A stretch of 64,000 nt of DNA. It comes from a virus (Duplodnaviria; Caudoviricetes). Positions 1 to 64,000 of the stretch are shown here, piece by piece. The DNA lies in the IMG/VR virus record IMGVR_UViG_3300048588_000476, positions 1,845 through 65,844 of that record; one strand, given 5' to 3'. How positions within the stretch are numbered: the stretch's first letter is position 1; every line of letters starts with the position of its first letter. Made by a program: the position numbers and the translations under genes. The notes beneath the pieces are model-generated. The model was not told the DNA's origin. It searched no databases and saw only the letters and a program-made list of their open reading frames with translations.

Positions 1-144
1 AGGGCAGTGTCTGGCAATCGGGTGTTTCATTAGTGCCGGGTACGAGCTAGGCATCAAGCAATACGGCGGGGTTGTGGCCCCGTTGGCGGTAGGGTGTTGG
101 GTGCAGTATCTTGTCCTTACGCGAATTTCATAGGAGAGTGCAAC

Positions 145-420
145 ATGAACAAGGAAGGTCGTGAGCTGATCAACAAGTGGAAAGGCACGGTGGAGGAGCT
201 GCAAACCGGGCTGCAAGACCTCCACTCCGACGTGGAAGAACTCGCCGAAGGTGAGCGGGAGAAATACGAGAACATGCCTGAGTCCCTGCAGAGCAGCGAC
301 AGGGGCGAGGCCATGAACGCAGCGGCGGAAGCATTGGAAGCCGCCGTGTCCGAAATCCAGACTGCCATTGACTCGCTGGATAGCGTGCTGGGGCAGCTGG
401 GCGAAGCGGAGGGCGAATGA
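145..420 (+). CDS. hypothetical acidic coiled-coil protein
   Basis: ATG at 145 after AGGAG SD; helical, Glu-rich; ATGA overlap with next gene. Confidence 0.75.
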   Translation: MNKEGRELINKWKGTVEELQTGLQDLHSDVEELAEGEREKYENMPESLQSSDRGEAMNAAAEALEAAVSEIQTAIDSLDSVLGQLGEAEGE

Positions 421-764
421 TGGACCGCACGCATCCTGACTCCGCCGAGTTGGAGGCGCCCCCCATTGCCTCCGCCATTCTCAACCACCCCTTGTACGAC
501 GTGTTCATGCAGGCCATCGTGCAGGCCATGTACGGTAAAGGCGAGCGGCACGGTGGGGCGGGAGTGCCGTTCATGGAGCAGCAATGGGTGGCGCTCGGGA
601 AGTCCCACGGCAACGGGTTCCTGACCGGGCAAGCCGCCAAGAAACTCAACGAGGCTGCCGAGCGGGGCGAGTACGACGACGCATTCAACCGCGAAGTGCT
701 GGGGGCGATGGTCTACGCCGGTATGGCGTACATTGACGCAAAAAGGAGGCAACGTGGCGAATAA
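417..764 (+). CDS. hypothetical phage protein
   Basis: 115-aa ORF coupled to the previous gene. Confidence 0.7.
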   Translation: MMDRTHPDSAELEAPPIASAILNHPLYDVFMQAIVQAMYGKGERHGGAGVPFMEQQWVALGKSHGNGFLTGQAAKKLNEAAERGEYDDAFNREVLGAMVYAGMAYIDAKRRQRGE

Positions 765-1071
765 GAAACGCTCGGACCTGTTCGTGGGGCAGTTCGACCA
801 CCTCGCTATCAGGGTGCGCAACGCCGCAGAGAACTACCGCATGAAGCATTTCTACAAACGGCCTCCGCCCCCGCCGGAAATCGCCGCCGCGATGAAAATC
901 GTCAACGAGTACCACACCAAAGAGACACGCAAGATGGGGCTGCAATTGCTGGCACTGGAGAAGGAGGGCAAGAACCTTGTTCAGAAGCTGCTGTTCGAGG
1001 AGCCTGCCGATGCACTGAAGCGGGTCGAGGCGTTCGAAGCGAAGTATTCAACGAAGAAAGGAGGAAAGTAA
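754..1071 (+). CDS. hypothetical protein, paralog of 1073-1399
   Basis: GTG start after AGGAGG; shares PPxxxAAxKIVxxYxTK and ALxxVxAFEAK with the next ORF. Confidence 0.7.
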   Translation: MANKKRSDLFVGQFDHLAIRVRNAAENYRMKHFYKRPPPPPEIAAAMKIVNEYHTKETRKMGLQLLALEKEGKNLVQKLLFEEPADALKRVEAFEAKYSTKKGGK

Positions 1072-1072
1072 C

Positions 1073-1399
1073 ATGACTGAGAAAAAAGCGGCATCAACCC
1101 CGCAAGTGACGAAGATTCAAATCGACTACCTCGTCGGCCGCATGCGCAAGGTGTACAACCCGCGGTATGGCGCGGAGTTGCCGGTGCCGCCGGACGTGCA
1201 GGCCGCAAAGAAGATCGTGGCTGCATACAACACGAAGACACAGAAGCTGCAGGAAGAGCGGGAGACGAAGTGGCGTAAAGAGATGGCTCAGGTCGAAGAA
1301 GACATCCGGTTCCTCCCCGGCGAGGTGGCGCTGGAGAAGGTGAAGGCGTTCGAGGCGAAATGGACGCCGCCCGCTGCACCGAAGGCCAAAAAGCGGTAG
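1073..1399 (+). CDS. hypothetical protein, paralog of 754-1071
   Basis: AGGAGG SD; same shared motifs. Confidence 0.75.
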   Translation: MTEKKAASTPQVTKIQIDYLVGRMRKVYNPRYGAELPVPPDVQAAKKIVAAYNTKTQKLQEERETKWRKEMAQVEEDIRFLPGEVALEKVKAFEAKWTPPAAPKAKKR

Positions 1400-1431
1400 A
1401 ATAGGCAGTCGACAACTGCCCCGTTGCTACC

Positions 1432-3279
1432 ATGAAAATTCTCACTATCGACTTCGAGACGTTCTACGGTACTGGATACACACTATCCACAATGCCTATC
1501 GAAGAGTACGTGAGAGACCCGAGATTCTGGGTGCACGGTGCAGGCATCAAGCTGGATGATGGGCCGTCGCGGTGGGTTACTGCAAATGAATTGCCACTAT
1601 TCATGGCCGCGATACGGGCCAGAGTGGAGCGGGAACCCACCGCGATTCTTTGCCATCACACGCAGTTTGACGGGTTCATCCTGTCAGAGAAGTACGGCAT
1701 ACGCCCCAAGCTATGGCTAGACACCATGAGCATGGGGCGTGCACTGCACGGTGTTGTGTCGGGCGTGAGTCTCGCCAAGCTGTCCGAACTATATGGTATC
1801 GGCAGCAAGGGCAATGAGTTGTCGGAAACCCGCAACGTTGCCAGACTCAATGCACACCAAGAGGCGAGACTAGCCGCCTACTGCGTCAACGACGTCGAGT
1901 TGACGTACAAGCTATTCCAGCTCATGCGCCCGCAGTTCCCCCGGCGCGAGCTTCGCATGGTCGATATGGTCATCCGGATGTACACCGAACCGGTGCTGCA
2001 GCTGGATTCTGCACTGCTGACCGAATATCTCGACCACCTTCGCGCGACCAAGAATTTCCTCCTCCTCCGCGCGAATGCCTCCGTTGAAGACCTCCGCAGT
2101 AACGACAAGTTTGCCAAGCTGTTGCAGTCGTTCGGCATAGACCCTCCCCAGAAGATCAGCAAGACCACCGGCAAGCCCACATGGGCTTTCGCCAAGACCG
2201 ACCCCGAAATGCAGGCGCTCGCCGAGCACCCCGAGATCGAGATACAGGCCCTGATCGCCGCGCGCACTGGGGTCAAGAGCACCATCGCCGAGAGCCGAGC
2301 TGAACGGTTCCTGAGCGTGGCGTCTCGCGGTGCCGCCGCACCTGTTTACTACAAATACTCTGGAGCAGCGCAGACACACCGCCTCAGCGGCGGGGACATG
2401 ACTAACTACCAAAACATGACCAGAGGAAGTCAGCTACGACAGGCCGTCGTTGCTCCCAATGGTTACGTAGTAATGGTCATCGACTCGTCCAACATTGAGG
2501 CGAGGCTACTTGACTATCTGGCCTGCCAGAATGATATGATCGAGGCGTACCGACTGTACGATGCCGGGCTAGGTCCTGACATCTACTGTGTCACAGCAAC
2601 AGGGCTGTATGGTAGGACCATCGACAAGAAGAAGGACCCGGACGAGCGACAAATCGGCAAGATCGTCAAGCTGGGGCTAGGGTACGGCATGGGGCCGGAG
2701 AAGCTGTTCACGACGGCGCGGCAGATGAAGATCCCCATGACCGCGGACATGGCGACCAAGGCCGTGAGCTTCTACCGCACGTCGGTGCACATGGTGCCCC
2801 GATTGTGGAAGCGGTTCGAGGACGCCTTTCCGTTCATGCTGGCCGGTGCCCGGGTCCCGATCGACGCCCGGGGCATCTTGTACACGTGCAAGGATGGGTT
2901 CGTTCTCCCCAACGGGCTCCGAGTCATGTACCCGGACCTCAAAAAGGACGTGGACCCGCAGACGGGGAAGACCCGCGGGTGGTCGTACAACAGTGGGCGG
3001 TTTGGCCGGGTGTCGATCTATGGCGGGAAAGCCGTGGAAAACGCCATTCAGGCACTGGCGCGGATCGTCGTGCTGGATCAAACTCTGGACCTGAGCGAGC
3101 TGTACAAACTCGCCCTGTCCTCGCACGACGAGACCGGGGCCGTGGTGCTTGAAGCCGACGCCCCCAAATGTATGGCGGACGCGCTGCGAATCTTTCGCAC
3201 GCCGCCGTCGTGGGCTCCCGATCTGCCGCTCAACGCGTCAGCGGGATTTGCGAAGCGCTATGGAGACGCGAAAACATGA
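1432..3279 (+). CDS. polA: family A DNA polymerase with 3'-5' exonuclease domain
   Basis: ExoI IDFET, motif A IDSSNIEAR, motif B RQIGKIVKLGLGYG, motif C SHDE. Confidence 0.95.
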   Translation: MKILTIDFETFYGTGYTLSTMPIEEYVRDPRFWVHGAGIKLDDGPSRWVTANELPLFMAAIRARVEREPTAILCHHTQFDGFILSEKYGIRPKLWLDTMSMGRALHGVVSGVSLAKLSELYGIGSKGNELSETRNVARLNAHQEARLAAYCVNDVELTYKLFQLMRPQFPRRELRMVDMVIRMYTEPVLQLDSALLTEYLDHLRATKNFLLLRANASVEDLRSNDKFAKLLQSFGIDPPQKISKTTGKPTWAFAKTDPEMQALAEHPEIEIQALIAARTGVKSTIAESRAERFLSVASRGAAAPVYYKYSGAAQTHRLSGGDMTNYQNMTRGSQLRQAVVAPNGYVVMVIDSSNIEARLLDYLACQNDMIEAYRLYDAGLGPDIYCVTATGLYGRTIDKKKDPDERQIGKIVKLGLGYGMGPEKLFTTARQMKIPMTADMATKAVSFYRTSVHMVPRLWKRFEDAFPFMLAGARVPIDARGILYTCKDGFVLPNGLRVMYPDLKKDVDPQTGKTRGWSYNSGRFGRVSIYGGKAVENAIQALARIVVLDQTLDLSELYKLALSSHDETGAVVLEADAPKCMADALRIFRTPPSWAPDLPLNASAGFAKRYGDAKT

Positions 3280-3455
3280 CGCGCACCAAACGTGACTACT
3301 GCAGCAAAGGAAGGCACCCCCGGTGGCGCCTTTGGCGCGCGGAGTATGGGTCAGGGTGGAAAATGCCGCGGCTCGGTGTCTATTGCACAGAATGCGGCGG
3401 AGCAGTCGCCGACAATGTCGGGCGTAGCCCGTACCTCAAGAGGATATTGCCATGA
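3276..3455 (+). CDS. small hypothetical protein with CxxC
   Basis: ATGA overlaps at both ends; 59 aa; CTEC. Confidence 0.5.
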   Translation: MTRTKRDYCSKGRHPRWRLWRAEYGSGWKMPRLGVYCTECGGAVADNVGRSPYLKRILP

Positions 3456-3637
3456 GTACGATGAAGCTGGTGCACCCGGAGCATCCCGAGCTGGTGTGGG
3501 ACATTCTGGGGTTCAACAAAGAGACCAACACGGTTCGGCTGAAGGGGCTGTACGCCGAGATCGAGCAGCCGATGGACCGCGAAGGATGGAAGGCGAAGGG
3601 CTACACCATTGTCAAGACGGAGGTGCAACATGCCTAG
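3452..3637 (+). CDS. hypothetical protein
   Basis: 61-aa coupled ORF. Confidence 0.65.
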   Translation: MSTMKLVHPEHPELVWDILGFNKETNTVRLKGLYAEIEQPMDREGWKAKGYTIVKTEVQHA

Positions 3638-3917
3638 CAGCCCCGGCTACAAGCGGAACTACTCTCAGGAGTGGGCCACCGCCAAGAAACGCAATGAGGA
3701 CGAGGATAACGCCGCGCGACATCGGCTCCGCCGCAAGGCAGTCAAAGCCGGTATGGTCAAGCCCAAAGACGGCAAGGACCTCGACCACGTGCAGGCGCTG
3801 TCGAAGGGCGGTGCCAACACACTGGCGAACGCACGGGTGACGACCCCCAGCCAGAACCGCAGTTACCCACGCAACAGCAAGGGGGGCATGATCCGCAACA
3901 CGCCCAAGAAGAAATGA
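3630..3917 (+). CDS. HNH endonuclease
   Basis: DLDHVQALSKGG...NAR...NRS motif; GGAGG SD before ATG 3630. Confidence 0.8.
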   Translation: MPSSPGYKRNYSQEWATAKKRNEDEDNAARHRLRRKAVKAGMVKPKDGKDLDHVQALSKGGANTLANARVTTPSQNRSYPRNSKGGMIRNTPKKK

Positions 3918-4057
3918 CGGAGGCTGACTGGGCGTTGTTGTTCGGGCTGGCGTGCTTGGTCTTGTTCGCCCTGTTCATGTGGGTGACGTGGACCGACCGC
4001 ATGCCCCTTCGCTGGGATGAATTCTTCACGCGTCATGGATGGAGGCGCAAGCGGTGA
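3914..4057 (+). CDS. small membrane protein (47 aa)
   Basis: hydrophobic WALLFGLACLVLFALFMWVTW; ATGA and GTGA overlaps. Confidence 0.55.
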   Translation: MTEADWALLFGLACLVLFALFMWVTWTDRMPLRWDEFFTRHGWRRKR

Positions 4058-4719
4058 CCATCCCACCTATCTCCCACAGTCGTATTACCAAGCTACTGAC
4101 GTGTGGTAAGCAGTATTACCACACGTCAGTGGTGAAGGACGTGAAGGAATCGCAAGGTGAAGCCGCCATGTGGGGCGAGCAGGTGCACCTTGCCATCGAG
4201 AACCGGCTGCGTGATGGGACCCCGCTCCCCACCGGGTATGAAATGTACGAAGGCTACTGCCAATCAATTTTGGATAAGGGCGGGAAGCAGTTGTACGAGG
4301 TGCAGCTGACCATCGATCGACAGTTACAGCCCTGTGACTGGCAGGACCCGAACGCTTTCTGGCGAGCTATTGCCGACGTGCTGATCCTGAAGGGCGACAC
4401 CGCCTTGGTGATCGACCACAAGACCGGCAAGTACAAGCCCGGATCGACTCAGCTGCAGGAGACCGCGCTGCTGGTCTTCCACACGTTCCCCGAAGTGCAG
4501 ACTGTAAAAACGGCGTATACTTGGTTGTCTGTGGGGAAGCGCACAGTTGATAGTTATCAACGCGCGGATACTGCAGCTATGTGGCAGCGCCTGAAGCCGA
4601 TGGTTCAAGAGTACATGACCGCGTACAAGACCGATACGTGGGTCGCTCGACCGTCTGGACTGTGCAAAGGGTGGTGCCCCGTTACGTCGTGCATACACTG
4701 GAGGGCTAAGAGAAAATGA
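4054..4719 (+). CDS. PD-(D/E)xK exonuclease, Cas4/RecB-like with 1+3 Cys cluster
   Basis: N-terminal TCGKQY, ADVL...IDHKTG, QL, C-terminal CKGWCPVTSC. Confidence 0.85.
   Translation: MTIPPISHSRITKLLTCGKQYYHTSVVKDVKESQGEAAMWGEQVHLAIENRLRDGTPLPTGYEMYEGYCQSILDKGGKQLYEVQLTIDRQLQPCDWQDPNAFWRAIADVLILKGDTALVIDHKTGKYKPGSTQLQETALLVFHTFPEVQTVKTAYTWLSVGKRTVDSYQRADTAAMWQRLKPMVQEYMTAYKTDTWVARPSGLCKGWCPVTSCIHWRAKRK
4546..4561. promoter_or_regulatory. 16-bp palindrome variant (GTTGATAGTTATCAAC) inside exonuclease CDS
   Basis: direct match; encodes VDSYQR. Confidence 0.7.
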
Positions 4720-5000
4720 CAGGCGCAGAGGTGGGCTTAGAGTTGGAAAGGCTGACGGAAAAGAATTTTCGAACCCGCATGTCCCGCAAGCTGGAGCGGG
4801 CCAAGCAGTACCTTGCTGATCGAGGGATCGCCGCTATGGGTCCAAACTCGACGTTCATTTACACAGACTCAAAGGGGAAGACGCATGAGAGACAAGAAGA
4901 AGCGGAATTGCTACGTGCACGCCGCCATTCTGATGACCGAACTGATGCAAGGTCCGAAGACTGTGCGCCAGCTGATGGACGCACTGGAGCTGACGCCTAA
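4716..5000 (+). CDS. hypothetical protein
   Basis: ATGA overlap with exonuclease; its 3' part overlaps the next gene. Confidence 0.45.
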   Translation: MTGAEVGLELERLTEKNFRTRMSRKLERAKQYLADRGIAAMGPNSTFIYTDSKGKTHERQEEAELLRARRHSDDRTDARSEDCAPADGRTGADA

Positions 5001-5259
5001 CGCAGTAAAAGGGGCGATGCGCCCTTTTCGGGCTGCAGGAATGATCCGGGTTGCTGGCGTAGCCCCAGACGTTCGGGGGCACATGAAGGCGATACTGTAC
5101 GAGTGGGGCACCGCCCCGGATGTCGAACTCCCGCCGTCGTTCAAGCCGATGGTGTACGCCTGCCAATCCGACGATCTGCTGCTCGCCGCATTTCGCCGAA
5201 AAGTACGCGCGGCAGCTGCCCCCCGTAAACCCATTGTCCAAGACCTAGACCGCTCGTGA
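4885..5259 (+). CDS. putative winged-HTH DNA-binding protein
   Basis: GPKTVRQLMDALELTPNAVKGAMRPFRAAGMI pattern typical of wHTH. Confidence 0.6.
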   Translation: MRDKKKRNCYVHAAILMTELMQGPKTVRQLMDALELTPNAVKGAMRPFRAAGMIRVAGVAPDVRGHMKAILYEWGTAPDVELPPSFKPMVYACQSDDLLLAAFRRKVRAAAAPRKPIVQDLDRS

Positions 5260-6833
5260 TCCTCGTCCCCCACAAACAGACCGTACTGCTTAGGGCACGT
5301 GACCCTAGCAAGATCATGTCGATCATCCCGCACAGTCGGCTGATCGACTACGAACGCCACAATGTGGCGGTGCGGTACGGGCTGGACGAGGTGAAGGTCC
5401 TGCGTAACCTTGGCGTCAATGTCCCGCCCCCCATCGAGCACATGTACTCGTGGCCGGGCAGGCACACCCCCTTCCCCCACCAGAAGACCACCGCAGGGTT
5501 TGTCACCCTGAACGATCACTGTTTCGTGCTAAACGAAATGGGGACGTCGAAGACTGCCAGCGTGTTGTGGGCAGCAGACCACCTGATGAACATTGGCAAG
5601 GTGCGGAAGGCGTTGATTGTGGCGCCGCTCAGCACCCTCGAACGTGTCTGGAAAGACGAGATATTTTCGGTGCTGATGCACCGGTCCGCTGTCGTCCTAC
5701 ATGGCACGAAGGAACGTCGCCTCGACAGACTGGATGCGGATGTGGACTTCTACATCATCAACCACGAAGGACTGGGCGTCATCCACAAACAGCTGCTGGC
5801 CCGTAAAGACATCGACATGGTGATTGTCGATGAGGCGGCGGACTACCGCAACGCAGGTACGGAACGCTACAAGCAGCTACGGGCGCTGGTGTACCACCGT
5901 CGCCCCCGCCCCCGCGTAGTATTGATGTCGGGTGCACCTTGCCCCAACGCGCCTACCGACGCATGGGCACTGGCAAGACTGGTGCGCCCGGATGCAGTGC
6001 CGCAGTATTTCGGTACGTTCCAGCGCCTGACGATGACGCAGGTGGCGCTCGGGAAGTGGAAGCCCAAGCCGGAGGCGGAGCAGCTCGCCTATGCTGCAAT
6101 GCAACCGGGCATCCGATACAAGAAGTCCGAAGTGCTGAAAGACCTCCCGCCGGTACTGTTCTCCGATCGTGCAGTTACGCTTACTGCACAACAACGTACA
6201 GAGTACGCGCGGATGAAAAAAGAAATGGCGGTGGACTTGCAATCGTCGGGGGGAATGGCTAGAATTGTGGCTGTGAATGCGGCGGACGCAACGACAAAGC
6301 TCCGGCAAATTCTGTGTGGCGTGATACGCGTGCCGAATACCAAAGATTTTGCGGTTCTCGACCATGCACCTCGTACACAAGAATTGCTAGCATGCATCGG
6401 GCAGGCGTCTGCAAAGGTCATTGTTATCGTGCCCTTCAAGGGTATAATCGAGACCTTGCGGGCAGAGATCGCGCCGCATTACAGCGTGGAAGTGGTGAAC
6501 GGCGACGTGACCCCGAAAGTGCGGAATGACATCTTTGCCCGGTTTCGCTCCGACCCTGATCCGCACGTGCTGTTGTGTCACCCAAAGGTCATGAGTCACG
6601 GTCTGACATTGGTAGAAGCTGACGTGCTGGTGTTTTACGCACCGATCTACAGCAACGACCAGTATCAGCAGGTGAAGGACCGGATAAACCGTCCGGGGCA
6701 GACGCGCCCGATGACGATAGTCCGGCTGGGCGGGGCGCCGTTAGAGTGGAAGATATACAAGGCGCTCGACGATCAGCAGCTAACTCAGTCTAAGATACTC
6801 GAAATGTATCAGGCTGAAATGGAGGGAACATGA
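5256..6833 (+). CDS. SNF2-family (SF2) helicase
   Basis: EMGTSKT motif I, IVDEA motif II, MSGAP motif III, HGLTL and DRINRPGQ motifs V/VI. Confidence 0.92.
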   Translation: MILVPHKQTVLLRARDPSKIMSIIPHSRLIDYERHNVAVRYGLDEVKVLRNLGVNVPPPIEHMYSWPGRHTPFPHQKTTAGFVTLNDHCFVLNEMGTSKTASVLWAADHLMNIGKVRKALIVAPLSTLERVWKDEIFSVLMHRSAVVLHGTKERRLDRLDADVDFYIINHEGLGVIHKQLLARKDIDMVIVDEAADYRNAGTERYKQLRALVYHRRPRPRVVLMSGAPCPNAPTDAWALARLVRPDAVPQYFGTFQRLTMTQVALGKWKPKPEAEQLAYAAMQPGIRYKKSEVLKDLPPVLFSDRAVTLTAQQRTEYARMKKEMAVDLQSSGGMARIVAVNAADATTKLRQILCGVIRVPNTKDFAVLDHAPRTQELLACIGQASAKVIVIVPFKGIIETLRAEIAPHYSVEVVNGDVTPKVRNDIFARFRSDPDPHVLLCHPKVMSHGLTLVEADVLVFYAPIYSNDQYQQVKDRINRPGQTRPMTIVRLGGAPLEWKIYKALDDQQLTQSKILEMYQAEMEGT

Positions 6834-7222
6834 GCGATGCCAGCGATGACAGGCTAGTTGCGACGTATCTCAAGGTTCGAGACCAAGCGGCGGCGCACGC
6901 CAAAGAATATGAAACCGCGCACAAGCGGTTCACCGATGCAATGAGTGCAATCCAAGACGAGCTGTTGCGGCGCATGAATGAGCGCGGTAACGACGGCTTC
7001 AAAACGGAGCACGGGGCGGTGTACCGAGCGGAAACGGTTCGCTGCTCCATGGCCGACGAGGCTGTTGTGTGGGATTGGATTGCCAAGAACAACGCGTTTG
7101 ACGCAGTGGAAAAGCGCATCAAGAGTACGTTCGTGCAGGAGTACATCAAAGAGCACGGAGTGCCGCCCCCCGGCGTTAACGTGTTTCGTGAATACAACGC
7201 GCGCATCCGCGCAGCCAAGTAA
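6830..7222 (+). CDS. conserved phage replication-module protein
   Basis: 130 aa coupled ORF, N-terminal coiled coil, FKTEHG...PPGV. Confidence 0.7.
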   Translation: MSDASDDRLVATYLKVRDQAAAHAKEYETAHKRFTDAMSAIQDELLRRMNERGNDGFKTEHGAVYRAETVRCSMADEAVVWDWIAKNNAFDAVEKRIKSTFVQEYIKEHGVPPPGVNVFREYNARIRAAK

Positions 7223-7234
7223 GGAGTTGCACAC

Positions 7235-8236
7235 ATGAGTACCGCAATGACGTTGTTTGCCAACCAGTCGGCGATCCCGGCGCACATTCTGGCGCTGCAG
7301 GAAGCCGCTTCGAACATCGCCTCCCGCGAGGGCGTGCCGAGTCTGACGTACCGCGGCAAGGTGTGGCGGATGATCAACGAGGGTGAGGAACAAATCATCC
7401 TGAAGGACGGCGACCCGGCAAGCTCGGTCGAGGTGATCATTCTCGACCAGTCCCCGTCGCGGGGGCGCACGTACTACGAAGGGCAGTACGTGGAAGGTGA
7501 GGCGCGTCCGCCCACCTGCGCATCCTCTGACGGCGTGCGCCCGGATGCGGACATCAAAGAGCCGCGAGCGCTGTCGTGCGCGCAGTGCCAGTTCTCCGCG
7601 AAGGGCAGCAGCCAGACCGGCAAGGGCGCGGCATGTGCACCGTTCAAGAACGTGGTTGTGGTGGCCGCGGACCTCAGCACCCCGCCGCTTCGTTTGCGGA
7701 TGGCGCAAACCAGCTTGTTCGACGCGACGAACCCGGAGGAGTCGAAAGGTTGGTTTGCGTATGACCAATACATCAACCAACTTCGCGCACGCAATGTGAC
7801 GTCCACGGCTGCGGTGGTGACGAAAATCAAGTTTGACGCGGACAAGGCGTACCCAAAACTGCTGTTCTCGGCGGTGGATTGGGTGGCTGCGGACAAGACG
7901 CCTACCATCATGGAGTTGAGGGCAGGCGAGATGATCCCCCAGCTACTGGGCAAGAAGGAAGCCGCACCCGCTACGGCTCCGGCCATCGCTGCCCCGACAG
8001 TGGCGGTTGCTCCGGTGGTGGCTCCGGCACCGGTCGTCGCTCCCGCGGTTGCAGCACCGGCAGCCCCGGCTCCCGTTGTGGCGCCTGTGGCGGTTGCAGC
8101 GCCCGCAGTAGCTCCGGCACCGGTCGTCGCTCCGGTTGCCGTCGCGGCGCCGGCTGTGGCCCCTCCCCCCGTGGCTCCGGTTGTGGTTGCGGCGGGCGGG
8201 TCGCTGGACGACTTGCTGAAGGAATGGGATACGTAA
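7235..8236 (+). CDS. putative ssDNA-binding/annealing protein with Ala/Pro/Val linker and acidic tail
   Basis: position in replication module; Cys cluster (CASSDG, CAQC, AC); low-complexity linker; SLDDLLKEWDT terminus. Confidence 0.6.
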   Translation: MSTAMTLFANQSAIPAHILALQEAASNIASREGVPSLTYRGKVWRMINEGEEQIILKDGDPASSVEVIILDQSPSRGRTYYEGQYVEGEARPPTCASSDGVRPDADIKEPRALSCAQCQFSAKGSSQTGKGAACAPFKNVVVVAADLSTPPLRLRMAQTSLFDATNPEESKGWFAYDQYINQLRARNVTSTAAVVTKIKFDADKAYPKLLFSAVDWVAADKTPTIMELRAGEMIPQLLGKKEAAPATAPAIAAPTVAVAPVVAPAPVVAPAVAAPAAPAPVVAPVAVAAPAVAPAPVVAPVAVAAPAVAPPPVAPVVVAAGGSLDDLLKEWDT

Positions 8237-8244
8237 CCCGGGTT

Positions 8245-8404
8245 TGACTGTTGAGGAAGGAGCAGACCCTAGTGGGATGGGGGATCGGGGGTGTAGACCG
8301 GAGAAAGGGGGTAGCCGCCCCCGGTGGGCCGGGGCATCCTAACGATAAACGGAGTGGCGGTATGGGGTAGCTCCCGGACGTGTCCACACCGAACTCAGCA
8401 GTCA
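8245..8404 (+). ncRNA. candidate structured ncRNA
   Basis: nested complementary stems 8245-8255/8394-8404, 8290-8298/8382-8390, 8298-8303/8371-8377, 8314-8319/8356-8361 in an intergenic gap. Confidence 0.35.
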
Positions 8405-8445
8405 TCTGTACATGGTTAGGGACGAACAACCTCCCAGCGACCCGA

Positions 8446-8470
8446 GCGGGTGAAAGGCCCGCATTTTCTT
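8446..8470 (+). terminator. putative intrinsic terminator
   Basis: GCGGG-tgaaagg-CCCGC hairpin followed by ATTTTCTT. Confidence 0.4.
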
Positions 8471-8479
8471 GGAACCGCC

Positions 8480-8674
8480 ATGCAGCCCAAATGCAATTGG
8501 TATCAGGACGGGGACGAGACGTCCGAACTGTGGCAGACAGGGTGCAACAAATACTTCTGCCTCAACGACGGCGACCCTGTGGACAACAAGATGAAGTTCT
8601 GTTGCTACTGCGGCAAATCTATTGTGGCGTATCGCCTGAATGAGGAAGGCGAGCACGTGTTGGTGACGCCGTGA
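8480..8674 (+). CDS. small Cys-rich (zinc-ribbon) protein
   Basis: C..WQTGC..KFCCYCG; GTGA overlap with next gene. Confidence 0.6.
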   Translation: MQPKCNWYQDGDETSELWQTGCNKYFCLNDGDPVDNKMKFCCYCGKSIVAYRLNEEGEHVLVTP

Positions 8675-8997
8675 CCCCAAAACATGGCGACATCACGCGA
8701 GAAGGCGACGAATACAACCTCGAAACGTGGTACTACTGCGAAATATGCTTCAGGTCGCATTCGTGGGACTACGAAGGGTGCGAAGGACTGCGCAATTACG
8801 CCAAGGCCGGACGCGAGGCACTCAACAAGCAAATTGCCAACGCCACGAAGGAAGTGCAGAAGCGGGCGCGGTACTTCCCACACACATTCAACGAATACAA
8901 CGCGTGGTGCGGCGCAAAGACTGCTCTGGCAGAAGCCAAGACACACGAAAAACAAGCGCGGGCGAAGTGGCTCGCCATAAAAGGGACGAAATCATAA
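8671..8997 (+). CDS. hypothetical protein
   Basis: 108 aa; CEIC..H..C. Confidence 0.6.
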   Translation: MTPKHGDITREGDEYNLETWYYCEICFRSHSWDYEGCEGLRNYAKAGREALNKQIANATKEVQKRARYFPHTFNEYNAWCGAKTALAEAKTHEKQARAKWLAIKGTKS

Positions 8998-9003
8998 ACC
9001 ATC

Positions 9004-9387
9004 ATGGAAGTCATCTGCCCATACTGCGCAAAGCCCGCCAAGGCCGTCACTGGCGCGGCTATCTACAAGAACAGACCTGACCTGCAGCGCCTGATTTACT
9101 GGCAGTGCAAGCCGTGTGAGGCGTACGTAGGATGCCACCGCGGCACCATGCGCCCTCTGGGGCGACTGGCTAACGCACAGCTTCGCATTGCCAAGATGCG
9201 AGCGCACGCCGCATTCGACCCGATCTGGAAGAACCGGCACAAGACCCGCACCGACGCCTACGAGTGGTTGTCGAAGGTCATGGGTCTGCCCTTTGCCGAG
9301 ACGCACATCGGCATGTTCGACATCGAGCAGTGCCGCAAGGTCATCCACGAGTCGCGCCTGTTCTTCACGAAGCTGCATGGCGAATGA
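9004..9387 (+). CDS. zinc-finger protein, DUF3268-like
   Basis: CPYC...CKPCEAYVGCH..PLGRLA...AHAAFDPIW...HIGMFD pattern. Confidence 0.75.
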   Translation: MEVICPYCAKPAKAVTGAAIYKNRPDLQRLIYWQCKPCEAYVGCHRGTMRPLGRLANAQLRIAKMRAHAAFDPIWKNRHKTRTDAYEWLSKVMGLPFAETHIGMFDIEQCRKVIHESRLFFTKLHGE

Positions 9388-9758
9388 GCACTCCTACGTA
9401 CCCCCGGCACGACACGTGGATCAGGTGCCAGCTGGCCCACCGCTCCGCCCGAATCAAGCTAGGCCCCGCCCTCGGGCTGACCGTGTTACGATCCGGGCTC
9501 AGCATCACCCTTATCACGGAGGCGCTTGGGCAGGGGGACGCCACATTCTACGACTGGATTTTCGGGCGTCGATACCCTCAGCGGACCAAGTACCCGCGTA
9601 TCTGGCGGCTTACCGAACTTCTTGAACGGGGCCTAGCCGCAGGGGACCTCCCCCGGCCAGACACGACGGGCGACCTCGAAGCCGAAAGGGAAGTATTCCG
9701 CGCCCTGCATGCGCGCCACCACCGCGCTGTTGCCGAGTGCACCCCCAAACGATTGTGA
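9384..9758 (+). CDS. putative HTH transcriptional regulator
   Basis: GLSITLITEALGQGDATFYDWIFG resembles an XRE/Cro HTH; directly upstream of primase. Confidence 0.55.
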   Translation: MSTPTYPRHDTWIRCQLAHRSARIKLGPALGLTVLRSGLSITLITEALGQGDATFYDWIFGRRYPQRTKYPRIWRLTELLERGLAAGDLPRPDTTGDLEAEREVFRALHARHHRAVAECTPKRL

Positions 9759-9773
9759 CCGCAAGGGAGACGT

Positions 9774-12683
9774 ATGAGCGTCACGGCGTTTCTATCGGAC
9801 ATCGTACCGACAGTGGGCTATCCAGTAGCCGCCAAGGTACTGTCCGCAAAAATACAACACCAAGTCCGGGACAATGTAACAGAGCTGGTTGCTGCCGGCA
9901 TGCAGCTGGATCAGAGGGGAGAAGATGCATACTTCTGTGTCGGGACACTTATTGAGAAGCGTAAGTACCAATTTAACGCTGACGGTACGCCCCTCATGGC
10001 AGACGGCGGAAACGGCCAGCAGTACCACAAGTACGTTGTCCGCACTGCTGCCAATATCAGTCACGTCAAAGTTCTACATCTGGACGTCGACGTTCACGTA
10101 TCGGGATTCAAGCGCGGTGTAGCTGTCTATCCCAGCACGCTGGCAGCGCTGACTGACATGAAGCGCATCGCCACCGAACTGTCATTCCCCAAGCCGTCAG
10201 TGGTGGCGAGCGGGTCCGGTGGGCTGCACGTGTACTGGCTGATCGCGGAGGACGTGCCGCGCGACGCATGGCGTGCGTTGGCGGCGAAGTGGCGTCTGGT
10301 GATCGACAAGATCGCCCCGCTGATCGCTGACAAATTCGTGCTGGAAGACTGCACCCGGGTGTACCGCCTCCCGGGGACCAAGCGGCACGCGGACGGCACG
10401 CTCCGAGACGTGACCATCATCACGCGAGGAACCCCGGCCCCGGTTGATAGCTATCAACAATGGCTGGATGCCGCTGTGGCTCGCCTCAACATCAACGTGC
10501 CGCCACCGGCCATGCCCGCCCATCTGGCAGCGCTGGGCTCGAACATCCCGGCGAAGGACTTCCCCCCGCTGGATTTCGTCACTCTGGCCGGGCAGTGCCA
10601 AGCGTTCAAGTACGGGTTCGACAACCAAGCGTCCGCGAACGAGCCGGTGTGGCGGGCGATGCTGATGACGGCACGCCTGTGTACCGACAAAGACGCGGTG
10701 CACTGGGTCAGCATGAAGCACCCCGACTATGACCACGGGGCCACGGAGCGCAAAGTTGCCTCGATCACCGCGACGGGCGCGGCCACCTGCCAGCTCTTCG
10801 ACCAGCTCCTCGGGAAGTGCGGGGGGTGCGCTCACCGGGGCAAGGTCAACTCCCCGGCGTCCGTGTCGCACGCCGTCATCCACGCCCCCGCTCCAGTGCA
10901 GACCGTGAGCACCCCGGCAGGCCCGGTGCAGGTGACCTTGCCGAACCCACCTCACCCGTACGCGCGGACCGCTCAGGGCACTATCGTCATGCAGGGCAAG
11001 GACGAGAACGGGAACCCGACGGTGGAGAAGGTGTGCGATTACGATATGTACCCGACGCACCGGATCGGAGACAAGAGCAACGACGACGAATACACTATCT
11101 GGCAGGTGCACTATCCGGTGAAGGGGTGGGAGAGCGCGGAGTTCATGGCCTCTTGCTTCTACGACACGAAGAAACTGCACGGGGCCTTGCTTCGCAAGGG
11201 TGTGTATGTCATGCCGGGGGACGTCAGGAAGGTACATTCATTCATGGTTGCATATTTGAAGCACCTGCAGAAGCAGGCCAAGGAAGACAAGCGGTACGCC
11301 AAGCTGGGGTGGCAGGACGAGGGTGAGACGTTCGTGCTGAACGGCCGGGTGTCGACCCCGACAGGCCCGGCCACCCCCTCCGCTGCCAGCGAAGCGTTCA
11401 CCGTGGTTCGAGGGGTCGGAACAGGCGGGACGTTGCAGGGATGGAAAGACGCGATGCGGTTCTACGACGACCCTCGGTACGTCGCTCACCAATTCTGTTG
11501 CCTTGCCTCATTCGCAGCGCCTCTCATGAAATTCACCGGGTTCGCTGGCGTCGTGCTCAACATGGACGGCAGGCCCGGGGCGGGCAAGACGACGGTACTG
11601 CATGCTGTCAATTCAGTGTGGGGCAATAGTAACGAGTTGATGCTAAGCGGCGGCAAGGCCGGAAGTACCGTGACCGGCAGGTATCAGAAACTCTCAGCAC
11701 ACAACAACCTCCCCGTGACATTGGACGAGATCACAACGCTGAGCGGGGAAGAAGCCAGCGCACTGGTGCACGCAGGGTCTCAGGGGATGGGCAAGCAGCG
11801 CGCCAAAGGATACGGTGACATGGAGACATGGTGCACCATCCTTGAGACCACCTCCAACGGCAGCCTGTACCACAAAATCTCCACCTTCAAGGAAGACGCC
11901 GCAGGGGAGAACGTCCGCATCTTCGAAATCTACATGGACAACATGCAGGTACACACGAAGGCGGAAGCGGACGAATTCAACTATCAGCTTCGCCAGAACT
12001 ACGGCTGGGCTGGGCAGCTGTACGCCGACGCCCTCGTCAAGAACCGGGCGAAGCTCCCCGACCTCGTCAGGAGCTTCATGTTGGACGTAGACGCCCGAGC
12101 GCACGTCGAGTCCGGGGAGCGGTTCCGCGCCGCCTTGGTGGCGGTCGTAGGCGCGGCCGGTGGGATCGTGAAGCGCCTCGGCCTAGTAGGTTGGGACATT
12201 GACGCCGTGGTCGAGTGGGGCGTGCAGCACATGTCCAGCCTGCGGGAAGTCACCGCCGCCTATCACGCCACGGCCATGGACACCTTGGGGGATTTCCTCG
12301 ATACCCACCTGAACGACACCTTGACGCTGATCAACGCGAGCAAGGCGCTGTCCGGCACAGCGGACATTCTGCGCGAGCCCCGGGGCAAGCTGCTGGTCCG
12401 GCACGAGATGGACACCGGCACCCTGTTCATCCAAGCGAAGAGCTTCAAGACCTACTGCAGTACCGCGGGGGCGGACTTCCGGCAGATTCAACAGGAGCTG
12501 CAGGCGCTGGGGGTGCTGGTGGCGGTGGACCGGCTCAAATCCTTGGGCAGTCACACGACGCTGGAGAAGTCGCCAAGCCGGTGCTGGGTGATTGATATGA
12601 CCAACCCGCTGGTGTCCCGCAAGCTGGTCGCGGTCACCTCTCCGCCAATGCAGATGCCGATTGGGCAAAAAAGTACCCCCTGA
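9774..12683 (+). CDS. primase-helicase (primase-like N-terminus, DUF927-type helicase)
   Basis: LDVDV and SGSGGLHVYW motifs, RLPGT, Cys cluster CGGC, Walker A GRPGAGKT, Walker B LDE. Confidence 0.85.
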   Translation: MSVTAFLSDIVPTVGYPVAAKVLSAKIQHQVRDNVTELVAAGMQLDQRGEDAYFCVGTLIEKRKYQFNADGTPLMADGGNGQQYHKYVVRTAANISHVKVLHLDVDVHVSGFKRGVAVYPSTLAALTDMKRIATELSFPKPSVVASGSGGLHVYWLIAEDVPRDAWRALAAKWRLVIDKIAPLIADKFVLEDCTRVYRLPGTKRHADGTLRDVTIITRGTPAPVDSYQQWLDAAVARLNINVPPPAMPAHLAALGSNIPAKDFPPLDFVTLAGQCQAFKYGFDNQASANEPVWRAMLMTARLCTDKDAVHWVSMKHPDYDHGATERKVASITATGAATCQLFDQLLGKCGGCAHRGKVNSPASVSHAVIHAPAPVQTVSTPAGPVQVTLPNPPHPYARTAQGTIVMQGKDENGNPTVEKVCDYDMYPTHRIGDKSNDDEYTIWQVHYPVKGWESAEFMASCFYDTKKLHGALLRKGVYVMPGDVRKVHSFMVAYLKHLQKQAKEDKRYAKLGWQDEGETFVLNGRVSTPTGPATPSAASEAFTVVRGVGTGGTLQGWKDAMRFYDDPRYVAHQFCCLASFAAPLMKFTGFAGVVLNMDGRPGAGKTTVLHAVNSVWGNSNELMLSGGKAGSTVTGRYQKLSAHNNLPVTLDEITTLSGEEASALVHAGSQGMGKQRAKGYGDMETWCTILETTSNGSLYHKISTFKEDAAGENVRIFEIYMDNMQVHTKAEADEFNYQLRQNYGWAGQLYADALVKNRAKLPDLVRSFMLDVDARAHVESGERFRAALVAVVGAAGGIVKRLGLVGWDIDAVVEWGVQHMSSLREVTAAYHATAMDTLGDFLDTHLNDTLTLINASKALSGTADILREPRGKLLVRHEMDTGTLFIQAKSFKTYCSTAGADFRQIQQELQALGVLVAVDRLKSLGSHTTLEKSPSRCWVIDMTNPLVSRKLVAVTSPPMQMPIGQKSTP
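10443..10458. promoter_or_regulatory. 16-bp palindrome GTTGATAGCTATCAAC inside primase CDS
   Basis: exact copy; encodes VDSYQQ. Confidence 0.75.
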
Positions 12684-12693
12684 GAAGGGGGTA
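12667..12693 (-). terminator. intrinsic terminator ending the late operon
   Basis: TACCCCC/GGGGGTA stem followed by T6 on the - strand, at the convergence point of the two arms. Confidence 0.6.
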
Positions 12694-12752
12694 TCAAGGT
12701 AACTCAGGAGGGAGATGCGCCCTGTCCCATCGCTGGAGAGCGCAGGCGCACT

Positions 12753-13232
12753 CTACCTCCGCCGCTGGCAAGCCGTCAAGTAGGCTTGGCACTCTCCAAG
12801 CCGGATCACTTCCCCGACGCAGGCGGCGACTTCTCGATTGACTCGCGCAAGAGCCTCATCTGTTCGTTCAGCTCTTCGAGCGATGTCATTGGATCGCTGC
12901 TGGCAGGCTTCAAGACTTCCATCGGTACCGGGAACGATGGGCACTCCACTACCCGCACCGGACTGCTGCTGCAGCCGCTTAACACGAGCAGCGAGACGAT
13001 CGCGCTCGGCCACGCCCCACGCCAGTACCTGTTTGGTTGCTTCATCGGATTCTCTCTTCTGTTCTTCGCGCTTTCGAAGCGCCTCGGCATGCTGTTCGTC
13101 AGCCGCGTTTTGCTCTCCTACGCGAACCGCATCCTCCAGACCTGCCTTGACCGATCGGTACCCATATCCGGCGGTGTACGACATTGCGACCAGAGCGGCT
13201 AACCCGCCCAGCTTAGCCAGAAGTAGGTTCAC
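12753..13232 (-). CDS. i-spanin (Rz-like)
   Basis: N-terminal TM helix, coiled-coil body, C-terminal Cys; last gene of lysis cassette. Confidence 0.8.
   Translation of the reverse strand: MNLLLAKLGGLAALVAMSYTAGYGYRSVKAGLEDAVRVGEQNAADEQHAEALRKREEQKRESDEATKQVLAWGVAERDRLAARVKRLQQQSGAGSGVPIVPGTDGSLEACQQRSNDIARRAERTDEALARVNREVAACVGEVIRLGECQAYLTACQRRR
12806..13045 (-). CDS. o-spanin (Rz1-like lipoprotein), embedded in i-spanin
   Basis: alternate frame; lipobox LVLSG-C followed by Pro-rich segment. Confidence 0.8.
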   Translation of the reverse strand: MKQPNRYWRGAWPSAIVSLLVLSGCSSSPVRVVECPSFPVPMEVLKPASSDPMTSLEELNEQMRLLRESIEKSPPASGK

Positions 13233-13473
13233 TGTTTTTCCCCCGCATGTCGGAGTACGACTGCACTAATTCTTTCAGGATATACGTTGCGGGGATCAAT
13301 ACGGCGGCAATCACGGCAGACAGTTCAAGCCCGGTGACCCCCGGGCGCATGGCGTACTGCTTGGCCCAGACGTAGGAGTCCACGAACATCCACGCGACAA
13401 TACCTAGCATGACCCGCCGCACCACCATCCGCGTGTCGATAAAGTCCAAGAACTGCGTGATGTATTTGCCCAT
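13213..13473 (-). CDS. holin-like membrane protein
   Basis: 86 aa, two hydrophobic helices, lies between endolysin and spanins. Confidence 0.7.
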   Translation of the reverse strand: MGKYITQFLDFIDTRMVVRRVMLGIVAWMFVDSYVWAKQYAMRPGVTGLELSAVIAAVLIPATYILKELVQSYSDMRGKNSEPTSG

Positions 13474-13476
13474 GCC

Positions 13477-13923
13477 CTACCCCTGCTTATAGTTGTAAAT
13501 CTCGATGGTGGGAGTCCCGAATTCCCGCAGCAACTCGATGATTTCGATGCACCTGTCCACCGCCGGCTTACAGTTCCCGACCCACCCCTTGTCGATCCGC
13601 TGCTCTTTCCCCACGAGGATGCACCCTTCCGTGTCGGATGCGGAGTTGCCTCCATGGATGCGGATCGCCGTGAAGTCCCGTACGTTGCTCAGGAGAGGAA
13701 GCCGGATTCCGAACCGATGGCTCAGGGTGACGGTAATGGGGTACGTGCCGCTCGGAATCGCTGTCTTGCCCGGGATTTTCATGGTTCGCTCCCACTTCCA
13801 CCGACCCCCGATCATCTGCTCCCGCACTGGGTCCTCCAACGTGTACCCGATCAGCTCGCCCTCAACGTGCAGCTCCCCCATGGTGTATTGCCCTGTCAGC
13901 AATGTACGGTGAAGTACGAACAT
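13477..13923 (-). CDS. endolysin, DUF5675-like
   Basis: TLED..R, KIPGKTAIPSGTY, IRIHGGN...DTEGCILVG motifs. Confidence 0.8.
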   Translation of the reverse strand: MFVLHRTLLTGQYTMGELHVEGELIGYTLEDPVREQMIGGRWKWERTMKIPGKTAIPSGTYPITVTLSHRFGIRLPLLSNVRDFTAIRIHGGNSASDTEGCILVGKEQRIDKGWVGNCKPAVDRCIEIIELLREFGTPTIEIYNYKQG

Positions 13924-13924
13924 G

Positions 13925-14422
13925 TCAGTCCTTCCGAAGGTGTTCGATAACCTGCGAGATGATGGTGGCTGCCGCCCCCACTACGACCGTGATCTGCACC
14001 CAATAGTCTTTCACCCAGCTAAACGATCGCTTGGGGGCGGGGCGGAAGATGGGTTCTTCGACGGGGGATGCCGGGGAAACCTGCGAGAGAAATGCCATAA
14101 ATCCGCCTGCCCCGTCCACGAGCGCGACAACCCGCACGTTTGCCCATACCACGGCACCCCGTTTTGTAAGGTACCTTTTTGCCATGTCGTAACCTTCGAC
14201 TCGACTATCGGCGACATCGCGCGCCATCTCGACATCATCTCCCACGTCGTCCGGATGTGTAATATCTTGGAACCGCCGTTTCTCCAGTTCGGACTCCGTA
14301 TACTGTAGAAAACGGCATAGGGCAGGGTTAGCGCGTAAGAAAGTACCATCCTCAGCCACAATGGCAACCCCCACCACGCTCGATTCCCACCACGCACCAA
14401 TAATCGTTTCATCGGACGGCAT
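13925..14422 (-). CDS. PAS-domain protein with C-terminal TM helix
   Basis: GVAIVAEDGTFLRANPALCRFLQY..EL....FQDITHPDD and KRYLTKRGAVVW PAS/PAC signature; TM YWVQITVVVGAAATIISQVI; start could be GTG 14431. Confidence 0.85.
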   Translation of the reverse strand: MPSDETIIGAWWESSVVGVAIVAEDGTFLRANPALCRFLQYTESELEKRRFQDITHPDDVGDDVEMARDVADSRVEGYDMAKRYLTKRGAVVWANVRVVALVDGAGGFMAFLSQVSPASPVEEPIFRPAPKRSFSWVKDYWVQITVVVGAAATIISQVIEHLRKD

Positions 14423-14442
14423 CCTCGGCACGATACGCCTCG

Positions 14443-16086
14443 TTAGACTGTTACGTATATTGTTGTTGGGTTCAGTCTTACTTGGGTTTCTGAAGTGGTT
14501 GATCGGATGACTATCTGCGCCAGCACCGCCCCCGCTGGCAACGATGTAGGCGGGAACCCCTCCGCCGTGCTCGACCCAGTAGATGCCCCCACCGCTGCCC
14601 ACACCGCTTGCGCTACTGCCGCAGCAGTAGCTGCGGCAACCGCGACCCCGACTCCTGACTCGATGGAGCTGAGAACATCGGATGTCGCCAACGCAACGGC
14701 GCTGCCTGCAGCAGTCCCCACCGCCGCCACGACAGTACGGGACACCGCCTCTGCAAGGGACGAGCCCGCAGAAGTAACCGATCGGGGCTCGTACGCGGAG
14801 ACTTCTGTACCGTCCGCCGTCGCGGTCGCAACGCCTGTGGACGTCGCTGTTCGAAAATGGATGCTCTGGGATACGCCAAGGGCGTCTGGCCCCCCGGGAG
14901 TGGCCCCCGCCGCTGCCCAAACGGACCTTCCTGTGGCTGCTGCCGTGGATGTGCCGACAGAAGAGCCCGTGGCTTCAGCAAACCCAGACGCGGCGTCAGT
15001 TCCAGTCGCGAGCGCCGTCGCCGCCCCGACAGAAGCCCCGACCCCCGCCCAGACAGCCCGCGCCGTAGCCGACGCCGTTGCTGCTCCGGCGGACGCCCCC
15101 ACAGCCGCGGTGATCCCTGCTGCCGCATCAATGCCATCAGCGAGCGCGTCAGAGGTGCCGACGGAGGTGCCGACCCCCGCCCAAAGGGCCTGTGACTGGG
15201 ATGACGCTCCGGCCGTGGCAATACTGGACGCCACTGCAGCAACCACGGTCCGGGAGGTTGCGGAGACTGTCGGCGCCGCAGTAGATGCACCGACTACTGC
15301 CCACGTGGCTTGGGAAGTAGCGGAAGCCGTGGCGACCCCGACCGAGGCCCCTACCCCGTTGGTAGTGCCCCCGCTCGCCGCGGAGAAAAAGAACATCGAG
15401 GCGGGCTTGTCTTCTTCGAAGAGCTGGCCCGGGGCGCCTGTGAGCGACGCCATTTCCCCAATAGTCAGCACCCGCCCGGCGAACTCAGCGTAGCCAAGAA
15501 TGGTGGCGTTGATGGATTCGGTGTTGTCCGACCGGCCAAACAACGACCCGGTATCGATCGTAAACGTCTGCGTAGACGACCCGGACCCGCAGACGTTGCC
15601 GTCAGCAAAAAATCGTGCCGTGGTGCCGTCGTAGGTAACGCCAACAACGGACAGCTTGCCTACCGCAAGTCGCGCATTCGACGAGACGCCGATACTGACA
15701 ACCGCTGCCCGCAGCAGCTCGTGCTCGCCCCCCGCCGTAATTCGCCACTGAGAGCCGTTAGTGGACCCGCTTACCGTGCTTGTAATGATAGTTCCGGTAG
15801 CCAGACCGTCCGGAACTACAAGCGCGATTCGCGAAAACGTCTGCCCCTGCCCGATACCGGACATCCGCAGATTGCCGAACGAGCTGTACACCCCAAGCGC
15901 GCCCTGCCGCACGTTCGGCGTCGGGCCACTCAAGCTCACGAACCGCGCTTGCCCGACAGCGTCAACAAACCGCTCGCCCATCGGGTACAGCAACGCAGAC
16001 AGCCCGCGCGCCCGCCATCGCGCAGATGGCGCTAGAAAGACTCTAGGCCATACGTGCCGCGCGCCCGGTGCTACCCCGACTGTCAT
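14443..16086 (-). CDS. tail fibre-like protein (LamG/ConA-like domain plus Ala/Gly/Ser/Thr repeats)
   Basis: VGVTYDGTTARFFADG LamG-like motif; repeated WAxVGxSxG units. Confidence 0.6.
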   Translation of the reverse strand: MTVGVAPGARHVWPRVFLAPSARWRARGLSALLYPMGERFVDAVGQARFVSLSGPTPNVRQGALGVYSSFGNLRMSGIGQGQTFSRIALVVPDGLATGTIITSTVSGSTNGSQWRITAGGEHELLRAAVVSIGVSSNARLAVGKLSVVGVTYDGTTARFFADGNVCGSGSSTQTFTIDTGSLFGRSDNTESINATILGYAEFAGRVLTIGEMASLTGAPGQLFEEDKPASMFFFSAASGGTTNGVGASVGVATASATSQATWAVVGASTAAPTVSATSRTVVAAVASSIATAGASSQSQALWAGVGTSVGTSDALADGIDAAAGITAAVGASAGAATASATARAVWAGVGASVGAATALATGTDAASGFAEATGSSVGTSTAAATGRSVWAAAGATPGGPDALGVSQSIHFRTATSTGVATATADGTEVSAYEPRSVTSAGSSLAEAVSRTVVAAVGTAAGSAVALATSDVLSSIESGVGVAVAAATAAAVAQAVWAAVGASTGSSTAEGFPPTSLPAGAVLAQIVIRSTTSETQVRLNPTTIYVTV

Positions 16087-16089
16087 GCC

Positions 16090-16548
16090 TTACGGCGCCG
16101 GTCCGTACGCAATCGGCGTCATTTTGATCGCCCAGCCCGTAGACACCTGTTGCCCTGCCGTATTAAACAGGTACACCTCACCTTTGCGCGGCAGATTGAC
16201 CGCCGTCGCTTCCACTGTCTGCGCTGCAGTCTGGTTGAGCATGTTGAAATGCCCGACAACGCGGTGCGGGTAGGCAGTGGTCGGAACGGGCGCGTCCGTC
16301 GTGCCGTCGATGTCCATCGGGCGCACGACAATCTGAATCGCACCCAACGCCGTGAACGCACTTGCGCACGAACAGGTCAGTGTGAAGATGGCGCGGTCCG
16401 TGTCGGCGGCATCTGTCGACGTCAAATCATACTGCGTCGAAGCAGCCACGCTCAGCGCGTTGTTGGCGATTGCCGTTCCGCCGCTCGACTCCAACGTGAT
16501 CGTTGTCGCCGAAAACTTCCGGACCGCATCGTTTGTGCCGATCGGCAT
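16090..16548 (-). CDS. putative virion structural protein
   Basis: 152 aa beta-rich ORF with AGGAGG SD in tail cluster. Confidence 0.65.
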   Translation of the reverse strand: MPIGTNDAVRKFSATTITLESSGGTAIANNALSVAASTQYDLTSTDAADTDRAIFTLTCSCASAFTALGAIQIVVRPMDIDGTTDAPVPTTAYPHRVVGHFNMLNQTAAQTVEATAVNLPRKGEVYLFNTAGQQVSTGWAIKMTPIAYGPAP

Positions 16549-16557
16549 GTCGCCTCC

Positions 16558-17097
16558 TTACTGGTTCAATAGCGCACTGATTTCCGACGCCGTGAGGATG
16601 CCGTCCCAGTTGAGGCGCCACGCCGTCACCCCGCTAGTGCCAGCGTCGGTGCCGCCCAGCTTCTGTTCAGCCCACGTGGCATTGCGCGTCATATCGTTGA
16701 GAATGACCGATCGGCTACCGCTGTTCGTCGCCCCGCTGAAGATGTCGGCAATGGCGCTTCGAACCTTGGCCCGTGTCGGGTCCATGACCCCAACGCTTTC
16801 CATCAAGTCAAACGCCTGACGCTCCGCCACACTGCGCCCAATGTAGTCCGAAATGTTTACCGCTTCGAACAGTTCGAGCCCCGTGTATGTCGTCTTCCAC
16901 ACCTTCTGCACTGGCGAGGCAATCGCGTTGCAGTAATTGGCGATGGCAGTGTCATCCCGGATCAGAACGTTGGCCGCTAGTGCCGGTTCGGACAGAATCG
17001 CGGCCCGCAGGGTGTTTTTCTGCTGGTTGTTCATTTCGGCTCCAGAGGCAATCCCCGCAATGAGGATCAGGACGGTGGCAAAAAAGGCACGAATCAT
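16558..17097 (-). CDS. hypothetical protein with signal-peptide-like N-terminus
   Basis: AAGGAG SD; MIRAFFATVLILIAGIASGA. Confidence 0.65.
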   Translation of the reverse strand: MIRAFFATVLILIAGIASGAEMNNQQKNTLRAAILSEPALAANVLIRDDTAIANYCNAIASPVQKVWKTTYTGLELFEAVNISDYIGRSVAERQAFDLMESVGVMDPTRAKVRSAIADIFSGATNSGSRSVILNDMTRNATWAEQKLGGTDAGTSGVTAWRLNWDGILTASEISALLNQ

Positions 17098-17106
17098 GGC
17101 GGCTCC

Positions 17107-17538
17107 TTAGTCTTCGGTGACAGTGCTGGCCGTCGTCAGGCGCGGGATCACGCTGACAGCCATGGTGATGGGCGGGGTTACACCGCCGGAGTACAGCACC
17201 TTGCCGGCGCCCGACGCTGCTGTACCGACCGACCAATGCGTGATGGCGCCGCCGGGGGAGGCCGTGCACGCGTTGAAATCGATGTTGGCGACCGGGCTCG
17301 CCGAGCTGCCCGTGACCGTCCATCCGCCTGACGTGCGCGCTACGGGAACCCGCGCGTAGCCCGTATACGCCGTTTCGCTGGTAGTCTGGTCCCCCGCCTC
17401 CGGGCTACCGGTGTGGAGCGCTACGTAGGTATTGGTGATCGGGCTGGACGATGCATTGTCCGCAATGTTGGCAATGGCGGTGCCATTGAGAAACAACCGC
17501 AGTACGTCGTTTTCGAAAGTATCGCTCTTACCAGACAT
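17107..17538 (-). CDS. tail-associated structural protein
   Basis: YVALHT..P....E..Y.GYARV pattern common in phage tail proteins. Confidence 0.7.
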   Translation of the reverse strand: MSGKSDTFENDVLRLFLNGTAIANIADNASSSPITNTYVALHTGSPEAGDQTTSETAYTGYARVPVARTSGGWTVTGSSASPVANIDFNACTASPGGAITHWSVGTAASGAGKVLYSGGVTPPITMAVSVIPRLTTASTVTED

Positions 17539-17548
17539 GGTGCACTCC

Positions 17549-18154
17549 TTATGTGGTCACTTCTTGAGTCACTGCCACTGATCCTCGCATCAATGTGGTC
17601 ACTACCCCGGAGCTAGACACCAGCTCCAAGTCGTAAACCCCGGACCGCCACGTGTACGCCGCGGTGTCGGTTGCAGAGATGGTGACAGTGATCGCCTTGT
17701 TTGCATTGTCCAGCAAGATGCCGGAGTTCTCGGTAGTGAGGGACGCCAGCTCAGTGCCCCCCACAAAATCACGGATGGTCATCCGGGCGGTGTACCCGGA
17801 CAGTGTCTGCGGGGTGTAGTAGACGAGCGAGCCCCCGGAGGTGTACGCGTCGTACCCCGCAGAACTGACGGCAGGGAGCGCAATGGTGTCTGCGCTGAGC
17901 ACCGTGGCCGTCTCGAACTCCGACCCCCGGGGCGGGTATGTTCGGGCGTTGATCTGGGACATTCCCCCGGCAGATATTACGGCTACCCGCCACCCTTCGG
18001 GTACGCCATGCGCCACGGACGTGATGACAACAGGCGTGGCCCGCGCGATTCCGGTGATCGCCTTGGTCGTCAGTAGCGAAGTCTCCCAGCGCACGATCTG
18101 CTCGAAGGTGTTGCCCTGCACGATGGTGAGTTTCTGCTTGGTCGCCATGATCAC
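17549..18154 (-). CDS. tail/baseplate adaptor-like protein
   Basis: LTIVQGNTF...GYTARMTIR...GVYDLEL...LMRG pattern with an inserted HG-containing beta domain. Confidence 0.65.
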   Translation of the reverse strand: MIMATKQKLTIVQGNTFEQIVRWETSLLTTKAITGIARATPVVITSVAHGVPEGWRVAVISAGGMSQINARTYPPRGSEFETATVLSADTIALPAVSSAGYDAYTSGGSLVYYTPQTLSGYTARMTIRDFVGGTELASLTTENSGILLDNANKAITVTISATDTAAYTWRSGVYDLELVSSSGVVTTLMRGSVAVTQEVTT

Positions 18155-21100
18155 CTGTAGGGGTACACGCCCTGCTTCCCGGTCGCCACGTCCCGGGGCG
18201 AGCCCGGCAGTCCGGTGCGAAGGCCGACGGCGAAGTCACGATCGGCGCGGGTGAGCCCTTGGTACACAGATGTGAGTGTAACGCGGAACGCGGGATTCGT
18301 GGTATTGAAGGCGTCAATTTCCGCTTGCGCTTCGCGCGCCGCGTCGGGGTCCTTGGCGTCGATGGCCTGTCGCATCTTGGTTCGGAGCTGCGTCTGACGG
18401 CGCCCCATGAGTTGCTCGCGCGTGTTCTCGGCGTACTGCTTCTCCCGCTGGGACTTCAGCACCGCCGGGGTCAGCCCCGCGCCCATCTGGAAGATGTCCC
18501 ACGAGTTCAGCTCGACAGGAATCTTGTTGCCCTTGCTGTCCTTGGGGTAGCCGTCGTTCACCGCCTCGAACGCCTTGATGAGCCCCTTGATTGCGTTGGG
18601 GGCTGCGATCTCGACCACCTTGGCGCCGGGCAGCCCAGCGTCCGCAGCATCCACCGTACGCGCGGCCATGCCCAACAGCCCAAACGCTGGCCCTGCGGAA
18701 TCAACCGCCAACGCTGCCACTCGGTCTTCCCACCGACGCCGGTCAGCCAGAAACGCGCTAAACGGTAGCAAGTCCTGCATGCCCGAACGCGAGAGGTCGA
18801 CGCCCAGCGCCCGTGGAAGCCCCTTAGCGAGAACCTCGCCCGCCCCCTCGCCAAAAGTCCCAGCCAGCCATGTTTGATACGCCACCTTGGCATCGTAGGG
18901 TTCGTCGTCATCGCCCAGCATTGTCTCAAGCGCACGGGCAATCACCGTCGCCATCGGGAGCCCTAGAGAGCCCGCCAGAACCCCCGTGGTGGTCATCACC
19001 CCGGCAAACAGGCGGCGGTTCTCGCGAAGCATTTCTTTGGCCCGCGTGTTGTACTCCTCGTCCGTCTCCGCAGGATCGCGTACCGGCTTCACCGTCGCAT
19101 TCTTGGCGGTGCGGGCCAGCATCTCGATCATCTGCACGGAGTAGGAAGCGAACTGCGTGACCAACGGGGTCACCGGCCCGAGAAAGCCGTGAGTGCCGAG
19201 CTGTCGACCCTTGTTGGCTACGGAGTAGTCGAACTGCGTCTTGTCGACCATGTCCATGGCGTACGTCTCTGCACTGGCCTGCGCGCTGTCTGTCATGCGG
19301 GCAAACTTCGGGTCCTTCTGCCGCTGCAGTTCGAGATTGTACGCGGCCAGCGTCGTCACCAGCCGGTTCAAGATTTCGCCGTAGTGAGCGCCAACCCCGA
19401 TCGCCATGGACAGCCGATGCGTCCGGCCCGTCTGCCCATCGGCCACAGCATTGATGTGGGAGTAGTACGTGCCGTCGATACGGGCAGTATCGAACGCCTG
19501 CTTCAGTGCACTCGCCTCGCCGTAGGTCAGCCCGTAGTCCTTGAAATTGGCCTTCGGCCCGCCCAGCTCCAGTTCGAGGTACGGGCGTAGGGAATTTTCC
19601 TTCGCCATCGCCATCAACAGGGACCCGGCTTTCTTCTGGGCGTAGACCATCGCCGCCATGGATTTCACAAACCCGTGGCGAGCGCCCAGCGTGGGCAACG
19701 TCAGCTGGAACGGCTGCAGCAAGTTCGTCAGCAGATACGCCGGGCTCATGCCCAGATAGAAGTTGTGGGACACCGCGTTGACGGAGGACACCCACGGCAG
19801 CTCGTTCGTGTCGTACTCCTGCGCGTCGCGCCGCTTGACCTCCTCGAAGATGTCGCGCGCTCGCACCGCGGCGCGGACGTCCGTCCCCCGCTCCAGCTCC
19901 GCCACCTGCGAGGCCATGGCCTTCATCGCGTCGTTCAGCAGCGGGGTGAATTTCAGCCGGGACAGCCGGTTGATCGAGATGACGCTGCGCTTCGCCCAGC
20001 TACGGGGGAGCGCCGAACGGTCGTAGCCCGCCACTTCCTTCCGCTTGACCATCACCCGCTTGGGAGACATCTCCGGCAGCATGCTGATGTACATGTCCCG
20101 CATGGAAAGTTTCAGCCCGGCCTTCTGTGCATCTGACAGGTCAGTGCGCCCGTCGATCCGCTCGTACAGGCGCTTGATGACCTCGAACGTCTCGCGGAAC
20201 TCGCGCGGCAGTGCTTCTGCCAACCGCCCCTGCGAGAAAGTCGGCTCCTTATTGGAGTTGACCTGTTCATGCAGCGGCACCCCGGCGGCGGTCTTCCGGC
20301 TCTTGACGTCCGCCACGGCAGCTGCCAGCTCGCCCTCGGTCTCGAACCGCTGGAACACCCGCTCGTTGTTCTCGTCGTTGTACCGCAGGTAATACTCTCC
20401 GAAGCGGCCGATGTGGAAGTACGTGCCATCCATGGCCTTGAACGCGGAGTGCAGGGGCTTGAACATGTCCTGCGCCTCTTTGCCCAGCCGCCCGTTCATC
20501 AACGCATCTTCCATCTGCGCCGTCGTGGAGTCGCGCGTGATCCCCGCCTGACTGGCCTCGCCGAACAGGTCGATGATGTTCACCAGCGCCGCCTCGTATT
20601 CCTGCTTGGCAAGGTTCTCCGTGAACTCCAGCTTCTCGCGCAGAATCTTCTGCCCGCCGCTCGGCGCCAGCGCCTGCCACAGCTTCATGACCTCGTCGTA
20701 CTGCACGCGGAGCTTGGCGTTGTTGCCGTTCTTGTCCGTGGTCATGTAGCCGCGCTGCTTCTCGAACGCCACGCGCGGGTTGATGTGGAGCGACGTGATG
20801 TCGTCCATGGCCTTCAGGAACACCTCACCCTGCGTCATCCCGGCGATAGTCGACGCCTGTCCGCCGAACTTGCGCGCCCAGTTGTCGTATCGTGCACGGG
20901 TGTGGTCCGCGTTGCGCTTCAGCCCGTTGGCAAAACCCGCGGCGAGGTTCTTCACTTCCGTGAAAGCGCGCATCTGTGGGAACTGGTCGCCGAACGTCCA
21001 CGCAAGGTTCTTGAGGGTGGACCACCCCAACGACGTGCGATGCAGCCAGCCAGTCAGCGTCAGCGACCCCGTCTTTACCTGCGCGGGAATCTTGTCGCTG

Positions 21101-24100
21101 ACCTTGGTGAGGTTGCCCGCCCACGCAGATGCACCGTCCAGCGCCACTGCGGGGCTGCCCTCGATCCGAGCGACGTATTTCTTCACCCGCGCGTAATCCG
21201 GCGTTTCTTGCCCCAACACCTCCAGCACTTCGCTGGTCTGGCCGACTACTTTGTCGAACCATGACGTTGCTGCTGTGCGCGGCCCCATCCCGAGCAGCGA
21301 GCGCCCCCACGCAATGAACTTGTCCCAAAACGTGACGGGAACAACTTCTTCCGCCCCATATTGCTGCCCCAACATCCATACTCGAAGTTCTGGATTGGTT
21401 AGCGCGTAGGTTAGAAATTCATCACGGCTCTTCGCCGGTTCCCGCAGCCACACAGGCGCGTCATCTCGTTCGAGCAAGGGCGCCGCCTTGGCTCGGAACT
21501 CGCGCCAGAGCGTCTCAAACTCTTTGAGCACGCGGTCGCCTTTGGACCCGCCCATGATCGCCTGCCCCGCCTTCCGCATATAGACATCCAGCACCGCGAA
21601 CCGGGCGAATACGACCGCATGCACCATCTCGTGCAGAAAGATTTCCTCGCTGACTCCTGCGCCAGAATCCGGCACGTCGCGAAGATACACAGCGACCCCG
21701 CCGTTCTCAGTGTCGTACTGCGCCAGCCCCATGTTCTGCCCTTGCGCAATACTCATGGGCGCCAACGTGTCGGGCTTCGCCAAGATAAGCGACATGGTGC
21801 TTTTTGCAGGCAGCAGCTTGCCCAACGTTGCCGCCAGTCGACGGTACCAGTTGTTGGTGCTGTTGGCTTCGATCCACCCCAGCGCCCCGCGAATGTCCCC
21901 GTTTTCCATCAACTTTCGCAGAGGCGCGCTGACGGGCTGCGGGTCAGAGCCCAACACTGCAGACGAAGAACCTATCGAGTTTTTGGCGGACTGCAGTCGA
22001 GCCATACGCGCTGCTTCCGCATCCGCTCTCCGCACGTCGGCATCCTCCGATGCATCCTCGACAATGCCGAACAGCTCCGGATTGACTTTGCGGTTTGCCC
22101 GCGTGCGCTCTGCCATTGCTTCTTTATTGGCTTGGCGCACTGCCTCGTTGTGCTCGCGCGTCATCTGCGCTTTGGTCTCGGCCGCGAGCTTTTCCTGGGC
22201 GTTCATGCGCTCCAGCGTACGTTTCACGCGGGCAAGAGACTCTTTTGCCGCCGCCATTCCGGGGTGGTTCGCGTGCTGCTCAAGAACTTTCTGCGCCATC
22301 ACCGCGGCTTCGGTCGGCTCCCCGCCCTTACCCTTCGACACCTGCTCTGCTTCTTCCATGAGGTACAGCAACGCGCTGACGTGCGCCGACCTCGACTGGT
22401 TTGGATCGATCAGAAACTTGACTGCCGAGCGCACATGCGCCACCGGGGAGTCCGGCGTCTCTTTCTTTTTCGGCGTTGCCTTGGGCTCAGTGACGGTTTT
22501 GACTTCGGTCTTCGCCCCTTCCTTCTTGACCTTGGCCCGGAGCGCCTTGGCTTTCTGTTCCTTGGTCTGGGGGGCTTCTGTGGTTGCGGCTACTTCCGCC
22601 AGCATCCCGGCCAACCGGCTGGCGAGCTGCCCAATTCGACGCTCCGTCCGCCCCGCGGCCTTGGTGCTTCTCTCCGCTTCGGGGTAGCTCTGCAGCGCTT
22701 TGATGTACGCCGCCAGCGTAGTTCTTTGCTCCGCCGGGGTACTTGCCTCTTTATGCGCTTTGCGCGCGGCCTTTACGCGCTCCATCGCTGCAATGTACTC
22801 CGGGGACGGGCCGTGCGTCGCCATGAGCGCAAACATCTGCTGCGCGATACCTTCCTGCGCTACCCGGTTTCCTTGCGCCCGCGCTTCCTTGTACGCTGCA
22901 CTCAGCGCTTTGAATTTCTGCTCGTATTCGTCCGCTGCCTTTGTTTCGGGCGCGGGTTCTTCCTTATCCGGCATCTGCCCGTCAGCAGTCTTGCCGGTCT
23001 TACGGCGCGTGTACCCGGCTTCCTTCAGCTTCTCACTGCGGGTTTTCGGCTTCTCTTCCACCTTCGGTGCAGGAGCGGACTCCACCTTGGCTGCCGGTGG
23101 AGTCTCTACCTTCGGTGCTTCCGGCGGCTTTACTTCGGCGGGAACGGTGCCTTGGCCTTGCCCGGCGGGAACGGTGCTTTGCCCCCCGCCTTGAACGGGG
23201 GCTTCATCCCCATCTTGGGGGGTGGGGCTCCCTTCTTGCCCATCGGTTTCTTCATTCCGGCTGACGCTTTCATCCTTGCCTCCATTGGCGAGTCGTTGAC
23301 CCCACAGCTTCAACCCTTCCACCGTCTTCGGCTTCAGGTCCTTGTTTGCAGCAATGTACGCTTCGACGTCGGCTTGCGTGGGTGCGGGTGTGGCGCGCAA
23401 CACTGCCGTGACACCTTTCCGCAGCTCGACCGAATTCGACGGGGCCTTGCCTTCCGGCGCCGTCATGTCCATGTTCGTTGCCAGCCGCTCGGGCGTGACC
23501 TCGCGCGTCTTGCGCCCCGACTCCAGCTCCACCCACTTCAGCTCCGACTCCTGCTGTTCCATGGGGGAGAGCCCGACCGCGCGCCGCAGCGCTTGGTACC
23601 GAGCGTTCGAGATGACTACTGTGTCGGTGGGGGCGCCGTTGACCATCGCCGTGGTAGACGTGGGGAGCCGCCACCCGGCATCCGGGTTGTTCGGGTCGAT
23701 CGCCGCCGTCATGGCGAGCTGCTTGGCTTGCGCCGCGGTGGCTTTGCCCGAGCCGGTCGTCAGCTTGCCGTCCGCCGTCACCCCAGAATTCTTGAGCTGC
23801 TCGTAGAACGCCGCTGCATCCTCCAGCGTGGCAAACCCCAGCCGGAGCGGTGCCCCCTTGGTGTTCGTGAACTCCACCGGCACCGTGCTGGACTTCACCA
23901 GTCGATTGGCGAGCGTGACAGCCTTGGCCCGCTCCGCTTCGCCCACCGGCAGTTCGAGCACGTGCCGCGTGAGCCCGCCAGATGCCTGCGTGACTTCGGG
24001 GGAGCCCTGTGCACGCGTGATCCGCGTGTCTCCCTTGCCTTCGGTGGCAGGAACCGGCGCCGGGGTGAACGGCGCGAGCTGGGCGGTCTCGTCCCCCTGA

Positions 24101-25260
24101 GCACGTCGGTACGCCACGTTGGCTTCCGCAGTGAGCGCATCCGTGTCCGGCAGGCCCAGCGACTGGGCGTACGCCGCCTTGAACGCAGGGAAGTCGCTCG
24201 ACGGTGCTGCCGGTGCTGTAGGGGCGGCAGGGGGAGCGGCGGGGGGAGCTGTCGGTGCTGACGCATCCGCGACAGGAGGCTCCGTCGGCGCGGGCGGGGC
24301 GGCAGGAGCCTCGGGACGATTCGGTCTGAGCAAGCCACCGCCTGCACCCAACACTCCACCGGCAAGACCCCCGATGATCATGTCGTCGACCACGCCGTCC
24401 AGCAGCTGCGTGGACTTGTCCATGTACTTCTGCGTGACCCAATTGCTGGCCGCACGTTCGAGCCCGGACTGCACCGCCTCTTGTGCCATTTCCCCGCGGA
24501 AACCCTGCACCATGTTCCCGATCCGGCTGGCGCCCCGCAGCTCCTTCCCGACAATCATGCCCAGCACGCCGGAACCGGCAATCATGCTGCCCAGCGCCGT
24601 GCCTGCGGCTTGTGACAGAGATGCTACAGAGGCATCCCCGGCGATTTTTTTGCGTGCTTTGGCCTCATCCCCGCCAGATTCGGCCAGTGCTTCAGCCCAC
24701 CCGGGCTGCTGAGCGAGCTGCTCCGTGGGCGTGTTTTCGACTTGCAGGCGGGTATCTTCCGGAGCCGTGACCCCGGTCACCGCGGCTTCACTGGCGGCAA
24801 TTACGCCGCGCTGCGACAGTTTGGACAGCCCCTCGAACCCGCCCTTGACAAGCCCCGTGGCTTCACCGGCTGCCAGAATGCCCTTGGCGCCGAGCCCGCC
24901 GACCGCCAGTGATGGCAAAGATTCCGCAGCAGCGCCCGCTACCTTGCGGATCATGTTGCCGCTCTTCCACGCCTCACCTACCGTCTGGCCCGAGGCTTCC
25001 TGCTGAAGCGGGGAGGTCGTTGCGCGGATGTCGCCCGACAGGGCGGCGCGACCTCGGTTGATGTCGTCGGCGTAGTCCGACACGGCTTCGCTGCCGGTGA
25101 GCGCCCCGATACCCCGCGTGGCAAGGGACGCACCTGCCCCCGCAAGGTCGACCGCCCCCGCTGCTACCAGCTTGGGCATGTCGGTGAATGCGTTGCCAGT
25201 CTTCTTGGCCGGGGCTGGGCGCCCCATCCATACCGCGGTGTCTTCGGGTGTGATCGCCAT
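18151..25260 (-). CDS. giant internal virion/ejection protein (2369 aa) with zincin HExxH and PLxRFG-like domain
   Basis: FLHEMVH, YFHIGRFGEY, helical C-terminal region; position after other internal virion genes. Confidence 0.7.
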   Translation of the reverse strand: MAITPEDTAVWMGRPAPAKKTGNAFTDMPKLVAAGAVDLAGAGASLATRGIGALTGSEAVSDYADDINRGRAALSGDIRATTSPLQQEASGQTVGEAWKSGNMIRKVAGAAAESLPSLAVGGLGAKGILAAGEATGLVKGGFEGLSKLSQRGVIAASEAAVTGVTAPEDTRLQVENTPTEQLAQQPGWAEALAESGGDEAKARKKIAGDASVASLSQAAGTALGSMIAGSGVLGMIVGKELRGASRIGNMVQGFRGEMAQEAVQSGLERAASNWVTQKYMDKSTQLLDGVVDDMIIGGLAGGVLGAGGGLLRPNRPEAPAAPPAPTEPPVADASAPTAPPAAPPAAPTAPAAPSSDFPAFKAAYAQSLGLPDTDALTAEANVAYRRAQGDETAQLAPFTPAPVPATEGKGDTRITRAQGSPEVTQASGGLTRHVLELPVGEAERAKAVTLANRLVKSSTVPVEFTNTKGAPLRLGFATLEDAAAFYEQLKNSGVTADGKLTTGSGKATAAQAKQLAMTAAIDPNNPDAGWRLPTSTTAMVNGAPTDTVVISNARYQALRRAVGLSPMEQQESELKWVELESGRKTREVTPERLATNMDMTAPEGKAPSNSVELRKGVTAVLRATPAPTQADVEAYIAANKDLKPKTVEGLKLWGQRLANGGKDESVSRNEETDGQEGSPTPQDGDEAPVQGGGQSTVPAGQGQGTVPAEVKPPEAPKVETPPAAKVESAPAPKVEEKPKTRSEKLKEAGYTRRKTGKTADGQMPDKEEPAPETKAADEYEQKFKALSAAYKEARAQGNRVAQEGIAQQMFALMATHGPSPEYIAAMERVKAARKAHKEASTPAEQRTTLAAYIKALQSYPEAERSTKAAGRTERRIGQLASRLAGMLAEVAATTEAPQTKEQKAKALRAKVKKEGAKTEVKTVTEPKATPKKKETPDSPVAHVRSAVKFLIDPNQSRSAHVSALLYLMEEAEQVSKGKGGEPTEAAVMAQKVLEQHANHPGMAAAKESLARVKRTLERMNAQEKLAAETKAQMTREHNEAVRQANKEAMAERTRANRKVNPELFGIVEDASEDADVRRADAEAARMARLQSAKNSIGSSSAVLGSDPQPVSAPLRKLMENGDIRGALGWIEANSTNNWYRRLAATLGKLLPAKSTMSLILAKPDTLAPMSIAQGQNMGLAQYDTENGGVAVYLRDVPDSGAGVSEEIFLHEMVHAVVFARFAVLDVYMRKAGQAIMGGSKGDRVLKEFETLWREFRAKAAPLLERDDAPVWLREPAKSRDEFLTYALTNPELRVWMLGQQYGAEEVVPVTFWDKFIAWGRSLLGMGPRTAATSWFDKVVGQTSEVLEVLGQETPDYARVKKYVARIEGSPAVALDGASAWAGNLTKVSDKIPAQVKTGSLTLTGWLHRTSLGWSTLKNLAWTFGDQFPQMRAFTEVKNLAAGFANGLKRNADHTRARYDNWARKFGGQASTIAGMTQGEVFLKAMDDITSLHINPRVAFEKQRGYMTTDKNGNNAKLRVQYDEVMKLWQALAPSGGQKILREKLEFTENLAKQEYEAALVNIIDLFGEASQAGITRDSTTAQMEDALMNGRLGKEAQDMFKPLHSAFKAMDGTYFHIGRFGEYYLRYNDENNERVFQRFETEGELAAAVADVKSRKTAAGVPLHEQVNSNKEPTFSQGRLAEALPREFRETFEVIKRLYERIDGRTDLSDAQKAGLKLSMRDMYISMLPEMSPKRVMVKRKEVAGYDRSALPRSWAKRSVISINRLSRLKFTPLLNDAMKAMASQVAELERGTDVRAAVRARDIFEEVKRRDAQEYDTNELPWVSSVNAVSHNFYLGMSPAYLLTNLLQPFQLTLPTLGARHGFVKSMAAMVYAQKKAGSLLMAMAKENSLRPYLELELGGPKANFKDYGLTYGEASALKQAFDTARIDGTYYSHINAVADGQTGRTHRLSMAIGVGAHYGEILNRLVTTLAAYNLELQRQKDPKFARMTDSAQASAETYAMDMVDKTQFDYSVANKGRQLGTHGFLGPVTPLVTQFASYSVQMIEMLARTAKNATVKPVRDPAETDEEYNTRAKEMLRENRRLFAGVMTTTGVLAGSLGLPMATVIARALETMLGDDDEPYDAKVAYQTWLAGTFGEGAGEVLAKGLPRALGVDLSRSGMQDLLPFSAFLADRRRWEDRVAALAVDSAGPAFGLLGMAARTVDAADAGLPGAKVVEIAAPNAIKGLIKAFEAVNDGYPKDSKGNKIPVELNSWDIFQMGAGLTPAVLKSQREKQYAENTREQLMGRRQTQLRTKMRQAIDAKDPDAAREAQAEIDAFNTTNPAFRVTLTSVYQGLTRADRDFAVGLRTGLPGSPRDVATGKQGVYPYR

Positions 25261-26699
25261 TATTCGCCTGTAGCGGGCACGGGCATGCCGATGCTAGTTT
25301 TCCCCTGCGGCGCGTCCATCGGCACAACTTCGCCGTTGCTCAACCGCAGAGCCACCTTGCCGTCTTTCACCACCTTCGTGCCTAGCACCGTGCCGGAAGA
25401 GTCCTTGATAGCCTCCCCCGGAGCCGCTGCACGCACTGCCGCGCGAATCTGCCCATCGGCCTTCAGCATGTCGGACGATTTGTACTCTGCTACCCCGCCG
25501 CGACCAACCATGACAATTCCGCCGTCCGCTAGAGGCACCACTGTCGGCGGTGCTTCCGAGCCCTTCAGCTCCGCTTGGCGCTGCGCCAGCTTTGCCGCTT
25601 CAATGGCTCGGCGATTGGCGTTCGTCATCGCCACACCTGCGAGTTGCGCGTCTGCCCCGTAAATGCTGGCATTGGCGCTCGTCTCCGCCACCTTCTGAGC
25701 AGCCGCCTGCCGCCCGGCTTCCAGCACTGGCATCTGATCGACCTGCTTGCGCTGCGTCTCCGCATTGAACGCGTTGACCCCGGCGTTGGCTTGCTGCACT
25801 CCTACTTGCTGGGCGTTCTTGAGCGCTGCGGCATTCCACTGCGCGTTCCACATCTTGTCCCACGGATTGCGCGACCCGGCGAACGGGCTCTGCACTGAGG
25901 ATGTGGCCGGCGCTGCGGGAGTCGTCGACATCGCAGGGAGCGGCCCGCCCGTGACGGTGCCAGTGTCGATCAGACGCTGGTTGATCCGCTTGAGGTCGTC
26001 GGCGTACTTCATCCCCGCCGCGTACAGGTCGCCATCCGCTGCAGGTGCGGGGGTGGCCTTTGCCGGTGCGGGGATCGAACCCGACATGGTGCCAGGGCCG
26101 GTCATCGCTGGCGGCTTGGCCGGGGTAGCCTTGGCAGGAGCTGCGGGGGCTGCGGGGGTCACGGCGGCGGGCGCGGCTACCGCCGGTTTGGCCGGTTCGT
26201 CCGTGATGCCGAAGAACCCCTTCGCCGCATCCCCGGCTCCTCGAACGGTAGCCCCCAGCCCAGCATCCATCGCCGTACGCCCCACTCCATCGATCGCGTC
26301 CATTGCCAACGCCGGGACCGTCATCAACGCCGACCCCGCTGCCGCACCTACCTTACCCGCCATCGTGGGCTGTTTCTGCACCCGCTCGACGGCATTCGCC
26401 GCGACTTTGCTGGTGGTGTCGAAGTCGTTGAACGTCCGGCTCCCCAGCTCTTGCGTGAAGGTGCCGGGGCCGGTCAGCGGTGCCGGGGGCGGCGCCACAT
26501 ACCCGGGGCGCTTGGACATCATGCTTTCGGCCCGCGCGTCCGTGGCCCGCAGAATCGCCGACGGCGCCACCGTGGTGCGACCGGACGTGGGTATCAGCCG
26601 AGGGGCAATGCCCGTGGCGTCCACCACCTTCGGGGGCGGCACCATTGCGGGCATCACCGGAATTCCAAAATCATCCTTCGCAGGCTGCACCATGATCAC
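25260..26699 (-). CDS. putative internal virion protein
   Basis: Ala/Pro/Gln-rich 479 aa; TAATG-coupled to giant gene. Confidence 0.6.
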   Translation of the reverse strand: MIMVQPAKDDFGIPVMPAMVPPPKVVDATGIAPRLIPTSGRTTVAPSAILRATDARAESMMSKRPGYVAPPPAPLTGPGTFTQELGSRTFNDFDTTSKVAANAVERVQKQPTMAGKVGAAAGSALMTVPALAMDAIDGVGRTAMDAGLGATVRGAGDAAKGFFGITDEPAKPAVAAPAAVTPAAPAAPAKATPAKPPAMTGPGTMSGSIPAPAKATPAPAADGDLYAAGMKYADDLKRINQRLIDTGTVTGGPLPAMSTTPAAPATSSVQSPFAGSRNPWDKMWNAQWNAAALKNAQQVGVQQANAGVNAFNAETQRKQVDQMPVLEAGRQAAAQKVAETSANASIYGADAQLAGVAMTNANRRAIEAAKLAQRQAELKGSEAPPTVVPLADGGIVMVGRGGVAEYKSSDMLKADGQIRAAVRAAAPGEAIKDSSGTVLGTKVVKDGKVALRLSNGEVVPMDAPQGKTSIGMPVPATGE

Positions 26700-27679
26700 G
26701 CTCCCGAACTGGCAACAGTGGACGTCGTCGCGGCCACTGCGTTGAAGCTACTATACGCCGCCGCTGCGGTCCGCGCATACATGTCCAGCCGGGCTTTCTG
26801 AGCTTCGACGCCGGACGCGGTGATGTTCCCGATGAAGCCCCCGGCCAGCGTGGCGTACCGGATGTCGTTATCGGCGTTTGCAATGTCGGCCTTCAGTTCG
26901 ATCTCCGCCGACGCAATGACCGCTCGATAGTATTCCGTCACCGCTGCGTACGCCGCGCGTTTGGCTTCTGCTACCGAAGACGCATACTCTGCCGCTGCGT
27001 TGGGCAGGCGTGAATACGCCGTAACCAGCCCGCTGATACCGTTGAGCAGCCCGATCTTCAGCTTGACGCCCACGTCCGCCGCAAATTTCACCGCCTCGAC
27101 GTGGATGTCCAGCGCCTTGATTGCTTGCTGCGCCGCCATGTCTGCGTTGGCAAAATGCGTGTCCTGCAGTCGCATTTGCAATTGATTGTTCACCACTCCG
27201 CCCGGCATGGAGAACCCGCGAGACGCCCATTGCGTCACGATCGAATCTTCATATCGCGCTGCGTCCCGAAGCGTCTGGGCCTTGGCCCGCTCCCACATGA
27301 TTTCTTGGGTAGTGGCGTCCACCATGGCCCCGGCAATGATGTCGCTGAGCAAGGGGTCCAGCCCGTCCGGAAGCGCCGCCGGAAAGTAGTCCCGCAGCCA
27401 CGACGTCTGCAGGCTATCGACTACCTGCTTCACCTGTTCCAGCGCCCCAGCAAAATCCACGGTGAGGTCGTTGGGGTCCGGGGGCGGGGGCAACGCCGGG
27501 ATAGTGGGGGTGTCGACGATGCCATACTGCGTCAGTGGGCGCGCGAAGGTCGAGGACTGCCCGGGGACATAGGTGGCCCAGTTCAGGTTGGTAGACACCA
27601 ACTCCGCCGCGTCGAGCGCGTTGGACGCTACCGCCTTCATGTCCTCGATCAGCTGTGCGGGGGCAGAGGCTTCGGCCAT
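26696..27679 (-). CDS. putative internal virion protein
   Basis: helical, WASRGFSMPGG motif. Confidence 0.6.
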   Translation of the reverse strand: MAEASAPAQLIEDMKAVASNALDAAELVSTNLNWATYVPGQSSTFARPLTQYGIVDTPTIPALPPPPDPNDLTVDFAGALEQVKQVVDSLQTSWLRDYFPAALPDGLDPLLSDIIAGAMVDATTQEIMWERAKAQTLRDAARYEDSIVTQWASRGFSMPGGVVNNQLQMRLQDTHFANADMAAQQAIKALDIHVEAVKFAADVGVKLKIGLLNGISGLVTAYSRLPNAAAEYASSVAEAKRAAYAAVTEYYRAVIASAEIELKADIANADNDIRYATLAGGFIGNITASGVEAQKARLDMYARTAAAAYSSFNAVAATTSTVASSGA

Positions 27680-27681
27680 AG

Positions 27682-28935
27682 TTACACTCCGTGCCGCTTC
27701 AGAATCTGCGGCTTAAATTCAATGCTGTCGAGGTCGAACGTCGCCCCCGCCCTGTTCTCCACACGGAACTGCCAATACCTCGCCTGCAGCCCGCGACCCA
27801 GCGTCGCCCGCGACCCGTGCACGTACGACGGGTGATGCTCCAGCGCGTAATAGCGCGTCACCGTGTCGTTGGCAACGACCTTGAGCGCCAAGTCCCCGTC
27901 CGCCCGCGCCGCCACGTACACCGCCGGAATCCGCTTGTCGTATGGGTTCTTGTAGTCCGTGCGCGGGGTAGTAACCGCCGCCGGTATCGGCGCCCCGTCA
28001 TCCGTGGCCCCCGCGTACCGGTACACCCCCGCCCGCGTGGTCATGTACGTGGCCCCCTTGAACCTGCACATAGAGGTAGCAGGGAGCCCGACGAATCGGC
28101 TGGGCGCCGACGTGTCGTAGTTGATCGCCCACGCCGTGAAGTCGTCGTTGAAGGGGTTGGAGGGTGTCGGAGTGAACCCCACCGGCAGCATGTACATCTG
28201 CGCCGCCCCGCCCATCCGCATTCCACCTGACGGTACATGCACCGGGAAGTACCCCGTCACCGGGGCCGTTCCGCCCACGCGCATCCCGCCACCCACCGTC
28301 TCGGGGTAGAGGGTGGACACCGGGGCAACCCCGCCGATTGTCACACCCCCCGCGGGGGTAATTGTGTTGATCGCTGGGAGGCTAATCCCCGCCGACCCGC
28401 CCAGCACCATGCCGCCCGTTGCAAACACCGGAGAACCGTCGAACGCCGCCCCGCCCAGCACCATACCGCCAGTCACGGTTTCGACAAACGCGTTAGGCAC
28501 CACCGCCGCGCCGCCCACCTGCACCCCGCCGGACGGGGCAAACTCAATCCAGTCGAACGCGTCGGGGGCCGTACCCCCCACCCGCATCCCGCCCAGCGGG
28601 CCAAGGTCGAAGATCGTGACATACACGTCAGCAATCGGAGCCTCGCCACCGACCGTCATGCCCCCGGTGGGGATGATCGGGTCCCCAAAGATGTCCGCCC
28701 CGCCCCCGAGCGTCATCCCGCCATCGGGCACCATCGAGAAATTGAGCGGAGACGACAGAGCGAACCGGGGAAGCCGCGGACCGGCGGGTACTCCCGTCTC
28801 GCCTAGCTGGAACGTAGGAAGCCGCGGACCGGCGGGTACTTCCGTCTCGCCTAGCTGGAACGTAGGAAGCCGCGGACCGGCGGGTACTTCCGTCTCGCCC
28901 AGTTCATACGACGGCAGGACTGCTGTCGTCGCCAT
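27682..28935 (-). CDS. tail structural protein with GG-repeat region
   Basis: repeated (P/T)xGGMxxGGxA units; N-terminal 16-aa tandem repeat. Confidence 0.6.
   Translation of the reverse strand: MATTAVLPSYELGETEVPAGPRLPTFQLGETEVPAGPRLPTFQLGETGVPAGPRLPRFALSSPLNFSMVPDGGMTLGGGADIFGDPIIPTGGMTVGGEAPIADVYVTIFDLGPLGGMRVGGTAPDAFDWIEFAPSGGVQVGGAAVVPNAFVETVTGGMVLGGAAFDGSPVFATGGMVLGGSAGISLPAINTITPAGGVTIGGVAPVSTLYPETVGGGMRVGGTAPVTGYFPVHVPSGGMRMGGAAQMYMLPVGFTPTPSNPFNDDFTAWAINYDTSAPSRFVGLPATSMCRFKGATYMTTRAGVYRYAGATDDGAPIPAAVTTPRTDYKNPYDKRIPAVYVAARADGDLALKVVANDTVTRYYALEHHPSYVHGSRATLGRGLQARYWQFRVENRAGATFDLDSIEFKPQILKRHGV
28769..28902. repeat. 48-bp tandem repeat, about 2.8 near-identical copies
   Basis: units start at 28769, 28817, 28865; encode LGETEVPAGPRLPTFQ. 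Confidence 0.9.
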
Positions 28936-28943
28936 CTACCCGC

Positions 28944-29828
28944 CTACGCCAGAGACAACGTCGCGTCGGTGATCTGAACGGACGTTACCCCGCTGGTCAA
29001 AACGTCGGTGTTGAGGATCATGTCGGAAGCTCCGGACACCGTACCGACCGTGCCCTGAACAGTAAACGTGAACCCCGTAGAGTGCGTTTTTACCCAACGG
29101 AAATAGGTCACCGTGTCCGCACTGCCCCCGCTCGCTGTGACTGTCGGTCCCGCCGCGCTCAAAGCTGCCGCTCCGCCCGCCGCTGACGCCCACAGCTGGG
29201 TGGCCCCGATAGTGAACGTCGCGCACAGCGTGCCCGTTGGCGCGAGGTCCGCCGTGGCGGGCGGGGTGCCTGTATACAGGCTGATTGTCGACCCGCCGTT
29301 GGTGTTGATGCCCATCTGCGGAACCGTGGTGAGCACCCCAGTCCACAAGTCCACCAGCCGGTTGGCAAGCGACGTACTCAGCCTCAACGTGCCATTGCTG
29401 AGGGGCATGCGAAGAGACAGCGCTGTCAAAATCGGCGGCACCCCCGCGCTCGACGACAGGATGCTCAACGTCACATCGCCGCCCCCGGACAACGCCACGT
29501 CCGTATCGATGATCGGCCCCGGCCCGGAATTGAAAATTCGGGCAAACGTCAGGGACCCGACCGACCCCGCACTCGCGGGCGTCGTGGCCGCGACAGGAGC
29601 TGCAAGGGTAGAAATGCCCCCGCCCGCTGCCGACATCTTGCTCGCAAGGTCGAAACCCGCCGTCGTCGCCGAGAACACCTGCGTTCCTGCGGGGGTTGCC
29701 GTCGGGTCCGCCGGCTGCACTCCGTTGTAGAGCTGCACCCACCTCCACGGAGTGGACGACGTGCTTCGCCCTGTAAGCCAGTCGAGGGTGATGTTCTTGA
29801 AGGCGACAGTCGCAAATGTCGTAGCCAT
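28944..29828 (-). CDS. tail structural protein with internal duplication
   Basis: two halves each with LYxGxxPAxxxxxPxGT and xFxR motifs. Confidence 0.65.
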   Translation of the reverse strand: MATTFATVAFKNITLDWLTGRSTSSTPWRWVQLYNGVQPADPTATPAGTQVFSATTAGFDLASKMSAAGGGISTLAAPVAATTPASAGSVGSLTFARIFNSGPGPIIDTDVALSGGGDVTLSILSSSAGVPPILTALSLRMPLSNGTLRLSTSLANRLVDLWTGVLTTVPQMGINTNGGSTISLYTGTPPATADLAPTGTLCATFTIGATQLWASAAGGAAALSAAGPTVTASGGSADTVTYFRWVKTHSTGFTFTVQGTVGTVSGASDMILNTDVLTSGVTSVQITDATLSLA

Positions 29829-29840
29829 GACGCCCCCCGG

Positions 29841-30254
29841 TTACTCCTTGGACAACGTGATGGTCGGCGTGATGATGATCTGATCGCCGGCATTCTGAAC
29901 CACCTTGGGCGACGAGAAGGACTCCGCCCACAGCAACAGACCGGTGGTCACGTCCGTGACAAAATACCCATGCACCGTGACCGCCGTGCCCGCGGTGAAC
30001 GTCCACGTTTGCGGGGCGTAGGTAGCGGACGCCTTGCCCCCAGCCTGCGTGATTACCCACGAAGTCTTGGTCAGCACCTTGTGGACGTAGCTCAGCGTCG
30101 CGCCCATCTCGGTGAAATCTCCGGCCACCAACGCATCATTGCTGAGCGTAACCGCGGTGGTGTAGAGCTTGAGGTACTGATTGCCCGGCGTGTTCACCCC
30201 GAGGGCAAAGCCGAGCATTGTGTTTTCGGAAGCGGTCGGAAGGACGAGCGGCAT
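29841..30254 (-). CDS. tail structural protein
   Basis: LKLY...F.E...Y...W...GYFV...LLWAE.F pattern. Confidence 0.65.
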   Translation of the reverse strand: MPLVLPTASENTMLGFALGVNTPGNQYLKLYTTAVTLSNDALVAGDFTEMGATLSYVHKVLTKTSWVITQAGGKASATYAPQTWTFTAGTAVTVHGYFVTDVTTGLLLWAESFSSPKVVQNAGDQIIITPTITLSKE

Positions 30255-30302
30255 GGCGAGTCTCCTGAGAGAAGTGTGGGGAGTGTATCACGCACCTACA
30301 CC

Positions 30303-31835
30303 CTACGTGACTAGGATTCCGTACGTGCGGGTAGGAAGTATCGGGTCCCCCGTGTTGTAAAAAGGACGCAGCTGGTACCCCGCCAGATTTCCTGCCTGCA
30401 TGTCCGCTTTCACCACTCCGGAAGCATTATCCGCCAGCTCTTGCAGCACCGCTGCGCGAAACGCGGGGTTGCCGTCAAATATGGGTGCCCCACCTGCGTC
30501 CGGGGAAGAAAATATCGCCACATAATCCGCCACGCCCCCGGACGACACCGCCGCTCCATACCCAAAGGAAGTGGTGCTTGTCGGCCGTTCCCACAACTGC
30601 ACGCGCACCCCCCGCACGTCTTTCATACACACAGAACGGAACATAGACGGCGGGATCGACGTCGTGTATTCCGCGCGGCTCTCCTCCGAATAGGACCACA
30701 CGCATATCTGCGCCCGAGCGTCATAGAACATCACATTTACCCCCAAACTACGCGGAGGCATTGCGTCCGTCTGTGTGGAATTCGAATTTTGCTCCGGGCG
30801 GTAACGAACCACCACTGTGCGGGAAAAAGTCTGGTACGCCCCCGAACTACTAAGCATCGGGACTGAAGTCCACGGCAGAGTCGCCAAAGTGCTCCACGAA
30901 ACCGCGCCTGTTGATTCGGTCACTGACCGCTGCCCCTCCGCGGCAACTACCGTATTGAACAGAGGCGGAGGAGTGTCCAACACATAAGGCCCCGCGTAGC
31001 TGTTCGTCACCTCGCTTTCGGCCGTTGCCTCCGTCATCGTACGCACAATAATAGGCGCGTCGCTTCCGTCTGCCTGATACTGAAACGTGCTCCAAATTGT
31101 TACGTCGGACCTGTTGATTGACGTGCTCGTACTCCCCAACGACTCCACAGTCCCAACAATAGCCCCAATGTCCGGCAGCTTGAAAGTACCCTTCGAGGTA
31201 GTCGTCGACTCCACCACAGGCAAAGACACCAGCGGGGCGTTCCGCAAAAACACCGTTGTGCCTGGCGTATCGTAGTTAACAGTATACTCTGTTTGCCCCC
31301 GCCACACCCGTGTTCCGCTTGGATGCACCTCGTACGCTTCCGCCAAAAACGCGCTTTTCGTTCCGGATTCTACGTACGTATTGCCGGGGGTCGTGCCATC
31401 CGCCGCCTGTTTCACCGCCCCATTGCGCAGATGCCCGGCTTTCCCCTCGCTGCCGATACGAACGGCCGAAACCGCCCTCGCAGAGGTCTGCCACGCGCGG
31501 TTAGCCGCCCCTGTCTGCCATGTTGAGCCGTCTATATCTTCGTACGCGTAAGTTTTGTACCTCAACCGCCGCACAGGCGTGCGGATCGTATTCCCGCCTT
31601 TTGCCGCCGGCACCACAAGTTCCAGCCCAAAAACAAACCCCCGATCCGTCGGCGCCGTCGTTATTCGCACCTGCGCGTTATCTTGATCGAACACCCGGAT
31701 GTCGACCGTGGCGTCCCCCAGCGGGAAGTGACGGCGCGAAACCCCCGCTGCCGCCATCTTGGCCGCTTGCGAGCGGCCAAACCCCATCCACGCTGCCCCG
31801 ACCGACATGTCGTCGACAACAAATCGGACTTTCAT
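30303..31835 (-). CDS. hypothetical virion protein
   Basis: 510-aa Ser/Thr-rich ORF in tail cluster. Confidence 0.6.
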   Translation of the reverse strand: MKVRFVVDDMSVGAAWMGFGRSQAAKMAAAGVSRRHFPLGDATVDIRVFDQDNAQVRITTAPTDRGFVFGLELVVPAAKGGNTIRTPVRRLRYKTYAYEDIDGSTWQTGAANRAWQTSARAVSAVRIGSEGKAGHLRNGAVKQAADGTTPGNTYVESGTKSAFLAEAYEVHPSGTRVWRGQTEYTVNYDTPGTTVFLRNAPLVSLPVVESTTTSKGTFKLPDIGAIVGTVESLGSTSTSINRSDVTIWSTFQYQADGSDAPIIVRTMTEATAESEVTNSYAGPYVLDTPPPLFNTVVAAEGQRSVTESTGAVSWSTLATLPWTSVPMLSSSGAYQTFSRTVVVRYRPEQNSNSTQTDAMPPRSLGVNVMFYDARAQICVWSYSEESRAEYTTSIPPSMFRSVCMKDVRGVRVQLWERPTSTTSFGYGAAVSSGGVADYVAIFSSPDAGGAPIFDGNPAFRAAVLQELADNASGVVKADMQAGNLAGYQLRPFYNTGDPILPTRTYGILVT

Positions 31836-33089
31836 CTACAGCACTTCCGCAGCTCGGACCACCTCTCCCGCTGTATAGTCCGCGCTTGAAGCAACAGCGC
31901 CCGAGGGCGTGGAAAGCAGTGCAATCGCGGACTGGTGACCTTCGGCGATGTCGATGCCCATGGCGCCCGTTGCGTACGAAGGTACCGCAAGTTGATCTTC
32001 CGTCAGGTTCTTAACCTGCCCGCCTACCGCGCCCCGAACGAATCCACGCTCCGAAAACCACATGACGTCGGTAGAATCCACTACCTGCGTCACCGCGCCT
32101 TCGACCGCCTTATACGGCAACACTTCTCGCCGACGCACGTCTTCGGTACCTACCCCACTGTAGAAGTAGGTACGCTCCGCGGAGATGTACAGCCCGTCCG
32201 GCACCGCTGCCAGCAGCGTGACCCGCTGGGGGTGCATGAAGAAGCTACCGACATTGTCCGCCAGATTGTAATTTAGCGGGTCGGTATGCCACACCATGCT
32301 GCCGGACGCGATATAGATGATACCGTTCAGGTACGTCAGCAACTGCCCGGGTGGGGGCGGGCTGTTGAACTGCGTGCGCAACGGTGCCCCGTTCGCAAAA
32401 AAGCCTGACAGAAGTACGGTAGTCTGCCCCACCGGTACATCCGTCTGCCGGTAATATACTTTGCCGTCGATGTTGGTTACATACACCCGGACATGCGTGA
32501 CCCGGCTATCTGTGGGTTGTGGAATGCTGGTAACCCGAATCGTCGGCGTGTCGCCACACAACACCGTTGTGTGTGGCCCCGCCCCAGATTCTTCTCCGGT
32601 AGCGGTCACAAACGTACATGTTACGTTGTACAGCCGGTCGAGCGTCTCGACTACTGTGCCAAAACAAAACGGGGCTGTGGTGGGCACGGCGATACCCCAC
32701 GGGGCATACACGTCCGCCGCCGTGATCTTGCCGTTGATCTGCTCATTCGAGAAGAAGATTTCGCCGTTGACAGTGACGTACGACAGGCGCGCGCCCAGCC
32801 GTGTATCGGTCAGCAGTTCGATCGGGAGGAGGTCACTTCGGCACATGTAGAGCGTATCCGCATCCGCCCACACCATGCGCTCGTCGTCCGCATACAGGCT
32901 GTGCGCCCCGGGGAGCGCCAAGAGCTGCTGCACTCCCTTGCGGGACACCACCTTGCCGCTGGTTCGAATGTCGACGTTGACTGCGTCGCGAAGGGAACCG
33001 TCAGGGACGTCGTGGTCCGGCGCCCGATTGTTCACTCCTTTCGGCCAGCCTCGATACGTTGCCCGGCCTGTGAACTGATCGAGTTCCAT
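31836..33089 (-). CDS. putative tail nozzle/stabilisation protein
   Basis: true start MELDQF at 33089 (TAATG overlap); GVNN...LRDAVNVDI...RKG motif. Confidence 0.6.
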   Translation of the reverse strand: MELDQFTGRATYRGWPKGVNNRAPDHDVPDGSLRDAVNVDIRTSGKVVSRKGVQQLLALPGAHSLYADDERMVWADADTLYMCRSDLLPIELLTDTRLGARLSYVTVNGEIFFSNEQINGKITAADVYAPWGIAVPTTAPFCFGTVVETLDRLYNVTCTFVTATGEESGAGPHTTVLCGDTPTIRVTSIPQPTDSRVTHVRVYVTNIDGKVYYRQTDVPVGQTTVLLSGFFANGAPLRTQFNSPPPPGQLLTYLNGIIYIASGSMVWHTDPLNYNLADNVGSFFMHPQRVTLLAAVPDGLYISAERTYFYSGVGTEDVRRREVLPYKAVEGAVTQVVDSTDVMWFSERGFVRGAVGGQVKNLTEDQLAVPSYATGAMGIDIAEGHQSAIALLSTPSGAVASSADYTAGEVVRAAEVL

Positions 33090-33850
33090 TACCGACTCCA
33101 GCGAAAGGCGCCATTCCCCAAGGAAAAGCCATGCGGCGCAAAGGTACGGCGTGCCGCGTCTTGCATGGCTTTTTTCACACAGGCATCGAACGCAATCTTG
33201 TGTTTCTCGGCGGCAGTCGCGTCCCCGCCATCGGCGTCGTGGTTGGAGTACGCCCGGTACGCCGCCCAGTTGAGGATGTCCAGATGGTAATCCTCGGGGA
33301 TCTCCAGCTCGGCATCTTCGTTGTCGAGCGTCAGGGGCTCCAGCGGGAGCCGCGAGACCCGAAGGTACAGCACGTTCCCCGCCTCGTCCGTGGACGGCTT
33401 GGGGTACACCCGGAGCGTGATGGGGGTGTTCGGCCCGCCCTGCAATTCCTCGTCCACCGTCCACGCCCGGGGGCGTCCGGGGGCCAGCTCGGACGCCGTG
33501 TTGACGTCGAAGAACTGATCCTGCGTGGCACCCACGTAGGTGTCCAGCCGCGTGTGGGATGCACGGGGGAGGTCCACGGCGTCTGTGTGGTACCGCACAG
33601 AGCGCACCGACAGCGCCGCGGGGTTCAGCGGGTAGAGCGTCACCCCCGGCTGCAGGAACACCTGCGTCAGCTCAGGCGTGGTGGCGTCCCAGATGATCAG
33701 CGTCTCGCGAGCAAATCGCCGGTATGCCTCGTTGATGTACCGCGCCAGCGTGACATCTGACCACAGACGATCATCATCCCCCGCAAGCAACGAGGAGTTG
33801 TCGCGGAGGATGTTGGTTCGAAGCTCGTCGAGAAGCTCGCGAAAGATCAC
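33089..33850 (-). CDS. head-tail adaptor-like protein
   Basis: LWSD..L.RYINEA, LRVYPKP, EIPEDYH..ILNWAAYRAY motifs. Confidence 0.65.
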   Translation of the reverse strand: MIFRELLDELRTNILRDNSSLLAGDDDRLWSDVTLARYINEAYRRFARETLIIWDATTPELTQVFLQPGVTLYPLNPAALSVRSVRYHTDAVDLPRASHTRLDTYVGATQDQFFDVNTASELAPGRPRAWTVDEELQGGPNTPITLRVYPKPSTDEAGNVLYLRVSRLPLEPLTLDNEDAELEIPEDYHLDILNWAAYRAYSNHDADGGDATAAEKHKIAFDACVKKAMQDAARRTFAPHGFSLGNGAFRWSR

Positions 33851-34179
33851 AGTGCGTTGATGTCCCGTTCGACGATGCGGTACGGGAAGCGGGGGCGGTC
33901 ACGAAACCCGACGATCTGCTCGTTCTCGTCCAGCACCGGCACCGACGTCACTGCACTGTCGAGCACGCCGAGAATCTCGACCGGCACATCAGCCTCTTCG
34001 CCAGACCGTAGCACATACGACCGGCCGTTGACCCCGATAAACTGCCCAGAGGGCGGAATCTCCGCGTTGTCCGCCAGCACGATACGCACCCGTCGTTTGT
34101 CCGGGGGCTGCGTTGCGGTGTCCACCTTGGACTGGTCAACTTTGGCTACCGGCGAGGGCTTCTTGTCGAGTTCCATCAC
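33847..34179 (-). CDS. conserved hypothetical virion-module protein
   Basis: FIGVNGRSY...RFPY; coupled ORF. Confidence 0.65.
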   Translation of the reverse strand: MMELDKKPSPVAKVDQSKVDTATQPPDKRRVRIVLADNAEIPPSGQFIGVNGRSYVLRSGEEADVPVEILGVLDSAVTSVPVLDENEQIVGFRDRPRFPYRIVERDINAL

Positions 34180-34454
34180 TTCCCCTTCACTGCGTGTGTG
34201 AAAGCCGTATCGTACTCGTCTTCATCATCCATGGGGTGAAGCTCCGGAATTTTGGTCTCCAGAAACTTCAACATGGACTTGATGTCGGTGAATGCGTACC
34301 CCTTCCACGGGTCCTGATACGGCAGGTATTTTCCGTTCTTCTGCGGGTTTCGATTGGCTTCCCGAATGGTCGAGTCGACGATCTCGACCTCGTATCCATT
34401 CTCCAGCTTTTCGATCTTGAGAATGCAGTTGTCCATTGGGGGCTCCACGAACAA
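34176..34454 (-). CDS. hypothetical protein
   Basis: LKIEKLENGYEV; start may be ATG 34436. Confidence 0.6.
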   Translation of the reverse strand: MFVEPPMDNCILKIEKLENGYEVEIVDSTIREANRNPQKNGKYLPYQDPWKGYAFTDIKSMLKFLETKIPELHPMDDEDEYDTAFTHAVKGK

Positions 34455-34477
34455 CAGGGGCCGAAGCCCCTGTTGTC

Positions 34478-34942
34478 TTAGCCTTCCATCATGATGTACA
34501 GCGTGGCGCTCGCCGGAACCATGGTGGCCCCGAGCCGGACCGTGCCCACCCCAAGCGACTCCCCGATCGGGGGGTTGCCCAACGTGGACGCCGCAGGGGT
34601 CGTGGCGTTGACAGACACCAAGCTGCCGTCATTCGAGAAGCCAACCAGCACGTCGCCGGAAGCCACCACGATGTTGGTGCCGGATGCCGCCACCAGAACG
34701 CCGCCAGAGGTCGGATGCGAACGGGTGCCCGCAGTGATCGTGCGGATGAAGTGGTTCGCCGGCATACCCTCGAACCACTCGTACTCTGCGAGGTTCGTGA
34801 GGTCGGCCACAACGATGTGGGACGGCTGGAACCCGACATTGAAGATCGTCGGAGCAGCGGTCGCAGCGGTGGTGGTGAAGGTGAAGTGCGCCAGATTCGG
34901 CACGCCCATTTGCTGGGAACCAGCGGTTCGAGTACCTGCCAT
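34478..34942 (-). CDS. putative capsid decoration/minor head protein
   Basis: directly after MCP; VGFQPSHIVV...YEWFEGM. Confidence 0.55.
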   Translation of the reverse strand: MAGTRTAGSQQMGVPNLAHFTFTTTAATAAPTIFNVGFQPSHIVVADLTNLAEYEWFEGMPANHFIRTITAGTRSHPTSGGVLVAASGTNIVVASGDVLVGFSNDGSLVSVNATTPAASTLGNPPIGESLGVGTVRLGATMVPASATLYIMMEG

Positions 34943-34995
34943 GGTGAGTCTCCTGATTCGTGACCGGGGAGCGGATCACCGCTCCCCGTAGGGCA

Positions 34996-36069
34996 TTACG
35001 CCGTTGCAGCGACCTCGACCCGTGCCATCCACGCGTCATTGAGAATCACCGTCGCCTGATACGTCTTCCAGCCCACCGTACCGCGCTGCGCCAGCGGATC
35101 GCCGGGAGCGGGCTTCGGATTGACCACCATGGGCGTCAGGCTGGTCTTGCCCTTCAGGGGCACGATGCCGTATGCGTCACGGGCGAAGATCAGGATCGGG
35201 TACACGTCCGCGGCCAAGCCGCCAGTCGAACGCATCGTGCCGGGCGTACCGCCAGCGTTGATCCACGGCGTCGCCACCGTGGTGCTGATATAGCGCACCT
35301 GCTCCACCGTGCCGATCTCGTTCTCCCACGGGGTGTGATGGGGGCCGTAATCCGCCACCTTCACGAAGCCCGTGATGCCCCGAATGTCGCTTTCGAGGTC
35401 GGGGTGCACGATCGCCACGTAGCTGGCTTCCACCGACTTGGTGTTGAAGTCAGGGGTCGACGCAATGATGCTGGTGATCTTCTTCGCGTTCTGCCGGTTG
35501 AGCTGCGTGGTGACCTGACGCTGAAGCGCCAGCCCCGCTGCCCCGGTGTACGCCGTGTTGACCGCCGTGGTCGCCGTACCATTGGCGAAGTAGACGTTCG
35601 TGCCTGCCTTCAGCACGTTGTACCGCAGCGTCTCCACCGTCAGCGCGGCCGACTCGCCCAGCACTTCCGTGGCTGCCTGCAGCACTTGGTCTTCGTGGGT
35701 GTCCATCACCACGTCGGTGATGGTCGTGAAATCGCCGTACTGCTGGATCGTCACCGTGTAGTCGGTGTTCGCCAGCTTGCGACCGGCCGGCGTGACGCCT
35801 TCCGTCAACGGCGTGGTCGACAGCGGGATGCCCCAAGCGGGACGGTCCGGGGACGCGCCACCCACCGCCGTGCCTGCCCCGGCAGCGCCGGTCGAGCCCG
35901 CGAGGTAGTAGCGCCGGAACTTGGCGACCTTGGTCGCATTCGTCGGGAGGGGGTACGTCTGGCCGAACTTCTCGAACGCGAGGTACGGCATGCCGCGCTT
36001 GAGCAGCTGGGTCACCGCGTACGCGGCGGTTCGGGGAGAGATGTCCCCGTAAACAGTGGTCGCTGCCAT
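34996..36069 (-). CDS. major capsid protein, N4-gp56-like family
   Basis: YGDISPRTA, KFRRY, LTEGVTP, QYG, DPLAQRGTVGWK motifs. Confidence 0.9.
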   Translation of the reverse strand: MAATTVYGDISPRTAAYAVTQLLKRGMPYLAFEKFGQTYPLPTNATKVAKFRRYYLAGSTGAAGAGTAVGGASPDRPAWGIPLSTTPLTEGVTPAGRKLANTDYTVTIQQYGDFTTITDVVMDTHEDQVLQAATEVLGESAALTVETLRYNVLKAGTNVYFANGTATTAVNTAYTGAAGLALQRQVTTQLNRQNAKKITSIIASTPDFNTKSVEASYVAIVHPDLESDIRGITGFVKVADYGPHHTPWENEIGTVEQVRYISTTVATPWINAGGTPGTMRSTGGLAADVYPILIFARDAYGIVPLKGKTSLTPMVVNPKPAPGDPLAQRGTVGWKTYQATVILNDAWMARVEVAATA

Positions 36070-36093
36070 GGATCAGACTCCTTGTGTCATCGG

Positions 36094-36948
36094 TTACTTG
36101 ACCGCGGCTTTGGCGAATTCCTCGAACGCGCCATCAAAATCGTTCGGGTCCGCCGCCGTCGTCGGCGCAGTTCTTCGGGATGGCACCGCCTTGAGTCGCT
36201 CGGCCGCTTTGTTGGCTGCGGGGGGTGCTGCTGGTGACGCAGAATTTACCACAGTGCCAGCCGGTTTCAAGCCCTTTGCTTCCTTGTACATCGAAATAAG
36301 GTCCGAGACCTCTTCCGCCGTGCCCTCGTCCACCACCGTCTGGAACGCTTTCTTGCGAGCCGGAGACTGTTCGCCCACCCACGCGATCACGTCGTCGTAG
36401 ACCGCGTCGTAGTCCGCATGCGCTGCTGTGATGGCGGTCATGTGCTCGTCGACATCTGCCGTCTCCAGCCGCGAGCGCAAATCCACGATGGTGTCCTGCA
36501 GCGGCTTCACGTACGCCTGCACCTGCCCGAACACGTAGTTCAGCAGCCTGTAATTATCCGCCTTGCGCCGCACCTCTTCCGCCGCTGCAATCTCCGGCCA
36601 ATCCTTGAGGTAGCCATCCACCATCTCCCGCTCAGCGTCGGACAGCGCCAGCTCGGTCGGTGTGGGTTCCGGCGTGGGCTCGGGGGTCGGCTCCGGTGTC
36701 GGCTCCGGCGTTGCTGCCTTGCGCAACTCTTCCCGGAACGCCTTCAGCTCGTCAGCAAACGACGTCTCTGTGGGCTCGGGCGTAGGTTCCGGGGTCGGCT
36801 CCGGTGTCGGCTCGGGCGTGGGCTCCGGTGTCGGCTCGGGCGTGGGCTCCGGTGTCGGCTCGGGCGCACTGGCCTCGTTGAATGCTGCGTCGAATTGCTC
36901 GTCCGCCGTCAGTTCGGGTGCCGGAGCTGCGTCAAGTTTCGGGTCCAT
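36094..36948 (-). CDS. scaffolding protein with (PEPT)n repeats
   Basis: acidic, directly upstream of MCP; 12-bp tandem units at about 36655-36710 and 36770-36866. Confidence 0.75.
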   Translation of the reverse strand: MDPKLDAAPAPELTADEQFDAAFNEASAPEPTPEPTPEPTPEPTPEPTPEPTPEPTPEPTETSFADELKAFREELRKAATPEPTPEPTPEPTPEPTPTELALSDAEREMVDGYLKDWPEIAAAEEVRRKADNYRLLNYVFGQVQAYVKPLQDTIVDLRSRLETADVDEHMTAITAAHADYDAVYDDVIAWVGEQSPARKKAFQTVVDEGTAEEVSDLISMYKEAKGLKPAGTVVNSASPAAPPAANKAAERLKAVPSRRTAPTTAADPNDFDGAFEEFAKAAVK

Positions 36949-36954
36949 GTATCC

Positions 36955-38517
36955 TCAGCGTGATTGCACGGCCCATGGGCCGATGTTTGGGGGTATTGAG
37001 TACCGACGATTGTACCTGTCTCTGGCGCCTTGGACATGCGCTCCAGCCCGCCATGTGGGGGAGTCGGGCTTGAGGCCGAGCCATGGCTTCGCGGGGTCGA
37101 TGAAGAGGGGGTCGGACGTGATGTTGTTCGCGCCCATCGTGTGGTTGACGGCAGCCGCCATGCCGAAGAAGCAGTTGTTGTTCTCCAGCGTCCATGCGTC
37201 CACGGTGTCGAACACCGACACTCCGGCCCCGGTGAAGATGTTGTTCCTGACGGCCACGTTCGCGCGATCGGCCAAGGTGCCGAGGTAGCAGCCGTAGTCG
37301 AGGCAGTTCACGAACGCGTTGTTCGAGAACCAGCACCCGGCCTGATTGGGTAGGGGCGTGCCGATCAGCAGTCCGCCCTTGAGGCCGAACCCTACGTTCC
37401 CCCAGAACCGACAGTTCACAGAATCGAGGAGCATCAGCAGGAAGCCGGAGTTGAACACGGCGGGCTTGCCGAAGTTGCGCACGCCGACGTTGCCGTAGAT
37501 GTCGCAGTTGTCGCACCCGTGATCTATCAGCACAGAACACGCGTCGATCGTGGTCGTCGTGAGGTCTTCGAAGTAGTTGCAGAAGATCTGGTACTCACCA
37601 TAGAAGGCGTTCACGCCGCCCACTGCGCCAGCGACTCTATTTGCCACGTTGAAAGACACGTCGTTCGGACCGAACCCGGGCGTCGTCGATCTCCGGAACC
37701 CGTCCACGGCGATGCACCCACCCATGCCAGCCGTGACGAGCGACTCGCCGCAGTCCTCGAACGTGTTGAACCGGATCTTCACGCCAGACCCCACGCCCCA
37801 CGCGTCCGTCTTGTGCTTGATCTCCATGCACAGACCGCGCGTCCCGACGAACCGGTTGCGCTCGATGACGAGGTCGTTCATCGCCACCGTCGTTCCTGCT
37901 ATGCCACGGAAGTGAATCAGCGCCCTGCCAGCGGTGGATCCGTTGAACAGGTTGTTTCTGATCGTGAGGCGGGAGAGGCTGTTCGTTGTGCCACCAGTCC
38001 CGTTGTAGAACGACAGATTGGCACCGGTCCCGGGGTCGGAGCCGCCGTTACCGAGAAACGTGTTGCCCTCGATCAGGATGTCCGCATGGTTCTGCCCGGT
38101 CGCGACCGAAAAACTGATGGCGGAAGACGAGACCATCCGCAGCGTGTTGTAGAGATACGCGCAGTTGGTCGCAGACGCCTGCACGAAGATCAGGCTGGAG
38201 CTTCCTCCGGTGATATCGAGGTCTCGGAAGATGGTGAACGCCCTGGTGCTATTCAGGAAGTTGGCGCCAGAGAAGACGATTCGTCCGGGGTCGGGCGCAT
38301 AGGCTCCCGTAATGATCACCGGGGACGCGAGTGTGCCGCCATGTGCGCCCGGGGTAAGGGTGGCCGCGATCGACCAGAGCCCGCAGACATATAGCGTCGA
38401 GCCCGCAGTCAGCGCGGCCCACGAGATCGAGGCCCAGCCTTGGTAGGCGTTGGCGTACGAACTGCCGGAGTTGTTCCCGCCGTGCGATGCGTCAGGTCTA
38501 ACGTACAGGTCTGGCAT
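36955..38517 (-). CDS. right-handed beta-helix protein (depolymerase-like)
   Basis: repeated IxxNxF/IRNN strands; C-terminal DPLF...LKPDSP. Confidence 0.75.
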   Translation of the reverse strand: MPDLYVRPDASHGGNNSGSSYANAYQGWASISWAALTAGSTLYVCGLWSIAATLTPGAHGGTLASPVIITGAYAPDPGRIVFSGANFLNSTRAFTIFRDLDITGGSSSLIFVQASATNCAYLYNTLRMVSSSAISFSVATGQNHADILIEGNTFLGNGGSDPGTGANLSFYNGTGGTTNSLSRLTIRNNLFNGSTAGRALIHFRGIAGTTVAMNDLVIERNRFVGTRGLCMEIKHKTDAWGVGSGVKIRFNTFEDCGESLVTAGMGGCIAVDGFRRSTTPGFGPNDVSFNVANRVAGAVGGVNAFYGEYQIFCNYFEDLTTTTIDACSVLIDHGCDNCDIYGNVGVRNFGKPAVFNSGFLLMLLDSVNCRFWGNVGFGLKGGLLIGTPLPNQAGCWFSNNAFVNCLDYGCYLGTLADRANVAVRNNIFTGAGVSVFDTVDAWTLENNNCFFGMAAAVNHTMGANNITSDPLFIDPAKPWLGLKPDSPTWRAGAHVQGARDRYNRRYSIPPNIGPWAVQSR

Positions 38518-39893
38518 CAGTACCTCCCTTCTGCAAACGCACCCACCGGCACGCGCGCTGGATCAAGACGACGGCCACCCATGAGCCGCACGCCTTGGGC
38601 GTACACACCAGCGTTGCCGAGCGGATTGAGCATGGGCACGCCGTCGATGCCGAACGGAACAAGCAGCTCGCCGCGAGACCTTGTGTATCGAGACCACTGG
38701 ATCGGGCGAGACCCGACCCCGAGCGCCGGGGTCGCTACGATGCCCTGGACGAACAGCCCAACGTCTTCGAAGTAGTTGTTGCTCTCCACCTGTCCCGCAT
38801 TCTCCGCGAGGCGGATGCCGATTTCATACCCGCGGATCAGGTTGTTCATCACCACATTGCCGGAGTGCCCGCTCTCGCACTGGATCGCCTTCTGGTTCAG
38901 GGCGCCGATGTTGGCAACCGAGTTGATGAACGTGTTGTTGATGACGCGAGAACCGTTCGCTTCGCACCACACCCCGAAGTGCTGCCCCTCGCATCCTGTA
39001 TTCATAAACAGATTGCCGGTGATCGACGACGGGGAGAAGGCGCGAATCTGGAACAGCGCGTCGATGAAGATGTTGCCGTAGATGATTGCCGGTTTGTTTG
39101 TGTAGATGCCCTGCACGGCGCCGTTGCCACCGATGATGGTGTTCCCGTAGACAAGTCGGGGGGCAATGCCGGTCCCGGACGCGGAGTCGAAGATGATGAC
39201 TTGCTTGCCGACGTTGAGGCGTCCATCCATGTAGTTGTTTCGAACGACCGCACCCGCATCATCGCTCGACCCGTTGATGCAGTCGGAGAGGTTGCGCCCA
39301 TCCGTATTCATCCGCCAGATGCGGTTCTCCTCAATCAGAACATCCCAGCCGTGCCAGATGATCCCGTCGGTGCAGATGTTCCAGATGTTGCAGTTCCGAA
39401 CGACGTTGCCCCGCCCGCGCAAGCTGATTCCGTTGTTGAAGTCAGTGCCGGGGATACCATCGTGAATGTTGCACCGCTCGATCACGATCTCCATCGGGAA
39501 ACTGTGTTCTACCGGAGACACCGCGGCCGTGATTGCATTGCACACCGACGAGCCGTTGCCGATGTTCGAGACATCGAAATCCTGGATGTTCCAGAACCCA
39601 ACCCTGTTCGCGAGGTTGATCCCAAACTGCGTGGCCCCGTTGCCGACGACGACGGCCTTGTTACGCGTCGGATTTCCTGTTCCTATCTCGTAGGACCGCA
39701 GCGTCTTGCGTGCCGCGGCAGTACCGGAGACGTTCGGGTTGAGCGCGTTCCCCACGCCGCCGACCAGCGGCGCCCCCTCGACTTGCGCAAAGTCGTCGTC
39801 CGACGACCAGTTCATGCCTGCCCATGTGTTTTTGGGGTCGAGCAGCGTGCCCGCCCCGTTGGACGCCGCGGTCGGATTGACGAACACTGTCAT
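38517..39893 (-). CDS. right-handed beta-helix protein (pectate-lyase-like fold)
   Basis: VIERCNIHD, VVRNCNIWN, LIEENRI, VINNTF repeats. Confidence 0.75.
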   Translation of the reverse strand: MTVFVNPTAASNGAGTLLDPKNTWAGMNWSSDDDFAQVEGAPLVGGVGNALNPNVSGTAAARKTLRSYEIGTGNPTRNKAVVVGNGATQFGINLANRVGFWNIQDFDVSNIGNGSSVCNAITAAVSPVEHSFPMEIVIERCNIHDGIPGTDFNNGISLRGRGNVVRNCNIWNICTDGIIWHGWDVLIEENRIWRMNTDGRNLSDCINGSSDDAGAVVRNNYMDGRLNVGKQVIIFDSASGTGIAPRLVYGNTIIGGNGAVQGIYTNKPAIIYGNIFIDALFQIRAFSPSSITGNLFMNTGCEGQHFGVWCEANGSRVINNTFINSVANIGALNQKAIQCESGHSGNVVMNNLIRGYEIGIRLAENAGQVESNNYFEDVGLFVQGIVATPALGVGSRPIQWSRYTRSRGELLVPFGIDGVPMLNPLGNAGVYAQGVRLMGGRRLDPARVPVGAFAEGRY

Positions 39894-41263
39894 TAGAGGG
39901 ACCTCCTGCGGCGCGTTCCAGCAAGGGTGACGATGTTTCTCTGCTCGGGGTTTCTAACCCCGAAAGTATCGCGCACCGACTTGATGAGTCGCTCGCCATA
40001 CTTCACGCTAGGCGCAATATAAGCACCCTCGCCAATCTCGTTCCACGCGTAGATAATCGCCGTTTTATCCGTCAGCACTGGAAACTGATCAAGCCGTTGT
40101 TGGAGCGCCTTTACGTGTCGATCGAACTGTTCCGCCGTAGGAGAGCCAAGCGCCCTGCTACGAGTGGCGTTTGTGTCAACCACTGGGTAGCTTTCCGCCG
40201 GGTTTCTCCACGGGCGCACGTCAAACCCAGCCGATGCTTGAGGCCAAAACTTCATCAGCGTCCCGCTGGATTCAAGCGCCCAGTCCCAATCACTCCGCAA
40301 GCCATAGTCAATGTCGTCGAACGTTTCCCACAGCGGCCCTGCAGTTGCCAGCCCTGTGGAATTGTTATGGTTCGTGAACGACTGCACGCCTCGGTAGTTC
40401 GTAACCGCGTCAAACCCAGCTCGCTGAAGTATCCTACTTGCGCCAGAAATCCAGTACGGATACGCGGGGGAACACCCCACGAAATAGATCCCGGAAATTC
40501 CTGCGGCAACGGCACGCGATTTAGCGTCGTCCAGCATCCATTTCATGGACGCCGCCCACGTCAGGTCGTCAGGCGCTCCGAGCAACGTCCACCGTGCCGA
40601 GTCGGTCGTCATGGCAGCAGCGGACGTATGCGCGGAGTTGCACTCGTAGTAGGCGCGAGACGTGCCCCCAAGCGCGTTACCCGCATCTCGCACGACCTGA
40701 TTGAGCCCGTACGCCTTAGAAGGAACCCACGCCCCCACGTACGTTTTTGTTGGGTGGTGTTGCACCACCCACGACGGGTTTTTGAAGAAGTCGTCAACCC
40801 CGAAGATGATAACCACCGGTTTCCCGTCTTGTGTCAACATCTCGGGTCGCGCAAGGTAGTTTGCAATCCAGAAGTCCACAAGCGCTCGCCACTGCGTGAG
40901 GCTGTCGTTACTGTTGCGGGCATGATTCGCGAACAACAGACAGAACTTCATACGGTGGCGAAACTTCGACTTCAGGAAGTTGCGAAGCGCCCATTGGTGG
41001 AAGGTCGAGGAGCCTGACCAATAGGTGCAGAAGGCAAAAAAATCGATACCGAAGTCAGCTGCTTTATTGATGGACCAATCCATGGTCCATTGCTCAGCTT
41101 CGTTAAAATATCCGATTGCTGGCCTGCGCTCGGCGTACTGCGGCGCCCCAAGATAGATGTGGTTGGTCGTGTCGTTTACCGCCCACGGATTCGGTCGCCA
41201 CGTTACCCCGGGCTCCCCAATTACCCACCCGCCAAAGTAGTAGGCGCCGATTCGGTACGTCAT
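39893..41263 (-). CDS. GH99-like/WbsX-family glycoside hydrolase with inserted CBM5/12-like module
   Basis: GAYYF, PAIGYF, GIDFFAFCTYW, KFCLLFANH, DGKPV, YAWNEIGEG; insert AWVPSKAY..NQVV...YYEC..AHTS...W. Confidence 0.75.
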   Translation of the reverse strand: MTYRIGAYYFGGWVIGEPGVTWRPNPWAVNDTTNHIYLGAPQYAERRPAIGYFNEAEQWTMDWSINKAADFGIDFFAFCTYWSGSSTFHQWALRNFLKSKFRHRMKFCLLFANHARNSNDSLTQWRALVDFWIANYLARPEMLTQDGKPVVIIFGVDDFFKNPSWVVQHHPTKTYVGAWVPSKAYGLNQVVRDAGNALGGTSRAYYECNSAHTSAAAMTTDSARWTLLGAPDDLTWAASMKWMLDDAKSRAVAAGISGIYFVGCSPAYPYWISGASRILQRAGFDAVTNYRGVQSFTNHNNSTGLATAGPLWETFDDIDYGLRSDWDWALESSGTLMKFWPQASAGFDVRPWRNPAESYPVVDTNATRSRALGSPTAEQFDRHVKALQQRLDQFPVLTDKTAIIYAWNEIGEGAYIAPSVKYGERLIKSVRDTFGVRNPEQRNIVTLAGTRRRRSL

Positions 41264-41736
41264 CAGTCAAAAATTCCGTACGCGCCAATCTGCACAAGGC
41301 TCATGGTGCCCGCACATGCAATGGTAATGCCCCAACCGCCGTTTTGTGAGCGCATCCCCCGCGGCAACATTACGGTGGCCGTCGCCCCCGCAGCCAGAGT
41401 CTTCAGCGCGCCCAAGTCAACCCACGCGAGCGTGGTTGCCCCGTCCTGAAGCGTTGCGGAAGTGATATTCGAAGCGCTGCCATTGAAAAGCGTGATTCCG
41501 TAGACAACGTTGCCTACAGCTCCGGTAACGCCAAGCGACTTTCGAACCCCGGTGGCCGTTCCGCTAAACGTGCTGGGCCAGTAGTCGATAGCGTCGACAG
41601 TCTCCTGCACCCCGAGGTTTGGGTTCTCCCCCGCCAGCAAATTCGATATTTGGACTTTCTGCGTGCCGTCGTCCGTCACCCGCATGGGCATCGGAAGGTT
41701 ACTTCCGTCCGGCATCCCGGTGCTTACGTCAGACAT
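41263..41736 (-). CDS. hypothetical virion protein
   Basis: 157 aa beta-rich ORF; TGATG-coupled to next gene. Confidence 0.6.
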   Translation of the reverse strand: MSDVSTGMPDGSNLPMPMRVTDDGTQKVQISNLLAGENPNLGVQETVDAIDYWPSTFSGTATGVRKSLGVTGAVGNVVYGITLFNGSASNITSATLQDGATTLAWVDLGALKTLAAGATATVMLPRGMRSQNGGWGITIACAGTMSLVQIGAYGIFD

Positions 41737-41745
41737 ACGCCACCT

Positions 41746-41979
41746 CTATTTGAGTATGCGCGGGGGGCTGTCGAGCCCCTCCAGAATCTTGCCCGTGGTG
41801 TAGTACACCCCTTGGGCCTTGTATACGTCGTTGCCTTCGCCGGTTGCCGCATCGTGCGCGGCCATCTGGCGAAGGTGGTCGATTACCTCACGCAGTTTTG
41901 CTACCAGCGGGTCGCTTCTTTGCTGGTGCAGCTCCGCCAGCAGGCTTTTCACCGCCACCCGTCTCGATTGATAGTCCAC
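41746..41979 (-). CDS. small helical protein downstream of portal
   Basis: GTG start overlapping the portal 3' end; VYKAQG motif. Confidence 0.5.
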   Translation of the reverse strand: MDYQSRRVAVKSLLAELHQQRSDPLVAKLREVIDHLRQMAAHDAATGEGNDVYKAQGVYYTTGKILEGLDSPPRILK

Positions 41980-44002
41980 GTTCCAGCGTCTCCAGCATGG
42001 TGTTGACCTGCTCGCCCGCCGCATTCGCGGAGTTCTTCTCCGCCTGCGTGAGGTTCTTGACCGTCTCCGCGAGGACCTTGCGGACCTCTGCCCGGACCAT
42101 TTCCTCTTGCTGCGCGGCCGTCTTCTGTGCTTCTTCCGCCCGGCTCTGCTTGATCCGCACGGCTTCTTCGTCAGACACGATGACGTGGCGCGGGAGGTCG
42201 CGCGTGGCGAACCGTTCCTTCAGCAGCTCGAACCGGTCCACGTAGGGCATGTCTTCTTCGTGGAGCGTCGCCATCATGTTGTCCACCTGCAGCCCGCGAA
42301 CTTCCTTCGCTACGAGGCTGCTGGCGCCCCGGGCGACGATCTGGAAGTCCCCTTTGATGTCCGTCCGGTTCGAGAACAGGTGGTTGAACGCCACCAGCGC
42401 GCTGATCACCGAGCGCGTGAACGAGTCGAAATTCCGTACCACGTCCTTGAACGGCAGCGCCGCGTCGCCCCGGAGCATGGATGCACCTGCCGCGGTCCGG
42501 AACGGCTCGCTGGGGCCTTTCTGCTGATCCCCACCGGTCTGCGGGCCGACGAACGTCTCCTGATCCGCCCGATTGTCGAACATCTCGATGATCTGCAGCA
42601 GCTCGGGGATGTGCGCGTCGTAGCTGATCGGCCGCACCGCTTGGTTCGCCGCCTCCGGCCCCACCCCTTCCGTGTACCACACCTTGAACGGCGTGATCGT
42701 CGTCTGGTCCTGCCCGGGGTACAGCCGGTCCACGTTGACTTCCGCGCTGGGCGTGCACGCCACGGACGCGTTGTCCATCAGCAGCATGGTCGCCGCCGTG
42801 GCGCCCATCTGCGAGTCCCGCATGATGCTCGGGAGCCCGTTGCCCAACAGGGACGTCTCGTCGTGCTCAAAAATGAACTGGTGGTACATCGTGACGGCGT
42901 AGTTCGTATCCGCCTCGACCCACGGATCAAGATCGACCTTGATGACGGTCTCGTCGATCATCCAGACGTCCGCCATCAACTCTTCCGTCCGCATGTTCTC
43001 GGGGACGTCGACCCCACCCGCTGCCAGCTCGGTGCCCGCCACGTAGCCGTGCCACTGGATGACCTCGTACTTGCGCCCGTTCTGGTCGCCCACGAAGTTC
43101 TGCACCCCCATGGCTTTCAGCTCAACCTCGTGGGGCTGGCGCTTGTAGTTGCCCTGCTGGTGCTCGGCGAGGTACTTCAGGATCGCCTCGCCCCGGAAGT
43201 CCGAGCGGTCGGCGAGCTTGCGGAGCTGGTGCCGCGACATGATGTGGCGCTCAAACTGCCCGTCCATCTGGGCAAACGTCTTCGCTGACATGTCGGGGTA
43301 GTAGTCCCACACCGACACGAACTCGAACATGGGCCGTTTCGCCTGATCCATGGTCGCGATGTAGGTGTTGGTCGCTGGGTCTTTCGTCCACCGCCGCACC
43401 GGCTGCTCACGGACGAACGGGCCTTTCATCACGCCGCAGCCGTACTGCACCGCCGACAGAATGACCATCTTGCACAGAGCGACGTAGTCGAGCGTCTTGT
43501 CCCCGCCCAGCTCGTCGAGCTGGTCCTGCACCTCGTTGCACAGGTTGTCCGCCCGATCCTGAGCGAACTTCCGGATGGCCTCCTCGACCGCGGAGTCCTC
43601 CAGCTCGTTGCCCGCGTCCGCCGCGAGCTGCTCCAGCACCAGTTGGAGGTCTTCCGGGGCCAGATTCGGCACCATGGAGGGGGCCAGCGTCCAATTCTTT
43701 TCGGACGTGGGGAAGAGCAGGTTCATCAGTCGCGCGACCATGCTCATGACCTTGACCCGCGTCAGGCGCGGGTACGCTCGCGAGCGCGTCGCATCGAGCG
43801 CGGCTTTCACCTCCGGGTCGTGCTCGCCGAGGAACTGCCGGGCGTTCTGCAGCCACTTCAGTTCCGCCTGCCTCCGGTCGCGCACGTACTCGTCAAACCG
43901 GCGACGCAGAGTCTGCCCAAGCCGAACCACCATCTCGTCCGGCGTGAGCTGGGGGGTCTGTGGCTGGTCCTGCGTGGCTACCGGGAACTCCGCCATGGGC
44001 AC
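41888..44002 (-). CDS. portal protein
   Basis: directly after terL; TRVKV, LLFP, WDYYPD, RTAAGASML, KDVVRNFD motifs. Confidence 0.85.
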   Translation of the reverse strand: MPMAEFPVATQDQPQTPQLTPDEMVVRLGQTLRRRFDEYVRDRRQAELKWLQNARQFLGEHDPEVKAALDATRSRAYPRLTRVKVMSMVARLMNLLFPTSEKNWTLAPSMVPNLAPEDLQLVLEQLAADAGNELEDSAVEEAIRKFAQDRADNLCNEVQDQLDELGGDKTLDYVALCKMVILSAVQYGCGVMKGPFVREQPVRRWTKDPATNTYIATMDQAKRPMFEFVSVWDYYPDMSAKTFAQMDGQFERHIMSRHQLRKLADRSDFRGEAILKYLAEHQQGNYKRQPHEVELKAMGVQNFVGDQNGRKYEVIQWHGYVAGTELAAGGVDVPENMRTEELMADVWMIDETVIKVDLDPWVEADTNYAVTMYHQFIFEHDETSLLGNGLPSIMRDSQMGATAATMLLMDNASVACTPSAEVNVDRLYPGQDQTTITPFKVWYTEGVGPEAANQAVRPISYDAHIPELLQIIEMFDNRADQETFVGPQTGGDQQKGPSEPFRTAAGASMLRGDAALPFKDVVRNFDSFTRSVISALVAFNHLFSNRTDIKGDFQIVARGASSLVAKEVRGLQVDNMMATLHEEDMPYVDRFELLKERFATRDLPRHVIVSDEEAVRIKQSRAEEAQKTAAQQEEMVRAEVRKVLAETVKNLTQAEKNSANAAGEQVNTMLETLERGLSIETGGGEKPAGGAAPAKKRPAGSKTA

Positions 44003-46339
44003 CTACCGTAGGGCATACAGATTCGGGAAGCGAGGGGGCTTGAAGCCGCTGTTGGTCCGCTTCAGGTTGCGGTCGGTCTGGTTCCTGCAATGCTTCGCCA
44101 GATACTGCACCGCGTCGGCGGGGTGGCTGTACTGGTTCTTGTCCGGCTCCGCTTTCTCCAACCCGCTCTTGGGAACAGTATACCGGTAGCCGCCCTCCAG
44201 TGCACGAATTGTGACCTTGCAGCTGGGGTCGATCAACAACGCCGGACCCACCGTGGTGAGGTTCGTCATGTAGTGCTCAACCGCCGCCAGTCGGGGCGGG
44301 AGGGTGTTGTTGGTGTCAAAGCGCACGTCGAAGTGCTTCCGGTACTCGTCCACCACCGTGCGCTCGTCCGACTGTGCACGGGTGTTCGCCGCCGGGTCCG
44401 CGGCCACCTGCACACGGTAGCCGGGGTATTTCGCCCGCAGCAACGGCCTCAGCCGCTCCGCAATGACCCTTGAGGCCCCCATATTCTGGGTAATCACCTC
44501 GTCGTAGACCAACAGCCGACCGTGCATGTCCTCCTGCCCGATGACCACTGCACCGTGCTGCACCCCCGGGTCCACGCCAAGAACGAGAGGCAGGTACGGA
44601 TTCGCCCGCAACGGGCTAGGCGACACGTGGTAGAGCCTGCGAAACATGGGGAATACCGGCTGCCCGTCGAGGCTGTGCCCCCACTGGCACATGATGAACT
44701 GCTTCACCCACTCGTCCGATTTGCCTTCCTTCAACGAGGTGTAATACGCCGCTTTACCCGGCAGATTGTCGATGTTTTCTGCATCTGGGCTGTCCCCCGC
44801 CGGCTGTATGAACAGCCGCGTGTGCGACGCCAAGTCGTCCTCAATGAGGTATTTATACCACCAGCTGTCCTCGTTGCCCGGGTTGGACGACCCCCACATG
44901 CCCCAGTTTGTTGCACCGCCATGGATGGCCGGCGGGTACCGTCCTGCCCGCGCTGCAATGGCCTCCACCACCTCTTTGGCGATGGTCACGAACTCGTCCA
45001 AGATCACGAACGTCACTTCGAGGGAGAGCACCCGTGCCACGTCGTCCGCCGTGTCGAGGGCTCGAAACAGCACCTCGCACTCGATGTCGCCAAACTTCAG
45101 CACGAATGTCTTGTCGGTGGCCCGCCACGTCCCCGCCACGCCGTCTTGGAACCAATACAACCATGACGGAATCGTCGTGTCCCGCAGCTGCGGAAACGTG
45201 TTCCGCACCACCACTGCTTTGCTGCGACGTATGCCGTCGATCGGACTGCGGGCCTGCAGCTGGGCCATGTAGATCAACTTGAAGAAGATGCCTGTCGTCT
45301 TCCCGCTATTCCCTGTGACAAACACGCGATTGTTGTGCCGCACCACAAAAAACCCGCTGGGCACCACGAAGCAATACTTTCGTCCGTCTGTAGAGCGTAC
45401 CCGGGAAATTTGTGTTTCTGCGCGCACCATCGCTCTGTTTTTGGCGTTGTCGCTGGTACGCACGTTGACTGTGTACCCCGGGTTCCAGTGCAGGTGTTCG
45501 AGGTATTTTTCTTGGTGAATTGTTGCACGGCGCCCTGTTGCATGCGCCGCATACTGCATGAAGTCCGCGCACGGTTTACTTGTCGTGCTGAACCGAATCT
45601 CGTCATGCTCGTGCAGCCCGTCCCAATGCGTCATTTCGTCGAGCACGATTTTCAGCTGTTCCGCAGACGCTCCGTACCACTCCGGGCCGTACGTCTTGCC
45701 CCGATACCCGTTCGGGGGGTCGTAGCGGAACACTGTCTCCGTCGGCCGCGCCGGGTACGTGGTTTCGGTAAACGCCACGTTCATTCGGGCGAGCAACGCC
45801 CGCAGCCTCGCCTTCTTGCGCTCCTTCCGGAGGGTGACCGACACTTTCTGCCCCGCCCGAGGCACGTGCCCGTCGGCATGAAACATCACCGCGTAGCGAA
45901 TTTCGTTCTCGGTCGCCGTGAACGTCTTTGTCGTTGTTGTGAAAGTTGTGGGTATTGTGCGCCTGCTAGGTGCCCGTTCCATCTCTGCAGCGGTGCACAC
46001 CTTAAACCGACCTTGGTAGTCGTAGTACGGCACTCGGTGCTCTTCCGACAACGCCATCTGCAGCGACCCGGAGTCGAACAAGATGAACTCGTCGCACGGG
46101 AGGTCAATATGGTCCGTAGGGTGCACGAACGTTGCCTGCCCGTCCGGCGTCCACTGCATTACCATATCCCCCGGCGTGTAGCTGTCCATGCGCCTCCACC
46201 CGGCGGGCGTCAGGAACTCTGTTTCCGCGGGCAGACATCCGACCGGGCCGATGATGAAGTCAAAGAAGAGCTGCCCGTCCAGCTTGTCGACTATGAAGTC
46301 CCGGACGGTCGGCGGCGGTGTGTAGTTGATTGCCGCCAT
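44003..46339 (-). CDS. terL: terminase large subunit, intein-containing
   Basis: Walker A GPVG|SGKT split by intein, VVRNTFPQL, ILDE Walker B, SNP motif, nuclease GVDPG and HPADAVQY. Confidence 0.93.
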   Translation of the reverse strand: MAAINYTPPPTVRDFIVDKLDGQLFFDFIIGPVGCLPAETEFLTPAGWRRMDSYTPGDMVMQWTPDGQATFVHPTDHIDLPCDEFILFDSGSLQMALSEEHRVPYYDYQGRFKVCTAAEMERAPSRRTIPTTFTTTTKTFTATENEIRYAVMFHADGHVPRAGQKVSVTLRKERKKARLRALLARMNVAFTETTYPARPTETVFRYDPPNGYRGKTYGPEWYGASAEQLKIVLDEMTHWDGLHEHDEIRFSTTSKPCADFMQYAAHATGRRATIHQEKYLEHLHWNPGYTVNVRTSDNAKNRAMVRAETQISRVRSTDGRKYCFVVPSGFFVVRHNNRVFVTGNSGKTTGIFFKLIYMAQLQARSPIDGIRRSKAVVVRNTFPQLRDTTIPSWLYWFQDGVAGTWRATDKTFVLKFGDIECEVLFRALDTADDVARVLSLEVTFVILDEFVTIAKEVVEAIAARAGRYPPAIHGGATNWGMWGSSNPGNEDSWWYKYLIEDDLASHTRLFIQPAGDSPDAENIDNLPGKAAYYTSLKEGKSDEWVKQFIMCQWGHSLDGQPVFPMFRRLYHVSPSPLRANPYLPLVLGVDPGVQHGAVVIGQEDMHGRLLVYDEVITQNMGASRVIAERLRPLLRAKYPGYRVQVAADPAANTRAQSDERTVVDEYRKHFDVRFDTNNTLPPRLAAVEHYMTNLTTVGPALLIDPSCKVTIRALEGGYRYTVPKSGLEKAEPDKNQYSHPADAVQYLAKHCRNQTDRNLKRTNSGFKPPRFPNLYALR
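45308..46237 (-). mobile_element. intein (310 aa) with probable LAGLIDADG-type endonuclease region
   Basis: starts CLPAETEFLTPAGW, block B SEEHRV, ends FVVRHNNRVFVTGN before Ser; MFHADG and THWDG blocks. Confidence 0.9.
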
Positions 46340-46347
46340 GTTATGCC

Positions 46348-46445
46348 ACGACCGTGCTCGGCCCTACCGCGCTGTCTTCGACAGCAGGGCCTCCGCGCGG
46401 AGGGGCTGGCACCGCAGGTGCCGTGGGAGCCCCGAGCACGGTCGT
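46348..46445. repeat. 98-bp multi-hairpin element, copy A
   Basis: 14-bp terminal inverted repeat ACGACCGTGCTCGG enclosing three small hairpins; lies inside a 40-codon ORF 46341-46463(-). Confidence 0.9.
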
Positions 46446-46462
46446 AGGAAATTGCGGGCGCA

Positions 46463-46729
46463 TTACACCCCAGCCTTGGTGATGCCGCCGTACGTCATGG
46501 GGCCGTGGCTGTGGCCGAGCGACGCCAGCCGCCGAATCTGTGCTTCCAGCGTTCGAACGCGGTCTTCCAGCGCCGATACCCGGGCCTCCCACACGCGGTC
46601 GGCAGAGGGCGTGTCAGGGCACCACGGGGCGGGGTACGTGGGGTAGTGGGATTCGTGCAGGGCTCCGCACGCAGGAGCCGGCGCCGAAGGCGCCGTGGGG
46701 GCGACGAGTACGGTCGTGGGATGGTTCAT
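46463..46729 (-). CDS. hypothetical protein (88 aa) with degenerate copy of the 98-bp element at its 5' end
   Basis: ATGA overlap with terS stop; starts MNHPTTVL; short coiled coil. Confidence 0.5.
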   Translation of the reverse strand: MNHPTTVLVAPTAPSAPAPACGALHESHYPTYPAPWCPDTPSADRVWEARVSALEDRVRTLEAQIRRLASLGHSHGPMTYGGITKAGV

Positions 46730-47211
46730 TCGCCCTCCAGCTGGGCAAGCGGGTTGATGGTGATGGTCATGGGGTCCGATGCACCTGTCTTGGGTGCCGG
46801 TGGGGCAAGGTTGATGTTGATGCTGAACCCGTTGCCTGCCGCTTGTGTGGACGCCGGTCCCTTGCCTGCACTGTCGAACCCGGCCACCCGCGCGGTGAAT
46901 TTGATCAAGTCTGCCCGTACCGCCGGGGGTATGGCGGTGTCTTGGATCATGTTGTACGACGTCTGCAGCAGCGCCTCCGCTTGCATCTGTGCCTTGACCC
47001 GGTACGAGAACCCTTCTTCCTGTGCCTGCTTTACCGCCTCTTTGACCGCCTGCTTGAACGCATCGTTGTTCTTCAGATTTGTCCACGTTTCCTCGTCGAT
47101 GCCGTATGCATCCAGCAGCTCAGGCAGCGGGGAGATGCGCAGGGCCATCTCGACCGGCAGTGTAGCCGGCCAGCCGATGGTAGCGGGGTCGATAGTCAAG
47201 TCGGTTACCAC
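46726..47211 (-). CDS. terS: putative terminase small subunit
   Basis: GTG after AGGAG; helical; C-terminal FSININL; upstream of terL. Confidence 0.65.
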   Translation of the reverse strand: MVTDLTIDPATIGWPATLPVEMALRISPLPELLDAYGIDEETWTNLKNNDAFKQAVKEAVKQAQEEGFSYRVKAQMQAEALLQTSYNMIQDTAIPPAVRADLIKFTARVAGFDSAGKGPASTQAAGNGFSININLAPPAPKTGASDPMTITINPLAQLEGE

Positions 47212-47228
47212 AAACGTGCTCCTATGCC

Positions 47229-47326
47229 ACGACCGTGCTCGGGGCTTTCCCGGCACCTGCGGTGCCAGCCCCTCCGCGCGGAGGCCCTGCTGTCGAAGAC
47301 AGCGCGGTAGGGCCGAGCACGGTCGT
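47229..47326. repeat. 98-bp multi-hairpin element, copy B (interior inverted relative to copy A)
   Basis: same flanks and terminal IR as copy A; interior is its reverse complement; lies inside a 38-codon ORF 47222-47338(-). Confidence 0.9.
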
Positions 47327-47334
47327 AGGATGGT

Positions 47335-47481
47335 TCATGGGTTCTTCTTCGCAAGGCGCCACGCCCGCATGACTGCAGCGTAGCACTGCTTGCAATACGC
47401 AGCCAGCCCATCCCGCTCGTTTCGGTTACGAGAGAAGTCGCTGGAAGGCTTGTTGGTAGAACATTTTGGGCAACGTTTCAT
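47335..47481 (-). CDS. small zinc-finger protein (48 aa)
   Basis: MKRCPKC...F.RN...DGL..YCKQC; below the ORF-track cutoff. Confidence 0.6.
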   Translation of the reverse strand: MKRCPKCSTNKPSSDFSRNRNERDGLAAYCKQCYAAVMRAWRLAKKNP

Positions 47482-47487
47482 CGTGAA

Positions 47488-47515
47488 AGTATGCCTGTTG
47501 ACGAAAATTTGTCAA
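47488..47515 (-). promoter_or_regulatory. putative leftward sigma70 promoter for packaging/late genes
   Basis: TTGACA-16-CATACT on - strand; overlapped by palindrome GTTGAC-N8-GTCAAC (47497-47516). Confidence 0.5.
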
Positions 47516-47522
47516 CCGGTGA

Positions 47523-47555
47523 AGCGTGAAAGTAGCGTGAAAGTAGCGTGAAAGC
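47523..47555. repeat. 11-bp tandem repeat x3 (AGCGTGAAAGT)
   Basis: seen directly; a fourth CGTGAAAGT at 47482. Confidence 0.85.
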
Positions 47556-47672
47556 GATAAAACGACAGGAATTTTAAGTATGGAACAGGCACTTCGTGGG
47601 GGCCGGCGCCGGGCGGAAAACCCCCTCGGGGGGTCGATCCGGAAAAAGGATTCTTATGCAAGGCGGGGCGGG

Positions 47673-47701
47673 TTGACAACGGAAGGCGGGGCAGGTAGAG
47701 T
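47673..47701 (+). promoter_or_regulatory. putative sigma70 promoter
   Basis: TTGACA-17-TAGAGT upstream of gene at 47752. Confidence 0.55.
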
Positions 47702-47751
47702 GCATCCATCGACAGAGCAATACCGCTCTTCGGTAACTCAGGAGAAACACC

Positions 47752-47970
47752 ATGAACGTTAGCGTCGGCAAGGAAGTCAAGCTCTCCGGTAAGTCGGACC
47801 TTTGGACTCTGCAGTTCGAGTATTGGCTGAAGGAAGAGGGGATCAAGGTCGCGGCCAAGAAGATGAAGCAGAAGGGAGTGCCGTGCAGTATGGTGATCGG
47901 ATGGCTGAGGGTGAGAAACGAGAACGCCAACGTCTTCGACACCTGCATGAGGGATTTGGACTGGGCATAA
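47752..47970 (+). CDS. hypothetical early protein
   Basis: AGGAG SD, 72 aa. Confidence 0.65.
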   Translation: MNVSVGKEVKLSGKSDLWTLQFEYWLKEEGIKVAAKKMKQKGVPCSMVIGWLRVRNENANVFDTCMRDLDWA

Positions 47971-48021
47971 CGTAAACAACAGGGGCGGACATCCGGTCCG
48001 CCCCGCCTCAAGGAGAGAGTC

Positions 48022-48225
48022 ATGGGCGCATTGAAGAACGAAGTAGTGTCGAAGATGGTGACTGAGGTGGAAGCATATTCGATGCTAAGCAAGCAAGGCA
48101 TTAACCCCGAGCAAGACTGCAGGATGTCGATTCGGGATCTGATGCAGTTAATGGCTGAGTGTGACTTTACGATCGAGCAGATGGAGGCCGTAGCCTGCTA
48201 CGTTAACGACTTCTACGGAATGTAG
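48022..48225 (+). CDS. hypothetical early protein
   Basis: AAGGAG SD, 67 aa. Confidence 0.65.
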   Translation: MGALKNEVVSKMVTEVEAYSMLSKQGINPEQDCRMSIRDLMQLMAECDFTIEQMEAVACYVNDFYGM

Positions 48226-48338
48226 CACCCACCCACACTGCCTGTATGGGGTGTGGGTATCGACCTAGTAGTGCCTCCCCTCGTGCGTGCCATATGCGAA
48301 CGGTACGATGGATGCATACAATGATGTATCAACAAGGG

Positions 48339-48367
48339 TTGATAGCTATCCACTAATGGGGCATAAT
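48339..48367 (+). promoter_or_regulatory. putative sigma70 promoter whose -35 lies inside a palindrome copy (48338-48353)
   Basis: TTGATA-17-CATAAT; palindrome variant GTTGATAGCTATCCAC. Confidence 0.65.
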
Positions 48368-48416
48368 GGCTTCACGGTCAAACGTTGACCGGGCGCAGTA
48401 CAGATAGGAGATTCAA

Positions 48417-48992
48417 ATGGCTACCAAGCAAAAGGCGGTGAAGGCGTCCAAGGAACTGACGACGGCACAGCGTAAGGATTTGCGCGCTATCGCCGAAGAA
48501 ATGCAAAGGGCGTTTGCCACCATTCAGGCCGGTATCAGTGCGGATGGAATGTGCATGCTTTGTCTGGACGCGGCGCGAACGAAGGGAATCCCGACCGTTC
48601 AGGTGGTGCACGCTGCTCTCGATTCGATGCCCGACAAGGGAATGCCGAGCAGCCTGAAAACGCGGAAAGCGAAACTGTTCGCCATTGCTAACGCGGTGGA
48701 TGCGGGAACGACGATCCCGCACGGCAAAGACAAGACTCCGACTAGCGTCGGGTCGCTGCTCAAGCGCTCCGACGGCACGGGAGCAAGTCTGCAAGGCATG
48801 TACTCTGCGATCCGTGCCTTGTCGATGAAGGCGAAGGGCGTGCAACAGCGATTCGATGAATTGATCGAACGGATCGCCAAGCAGTTGAGCAACGACCGTG
48901 AATTGCTCTCGGCATTCCTTGCGGATGGAACGATCGAAACGATCGAGGCGAGCGCGGAGGATATGATCAAGGAAAAAACGACCAAGAAGTAA
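48417..48992 (+). CDS. hypothetical basic protein
   Basis: AGGAG SD, own promoter and terminator, 191 aa. Confidence 0.75.
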   Translation: MATKQKAVKASKELTTAQRKDLRAIAEEMQRAFATIQAGISADGMCMLCLDAARTKGIPTVQVVHAALDSMPDKGMPSSLKTRKAKLFAIANAVDAGTTIPHGKDKTPTSVGSLLKRSDGTGASLQGMYSAIRALSMKAKGVQQRFDELIERIAKQLSNDRELLSAFLADGTIETIEASAEDMIKEKTTKK

Positions 48993-49013
48993 CGCTGACA
49001 CAACGCAGTGCAC

Positions 49014-49042
49014 GGGGCGACCTTCGGGTCGCCCCTTTTTTT
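49014..49042 (+). terminator. intrinsic terminator
   Basis: GGGGCGACC-TTCG-GGTCGCCCC followed by T7. Confidence 0.9.
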
Positions 49043-49222
49043 GTCCGTTCCACGCCCGTGCTCGCCTCTATCTCGCCGCTGACGCGGCAGAGGCTGCGCG
49101 CGGAGGGTGGGGCGGACTGCGTCCTAGTAGTCGCTCGCCCCGCGCGTGGCGTTGTGATAGGATACGCACGGAGGCTCTGGTGTCGTAGACACCGAGGTAG
49201 AGCCGAGTACGTTCGTAGTATA

Positions 49223-49238
49223 GTTGATAGCTATCAAC
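49223..49238. promoter_or_regulatory. 16-bp palindrome GTTGATAGCTATCAAC
   Basis: exact copy abutting an SD. Confidence 0.8.
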
Positions 49239-49248
49239 GGAGGGAGCC

Positions 49249-49518
49249 ATGGCTGCACCACGCATAGAGGCAGAGAGCTGGGTACGTAGACTGGTGGAGA
49301 GGCACCTAGCCGCTACCAACGCCAAATTGACAGAAGCAAGGGTCAAATTGGTGCTACTACGCAAGGAAGGGGCGCGTACTGCTGCAACGGAGCGACGATG
49401 CCAACGTTTGATCGCGCTAGCGCATAGGGACAGAACATGGCTGGCAGCAGCTGGGCCACGCAAGCGGCCGAAAGCCCCGCCGGGCGAGCTGACAAAACTG
49501 CTGGACGAATTCCGTTAA
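49249..49518 (+). CDS. hypothetical basic protein
   Basis: GGAGGGAG SD directly after a palindrome copy; 89 aa. Confidence 0.55.
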   Translation: MAAPRIEAESWVRRLVERHLAATNAKLTEARVKLVLLRKEGARTAATERRCQRLIALAHRDRTWLAAAGPRKRPKAPPGELTKLLDEFR

Positions 49519-50213
49519 ATTTCGAGGGGGCCTGAATTTAAGGCCCTTATTTTTTGGGGGTTGTGGGAGTAACGCTCTTAAATTTCGAGGGGGCCAGAAT
49601 TTAAGCCCTTAAATTTCGGGTGTCGTCCCAGTAGTGGGCTTATTTGCCGCGAAATTGTGGATAGTGAGAAATCTCGGTATGTTTGGTGCACCTGCCGAAA
49701 AAACAACGACTTACCCCCTCTATTATTATTTCTTTATATTAAAAAGAGAGAGAGAGGGGGGTCCGAAAATGGGTCTACAGTAGTCATTTTCTTACTATAC
49801 AATCCTCTCTAGTAGCAGCCTTAAATTCGAGGGGGGCCGTTAAATAAGATTTCACTCTGAGGACACATTGAAAAAAGCCCGATTTTTGTTAAAACTATGA
49901 TTCTAAAGGAAAAGTTACTTTCACGTTTTGTTAAAAGCATGATTCGAAACGACTTTTTTTTAACAAATTTTTCCAATTTTGTTAAAAGCATGATTCTAAA
50001 GGGAAACTTAGGGGCAGGTCTTGCCCTAAATACTCCACAATCCTCGAATTCTATAAATTCTTATTCCCACGCAAAGTGTCACCAACTCCCCCGCAATTTA
50101 AGCTCAGCTCTTAAATTCCAGCACCTGTGCATATAACGCCACTACTCCCACGCAAAGTGTCACCAACTCCATCGAAATTTAAGCTCACTAAATTCCAGCA
50201 CCCGTGCATATAA
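49515..50213. repeat. AT-rich non-coding region with three repeat families (candidate origin or terminus)
   Basis: TTAAATT(T)CGAGGGGG x3; TTTTGTTAAAA(ct/gc)ATGATTC x3 (49884, 49926, 49977); about 70-bp direct repeat 50065-50136/50146-50213. Confidence 0.75.
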
Positions 50214-50233
50214 GCCGAATTACCTGACGTATT

Positions 50234-50249
50234 GTTGATAGGTATCAAC
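50234..50249. promoter_or_regulatory. 16-bp palindrome variant (AGGT centre)
   Basis: GTTGATAGGTATCAAC. Confidence 0.75.
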
Positions 50250-50350
50250 TACGCTACTGCCACGACACCCAGAATTTAACGGCCTTACTACCCACAATTC
50301 TCCACCACTTACACTATCCACAAACCTCGTTTATACAACGTCCGAATTAC

Positions 50351-50379
50351 TTGACATTTCCTATCTATTAGCGTATAAT
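50351..50379 (+). promoter_or_regulatory. consensus sigma70 promoter
   Basis: TTGACA-17 bp-TATAAT exact match. Confidence 0.9.
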
Positions 50380-50472
50380 GGTGGCGTTAGTGGGAAATTG
50401 TACGAAGTAAATTTTGGCAGTAAGGCAGTGCGAGGCGGGCCGGTGGTGCGTTGATAGACTTCTGTACTTTCA

Positions 50473-50488
50473 GTTGATAGCTATCAAC
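50473..50488. promoter_or_regulatory. 16-bp palindrome GTTGATAGCTATCAAC
   Basis: exact copy; half site GTTGATAG at 50450. Confidence 0.8.
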
Positions 50489-50937
50489 CAAAACCCCAGC
50501 CCAAATGCACGCCCTCCCACTACTGGGTCGCGGTGCGGTTCGCTAACCAGCCTGCGCGACTCAGGCTCAGCCTTCGGGCAGCTACAGGTGCATAACAAGC
50601 GGTGCAGTAATGTGGATGCAGACGGAATCAGTACTGTCGAACGATAGTACGAAACGCCCCGAGGCGGGGGCGGACAGGGAGCTGGTGGTGTGGGGCAATC
50701 AGTGTGTTGGTGCTGCTACAGGGCACACGTGCACTGACCCGAAGTACCATGCCTAGCGTGCCTGTTATGCGAACGTCGGTAAGATTCGGCTCACTACCGA
50801 GCGCTACCCACCACGCTGCACGGAGCGCATTGAAAGCTCGCCAGACACAAGTGCATGACCAATAAACGTGTCGGCGTTAACCCTTCAGTGCATATGCCAG
50901 CATCCCCCGTGCGTAAGGCACGTACAAAGGGCGGCGC

Positions 50938-50953
50938 GTTGATAGCTATCAAC
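50938..50953. promoter_or_regulatory. 16-bp palindrome GTTGATAGCTATCAAC
   Basis: exact copy. Confidence 0.8.
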
Positions 50954-51492
50954 GTTCAACCTACCCGGGTGGCGATCCAAATAAGACGAAGGCGAAAGAG
51001 ATCGAATGTAGTTGATTCAGCGTGCCGTGGTTCGTAAGCCCTCCCCGCGCAAGGCCGGGAATCGGTGGACACAAAGCGGCGTCGGTCAGTGTGACCGACA
51101 AGAACACCAAGACATACGCTGATACGCTGCACGTGCATGGTGTCGTGAGACACGCATGCATCGGTCTCGGACTGGGGCGGAGCAAGCAGCCCCTGCGTAC
51201 ACAACGTACGTGCTGGTCGACCCCAACCATGCTAGGGGTCACTAATGTAAACGCGCAGCGGCGGAGCTGCGTGTGTGTCGCCACCTATTCCCATACACTT
51301 CAGGCAACGCACTACTGGGGCAGCCCAGACGAGGCATATCCCTCGTGCAGCTCCGCCTATCGAGCGCGGGGCGCTCCCCCAACTCGATCCTAAGAAACAC
51401 CTTTCTTCGGCGCCTCTGACCGTTCCCCTAACCGTATGACCTTTCGCAGTACCGGTATGGAGGCGCCGAAGAAAGCTGTTTCTATTCTTCCC

Positions 51493-51508
51493 GTTGATAG
51501 CTATCAAC
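51493..51508. promoter_or_regulatory. 16-bp palindrome directly before first array gene
   Basis: exact copy, 8 bp before ATG 51517. Confidence 0.8.
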
Positions 51509-51516
51509 CAAACGCC

Positions 51517-51729
51517 ATGAAAATAATCCGAGCTGAACGCTGGGACGAACCGGAAGACGCCAAGTGCGTCGTGTGCGACATGCCTACAATAGGCTGGGCG
51601 CAGACAGACCAGATGTCCGGCGTCCGACGGGTCGTCCTGCCTTGCGGGTGCTGTAATCAACTTGACACCCCGCATGCGATACCCGACGACATGATCGCCG
51701 TGGCTCTGCTGATGTTGGAGGAGACATGA
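51517..51729 (+). CDS. zinc-finger array gene 1 (type A)
   Basis: CVVC..LPCGC..IAVALLMLEET. Confidence 0.8.
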   Translation: MKIIRAERWDEPEDAKCVVCDMPTIGWAQTDQMSGVRRVVLPCGCCNQLDTPHAIPDDMIAVALLMLEET

Positions 51730-51917
51730 ACAAAATAGCGGCAGCATGGCGCCCTGTGCACCCCCAAACGTGCGTCGAATGTGGAGCCCCCGTTGAGGGG
51801 TATGTGTTTATGGAGGGAAGACCGCACGGGGGCACGTTGCCGTGTGGGTGCAGTTTCTCCGGCAAGTTGACGCCCGAAGAGATAGCACTAGCCTTGCTCA
51901 TGCTGGAGGGTGAATGA
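51726..51917 (+). CDS. zinc-finger array gene 2 (type A)
   Basis: CVEC..LPCGC..LTPEEIALALLMLEGE. Confidence 0.85.
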   Translation: MNKIAAAWRPVHPQTCVECGAPVEGYVFMEGRPHGGTLPCGCSFSGKLTPEEIALALLMLEGE

Positions 51918-52135
51918 GACGCGCGGCATCACTCCGGTACATGCACGGGTACAACGGCCCCAACTGCTGCCCGGCATGCGACTCCCCCGTCACTGGGTTT
52001 GTGCTCGACGGCAGAGCACGGCACATATACGTCGTGCCATGCGGGCACCGCTCGACGAATCCAGAGTGGTGCTCGAAGGGACAGCGCCAGCTGACGCCAT
52101 TCGAGATAGCGTTGATGTTATTGGAGGCAGAATGA
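51914..52135 (+). CDS. zinc-finger array gene 3 (type A)
   Basis: CPAC..VPCGH..LTPFEIALMLLEAE. Confidence 0.85.
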   Translation: MRRAASLRYMHGYNGPNCCPACDSPVTGFVLDGRARHIYVVPCGHRSTNPEWCSKGQRQLTPFEIALMLLEAE

Positions 52136-52344
52136 AACCAAGACCGATCCTCAAGGTGGAGCAGAGCCCCGGCCCCACTAGCTTTTGTGGACTGTGCAAC
52201 CGTAATCGTGCATGGTACGCAGAAGCAGAGGACTGCGGGAATACGTACCGCTTCGACCTCCCGTGCGGGCACTCGTGGGGAGTACAGGTGCACCTCACGC
52301 CCGAAGAGCTGGCCCTAGCCTTGTTGATGATGGAGGGTGCATGA
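52132..52344 (+). CDS. zinc-finger array gene 4 (type A)
   Basis: CGLC..LPCGH..LTPEELALALLMMEGA. Confidence 0.85.
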   Translation: MKPRPILKVEQSPGPTSFCGLCNRNRAWYAEAEDCGNTYRFDLPCGHSWGVQVHLTPEELALALLMMEGA

Positions 52345-52547
52345 AACAAATCACAAGCGTGCATCGGTACTCAATGACCGGCGTGCATTGCGAGGTATGC
52401 CACGAGCCGAGTAACGGATGGGCGTGCGTCGACCAGATGCACTTTTTCGCCATGCCGTGCGGGCACCAGCGGACCACCAAGCACGTACTCACCCCGCGTC
52501 TGCATGCGATAGCCTTGCTCATGTACGAAGGGGCCGAACGTGACTAG
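52341..52547 (+). CDS. zinc-finger array gene 5 (type A)
   Basis: CEVC..MPCGH..LTPRLHAIALLMYEG. Confidence 0.85.
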   Translation: MKQITSVHRYSMTGVHCEVCHEPSNGWACVDQMHFFAMPCGHQRTTKHVLTPRLHAIALLMYEGAERD

Positions 52548-52749
52548 AAAATTCCATATGCGCCAAACGATGGCGTCCGTGCAAGGGCAGCCGGCTAAGT
52601 GCCCTCAATGCCGTCGTTTTGTCACGCACTTCCTGTGGACTAATGCAAGCACTACTGGGTTCGCGCTGCCATGTGGGCACCATCCGGAACCTATTCAGCT
52701 CAGCCCCGAGGACTTGGCCCTAGCCTTGTTGATGATGGAGACGGTGTAA
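52540..52749 (+). CDS. zinc-finger array gene 6 (type A)
   Basis: CPQC..LPCGH..LSPEDLALALLMMETV. Confidence 0.85.
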   Translation: MTRKFHMRQTMASVQGQPAKCPQCRRFVTHFLWTNASTTGFALPCGHHPEPIQLSPEDLALALLMMETV

Positions 52750-52982
52750 TGCCTACCCTAGACATAAACGCCGAACTAGACTTCTTCCCCGCTGACGAGC
52801 GCACAGGGCAAGCGTGCCCCCTGTGCAACGAGGTAGTGCGCGGATGGGCATCGGCAACGAGGTATGTCGGGCACCCGACGCTGTTCTGCCTCCCGTGCGG
52901 GTGCGCCCCGTTCCAGTTCACCGACTGGTCGATGACGCCTGCACTGCATGCACTGATGCTCCTACGAATGGAGGGCGTATGA
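52749..52982 (+). CDS. zinc-finger array gene 7 (type A)
   Basis: CPLC..LPCGC..MTPALHALMLLRMEGV. Confidence 0.85.
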   Translation: MPTLDINAELDFFPADERTGQACPLCNEVVRGWASATRYVGHPTLFCLPCGCAPFQFTDWSMTPALHALMLLRMEGV

Positions 52983-53188
52983 GACGAATCACGACGGTCG
53001 AACCTAACGGCGCAGGTTTGCAAATGTGCACCAAGTGCCGCGAGCGTACCCCGTACGTTGCGCGGGTGGATGCCCGACACCATAGCTACTACAACTTCGA
53101 CCTCCCATGCGGGCACTCGTGGAGCGACGCGCCGCCGCTGACGCCCGAAGAGCTGGCCCTAGCCTTGTTGATGATGGAGGGTGCATGA
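52979..53188 (+). CDS. zinc-finger array gene 8 (type A)
   Basis: CTKC..LPCGH..LTPEELALALLMMEGA. Confidence 0.85.
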   Translation: MRRITTVEPNGAGLQMCTKCRERTPYVARVDARHHSYYNFDLPCGHSWSDAPPLTPEELALALLMMEGA

Positions 53189-53400
53189 GAGTCCACAAGC
53201 GGACCAGCCTGGAGTGGTGCGACGACTGCAACGCCAGCACTACTTTCTGGGTTGACCTCGCGCCGCATCTGCCGGGCATTGAAGAGTGCTACTCGTTGCC
53301 ATGCGGGTGCTACCTCGGACGCCACGCGGGGCATCTGCCTCGACCCCCGCTCTCTACAGAGCAGGCAGCCCTTGCTCTTCTCTTGGCGGAGGACGCATGA
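53185..53400 (+). CDS. zinc-finger array gene 9 (type A)
   Basis: CDDC..LPCGC..LSTEQAALALLLAEDA. Confidence 0.85.
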   Translation: MRVHKRTSLEWCDDCNASTTFWVDLAPHLPGIEECYSLPCGCYLGRHAGHLPRPPLSTEQAALALLLAEDA

Positions 53401-53636
53401 GACGTATTCAGTCAGCCTACACGAATAAGGGGCTACCGTACCGGTGCTCCACGTGCGACGCCCTCGTCTTCGGACGCGCAGAGGTGCATGAGGAGTCCTT
53501 CCAGCTCGCCCAGCTCATGCTTCCGCACAACCTTCCATGCGGGTGCGTGTGGAACACATACAAACATATGTCGTCCGGGGCGTTGGGGACCGCCGAGCTG
53601 GCCGCGGCGATGTTGATAGCTATCAACGAGGACTAG
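53397..53636 (+). CDS. zinc-finger array gene 10 (type A)
   Basis: CSTC..LPCGC..LGTAELAAAMLIAINED. Confidence 0.85.
   Translation: MRRIQSAYTNKGLPYRCSTCDALVFGRAEVHEESFQLAQLMLPHNLPCGCVWNTYKHMSSGALGTAELAAAMLIAINED
53612..53627. promoter_or_regulatory. 16-bp palindrome at 3' end of array gene 10
   Basis: exact copy; encodes LIAIN. Confidence 0.8.
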
Positions 53637-53640
53637 GGCC

Positions 53641-53853
53641 ATGCACAGACGCGTAGATTTGTTCGTGCCGTTGGATGGCGCAGGTACGAAATGTCCTCAC
53701 TGCTTCAGTAGGCCAGAAGGGTATGTATGGTTGGAAGTCAACAACCTGTCATACCCAATGCTGGTGCCGTGCGGGCATGCGGCAGAGGGCCAGCACCTCG
53801 AACATCTTACGGACGCCGAGATTGTGTTTGCTGCCTTGCTGCGAGACAAATGA
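53641..53853 (+). CDS. zinc-finger array gene 11 (type A)
   Basis: CPHC..VPCGH..LTDAEIVFAALLRDK. Confidence 0.85.
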   Translation: MHRRVDLFVPLDGAGTKCPHCFSRPEGYVWLEVNNLSYPMLVPCGHAAEGQHLEHLTDAEIVFAALLRDK

Positions 53854-54083
53854 TGCCAGTGCGAACAGATATCCCCGGGGCAATTGTGTATATGTACGAG
53901 CCCGCAGCGCCCCCAGCACCCCCGATATGCCGCACGTGCTGCACTCGCACGTCGGGGTGGGTATATGTGGACCCAGATTATTACCATCTGCCATGCGGGC
54001 ACGGGGCGCCGCCTCGATCCGGGGAAAAATCCCTCGACCCGGCGGTGCACGCACTGGCACTGTTGATAGTGGAGGACGCATGA
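53850..54083 (+). CDS. zinc-finger array gene 12 (type A)
   Basis: CRTC..LPCGH..LDPAVHALALLIVEDA. Confidence 0.85.
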   Translation: MMPVRTDIPGAIVYMYEPAAPPAPPICRTCCTRTSGWVYVDPDYYHLPCGHGAPPRSGEKSLDPAVHALALLIVEDA

Positions 54084-54289
54084 GAGTGTATCGACGTGCG
54101 AGTGCAGCACGGTGCCATAAATGTGGGCAGCCGTCGGACTACTGGGTCGACGTAGCAGCGTACATAGACCCGGATTCAACCCGCATGTGGGACGGGTACT
54201 ACGACCTGCCGTGTGGGTGTGCGTGGGATGGCGGCGCCCCTCTGCCTGCCGACCAGATTGCTATTGCCCTGCTGATGGGAGACCCATGA
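54080..54289 (+). CDS. zinc-finger array gene 13 (type A)
   Basis: CHKC..LPCGC..LPADQIAIALLMGDP. Confidence 0.85.
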   Translation: MRVYRRASAARCHKCGQPSDYWVDVAAYIDPDSTRMWDGYYDLPCGCAWDGGAPLPADQIAIALLMGDP

Positions 54290-54513
54290 GAAAAATCGTG
54301 CGGCCCCCAGAGCCTCACTGGAAAACGCAAAACGCATGCTCCATGTGCTATGAGTCCGTGGAGCACGTGGTGTGGGTCGCTGAACCCGGCACCATGTTTG
54401 GCAACATCTATGCGCTTCCGTGCGGGCACCTGATAGAATATTTGGGCAAAATGCCCAACGACTTGACGACAGACGAGATAGCGCTGGCAATGCTGATGCT
54501 GGAGGTGTCGTGA
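54286..54513 (+). CDS. zinc-finger array gene 14 (type A)
   Basis: CSMC..LPCGH..LTTDEIALAMLMLEVS. Confidence 0.85.
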   Translation: MRKIVRPPEPHWKTQNACSMCYESVEHVVWVAEPGTMFGNIYALPCGHLIEYLGKMPNDLTTDEIALAMLMLEVS

Positions 54514-54713
54514 ACATTCGAAAGATCAAAGGGTTTCAGTGCCCGAAGTGCAACACTCCCGTAACGCACCGGGTGCGAGTTGGCGGCAACGCCGTACCCC
54601 ATACCGAGTCGGACCCGCATGCGTACTCGCTGCCCTGTGGGCATGCATGGGCAAGAGCTGGGGCGCCGCTAGACCCCGCCGAACTTACTCTTGCGCTCCT
54701 ACTGATCGATTGA
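54510..54713 (+). CDS. zinc-finger array gene 15 (type A)
   Basis: CPKC..LPCGH..LDPAELTLALLLID. Confidence 0.85.
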   Translation: MNIRKIKGFQCPKCNTPVTHRVRVGGNAVPHTESDPHAYSLPCGHAWARAGAPLDPAELTLALLLID

Positions 54714-54724
54714 TATGTATCAAC
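54709..54724. promoter_or_regulatory. palindrome variant between array genes 15 and 16
   Basis: ATTGATATGTATCAAC. Confidence 0.65.
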
Positions 54725-54731
54725 GTTCATA

Positions 54732-54974
54732 ATGTCGAATATACACAGAGCAGAGCAAATACCGGCCATCCTTTTTCCTCCCGTTTGTACGACCTGCGGC
54801 ACCCCCACGAAAGTAATGGCTAGGGTGTACAAACACCACACACAGGGCGCTTACGTCAACAAGGAATCGCAGTTCGTCCACTTCCTGCCTTGCGGGCACT
54901 GCCCCGGCGTTGGATGCCAAGACCTGCCCGAGGAAGAAGTGACGATAGTGCTGCTGATGCTGGAGGAAGCATGA
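54732..54974 (+). CDS. zinc-finger array gene 16 (type A)
   Basis: CTTC..LPCGH..LPEEEVTIVLLMLEEA. Confidence 0.85.
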   Translation: MSNIHRAEQIPAILFPPVCTTCGTPTKVMARVYKHHTQGAYVNKESQFVHFLPCGHCPGVGCQDLPEEEVTIVLLMLEEA

Positions 54975-55210
54975 AAATCGAGAGTGTTGAACGCAAAGAG
55001 TACGACTACCACTGCTTCAAGTGCAAGGTACTCGTGACACACTACATATTCACGGATCGACAGGTAGCCAAGCCTTCGGGGCCGGGGTTCTATGATCGTG
55101 ACACCTTGGCATATTACTACCCCTGCGGGCACTCGAACTACTCCGCAGACCATGGGGCAAGTATTGACGAGGGGTTGCTGACTGCGGCAGCACTGATGGT
55201 GGAGGACTGA
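54971..55210 (+). CDS. zinc-finger array gene 17 (type A)
   Basis: CFKC..YPCGH..IDEGLLTAAALMVED. Confidence 0.85.
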   Translation: MKIESVERKEYDYHCFKCKVLVTHYIFTDRQVAKPSGPGFYDRDTLAYYYPCGHSNYSADHGASIDEGLLTAAALMVED

Positions 55211-55431
55211 TGCGAAACATCAAACTGCGACGCGACGCCGGGCGACTATCGTGCTATAACTGCAAACAATCTCGCCCCCATAAGTACATTGACGTCGAGC
55301 GCATCAAGTGCACGGTGTGCGCCTCGTGCGGGCAGGTCACCACAAGAAACACAGTCATGGGGCCGCTAGGTAAAGTGCCTGACCTCTCCGAGGCCGAGTT
55401 AGCCCTGCTTCTATTGATGGAGGAGTCGTGA
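55210..55431 (+). CDS. zinc-finger array gene 18 (type B)
   Basis: CYNC..CASC..LSEAELALLLLMEES. Confidence 0.85.
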   Translation: MRNIKLRRDAGRLSCYNCKQSRPHKYIDVERIKCTVCASCGQVTTRNTVMGPLGKVPDLSEAELALLLLMEES

Positions 55432-55673
55432 TGCAGTTGCCGACGGCGTGGCGCAAGCTAGAGGGTACCGGCACCATATGCCCGAGCTGTCAGCGGCATA
55501 CTAATGGCCTATTCAACGGCAATCAAAAGTACATATGCGACCTCCCAGTCGGGTCGTTATACGTGTGCCCAACGTGCAAGTACATGGAGTCTTTGGGGCT
55601 CCTTGACACCGAATCCAGACTGCTCAGCGAGAGCGAGCTGGCGTATGTCATCCTGATAGCGGAGGGCACATGA
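55428..55673 (+). CDS. zinc-finger array gene 19 (type B)
   Basis: CPSC..CPTC..LSESELAYVILIAEGT. Confidence 0.85.
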   Translation: MMQLPTAWRKLEGTGTICPSCQRHTNGLFNGNQKYICDLPVGSLYVCPTCKYMESLGLLDTESRLLSESELAYVILIAEGT

Positions 55674-55882
55674 ACGTCGTGCGGGTGATCAGCTGGAACG
55701 AACACTGCGAGCTGTGCAACGCTCACGCCCCGTGTTACGCAGAAGTGGACCTCCCCGGGTACATTACGTACAACATACCGTGCGGGTGTGCGTACGGAAC
55801 GTATGACGACGGAACGCCTGCGTCCCCACTGACCCCCGAGCAAATAACACTGGCCTTGCTTATGTGGGAGGGTACAGAATGA
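55670..55882 (+). CDS. zinc-finger array gene 20 (type A)
   Basis: CELC..IPCGC..LTPEQITLALLMWEGTE. Confidence 0.85.
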   Translation: MNVVRVISWNEHCELCNAHAPCYAEVDLPGYITYNIPCGCAYGTYDDGTPASPLTPEQITLALLMWEGTE

Positions 55883-56088
55883 ACTACGACTTTTTCTTCT
55901 CGCCTGACGTCTGCAAGGTGTGCGGCAACAGCGGGCCTGCGTACGTGGTGTGTCGCGGGCCGGAAGTGTATGGGGTGTTCAACCTGCCCTGTGGGCACAG
56001 GTTCGCGACTACTGTGTCGAATGATCCGGTGAAGCAATGCCCCGACGAGATTCTTGCGCTGTATCTTCTGCTGGAGAAGCCGCAATGA
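55879..56088 (+). CDS. zinc-finger array gene 21 (type A)
   Basis: CKVC..LPCGH..CPDEILALYLLLEKPQ. Confidence 0.85.
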   Translation: MNYDFFFSPDVCKVCGNSGPAYVVCRGPEVYGVFNLPCGHRFATTVSNDPVKQCPDEILALYLLLEKPQ

Positions 56089-56336
56089 TGTTCAACAAGC
56101 TCGAATACAACTTCATAACAAGCTGGCAGCGTCCATGCGAAATATGCGCCAAGCAATGCACACAATATATGGTCTTCGCCGGGAGTCGCGAAGATTTCGG
56201 GCAGGCTATCACCGTGCTGTATAACGTTCCGTGCGGATGTAACGCGACCCCCGAGTTGCCTGCCGAGAACCTACGCGCCCCCGTGCCAGAGTCGCTACCC
56301 CCCGACGTCATGGCGCTGTGCATGCTGGAAGGTTGA
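56085..56336 (+). CDS. zinc-finger array gene 22 (type A)
   Basis: CEIC..VPCGC..LPPDVMALCMLEG. Confidence 0.85.
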   Translation: MMFNKLEYNFITSWQRPCEICAKQCTQYMVFAGSREDFGQAITVLYNVPCGCNATPELPAENLRAPVPESLPPDVMALCMLEG

Positions 56337-56347
56337 TAGGTATCAAC
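56332..56347. promoter_or_regulatory. palindrome variant between array genes 22 and 23
   Basis: GTTGATAGGTATCAAC. Confidence 0.75.
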
Positions 56348-56348
56348 C

Positions 56349-56573
56349 ATGGGATACATTGCGACCAAGCATGTGCTGTATTGCCGACAGTGTGAAAATC
56401 ACACGATGCACGGACAGATGAACGCCCCTGCCACAGGCCCTCGGCAGGCATCGGTGTTCTGTGCGCAGTTCTGTCTCGTATGTGACCGCTTCGGGGCGTA
56501 CGGGCACGACTTCGGAAAGAAACGCCCGCCAGAGTTCTATAAGGCGCTGTGGCAACTGATGCAGGAGACTTGA
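56349..56573 (+). CDS. zinc-finger array gene 23 (type C)
   Basis: CRQC..FCLVC..PPEFYKALWQLMQET. Confidence 0.8.
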   Translation: MGYIATKHVLYCRQCENHTMHGQMNAPATGPRQASVFCAQFCLVCDRFGAYGHDFGKKRPPEFYKALWQLMQET

Positions 56574-56575
56574 CA

Positions 56576-56782
56576 ATGTACAAACGAGTTCCCGGGTATT
56601 GGATGCAGTGCCCTACGTGCGACGCCAAGACCCTCCACAACCGGCTGGACCACCCAAACTCGTGGCGGTTTTTTACGTTCTGCAGCAGGTGCCACTTTGT
56701 GCATCGAGAGGACGCACAAACCCGGCAATTTATGGGCGACCCAGCGCAGCACATTGCTCTGTGGTACATGCTAGGAGACTGA
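56576..56782 (+). CDS. zinc-finger array gene 24 (type C)
   Basis: CPTC..FCSRC..GDPAQHIALWYMLGD. Confidence 0.8.
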   Translation: MYKRVPGYWMQCPTCDAKTLHNRLDHPNSWRFFTFCSRCHFVHREDAQTRQFMGDPAQHIALWYMLGD

Positions 56783-56784
56783 CC

Positions 56785-56985
56785 GTGTACACCCTCTCGT
56801 ATCAAGTGCATCACTGCCTGAAGTGCGACTTGTTCTACCGCATGCCGATACTCCACGCTAGCCCGAACAGCTGGATGCGATTCTGCCCTACGTGCGACAG
56901 GGTGTGGATGTCAGTCTGGGCAAACCCCGCGTTTCCGGAACCGGTGGAGCACTATCGCGCATTGTGCGTGCTGATGGAGGGCTAA
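56785..56985 (+). CDS. zinc-finger array gene 25 (type C)
   Basis: CLKC..FCPTC..FPEPVEHYRALCVLMEG. Confidence 0.8.
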   Translation: MYTLSYQVHHCLKCDLFYRMPILHASPNSWMRFCPTCDRVWMSVWANPAFPEPVEHYRALCVLMEG

Positions 56986-56989
56986 CCGC

Positions 56990-57169
56990 ATGAAAGTGTT
57001 CAGCTATAACATCCCGCATCACGTGTGCGCGGTATGCGCAACTCCCTCCCCTGCGTACGCTATACATGAGCGCGGGGTGTACGAGCTGCCGTGCGGGCAT
57101 GACGAGGTAACCAGCGAGTCGTTGTCCCCTGAGTTGCTGGCGATGTGCGTACTGCTGATGGAGGAATGA
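56990..57169 (+). CDS. zinc-finger array gene 26 (type A, 59 aa, absent from ORF track)
   Basis: MKVFSYNIPHHVCAVC..LPCGH..LSPELLAMCVLLMEE. Confidence 0.85.
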   Translation: MKVFSYNIPHHVCAVCATPSPAYAIHERGVYELPCGHDEVTSESLSPELLAMCVLLMEE

Positions 57170-57378
57170 TGTACGAGATCGGGCTGACGTACTACCTATC
57201 ATGCGGGAATTGTTCGCCCTACTTCGACAGCTTCCTTCACCACTCCCTCATGCACGAGTCGGGGCACCAATTTGTATTTTGCGCGAAGTGCGGCGACGCA
57301 GGGCTGACCTACAGCCGCACAGCCTTTCCGGGCAATCCCGCCCAATACCGTGCCCTCTGGGCGTTGTTGTCGGAGTAG
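57166..57378 (+). CDS. zinc-finger array gene 27 (type C)
   Basis: CGNC..FCAKC..FPGNPAQYRALWALLSE. Confidence 0.8.
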   Translation: MMYEIGLTYYLSCGNCSPYFDSFLHHSLMHESGHQFVFCAKCGDAGLTYSRTAFPGNPAQYRALWALLSE

Positions 57379-57380
57379 CT

Positions 57381-57602
57381 ATGTACCGCGCTGGCACCAA
57401 CTACTATACAACCTGCCCCGTTTGCCTCAAGCACTCAACGTCGTTCACTGGGCGGCATAACGTACTGATACACAACGTTACAGACCACATATTCATGTTC
57501 TGCGCAACGTGCGGATACGTACACCGGACGAACGTCCACCATGTTAGTTTTCCGGGCGACCCCGCCCAATACCGTGCCCTCTGGGCACTTCTTCAGGAGT
57601 AA
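57381..57602 (+). CDS. zinc-finger array gene 28 (type C)
   Basis: CPVC..FCATC..FPGDPAQYRALWALLQE. Confidence 0.8.
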   Translation: MYRAGTNYYTTCPVCLKHSTSFTGRHNVLIHNVTDHIFMFCATCGYVHRTNVHHVSFPGDPAQYRALWALLQE

Positions 57603-57606
57603 CATC

Positions 57607-58485
57607 ATGACTGTCTCTGTTGCCGATCGTTTGCTTGCCACCAAGCTGTTCGTTTCGAAGTGGTCCGGCGAGGCGTCCGTTCCCAAGGTCGCCCGCGAGG
57701 CCGAGGACTCCAACAATGCCCGCCGCGGCACCGTGCGCGCCTCTGCCAAGGTGTTTGAGTCCGACGAGCTGAAGGCGGTGCTGACCGAAATGGCCCAGCT
57801 GTATGCGTGGTGGCGTGGCCGTACGGCGCCGTGGCGTGACGGTGGCTGGCGCGTGCTGATGGCGGACCAGTCCATGCAGTTCATGGAGGAGGCTGGCGAC
57901 CGCATCGCTGTCATCGAGCAGAAGCTGCTCCCCGCCCTGTACGACACCTACCCTGCCCATCTGGAGGTGTGCAAGCTGCAGATGGGGGCGCTGTTCACAC
58001 AGGTGCGCTACCCCGAGCCCAACGAGCTGGCCCGCCGGTTCGCCATCAAGCTCTCCTACGAGGCGGTCCCGTCGGCCACAATGCTGGAGCGGTTCGGAAC
58101 GTTGTTCACCGCGGAGCAGTTGGAGGAGGCCAAGCAGCAGGAAGCCGCCATGCTCACCGCTGCTGTGGACGACGTGTGGATGAAGCTCGCCGACCCGGTC
58201 ACGCACCTGATCGAAGTCCTTCGCAAGGCGGACGACGGACAGCACAAGCGTTGGCACGACAGCCTAATCACCAACATCGTCGACGCCGCCCGTGCTGCCA
58301 GTGCACTCAACTTCACCGGCAGTGCGGAGTTGGCGCAGATTGCCGAGGACATGCTGGTCGAGCTGGGACCGGTGCAGAAAGAGCACCTCAAGAACAACCC
58401 CGCCACCCGTGCCGATGTCCGCGCCAAGGCAGAGGCGTTGCGCGAGCGCATGTCCGGGTTCCTGCCAATGACTCAGGAGGAATGA
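57607..58485 (+). CDS. DUF3150-like helical protein
   Basis: AGGAG SD; WSG, TAPW..GGWRVL, YP...MGALF...YP...EL..RF pattern. Confidence 0.6.
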   Translation: MTVSVADRLLATKLFVSKWSGEASVPKVAREAEDSNNARRGTVRASAKVFESDELKAVLTEMAQLYAWWRGRTAPWRDGGWRVLMADQSMQFMEEAGDRIAVIEQKLLPALYDTYPAHLEVCKLQMGALFTQVRYPEPNELARRFAIKLSYEAVPSATMLERFGTLFTAEQLEEAKQQEAAMLTAAVDDVWMKLADPVTHLIEVLRKADDGQHKRWHDSLITNIVDAARAASALNFTGSAELAQIAEDMLVELGPVQKEHLKNNPATRADVRAKAEALRERMSGFLPMTQEE

Positions 58486-58486
58486 T

Positions 58487-58723
58487 GTGATCATCGGGCT
58501 TCTGTCGTTCTTACATCCGGCCGAGCGCAAGCACTGGAAGTTTCGGCCGGGGATGGGGTGTGACTGCGGCGATCCTGTCGGGGTGTGGCAGTTTTACGGC
58601 GACAGCCCGTGCTTCGAACTGTGCACGCACTGTTGTCGGTTCTTTGACATGGACGGCGTGCCGATGGATGTACTGCCGGAGGAAGTAGCGTTGTTCTTGC
58701 TGACTATGGAGGGCTCACAGTGA
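58487..58723 (+). CDS. zinc-finger array gene 29 (type B)
   Basis: CDC..CTHC..LPEEVALFLLTMEG. Confidence 0.75.
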   Translation: MIIGLLSFLHPAERKHWKFRPGMGCDCGDPVGVWQFYGDSPCFELCTHCCRFFDMDGVPMDVLPEEVALFLLTMEGSQ

Positions 58724-58962
58724 GATCGATAGCGATTCCGAAGGACGCAAAGTGGCGATACACAAAGGGCGATTCGTGTGTAGCGTGCCTTGGTCCGCAG
58801 ATATGGGGCCACGGTACGGTATGGCGTACGTTTCAGAACACCCGCAAGGCGTTTGCGTGGAACGCAGAGTTGTGCCCCGCATGTGCGTGTCTTCGGGTAG
58901 GGCGCAGCTATACCACATTGCCAGCGGCAGAAGTAGCATTGATCCTTTTGAAGGCGCAATGA
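58720..58962 (+). CDS. zinc-finger array gene 30 (type B)
   Basis: CVAC..CPAC..LPAAEVALILLKAQ. Confidence 0.8.
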   Translation: MRSIAIPKDAKWRYTKGDSCVACLGPQIWGHGTVWRTFQNTRKAFAWNAELCPACACLRVGRSYTTLPAAEVALILLKAQ

Positions 58963-58963
58963 C

Positions 58964-59233
58964 ATGGCCGGACGATTCCCGCGGGTGCAAATCCCCGACG
59001 ACGTGCAGTGGACAACCGCACCAGACCCGTGGAGCACCTGCCGTAAATGCGGCGCTCCTTGCATTCGAGGGGACGGTACGGCGTATGTTCGGCAAACAAC
59101 CGTCGCCCGGCAAGTAACGGCGTATGTATGGTATGGTTCTGTATGCCCGAAATGTAGGACAATCACAGCAGGAGGTATAACCAACTATCTGTCACACAAG
59201 CAGCTAGCATTCATCCTTCTCGCAGCAGACTAG
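58964..59233 (+). CDS. zinc-finger array gene 31 (type B)
   Basis: CRKC..CPKC..LSHKQLAFILLAAD. Confidence 0.8.
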   Translation: MAGRFPRVQIPDDVQWTTAPDPWSTCRKCGAPCIRGDGTAYVRQTTVARQVTAYVWYGSVCPKCRTITAGGITNYLSHKQLAFILLAAD

Positions 59234-59278
59234 CAGTACACAACCACAACGCAGTACCACTCAGGAGAAGTAACCATC

Positions 59279-60340
59279 ATGGCTAAGCTCGACAACGTTC
59301 TTTCCGAAATCTCCACCACCAAGCTGTCCGAGTCCACCATCTTCCCGATCCTCGACGAGGCGTGGACGTGCCACCTCCAACCCCAAGCGCCGGTTCCGTG
59401 CTTCGTCGGCGCCCCGGGCGTGGGCAAGACGCAGCTGGTGTACGCTTGGGCCGCTGCTCGCGGCTTCGAGGTGGTGGAGCTGAACGGCAGCACCATGTCC
59501 CCCACCGACTTCGTGGCGTACGTGCCGGACGACAAGACGCACACGCTGGCGGAGTACGTGCATAGCGCCATCGCCCGGTGCTGCGATCCCAGCTTCAAGG
59601 GCGTGCTGTTCATCGACGAGCTGCACCAGACTCACCCCGAGGTGCAGAAGCCGTTCAGCAAGACGATCAACCAGCGCATGGTGGGCAGCATGAAGCTCTC
59701 CGACGACTGCATGATCGTCACCGCAGGCAACCGAGTGACGGACAAGGCCGGTGCCAATCGGCTGCTGTCCATGATCGCCAACCGCGTCGATACGATCCCG
59801 GTCGAAGTCAACAACGAGGCACTGGTGGAATACTTCATCTCCGCTGGGCACCCGGAGATGTGCGCCGGTTTCCTGATGGCGTTCCCGTACGACGAGAAGA
59901 AGGACTTCAAGCCGGAGGAGCCCGCGTTCTTCACCCCCCGGTCGTTCGAGCGCGTCGCGGTCAAGATGAAGTACGGCCGTGCCCCCACCGAAGCGTCCGT
60001 GGCCTCGTCCATCGGCCCCGGCCGTGCGCTGGAGTTCCTCTCGTTCCTGCAGATGACCTCCACCCTGCCGACGCTCAAGGACGTCATGAGCGCGCCGACG
60101 ACGTGCGCCCTGCCCACCAAGATGGACGAGCAGTGCGCCATGGTGTGCATGTTGTCCATGAACCTGACGCTGGAGACGGCAAAGAAGATCGTGCCGTACG
60201 CGAAGCGCTTCCGCTTGCCGATGCAGGTGCTGTTCCTCAAGCTGGTGGTGCGGCGGGACAACAAGCTGCAGGACTCCAGGGACCTGATGGACTGGCTGCG
60301 TCAGCCGGAAGTGTGCCAAGCCATCACGGGTCGGAAGTAA
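59279..60340 (+). CDS. MoxR-like AAA+ ATPase
   Basis: Walker A GAPGVGKT, Walker B VLFIDE, TAGNR, IANR arginine finger, TPRSFE sensor II. Confidence 0.9.
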   Translation: MAKLDNVLSEISTTKLSESTIFPILDEAWTCHLQPQAPVPCFVGAPGVGKTQLVYAWAAARGFEVVELNGSTMSPTDFVAYVPDDKTHTLAEYVHSAIARCCDPSFKGVLFIDELHQTHPEVQKPFSKTINQRMVGSMKLSDDCMIVTAGNRVTDKAGANRLLSMIANRVDTIPVEVNNEALVEYFISAGHPEMCAGFLMAFPYDEKKDFKPEEPAFFTPRSFERVAVKMKYGRAPTEASVASSIGPGRALEFLSFLQMTSTLPTLKDVMSAPTTCALPTKMDEQCAMVCMLSMNLTLETAKKIVPYAKRFRLPMQVLFLKLVVRRDNKLQDSRDLMDWLRQPEVCQAITGRK

Positions 60341-60348
60341 CAACTACT

Positions 60349-60376
60349 GGGAGCGTTGATAGCTATCAACGCTCCC
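60349..60376. promoter_or_regulatory. palindrome extended to 28 bp after the AAA+ gene
   Basis: GGGAGC-GTTGATAGCTATCAAC-GCTCCC. Confidence 0.8.
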
Positions 60377-60390
60377 CACCGGAGACAACC

Positions 60391-60489
60391 ATGTATTTGT
60401 TTATCAGAATCCTGCAGACAGTGCTGTTAGCGCTAGTCTGTGCGCTCGCGTTCAAATTTGGATACTTTCTTGTGGAGCAACTGCCGTGA
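60391..60489 (+). CDS. small membrane peptide (32 aa)
   Basis: GGAG SD; MYLFIRILQTVLLALVCALAFKFGYFLVEQLP; GTGA overlap with next gene. Confidence 0.5.
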   Translation: MYLFIRILQTVLLALVCALAFKFGYFLVEQLP

Positions 60490-61763
60490 CCAACGAAGTG
60501 CAGACAGTATCGCCTGAATTGCAGAAGTCGCTCGACGACGTCATGGTCCGTATGGGCGTCAAGTGGCCGTTCTTCTGCCAGATGATGGCAGCACAAGTGC
60601 TGGAGTTGAACAACTCCATGCCCACCATGGCGACCGACGGACACAAGGTCTACATCAACGAGAAGTTTTTCATGGAGGTTCTGAGCGACGCCACGCGTGT
60701 CGGCGTCATGGCGCACGAGATCGTGCATGTGTGTCTGGAGCACCCGTCTCGGGTCGGTTTGCGCAACAAGCTGATCTGGAACATCGCCATCGACTTCGTT
60801 ACCAACGGACTGCTGGTGGCGGAGAAGTTCGAGCTGCCCACCCCGTACCGCACCTTCGACACCATCATGTCCCCGGGGTGCGGGGCACTGGTCGATTCCC
60901 GCTTTGACGACATGTCGGAAGAGCAGGTGTACGACTACCTGATGAAGAACCTGCCGTCCGAGGCGACCAAGGAGCCGGAAGCGGGCGAGAAAGGTGTAGG
61001 GGAGGGCGCTGAGCCCGGCGGACTGCAGGGCGACGGCCCCGGCAAGCGGCAGCGCGGTAACGGGCGCCCGCGCCCCGACATGGACGACATGATGACCCCG
61101 CAGGGCACCCCCGAGCAGCAGGCCGAGCAGCGGCGCAAGACGCACACCGCCATCATCAACGCTGCCACCATGGAGCGGGCCATGGGTCAAGGTGCAGGGC
61201 TGGGCCAGCGGCTGGCCGGGCGCCTTACCCAACCCAAAGAGCGGTGGTACGACCGGCTCCGTCGGTACGTGACCGATCTGACGTTCCACAACTACAACTG
61301 GAACAAGATCAACCGCCGGGTATTGCGCACGGTCGGCATCATCGCCCCGGATATGCGCGACGAGGTGATCCGGCATCTGGTCATTGCGGTGGACTTGTCC
61401 GGCAGTATCACGGACGAGATCGTCGACTACTTCGCCAGCCATATGAACAAGATTCTCGACGATTGCAAGCCCTCCAAGATGTCTGTCATGTACTTCGATG
61501 ACGGTGTGGACCGCACCGACGAGTACACGGTGCAGGACTTGCCTATCAAGTTCGTGGCACGGGGCGGCGGGGGAACCAACTTCATCCCGGTGTTCGAGGA
61601 AGTCGCCAAGATGGAGCAGCCGCCGTCGGCGCTGATTTTCCTGACGGACACGTACGGGGCGTTCCCCCGGCAGGCGCCCGACTATCCGGTAATCTGGGCG
61701 AGCTTTATCGACACCGTTGAGGTGCCGTTCGGCGAGCTGGTAATCATCGACGACAGGCATTGA
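60486..61763 (+). CDS. HExxH metallopeptidase plus vWA domain protein (DUF2201-like)
   Basis: TMATDG, AHEIVH, WNIAID..N; MIDAS DLSGS, GGGGTNF, IFLTD. Confidence 0.88.
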   Translation: MTNEVQTVSPELQKSLDDVMVRMGVKWPFFCQMMAAQVLELNNSMPTMATDGHKVYINEKFFMEVLSDATRVGVMAHEIVHVCLEHPSRVGLRNKLIWNIAIDFVTNGLLVAEKFELPTPYRTFDTIMSPGCGALVDSRFDDMSEEQVYDYLMKNLPSEATKEPEAGEKGVGEGAEPGGLQGDGPGKRQRGNGRPRPDMDDMMTPQGTPEQQAEQRRKTHTAIINAATMERAMGQGAGLGQRLAGRLTQPKERWYDRLRRYVTDLTFHNYNWNKINRRVLRTVGIIAPDMRDEVIRHLVIAVDLSGSITDEIVDYFASHMNKILDDCKPSKMSVMYFDDGVDRTDEYTVQDLPIKFVARGGGGTNFIPVFEEVAKMEQPPSALIFLTDTYGAFPRQAPDYPVIWASFIDTVEVPFGELVIIDDRH

Positions 61764-61788
61764 CAGCACGGGCGGGGCTGCGCATAAT
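61760..61788 (+). promoter_or_regulatory. putative sigma70 promoter
   Basis: TTGACA-17-CATAAT. Confidence 0.65.
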
Positions 61789-61830
61789 CGGCTCCGCCAT
61801 TCGGCATTCCAACTACGCAAGGAGTATCCC

Positions 61831-62130
61831 ATGTCCGCAGTGCAAATCATGACGTTCGAGACCCCCGCCACCCCGGCTCGCGCGGTGCGTACGTCGCCGT
61901 ACAATTTCGGTGAACTGCCGGTGTCGCAAGTGGGGCAGCCGACCCGCGGCCTGTTCGTGGTCCCGCAGGAAGTGGACGGCAAGATGGAGTCGGTCGGCGA
62001 CATGAGCAAGCGCGTTCGCAGCTCGTACCAGTCGTTCGCCAAGCGTCACAACAAGGAAGGCTACAAGTTCGCCTCCGAGCGCCGGTCGCATGAGGGCGTC
62101 GAGGGACTTCTGGTGTGGCGCACCGCCTAA
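61831..62130 (+). CDS. small putative DNA-binding protein
   Basis: AAGGAG SD; YNFGEL...FVVP...GLLVWR; resembles 62399-62671. Confidence 0.7.
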   Translation: MSAVQIMTFETPATPARAVRTSPYNFGELPVSQVGQPTRGLFVVPQEVDGKMESVGDMSKRVRSSYQSFAKRHNKEGYKFASERRSHEGVEGLLVWRTA

Positions 62131-62495
62131 CCAAAGGTTCGGCTACCTCACTGTCCCGTGACAGTGAGGTAAGAAGGGTGGCACAAAACGCAGTCTCGCA
62201 AGGATGGACGGTCGATGTATCTCGCGGTAGCGCGAAGCATGCAAAGCTGATCCACCCAAGCGGACTGCGTTTTGTTTTGGTGCCGCAGTCACCGTCGGAC
62301 CGAAGATCGGCGGCAAATCTCGATGCGAAAATCAAACGCATCAACCGACAACTAGCAGACGCTGCACAGAACGGCGCTGCTGTAACTCAGGAGCAGGTAT
62401 GGACTATCTCATCACATACGGAATCAAGCCCGTCCCCGCGGGCACGAAGTGGCGGTCACGCAACCCACAACGCCGGTACCACTTCGAGATGCTGA
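62115..62495 (+). CDS. HicA-like protein
   Basis: QGWTV..SRG..KHAKLIHPSG..VLVPQSPSD pattern. Confidence 0.6.
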   Translation: MAHRLTKGSATSLSRDSEVRRVAQNAVSQGWTVDVSRGSAKHAKLIHPSGLRFVLVPQSPSDRRSAANLDAKIKRINRQLADAAQNGAAVTQEQVWTISSHTESSPSPRARSGGHATHNAGTTSRC

Positions 62496-62671
62496 AGATC
62501 GGGGAGTCGATGTTCGTGCCATGCGACACGCACCTGCAAGAGTTGGCCGTGCGCAACTCCGCCTCCATGCACAACAAGGTTCGCCAGACCCCCGGTAAGC
62601 TGACCACCCGTCTCGCCTTCGACAAGGTGCACAAGGCGTGGGGCATCTGGGTTCACTGTGTGAGGAAATGA
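62399..62671 (+). CDS. small putative DNA-binding protein
   Basis: AGGAG SD; YHFEMLKIGESMFVP...GIWV. Confidence 0.65.
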   Translation: MDYLITYGIKPVPAGTKWRSRNPQRRYHFEMLKIGESMFVPCDTHLQELAVRNSASMHNKVRQTPGKLTTRLAFDKVHKAWGIWVHCVRK

Positions 62672-62672
62672 C

Positions 62673-62852
62673 ATGCAAATTCAGATGATCACTCTGAAGG
62701 AACTTGCGGACGACGTGAAGCACACCGACACCGACTGCCGCACCTGCGCCAAGTCGTTCAAGCACGGAAGTCAGTGCCGGTCGACGGCGCAGTGCGTCAA
62801 CGGAGATCAGTACGTTTCCGTACCGCCGATTCAACTGTGGGAGAAGCGATGA
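62673..62852 (+). CDS. small Cys-rich protein (59 aa)
   Basis: CRTC..C..C; ATGA overlap with next gene. Confidence 0.5.
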   Translation: MQIQMITLKELADDVKHTDTDCRTCAKSFKHGSQCRSTAQCVNGDQYVSVPPIQLWEKR

Positions 62853-63061
62853 TCATCTATCGGCTTTGGACATCCAGCCTCGACGAGGGGCACTGCTACG
62901 AATGGTTTGCTTCTAACGAAGAGGCGGGCTTCGCAATGCGGAAGCGCATTCGGGAAGGGACATCCCCGGACGCAGTAAAGATAGATATGCTGAGGCTGCC
63001 CGACACCAAAACGGGCATGATTGAGTGGCTCAACCGTAACTTTACCCGGGATAATGGATAG
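62849..63061 (+). CDS. hypothetical protein
   Basis: GGAG SD, 70 aa. Confidence 0.6.
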   Translation: MIIYRLWTSSLDEGHCYEWFASNEEAGFAMRKRIREGTSPDAVKIDMLRLPDTKTGMIEWLNRNFTRDNG

Positions 63062-63248
63062 CTCCATGAAAAGCGCCGCCCCGACGTATTCCACCACCCG
63101 CCGACGACTGTTCAAGCAGGTAGCGGACGTCATCGTTCAGGAGGAGGCCCGCATCGCCAACGACTACCAGAAGCAACACCCCGACATGAGCCGCAGTGAG
63201 GCCCTGCGGCTTGCTGCCAAACATCTTAGGAGAGACAAGTATGGATGA
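63054..63248 (+). CDS. hypothetical protein
   Basis: short ORF overlapping its neighbours; HPDMSRSEALRLA. Confidence 0.55.
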   Translation: MDSSMKSAAPTYSTTRRRLFKQVADVIVQEEARIANDYQKQHPDMSRSEALRLAAKHLRRDKYG

Positions 63249-63420
63249 AGTCGAACAACTCAAGACGTTGACGGATGAAGAGCTGGTGGCACGGCTGCTC
63301 GTGGCGTCTAACACCACGTTGATCGAACGGCTACTGCTGAGCCGCTTGCGGGCCATGATGGAAGAGCGTGATATGCTCAATTCCTTTGTGGGCAACATAG
63401 ACGACGAGGAAACGGGATGA
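63241..63420 (+). CDS. hypothetical protein
   Basis: AGGAG SD, 59 aa. Confidence 0.6.
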   Translation: MDEVEQLKTLTDEELVARLLVASNTTLIERLLLSRLRAMMEERDMLNSFVGNIDDEETG

Positions 63421-63830
63421 ACTTGTTCGGCACCGACTTGCTCGCAGCCATACTGCGGGCCGGCCCCGATAACGCCCCCGAGGCCGATGCACTTACCCTG
63501 TCGCTGGGGAAAACTATTGCTCGCGTGCAGCTAATAGGTGACGAGACTTTGTGGTTCGTTTTTGAGGACGGCTCCACCAATACCCTGATCGACGTGCAGT
63601 CGTGCTGTGAACGCCGGTATATGACCACAGATGACAACCTCGAAGAAATGTCAGGAGCTATTTTGCGCGACGTAACATGCGCGCAAGGGCCGAACGTCGT
63701 CGTAGAAGGAGATTTTCGCGAGAGTGCATTTCTGCGCATCCAAACCAGCAACGGGGAATTCGTGATCTGCACACACAACGAGCACAACGGGTATTATGGA
63801 GGATTCAACCTGAGCGCGAAATCCGAATGA
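63417..63830 (+). CDS. conserved hypothetical phage protein
   Basis: QSCCE.R...HNEHNGYYGG motif. Confidence 0.7.
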   Translation: MNLFGTDLLAAILRAGPDNAPEADALTLSLGKTIARVQLIGDETLWFVFEDGSTNTLIDVQSCCERRYMTTDDNLEEMSGAILRDVTCAQGPNVVVEGDFRESAFLRIQTSNGEFVICTHNEHNGYYGGFNLSAKSE

Positions 63831-64000
63831 CCCCCGAAGGTCGAGTGAAGGCGAAGGTCAAGCGGGTGCTAGAGTGGTACCGAACCTACTACCACATGCC
63901 TGTGCAGAACGGTATGGGCAAGCCGTCGCTTGACTTCATTGGGTGCAGTAACGGGTTCTACTTTGGGGTCGAGACCAAGGCCCCGGGCGAGAAACCTACC
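63827..64000 (+). CDS. VRR-NUC domain nuclease (truncated by window end)
   Basis: MTPEGRVK...G.P.LDFIGC..G.YFGVETKAPG. Confidence 0.85.
   Translation, partial: MTPEGRVKAKVKRVLEWYRTYYHMPVQNGMGKPSLDFIGCSNGFYFGVETKAPGEKPT

Follow-up and report, generated by a model that had tools for sequence, protein, structure and literature searches.

Thirty-one small genes on the + strand at 51517-59233 of the 64,000-nucleotide stretch analysed here (the window) are, judged by profile and pairwise comparison, real and diverged paralogs, and a lineage-specific multigene family is the best explanation of the array. We give about an even chance (roughly 0.5) to the whole reading, in which the array is a repertoire of zinc-stapled, host-directed binders that turns over fast. 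All 31 ORFs reported by an earlier sequence-only reading were found, encoding 59 to 89 aa with the starts as chosen; 28 are contiguous and are followed by a 292-aa DUF3150-like gene and then by the last three. The copy number is exceptional. The summed gene length of 6,870 nt equals ~10.7% of the window, in line with the earlier estimate of about a tenth, and 10.4% of the complete 65,844-bp phage genome.

Members of the array and their relationship

All 31 proteins carry two pairs of zinc ligands and a helix at the C terminus, with the counts given before: the first pair reads CxxC in 30 proteins, gene 29 alone having CxC, and the second is PCG[H/C] in 21 and CxxC in 10. The tail has the form PAQYRALWxLL in genes 23-25, 27 and 28 and LxxEE(L/I)ALALLMxE in the other genes. 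The pI ranged from 4.2 to 9.6, and the proteins are therefore of no single charge type. In the list, A and B are subfamilies, and E values are from leave-one-out searches unless called pairwise.

51517..51729, +, gene 1: 70 aa, CxxC...PCGC, A, E 6.8e-11; start uncertain (no SD; other in-frame ATGs at 51436 and 51457)
51726..51917, +, gene 2: 63 aa, A, E 3.4e-15; ATGA overlap, GGAGG within the upstream tail
51914..52135, +, gene 3: 73 aa, A, E 4.9e-11
52132..52344, +, gene 4: 70 aa, A, E 2.6e-14
52341..52547, +, gene 5: 68 aa, A, E 1.1e-11
52540..52749, +, gene 6: 69 aa from GTG 52540, A, E 4.7e-14; no SD; alternative starts ATG 52558 or 52570
52749..52982, +, gene 7: 77 aa, A, E 2.6e-10
52979..53188, +, gene 8: 69 aa, A, E 2.4e-17; AlphaFold-modelled
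53185..53400, +, gene 9: 71 aa, A, E 3.9e-09
53397..53636, +, gene 10: 79 aa, A, E 1.1e-08; ends block 1; palindrome within tail codons
53641..53853, +, gene 11: 70 aa, A, E 1.5e-07; opens block 2
53850..54083, +, gene 12: 77 aa, A, E 2.7e-09; no SD 4-mer; alternative start ATG 53853
54080..54289, +, gene 13: 69 aa, A, E 1.8e-12
54286..54513, +, gene 14: 75 aa, A, E 1.3e-11
54510..54713, +, gene 15: 67 aa, A, E 1.2e-14; ends block 2; stop codon within palindrome
54732..54974, +, gene 16: 80 aa, A, E 9.4e-10; opens block 3; no SD
54971..55210, +, gene 17: 79 aa, A, E 1.6e-06
55210..55431, +, gene 18: 73 aa, CxxC...CxxC with A-type tail, E 2.9e-08
55428..55673, +, gene 19: 81 aa, CxxC...CxxC, E 2e-05
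55670..55882, +, gene 20: 70 aa, A, E 4.3e-13
55879..56088, +, gene 21: 69 aa, A, E 1.4e-09
56085..56336, +, gene 22: 83 aa, A, E 3.5e-06; ends block 3; stop codon within palindrome
56349..56573, +, gene 23: 74 aa, B, weakest member, missed; best pairwise E 0.004; opens block 4; no SD
56576..56782, +, gene 24: 68 aa, B, E 2.4e-05; pairwise 3.1e-15 with gene 28
56785..56985, +, gene 25: 66 aa, B, missed; best pairwise E 2e-4
56990..57169, +, gene 26: 59 aa, A, E 2.6e-09
57166..57378, +, gene 27: 70 aa, B, missed; pairwise 9e-20 with gene 28
57381..57602, +, gene 28: 73 aa, B; second AlphaFold-modelled member
58487..58723, +, gene 29: 78 aa, CxC...CxxC with A-type tail, missed; best pairwise E 1.2e-4
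58720..58962, +, gene 30: 80 aa, CxxC...CxxC, missed; pairwise 3.6e-9 with gene 31
58964..59233, +, gene 31: 89 aa, CxxC...CxxC, E 0.032

The closest array pair shared 48% identity by blastp, and 106 of the 465 pairs matched at E<1e-3. Leave-one-out profile searches covered every stop-to-stop ORF in the window with 40 aa or more, 898 in all. They recovered 25 of the 31 held-out members at E<=2.4e-5 and a further one at E=0.032, and the 867 ORFs outside the family gave no match at E<=10 in any run. Genes 23, 25, 27, 29 and 30 were missed and were linked by pairwise matches, as between genes 27 and 28 or genes 30 and 31. Profile-profile comparison joined subfamily A to B (probability 86%, E 4.9e-6) and to the remaining group (96%, E 1.8e-9), and the shared profile proposed earlier is thus borne out. 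In-frame codon usage of the array matched that of the phage's other genes (correlation 0.71 with nine of them, falling to 0.14 and 0.09 out of frame), and GC3 was the highest position in 26 of the 31 genes.

Predicted fold and conserved scaffold

AlphaFold modelled gene 8 from a 99-sequence alignment with pLDDT 90.8 and pTM 0.78, placing strands at 4-9, 26-31 and 37-42 and a helix at 56-68. Gene 28, modelled from a separate 8-sequence alignment (pLDDT 82.3), gave the same elements in the same order. The common fold anticipated for the array is supported by this agreement, and subfamilies A and B are predicted to share a three-stranded zinc ribbon plus helix. No family in Pfam or PHROG was significantly similar to the proteins, nor was any solved or viral structure to the fold, and none was found in the literature, consistent with the view that no such family has been described.

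In alignment A3, C17, C20, P43 and C44 were invariant in 99/99 sequences, G45 was conserved in 99%, L54 in 92%, A60 in 90% and L64 in 95%, and position 46 was H in 69%. Mean entropy was as low as 0.24 bits over the second knuckle and 1.8 over the helix; the rest of the alignment stood at 3.3-3.8. This pattern agrees with a constant scaffold bearing variable surfaces; the surface would be free to vary, since nothing beyond the four ligands and a few core positions is fixed. The variable columns also go some way toward the claim that the sequence between the anchors is nearly unalignable, but the strands do align, and the wording was somewhat overstated.

The tail had been read as a docking element, with F-box and SOCS-box adaptors as the comparison. 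The best-conserved tail residues, L54, A60 and L64, lie on one helical face, with A60 and L64 spaced i/i+4, and the monomer model places the helix with high confidence (pLDDT block means 96 and 88). The simplest reading therefore puts the helix in the hydrophobic core, with its conserved face probably packing on the sheet; the SD of the next gene adds a further constraint on the last three codons of the tail. A docking role is neither needed nor supported by these features, and no relation to either adaptor class, and no hub or partner, was found. All members may still act as adaptors that use the helix to engage one shared phage or host hub: positions 59-65 are hydrophobic at all seven, so one face may be exposed, with room for a common partner. 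Of the earlier receptor or adaptor repertoire, the shared fold and profile with variable surfaces are supported; the docking tail and the adaptor likeness are not.

Junctions, blocks and neighbouring genes

Among the 30 junctions, including that from the DUF3150-like gene to gene 29, 21 overlapped (18 by 4 nt as ATGA/GTGA, two by 1 nt and one by 8 nt) and nine had gaps of 1-18 nt; most genes are thus joined by overlaps, as first noticed. An SD 4-mer lay within 18 nt upstream of the chosen start in 25 of the 31 genes, in all 25 inside the upstream ORF. It was absent for genes 1, 6, 12, 16, 23 and 31, whose starts are for that reason less sure; genes 1, 16 and 23 are first in their blocks. A palindrome occurred at 11 sites in the window, compared with 0.01 expected, including the following four:

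51494..51507, +, palindrome TTGATAGCTATCAA, 9 nt upstream of the gene 1 start
53613..53626, +, palindrome TTGATAGCTATCAA, within the gene 10 tail, 14 nt upstream of the gene 11 start
54710..54723, +, palindrome TTGATATGTATCAA, 8 nt upstream of the gene 16 start
56333..56346, +, palindrome TTGATAGGTATCAA, 2 nt upstream of the gene 23 start

A 52-nt repeat family was present in nine copies at the 3' ends of genes, and the 3' ends of genes 4 and 8 form a 99-nt repeat, 86% identical. The surrounding features were as follows:

50351..50379, +, sigma-70 consensus TTGACA-17-TATAAT, 12/12 matches: candidate promoter ~1.1 kb upstream of the array
57607..58485, +, interrupting DUF3150-like gene, 292 aa; the 314-aa ORF beginning at 57541 is over-extended and runs into gene 28
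59279..60340, +, AAA+ ATPase directly 3' of the array; phrog_1297 1e-54, PF00004 1.3e-11
60486..61763, +, DUF2201_N putative metallopeptidase plus vWA-like domain; PF13203 1.4e-29, PF09967 7.6e-24

The DUF3150-like label is tentative and comes only from language-model and predicted-structure neighbours: the exact 292-aa form is in the Atlas, where its neighbours scored 0.97 with TM 0.83-0.86, and PF11348 occurs in 12-17% of the members of those neighbours. The protein itself had no PHROG match and no Pfam match even at E<=10.

We propose that translation is coupled along four blocks of the array, namely genes 1-10, 11-15, 16-22 and 23-31. Inside each block, the closing codons L-M-x-E-G (..ATG.. 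GAG GGx) of one gene would contain GGAGG as the ribosome-binding site for its successor, whose start would be overlapped by the stop (ATGA). Early synthesis from a rightward operon is suggested by position, as the array lies downstream of the perfect sigma-70 consensus; promoter-like sites overall were no more numerous in the region than expected by chance.

Distribution, turnover and proposed role

Outside this genome, 86 small representatives were found among 1.84 billion, all metagenomic, and 73 of 103 non-self small proteins had <60% identity to any window member; gene 5 matched five metagenome-source proteins at 83-88% identity. Homologues of the AAA+ ATPase occurred in 785 phage records, and tblastn with one array member against the collection holding them gave no match at E<=1. 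A search of four related phage records with the family profile gave no match at E<=0.01, and in Rollin it gave one 12.5-bit match. By these searches, the family was not found in cultured phages.

The relatives, compared indirectly, were contigs with ~85-95% identity that came from four runs of a single study. Contigs of runs X1 and X2 had no gene 20 (joint 55675->55903), and gene 27 was precisely absent in X1 (joint 57168->57381, with 6 letters shared at the joint). In one X1 contig the 2/3 junction held ~190 extra letters and the 13/14 junction ~658. Divergence was 7-15% in array pieces and 4.5-5.6% in pieces that lay wholly or mostly on the DUF3150-like gene. Substitutions were counted in one X1 contig, from 40 listed differences of 1,216. 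In gene 1, 9 codons changed synonymously and 11 non-synonymously; the helix-covering codons 54-65 held four of these changes, all synonymous. Codons 1-37 of gene 2 had 1 synonymous and 11 non-synonymous changes. Combined, these 40 differences gave totals of 22 non-synonymous against 10 synonymous changes of codon, a pN/pS of ~0.6, below 1.

The gain and loss of genes and the substitution pattern indicate an accessory, fast-changing character that suits the host-directed proteins proposed earlier. Fast turnover is also compatible with dispensable or selfish cassettes. In the repertoire that we propose, each protein would be a ~70-aa single domain, a three-stranded ribbon with one zinc site whose C-terminal helix closes a small hydrophobic core. 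The conserved tail-SD-start junction of ~35-50 nt would double as recombination homology, and relatives may gain or lose whole genes at boundaries because of it. The family probably acts on host proteins, with each paralog perhaps binding and then blocking or redirecting a different one; defence effectors, toxins and takeover targets are candidates. If the paralogs do bind distinct host proteins, the array would be a fast-turnover inhibitor repertoire. Precedents are described for T4, in which a toxin-inhibitor gene was amplified in tandem (PMC9391042), and for T4-type phages, whose non-essential genes are reported to be shuffled when small conserved regulatory cassettes recombine with one another (PMC2839356).

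Array proteins and their predicted fold

The array encodes a real, new and rapidly changing family of predicted zinc-ribbon-plus-helix proteins. Its 31 plus-strand open reading frames (ORFs) were found at 51517–59233, with the same stops as in the sequence-only reading and lengths of 59–89 aa when the start is placed at or near the preceding stop; genes 1–28 are contiguous, and genes 29–31 follow a DUF3150-like gene. All 31 carried a first Cys pair (CxxC, but CxC in gene 29), a second ligand pair (PCG[H/C] in 21 and CxxC in 10) and a hydrophobic helix motif at the C-terminal end. Coding was supported by base composition (GC of 0.58/0.46/0.70 at codon positions 1/2/3) and by codon usage, which correlated with that of nine other phage genes at 0.71 in frame versus 0.14 and 0.09 out of frame. 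Six antisense ORFs of 131–196 aa matched no Pfam family at E ≤ 0.01 and were taken for chance frames of GC-rich DNA, and Rfam gave no match in 47000–64000. TRF detected no DNA-level tandem repeat of the gene period, and the copies are therefore old.

By blastp, 106 of 465 pairs matched at E < 1e-3, the closest pair being 48% identical. When each member was held out in turn and the profile was run over the window's complete set of 898 stop-to-stop ORFs, 25 held-out members of 31 were recovered at E ≤ 2.4e-5, one at 0.032, and five were missed; no non-member ORF matched at E ≤ 10. The five missed members come from two side groups that are tied to the main group by pairwise matches. In profile-profile comparison, subfamily A (PCG[H/C] knuckle) matched subfamily B (genes 23, 24, 25, 27 and 28) with 86% probability (E 4.9e-6) and the remaining group with 96% (E 1.8e-9), the latter alignment covering mainly the first knuckle and the tail.

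AlphaFold predicted a common fold, a zinc ribbon followed by a helix, for one member of each subfamily from separate alignments. Gene 8, modelled from 99 sequences (21 window members and 78 external), gave a pLDDT of 90.8 and a pTM of 0.78, with strands at 4–9, 26–31 and 37–42 and a helix at 56–68. Gene 28, modelled from an 8-sequence alignment of subfamily B, gave a pLDDT of 82.3, strands at 8–11, 23–31 and 36–41, and the same order of elements. All 31 members have four Cys/His ligand positions in two knuckles, and both models have a predicted three-stranded antiparallel sheet between these, as in a zinc ribbon; we infer that the proteins bind zinc. Across the 99 sequences, C17, C20, P43 and C44 were invariant; G45 (99%), L54 (92%), A60 (90%) and L64 (95%) were nearly so, the fourth ligand at position 46 was His in 69%, and Y/F40 and L42 were moderately conserved. 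The N-terminal strand, the inter-knuckle region and the pre-helix loop varied freely, with a mean entropy of 3.3–3.8 bits.

The C-terminal helix had been proposed as a docking tail, and the family had been compared with F-box or SOCS-box adaptors. In such an adaptor repertoire, all members would dock on one hub, for example the AAA+ ATPase with the vWA-metallopeptidase encoded downstream or a host protease, and the ribbon would recruit host targets for remodelling or degradation. Helix positions 59–65 are all hydrophobic, which exceeds the need of one buried face and would suit such docking. A60 and L64, however, lie one helical turn apart and thus form one face with L54; the helix is confidently modelled in the monomer (pLDDT block means of 96 and 88), and this face would pack on the sheet, so that the tail would belong to the core of the fold instead of being a loose peptide for docking. 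The helix is constrained as protein: in gene 1 of a relative's contig, codons 54, 63, 64 and 65 had changed, each of them synonymously. The tail also differs in subfamily B (PAQYRALWxLL, versus LxxEE(L/I)ALALLMxE in subfamily A). The array does resemble F-box and SOCS-box families in being a large set of paralogs in which a variable binding surface adjoins a short conserved stretch, but a Pfam search at E ≤ 0.01 assigned none of the 31 members to a box family, and the conserved segment looks like the core of the fold.

Known families gave no significant match. None of the 31 members matched any of 38,880 PHROGs (v4) at E ≤ 0.01, and Pfam gave only four single matches below threshold. A RING or U-box finger, hinted at by an LPCGH motif, was not found: there are four conserved ligand positions and not the eight of a two-zinc cross-brace, and zf-C3HC4_3 reached 13.7 bits in one member against a cut-off of 27. 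Foldseek against the PDB returned nothing at E ≤ 0.001 (top match ZifS, 8yoz_B, E 1.4), and neither did BFVD at that threshold. The best VIA-align scores, Z 4.7 (SpoVG) for the subfamily A model and Z 3.8 (AcrF10) for the subfamily B model, were within the tool's stated noise. A link to anti-CRISPR proteins was considered and dropped, the scores of AcrIF13 (Z 3.6 and 2.7) and AcrF10 (Z 3.8) lying within that same noise. An Atlas feature search with gene 8 reached 0.90 to unnamed clusters and was uninformative; homodimer prediction scored 0.01 and 0.02 against a mark of 0.42 and yields no answer on binding.

Weak matches to zinc ribbons did appear. Sequence profiles of the PDB gave ribbon matches at E 0.012–0.06, the best being eL42 (0.012) and RPB9 (0.016), with RPB9 and RPC10 ribbons together spanning 0.016–0.059; TFIIS (Z 2.8, 42 residues, rmsd 2.3) and Elf1 (Z 2.9) were weak structural matches, and a relative outside the window is annotated as 'transcription elongation factor Elf1' by one source. 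Genes 24 and 28 matched the Lar restriction-alleviation family below threshold (PF14354 at E 0.087, where gene 24 had 13.5 bits against a cut-off of 28.6; phrog_6795 at E 0.06–0.087); at E ≤ 0.01 none of the 31 members matched it. The array proteins might on this basis be nucleic-acid- or RNA-polymerase-directed regulators, TFIIS/RPB9/Elf1- or Lar-type ribbons that tune expression or relieve restriction. None of these matches is significant, however, and cross-matches among zinc ribbons come easily. The members share no basic surface (pI 4.2–9.6, with 20 of 31 members acidic), and 31 diverged copies suit many targets better than one conserved machine. We regard a regulatory role of this kind as distinctly improbable.

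Distribution and genome setting

A profile search of 1.84 billion representatives yielded 100 matches at E ≤ 1e-3. Ninety-five were proteins of 49–91 aa with the same layout, nine of them the window's own, leaving 86 external relatives from ENA, Logan and JGI metagenome assemblies that are named 'hypothetical protein' or, once, 'Elf1'. The other five were long Cys-rich proteins (275–2,908 aa) matched through the ribbon part only, in 3–21 stretches; judged by the starts of their sequences, they were taken for generic Cys-rich repeat proteins and not for fusions. A homologue search with the 99-sequence alignment returned, among the 16 matches listed, no Pfam domains and only proteins that were unnamed or called 'hypothetical protein'. 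Thirty of 103 non-self small proteins were at least 60% identical to a window member (66–99%) and 73 were below 60%, from which the combined repertoire of the clade is well above 31. The contigs that carry relatives of the array include ones of 64,884 and 18,708 bases.

Blastn of 57541–62000 against phage records gave no match, and neither did tblastn of gene 8 against the phage collection at E ≤ 1. Queries with the DUF3150-like protein, the ATPase and alignment A2 returned nothing from IMG/VR viral contigs, and no family member was found in JGI metagenome contigs or GTDB genomes, records near the window being possibly excluded from all three of these scans.

The virus record is complete (65,844 bp, with direct terminal repeats). 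Genes for a family-A DNA polymerase, an SNF2 helicase and a DUF927 primase-helicase are on the plus strand, whereas those for the terminase, the portal protein, the head and tail and a virion protein of 2,368 aa are on the minus strand. By portal protein, the nearest cultured phage is Pseudomonas phage Rollin (OR577172.1, 42% identity), followed by Roseobacter, Rhizobium and Pelagibacter podoviruses (26–29% identity). Rollin lacks the array, with one profile match of 12.5 bits, and a profile search found the family in none of four other phages (phiM6, CRP-3, MQM1 and RHph_N3_19). A stretch of about 9.5 kb in Rollin (51,800–61,282) has no annotated feature and many plausible minus-strand ORFs of 60–225 aa; none of Rollin's unannotated ORFs was related to the array.

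Features of the genome setting
18151–25260, minus strand: 2,368-aa protein; similar to giant phage proteins without known function (phrog_11358, 3.6e-50) and to a DarB-like antirestriction family (3.7e-28)
50351–50379: perfect TTGACA-17-TATAAT, about 1.1 kb upstream of the array, which opens the rightward gene set
57607 (most likely start): interrupting DUF3150-like gene, 292 aa; begins 5 nt past the gene 28 stop, with its ribosome-binding site in the gene 28 tail
Downstream of the array: AAA+ ATPase, then DUF2201 metallopeptidase/vWA protein

The array opens the rightward gene set downstream of the 50351–50379 consensus, a position from which early expression would follow; promoter- and terminator-like sites in 48000–62000 were not above chance. 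Between the consensus and gene 1 (50380–51516) there was no convincing ORF, the listed frames being without families and mutually overlapping. This ORF-poor stretch agrees with the long leader noted in the sequence-only reading.

The 292-aa form of the interrupting protein is present letter for letter in the ESM Atlas, while the 314-aa form from 57541 over-extends 22 codons into gene 28 (57541–57606). Its nearest viral Atlas clusters (feature score 0.97, TM 0.83–0.86) carry DUF3150 (PF11348) in 12–17% of their members, and Pfam returned no family for it even at E ≤ 10, so the PF11348 model itself was not matched. The Atlas neighbours provide a lead that the protein is distantly related to DUF3150.

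Genes 29–31 separate the DUF3150-like gene from the ATPase within one coupled operon, which would fit a shared ATPase-metallopeptidase hub. Homologues of the ATPase occur, however, in 785 phage records, including N4-like coliphages at 29–30% identity, whereas gene 8 had no match in the phage collection and the family profile found no member in four related phages and gave one weak match in a fifth. The ATPase module is therefore able to work without the array family; it is common and independent of the mini-proteins. Taken with the predicted core role of the helix, this makes the adaptor repertoire unlikely.

The pooled array GC at third codon positions (0.70) was clearly below that of the three larger genes of the same operon in 57607–61763 (0.84, 0.91 and 0.85), which could reflect faster change or a different origin.

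The strand arrangement bears on another explanation, in which the array proteins are packaged in the virion and injected, with the conserved helix as packaging signal. The internal proteins of T-even phages carry a short conserved capsid-targeting sequence, and packaged array proteins would parallel them: here too a short conserved segment is attached to otherwise polymorphic small proteins, and a shared DNA segment could drive exchange of the cassettes. Yet the array shares the rightward operon with genes of replication type, on the other strand from the head and tail genes and at a distance from them, and such a signal would sit at the C-terminus, within the folded core. Packaging is very improbable. 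The 2,368-aa protein is probably an ejected giant protein; it matched phrog_2206, the N4 virion RNA polymerase family, only at residues 91–307, and no polymerase domain was seen in it.

Gene junctions and turnover between relatives

Signals for translational coupling lie inside the coding tails of the array genes, and whole genes have been gained or lost at the junctions. A ribosome-binding site (SD) 4-mer was present within 18 nt before the start in 25 of 31 genes, always within the upstream ORF and typically as GGAGG, which encodes -E-G- codons of the upstream tail. Genes overlapped at 21 of 30 junctions, 18 of them by ATGA or GTGA. The last three tail codons are accordingly constrained by the SD of the next gene as well, which counts against conservation of the tail as a mark of docking. 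Two repeat families, one of 52 nt with 9 copies and one of 35 nt with 7, were found where genes end, and a 99-nt repeat (86% identity) is common to the 3' ends of genes 4 and 8; these repeats fit recombination or conversion at junctions. The junction combines the end of the core helix, a ribosome-binding site, a stop/start overlap and recombination homology, and several constraints act on one stretch of DNA.

A 14-nt palindrome, TTGAT-N4-ATCAA, occurred 11 times in the window against 0.01 expected by chance.

Copies of TTGAT-N4-ATCAA (plus-strand coordinates)
4547, 10444, 49224, 50235, 50474, 50939, 51494, 53613, 54710, 56333, 60356

All 11 copies were in the plus-strand gene arms. Several precede a start codon by 2–25 nt, and a 12-bp stem contains the one at 60356. 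Four stand exactly at the four non-overlapping borders, before genes 1, 11, 16 and 23; the copy before gene 11 lies in the gene 10 tail codons, and those before genes 16 and 23 span the stops of genes 15 and 22. Genes 1, 16 and 23 have no SD. These borders and the SD-less genes therefore divide the array into blocks 1–10, 11–15, 16–22 and 23–31. The palindrome may be an operator, an RNA hairpin or a processing site. We take the motif to match the FNR-box consensus. For an FNR box centred 41.5 nt before the transcription start, the start would fall inside genes 1 and 23, and the FNR reading was set aside. Hairpin promoters of the N4 type were also rejected, given the confined match of the 2,368-aa protein to phrog_2206.

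Turnover was compared in contigs of four metagenome runs from one study (X1–X4), which covered the array at roughly 85–95% identity. A 4,937-base contig of X1 joined 55675 to 55903, with gene 20 gone and 21 other letters in its place, and the same joint was present in X2. The same X1 contig also joined 57168 to 57381, so that gene 27 was gone exactly, with 6 letters common at the joint. In a 5,206-base contig of X1, about 190 unaligned letters at genes 2/3 and about 658 at genes 13/14 were found where the flanking window coordinates abut, and we read these as one and about three extra genes. As in PeSL-type cassettes, short conserved DNA units stand at the borders of variable genes, and whole genes are inserted or deleted there between relatives. 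Pieces of the array differed from the window by 7–15%, and pieces in or mostly over the DUF3150-like gene by 4.5–5.6%. In a small sample of 40 listed X1 differences, beside 1,176 further ones, the codon changes of gene 1 were synonymous in 9 cases and non-synonymous in 11, and those in codons 1–37 of gene 2 were synonymous in 1 and non-synonymous in 11.

Such turnover could also be expected of selfish or near-neutral cassettes, copies that accumulate and diverge at a conserved junction prone to duplication or exchange and are of little benefit to the phage. The presence/absence differences among close relatives, the many non-synonymous changes, the low third-position GC (0.70 vs 0.84–0.91 in neighbouring genes) and the rarity of the family, whose 16 listed clusters hold 1–4 member sequences each, are all in keeping with this. 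Against this, every one of the 31 copies is complete and keeps its two ligand pairs, none of the 99 family sequences departs from C17, C20, P43 or C44, and the listed helix-codon changes in gene 1 are all silent. A capsid-limited 66-kb genome moreover retains about 6.9 kb of array genes. We consider near-neutral accumulation quite unlikely.

Proposed function and known systems compared

What is new is the family itself, together with its combination of folds, the design of its junctions and its scale; in the literature covered, which lay outside subscription journals and supplements, neither the array family nor a comparable zinc-ribbon array was described. To our knowledge, the function of most small early phage genes is not known. 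Many known counter-defence proteins are small binders. The accessory behaviour of the family, its fixed scaffold with free surfaces, its mixed charge (pI 4.2–9.6) and the precedents of amplified or arrayed small inhibitors together suggest a repertoire of binders against host proteins. In its specific form, to which we give a probability of roughly one in four, the array would be a germline-encoded phage binder library, in which each of dozens of zinc-stapled mini-domains would act against its own variant of a polymorphic defence effector or toxin, and the tail-SD-start junction would also be a recombination cassette by which the repertoire is reshuffled among co-infecting relatives. In a bolder variant, the shared helix would also plug all members into one hub.

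The array offers one compact, confidently modelled scaffold in 31 copies within a single genome, with whole-gene differences between close relatives. Should the members act on host proteins, they would serve as a natural set for learning what changes of the surface redirect a mini-binder to another target, and they would show how a phage limited by its capsid can afford to give them a tenth of its genome.

The fold resembles that of classical ribbons (TFIIS domain III, the C-terminal ribbons of RPB9 and RPC10, and Elf1) and of Lar, in that two knuckles likewise bracket a three-stranded antiparallel sheet of about 45 residues. The matches to them are weak only (E 0.016–0.09, Z 2.8–2.9), and the array proteins differ in their PCG[H/C] second knuckle, present in 21 of 31 with ligands one residue apart, and in the added C-terminal helix.

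Arbiol et al. (2010, PMC2839356) describe the PeSL cassettes of T4-type phages, small conserved units between non-essential genes that serve as recombination sites. As described there, PeSLs are promoter-plus-terminator units between unrelated genes, and PeSL and hyperplastic regions share with the array the insertion, deletion and replacement of whole genes between close relatives. Unlike those PeSLs, the array unit is a coding tail with an SD and an overlapping stop/start, and it lies between paralogs. The 14-nt border palindrome, with a putative role only, is the nearer analogue of a stem-loop cassette.

Tandem small genes are also seen in the amplification of the T4 inhibitor gene tifA against ToxN, which arises by recombination under host-defence pressure (Srikant et al. 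2022, PMC9391042). The tifA copies are recent, identical and dosage-raising, whereas the array copies are old, at most 48% identical and without a defence link.

The immunity-protein arrays of the SUKH type in polymorphic toxin systems, also recruited by DNA viruses, likewise contain many diverged adjacent copies of a small binding scaffold, interpreted as a set directed at toxins that vary (Zhang et al. 2011, PMC3113570). The SUKH proteins of that account have another fold with no zinc site, and they occur in cellular genomes or large eukaryotic viruses. If the array is indeed a binder library, it would be the viral counterpart of such bacterial immunity-gene arrays.
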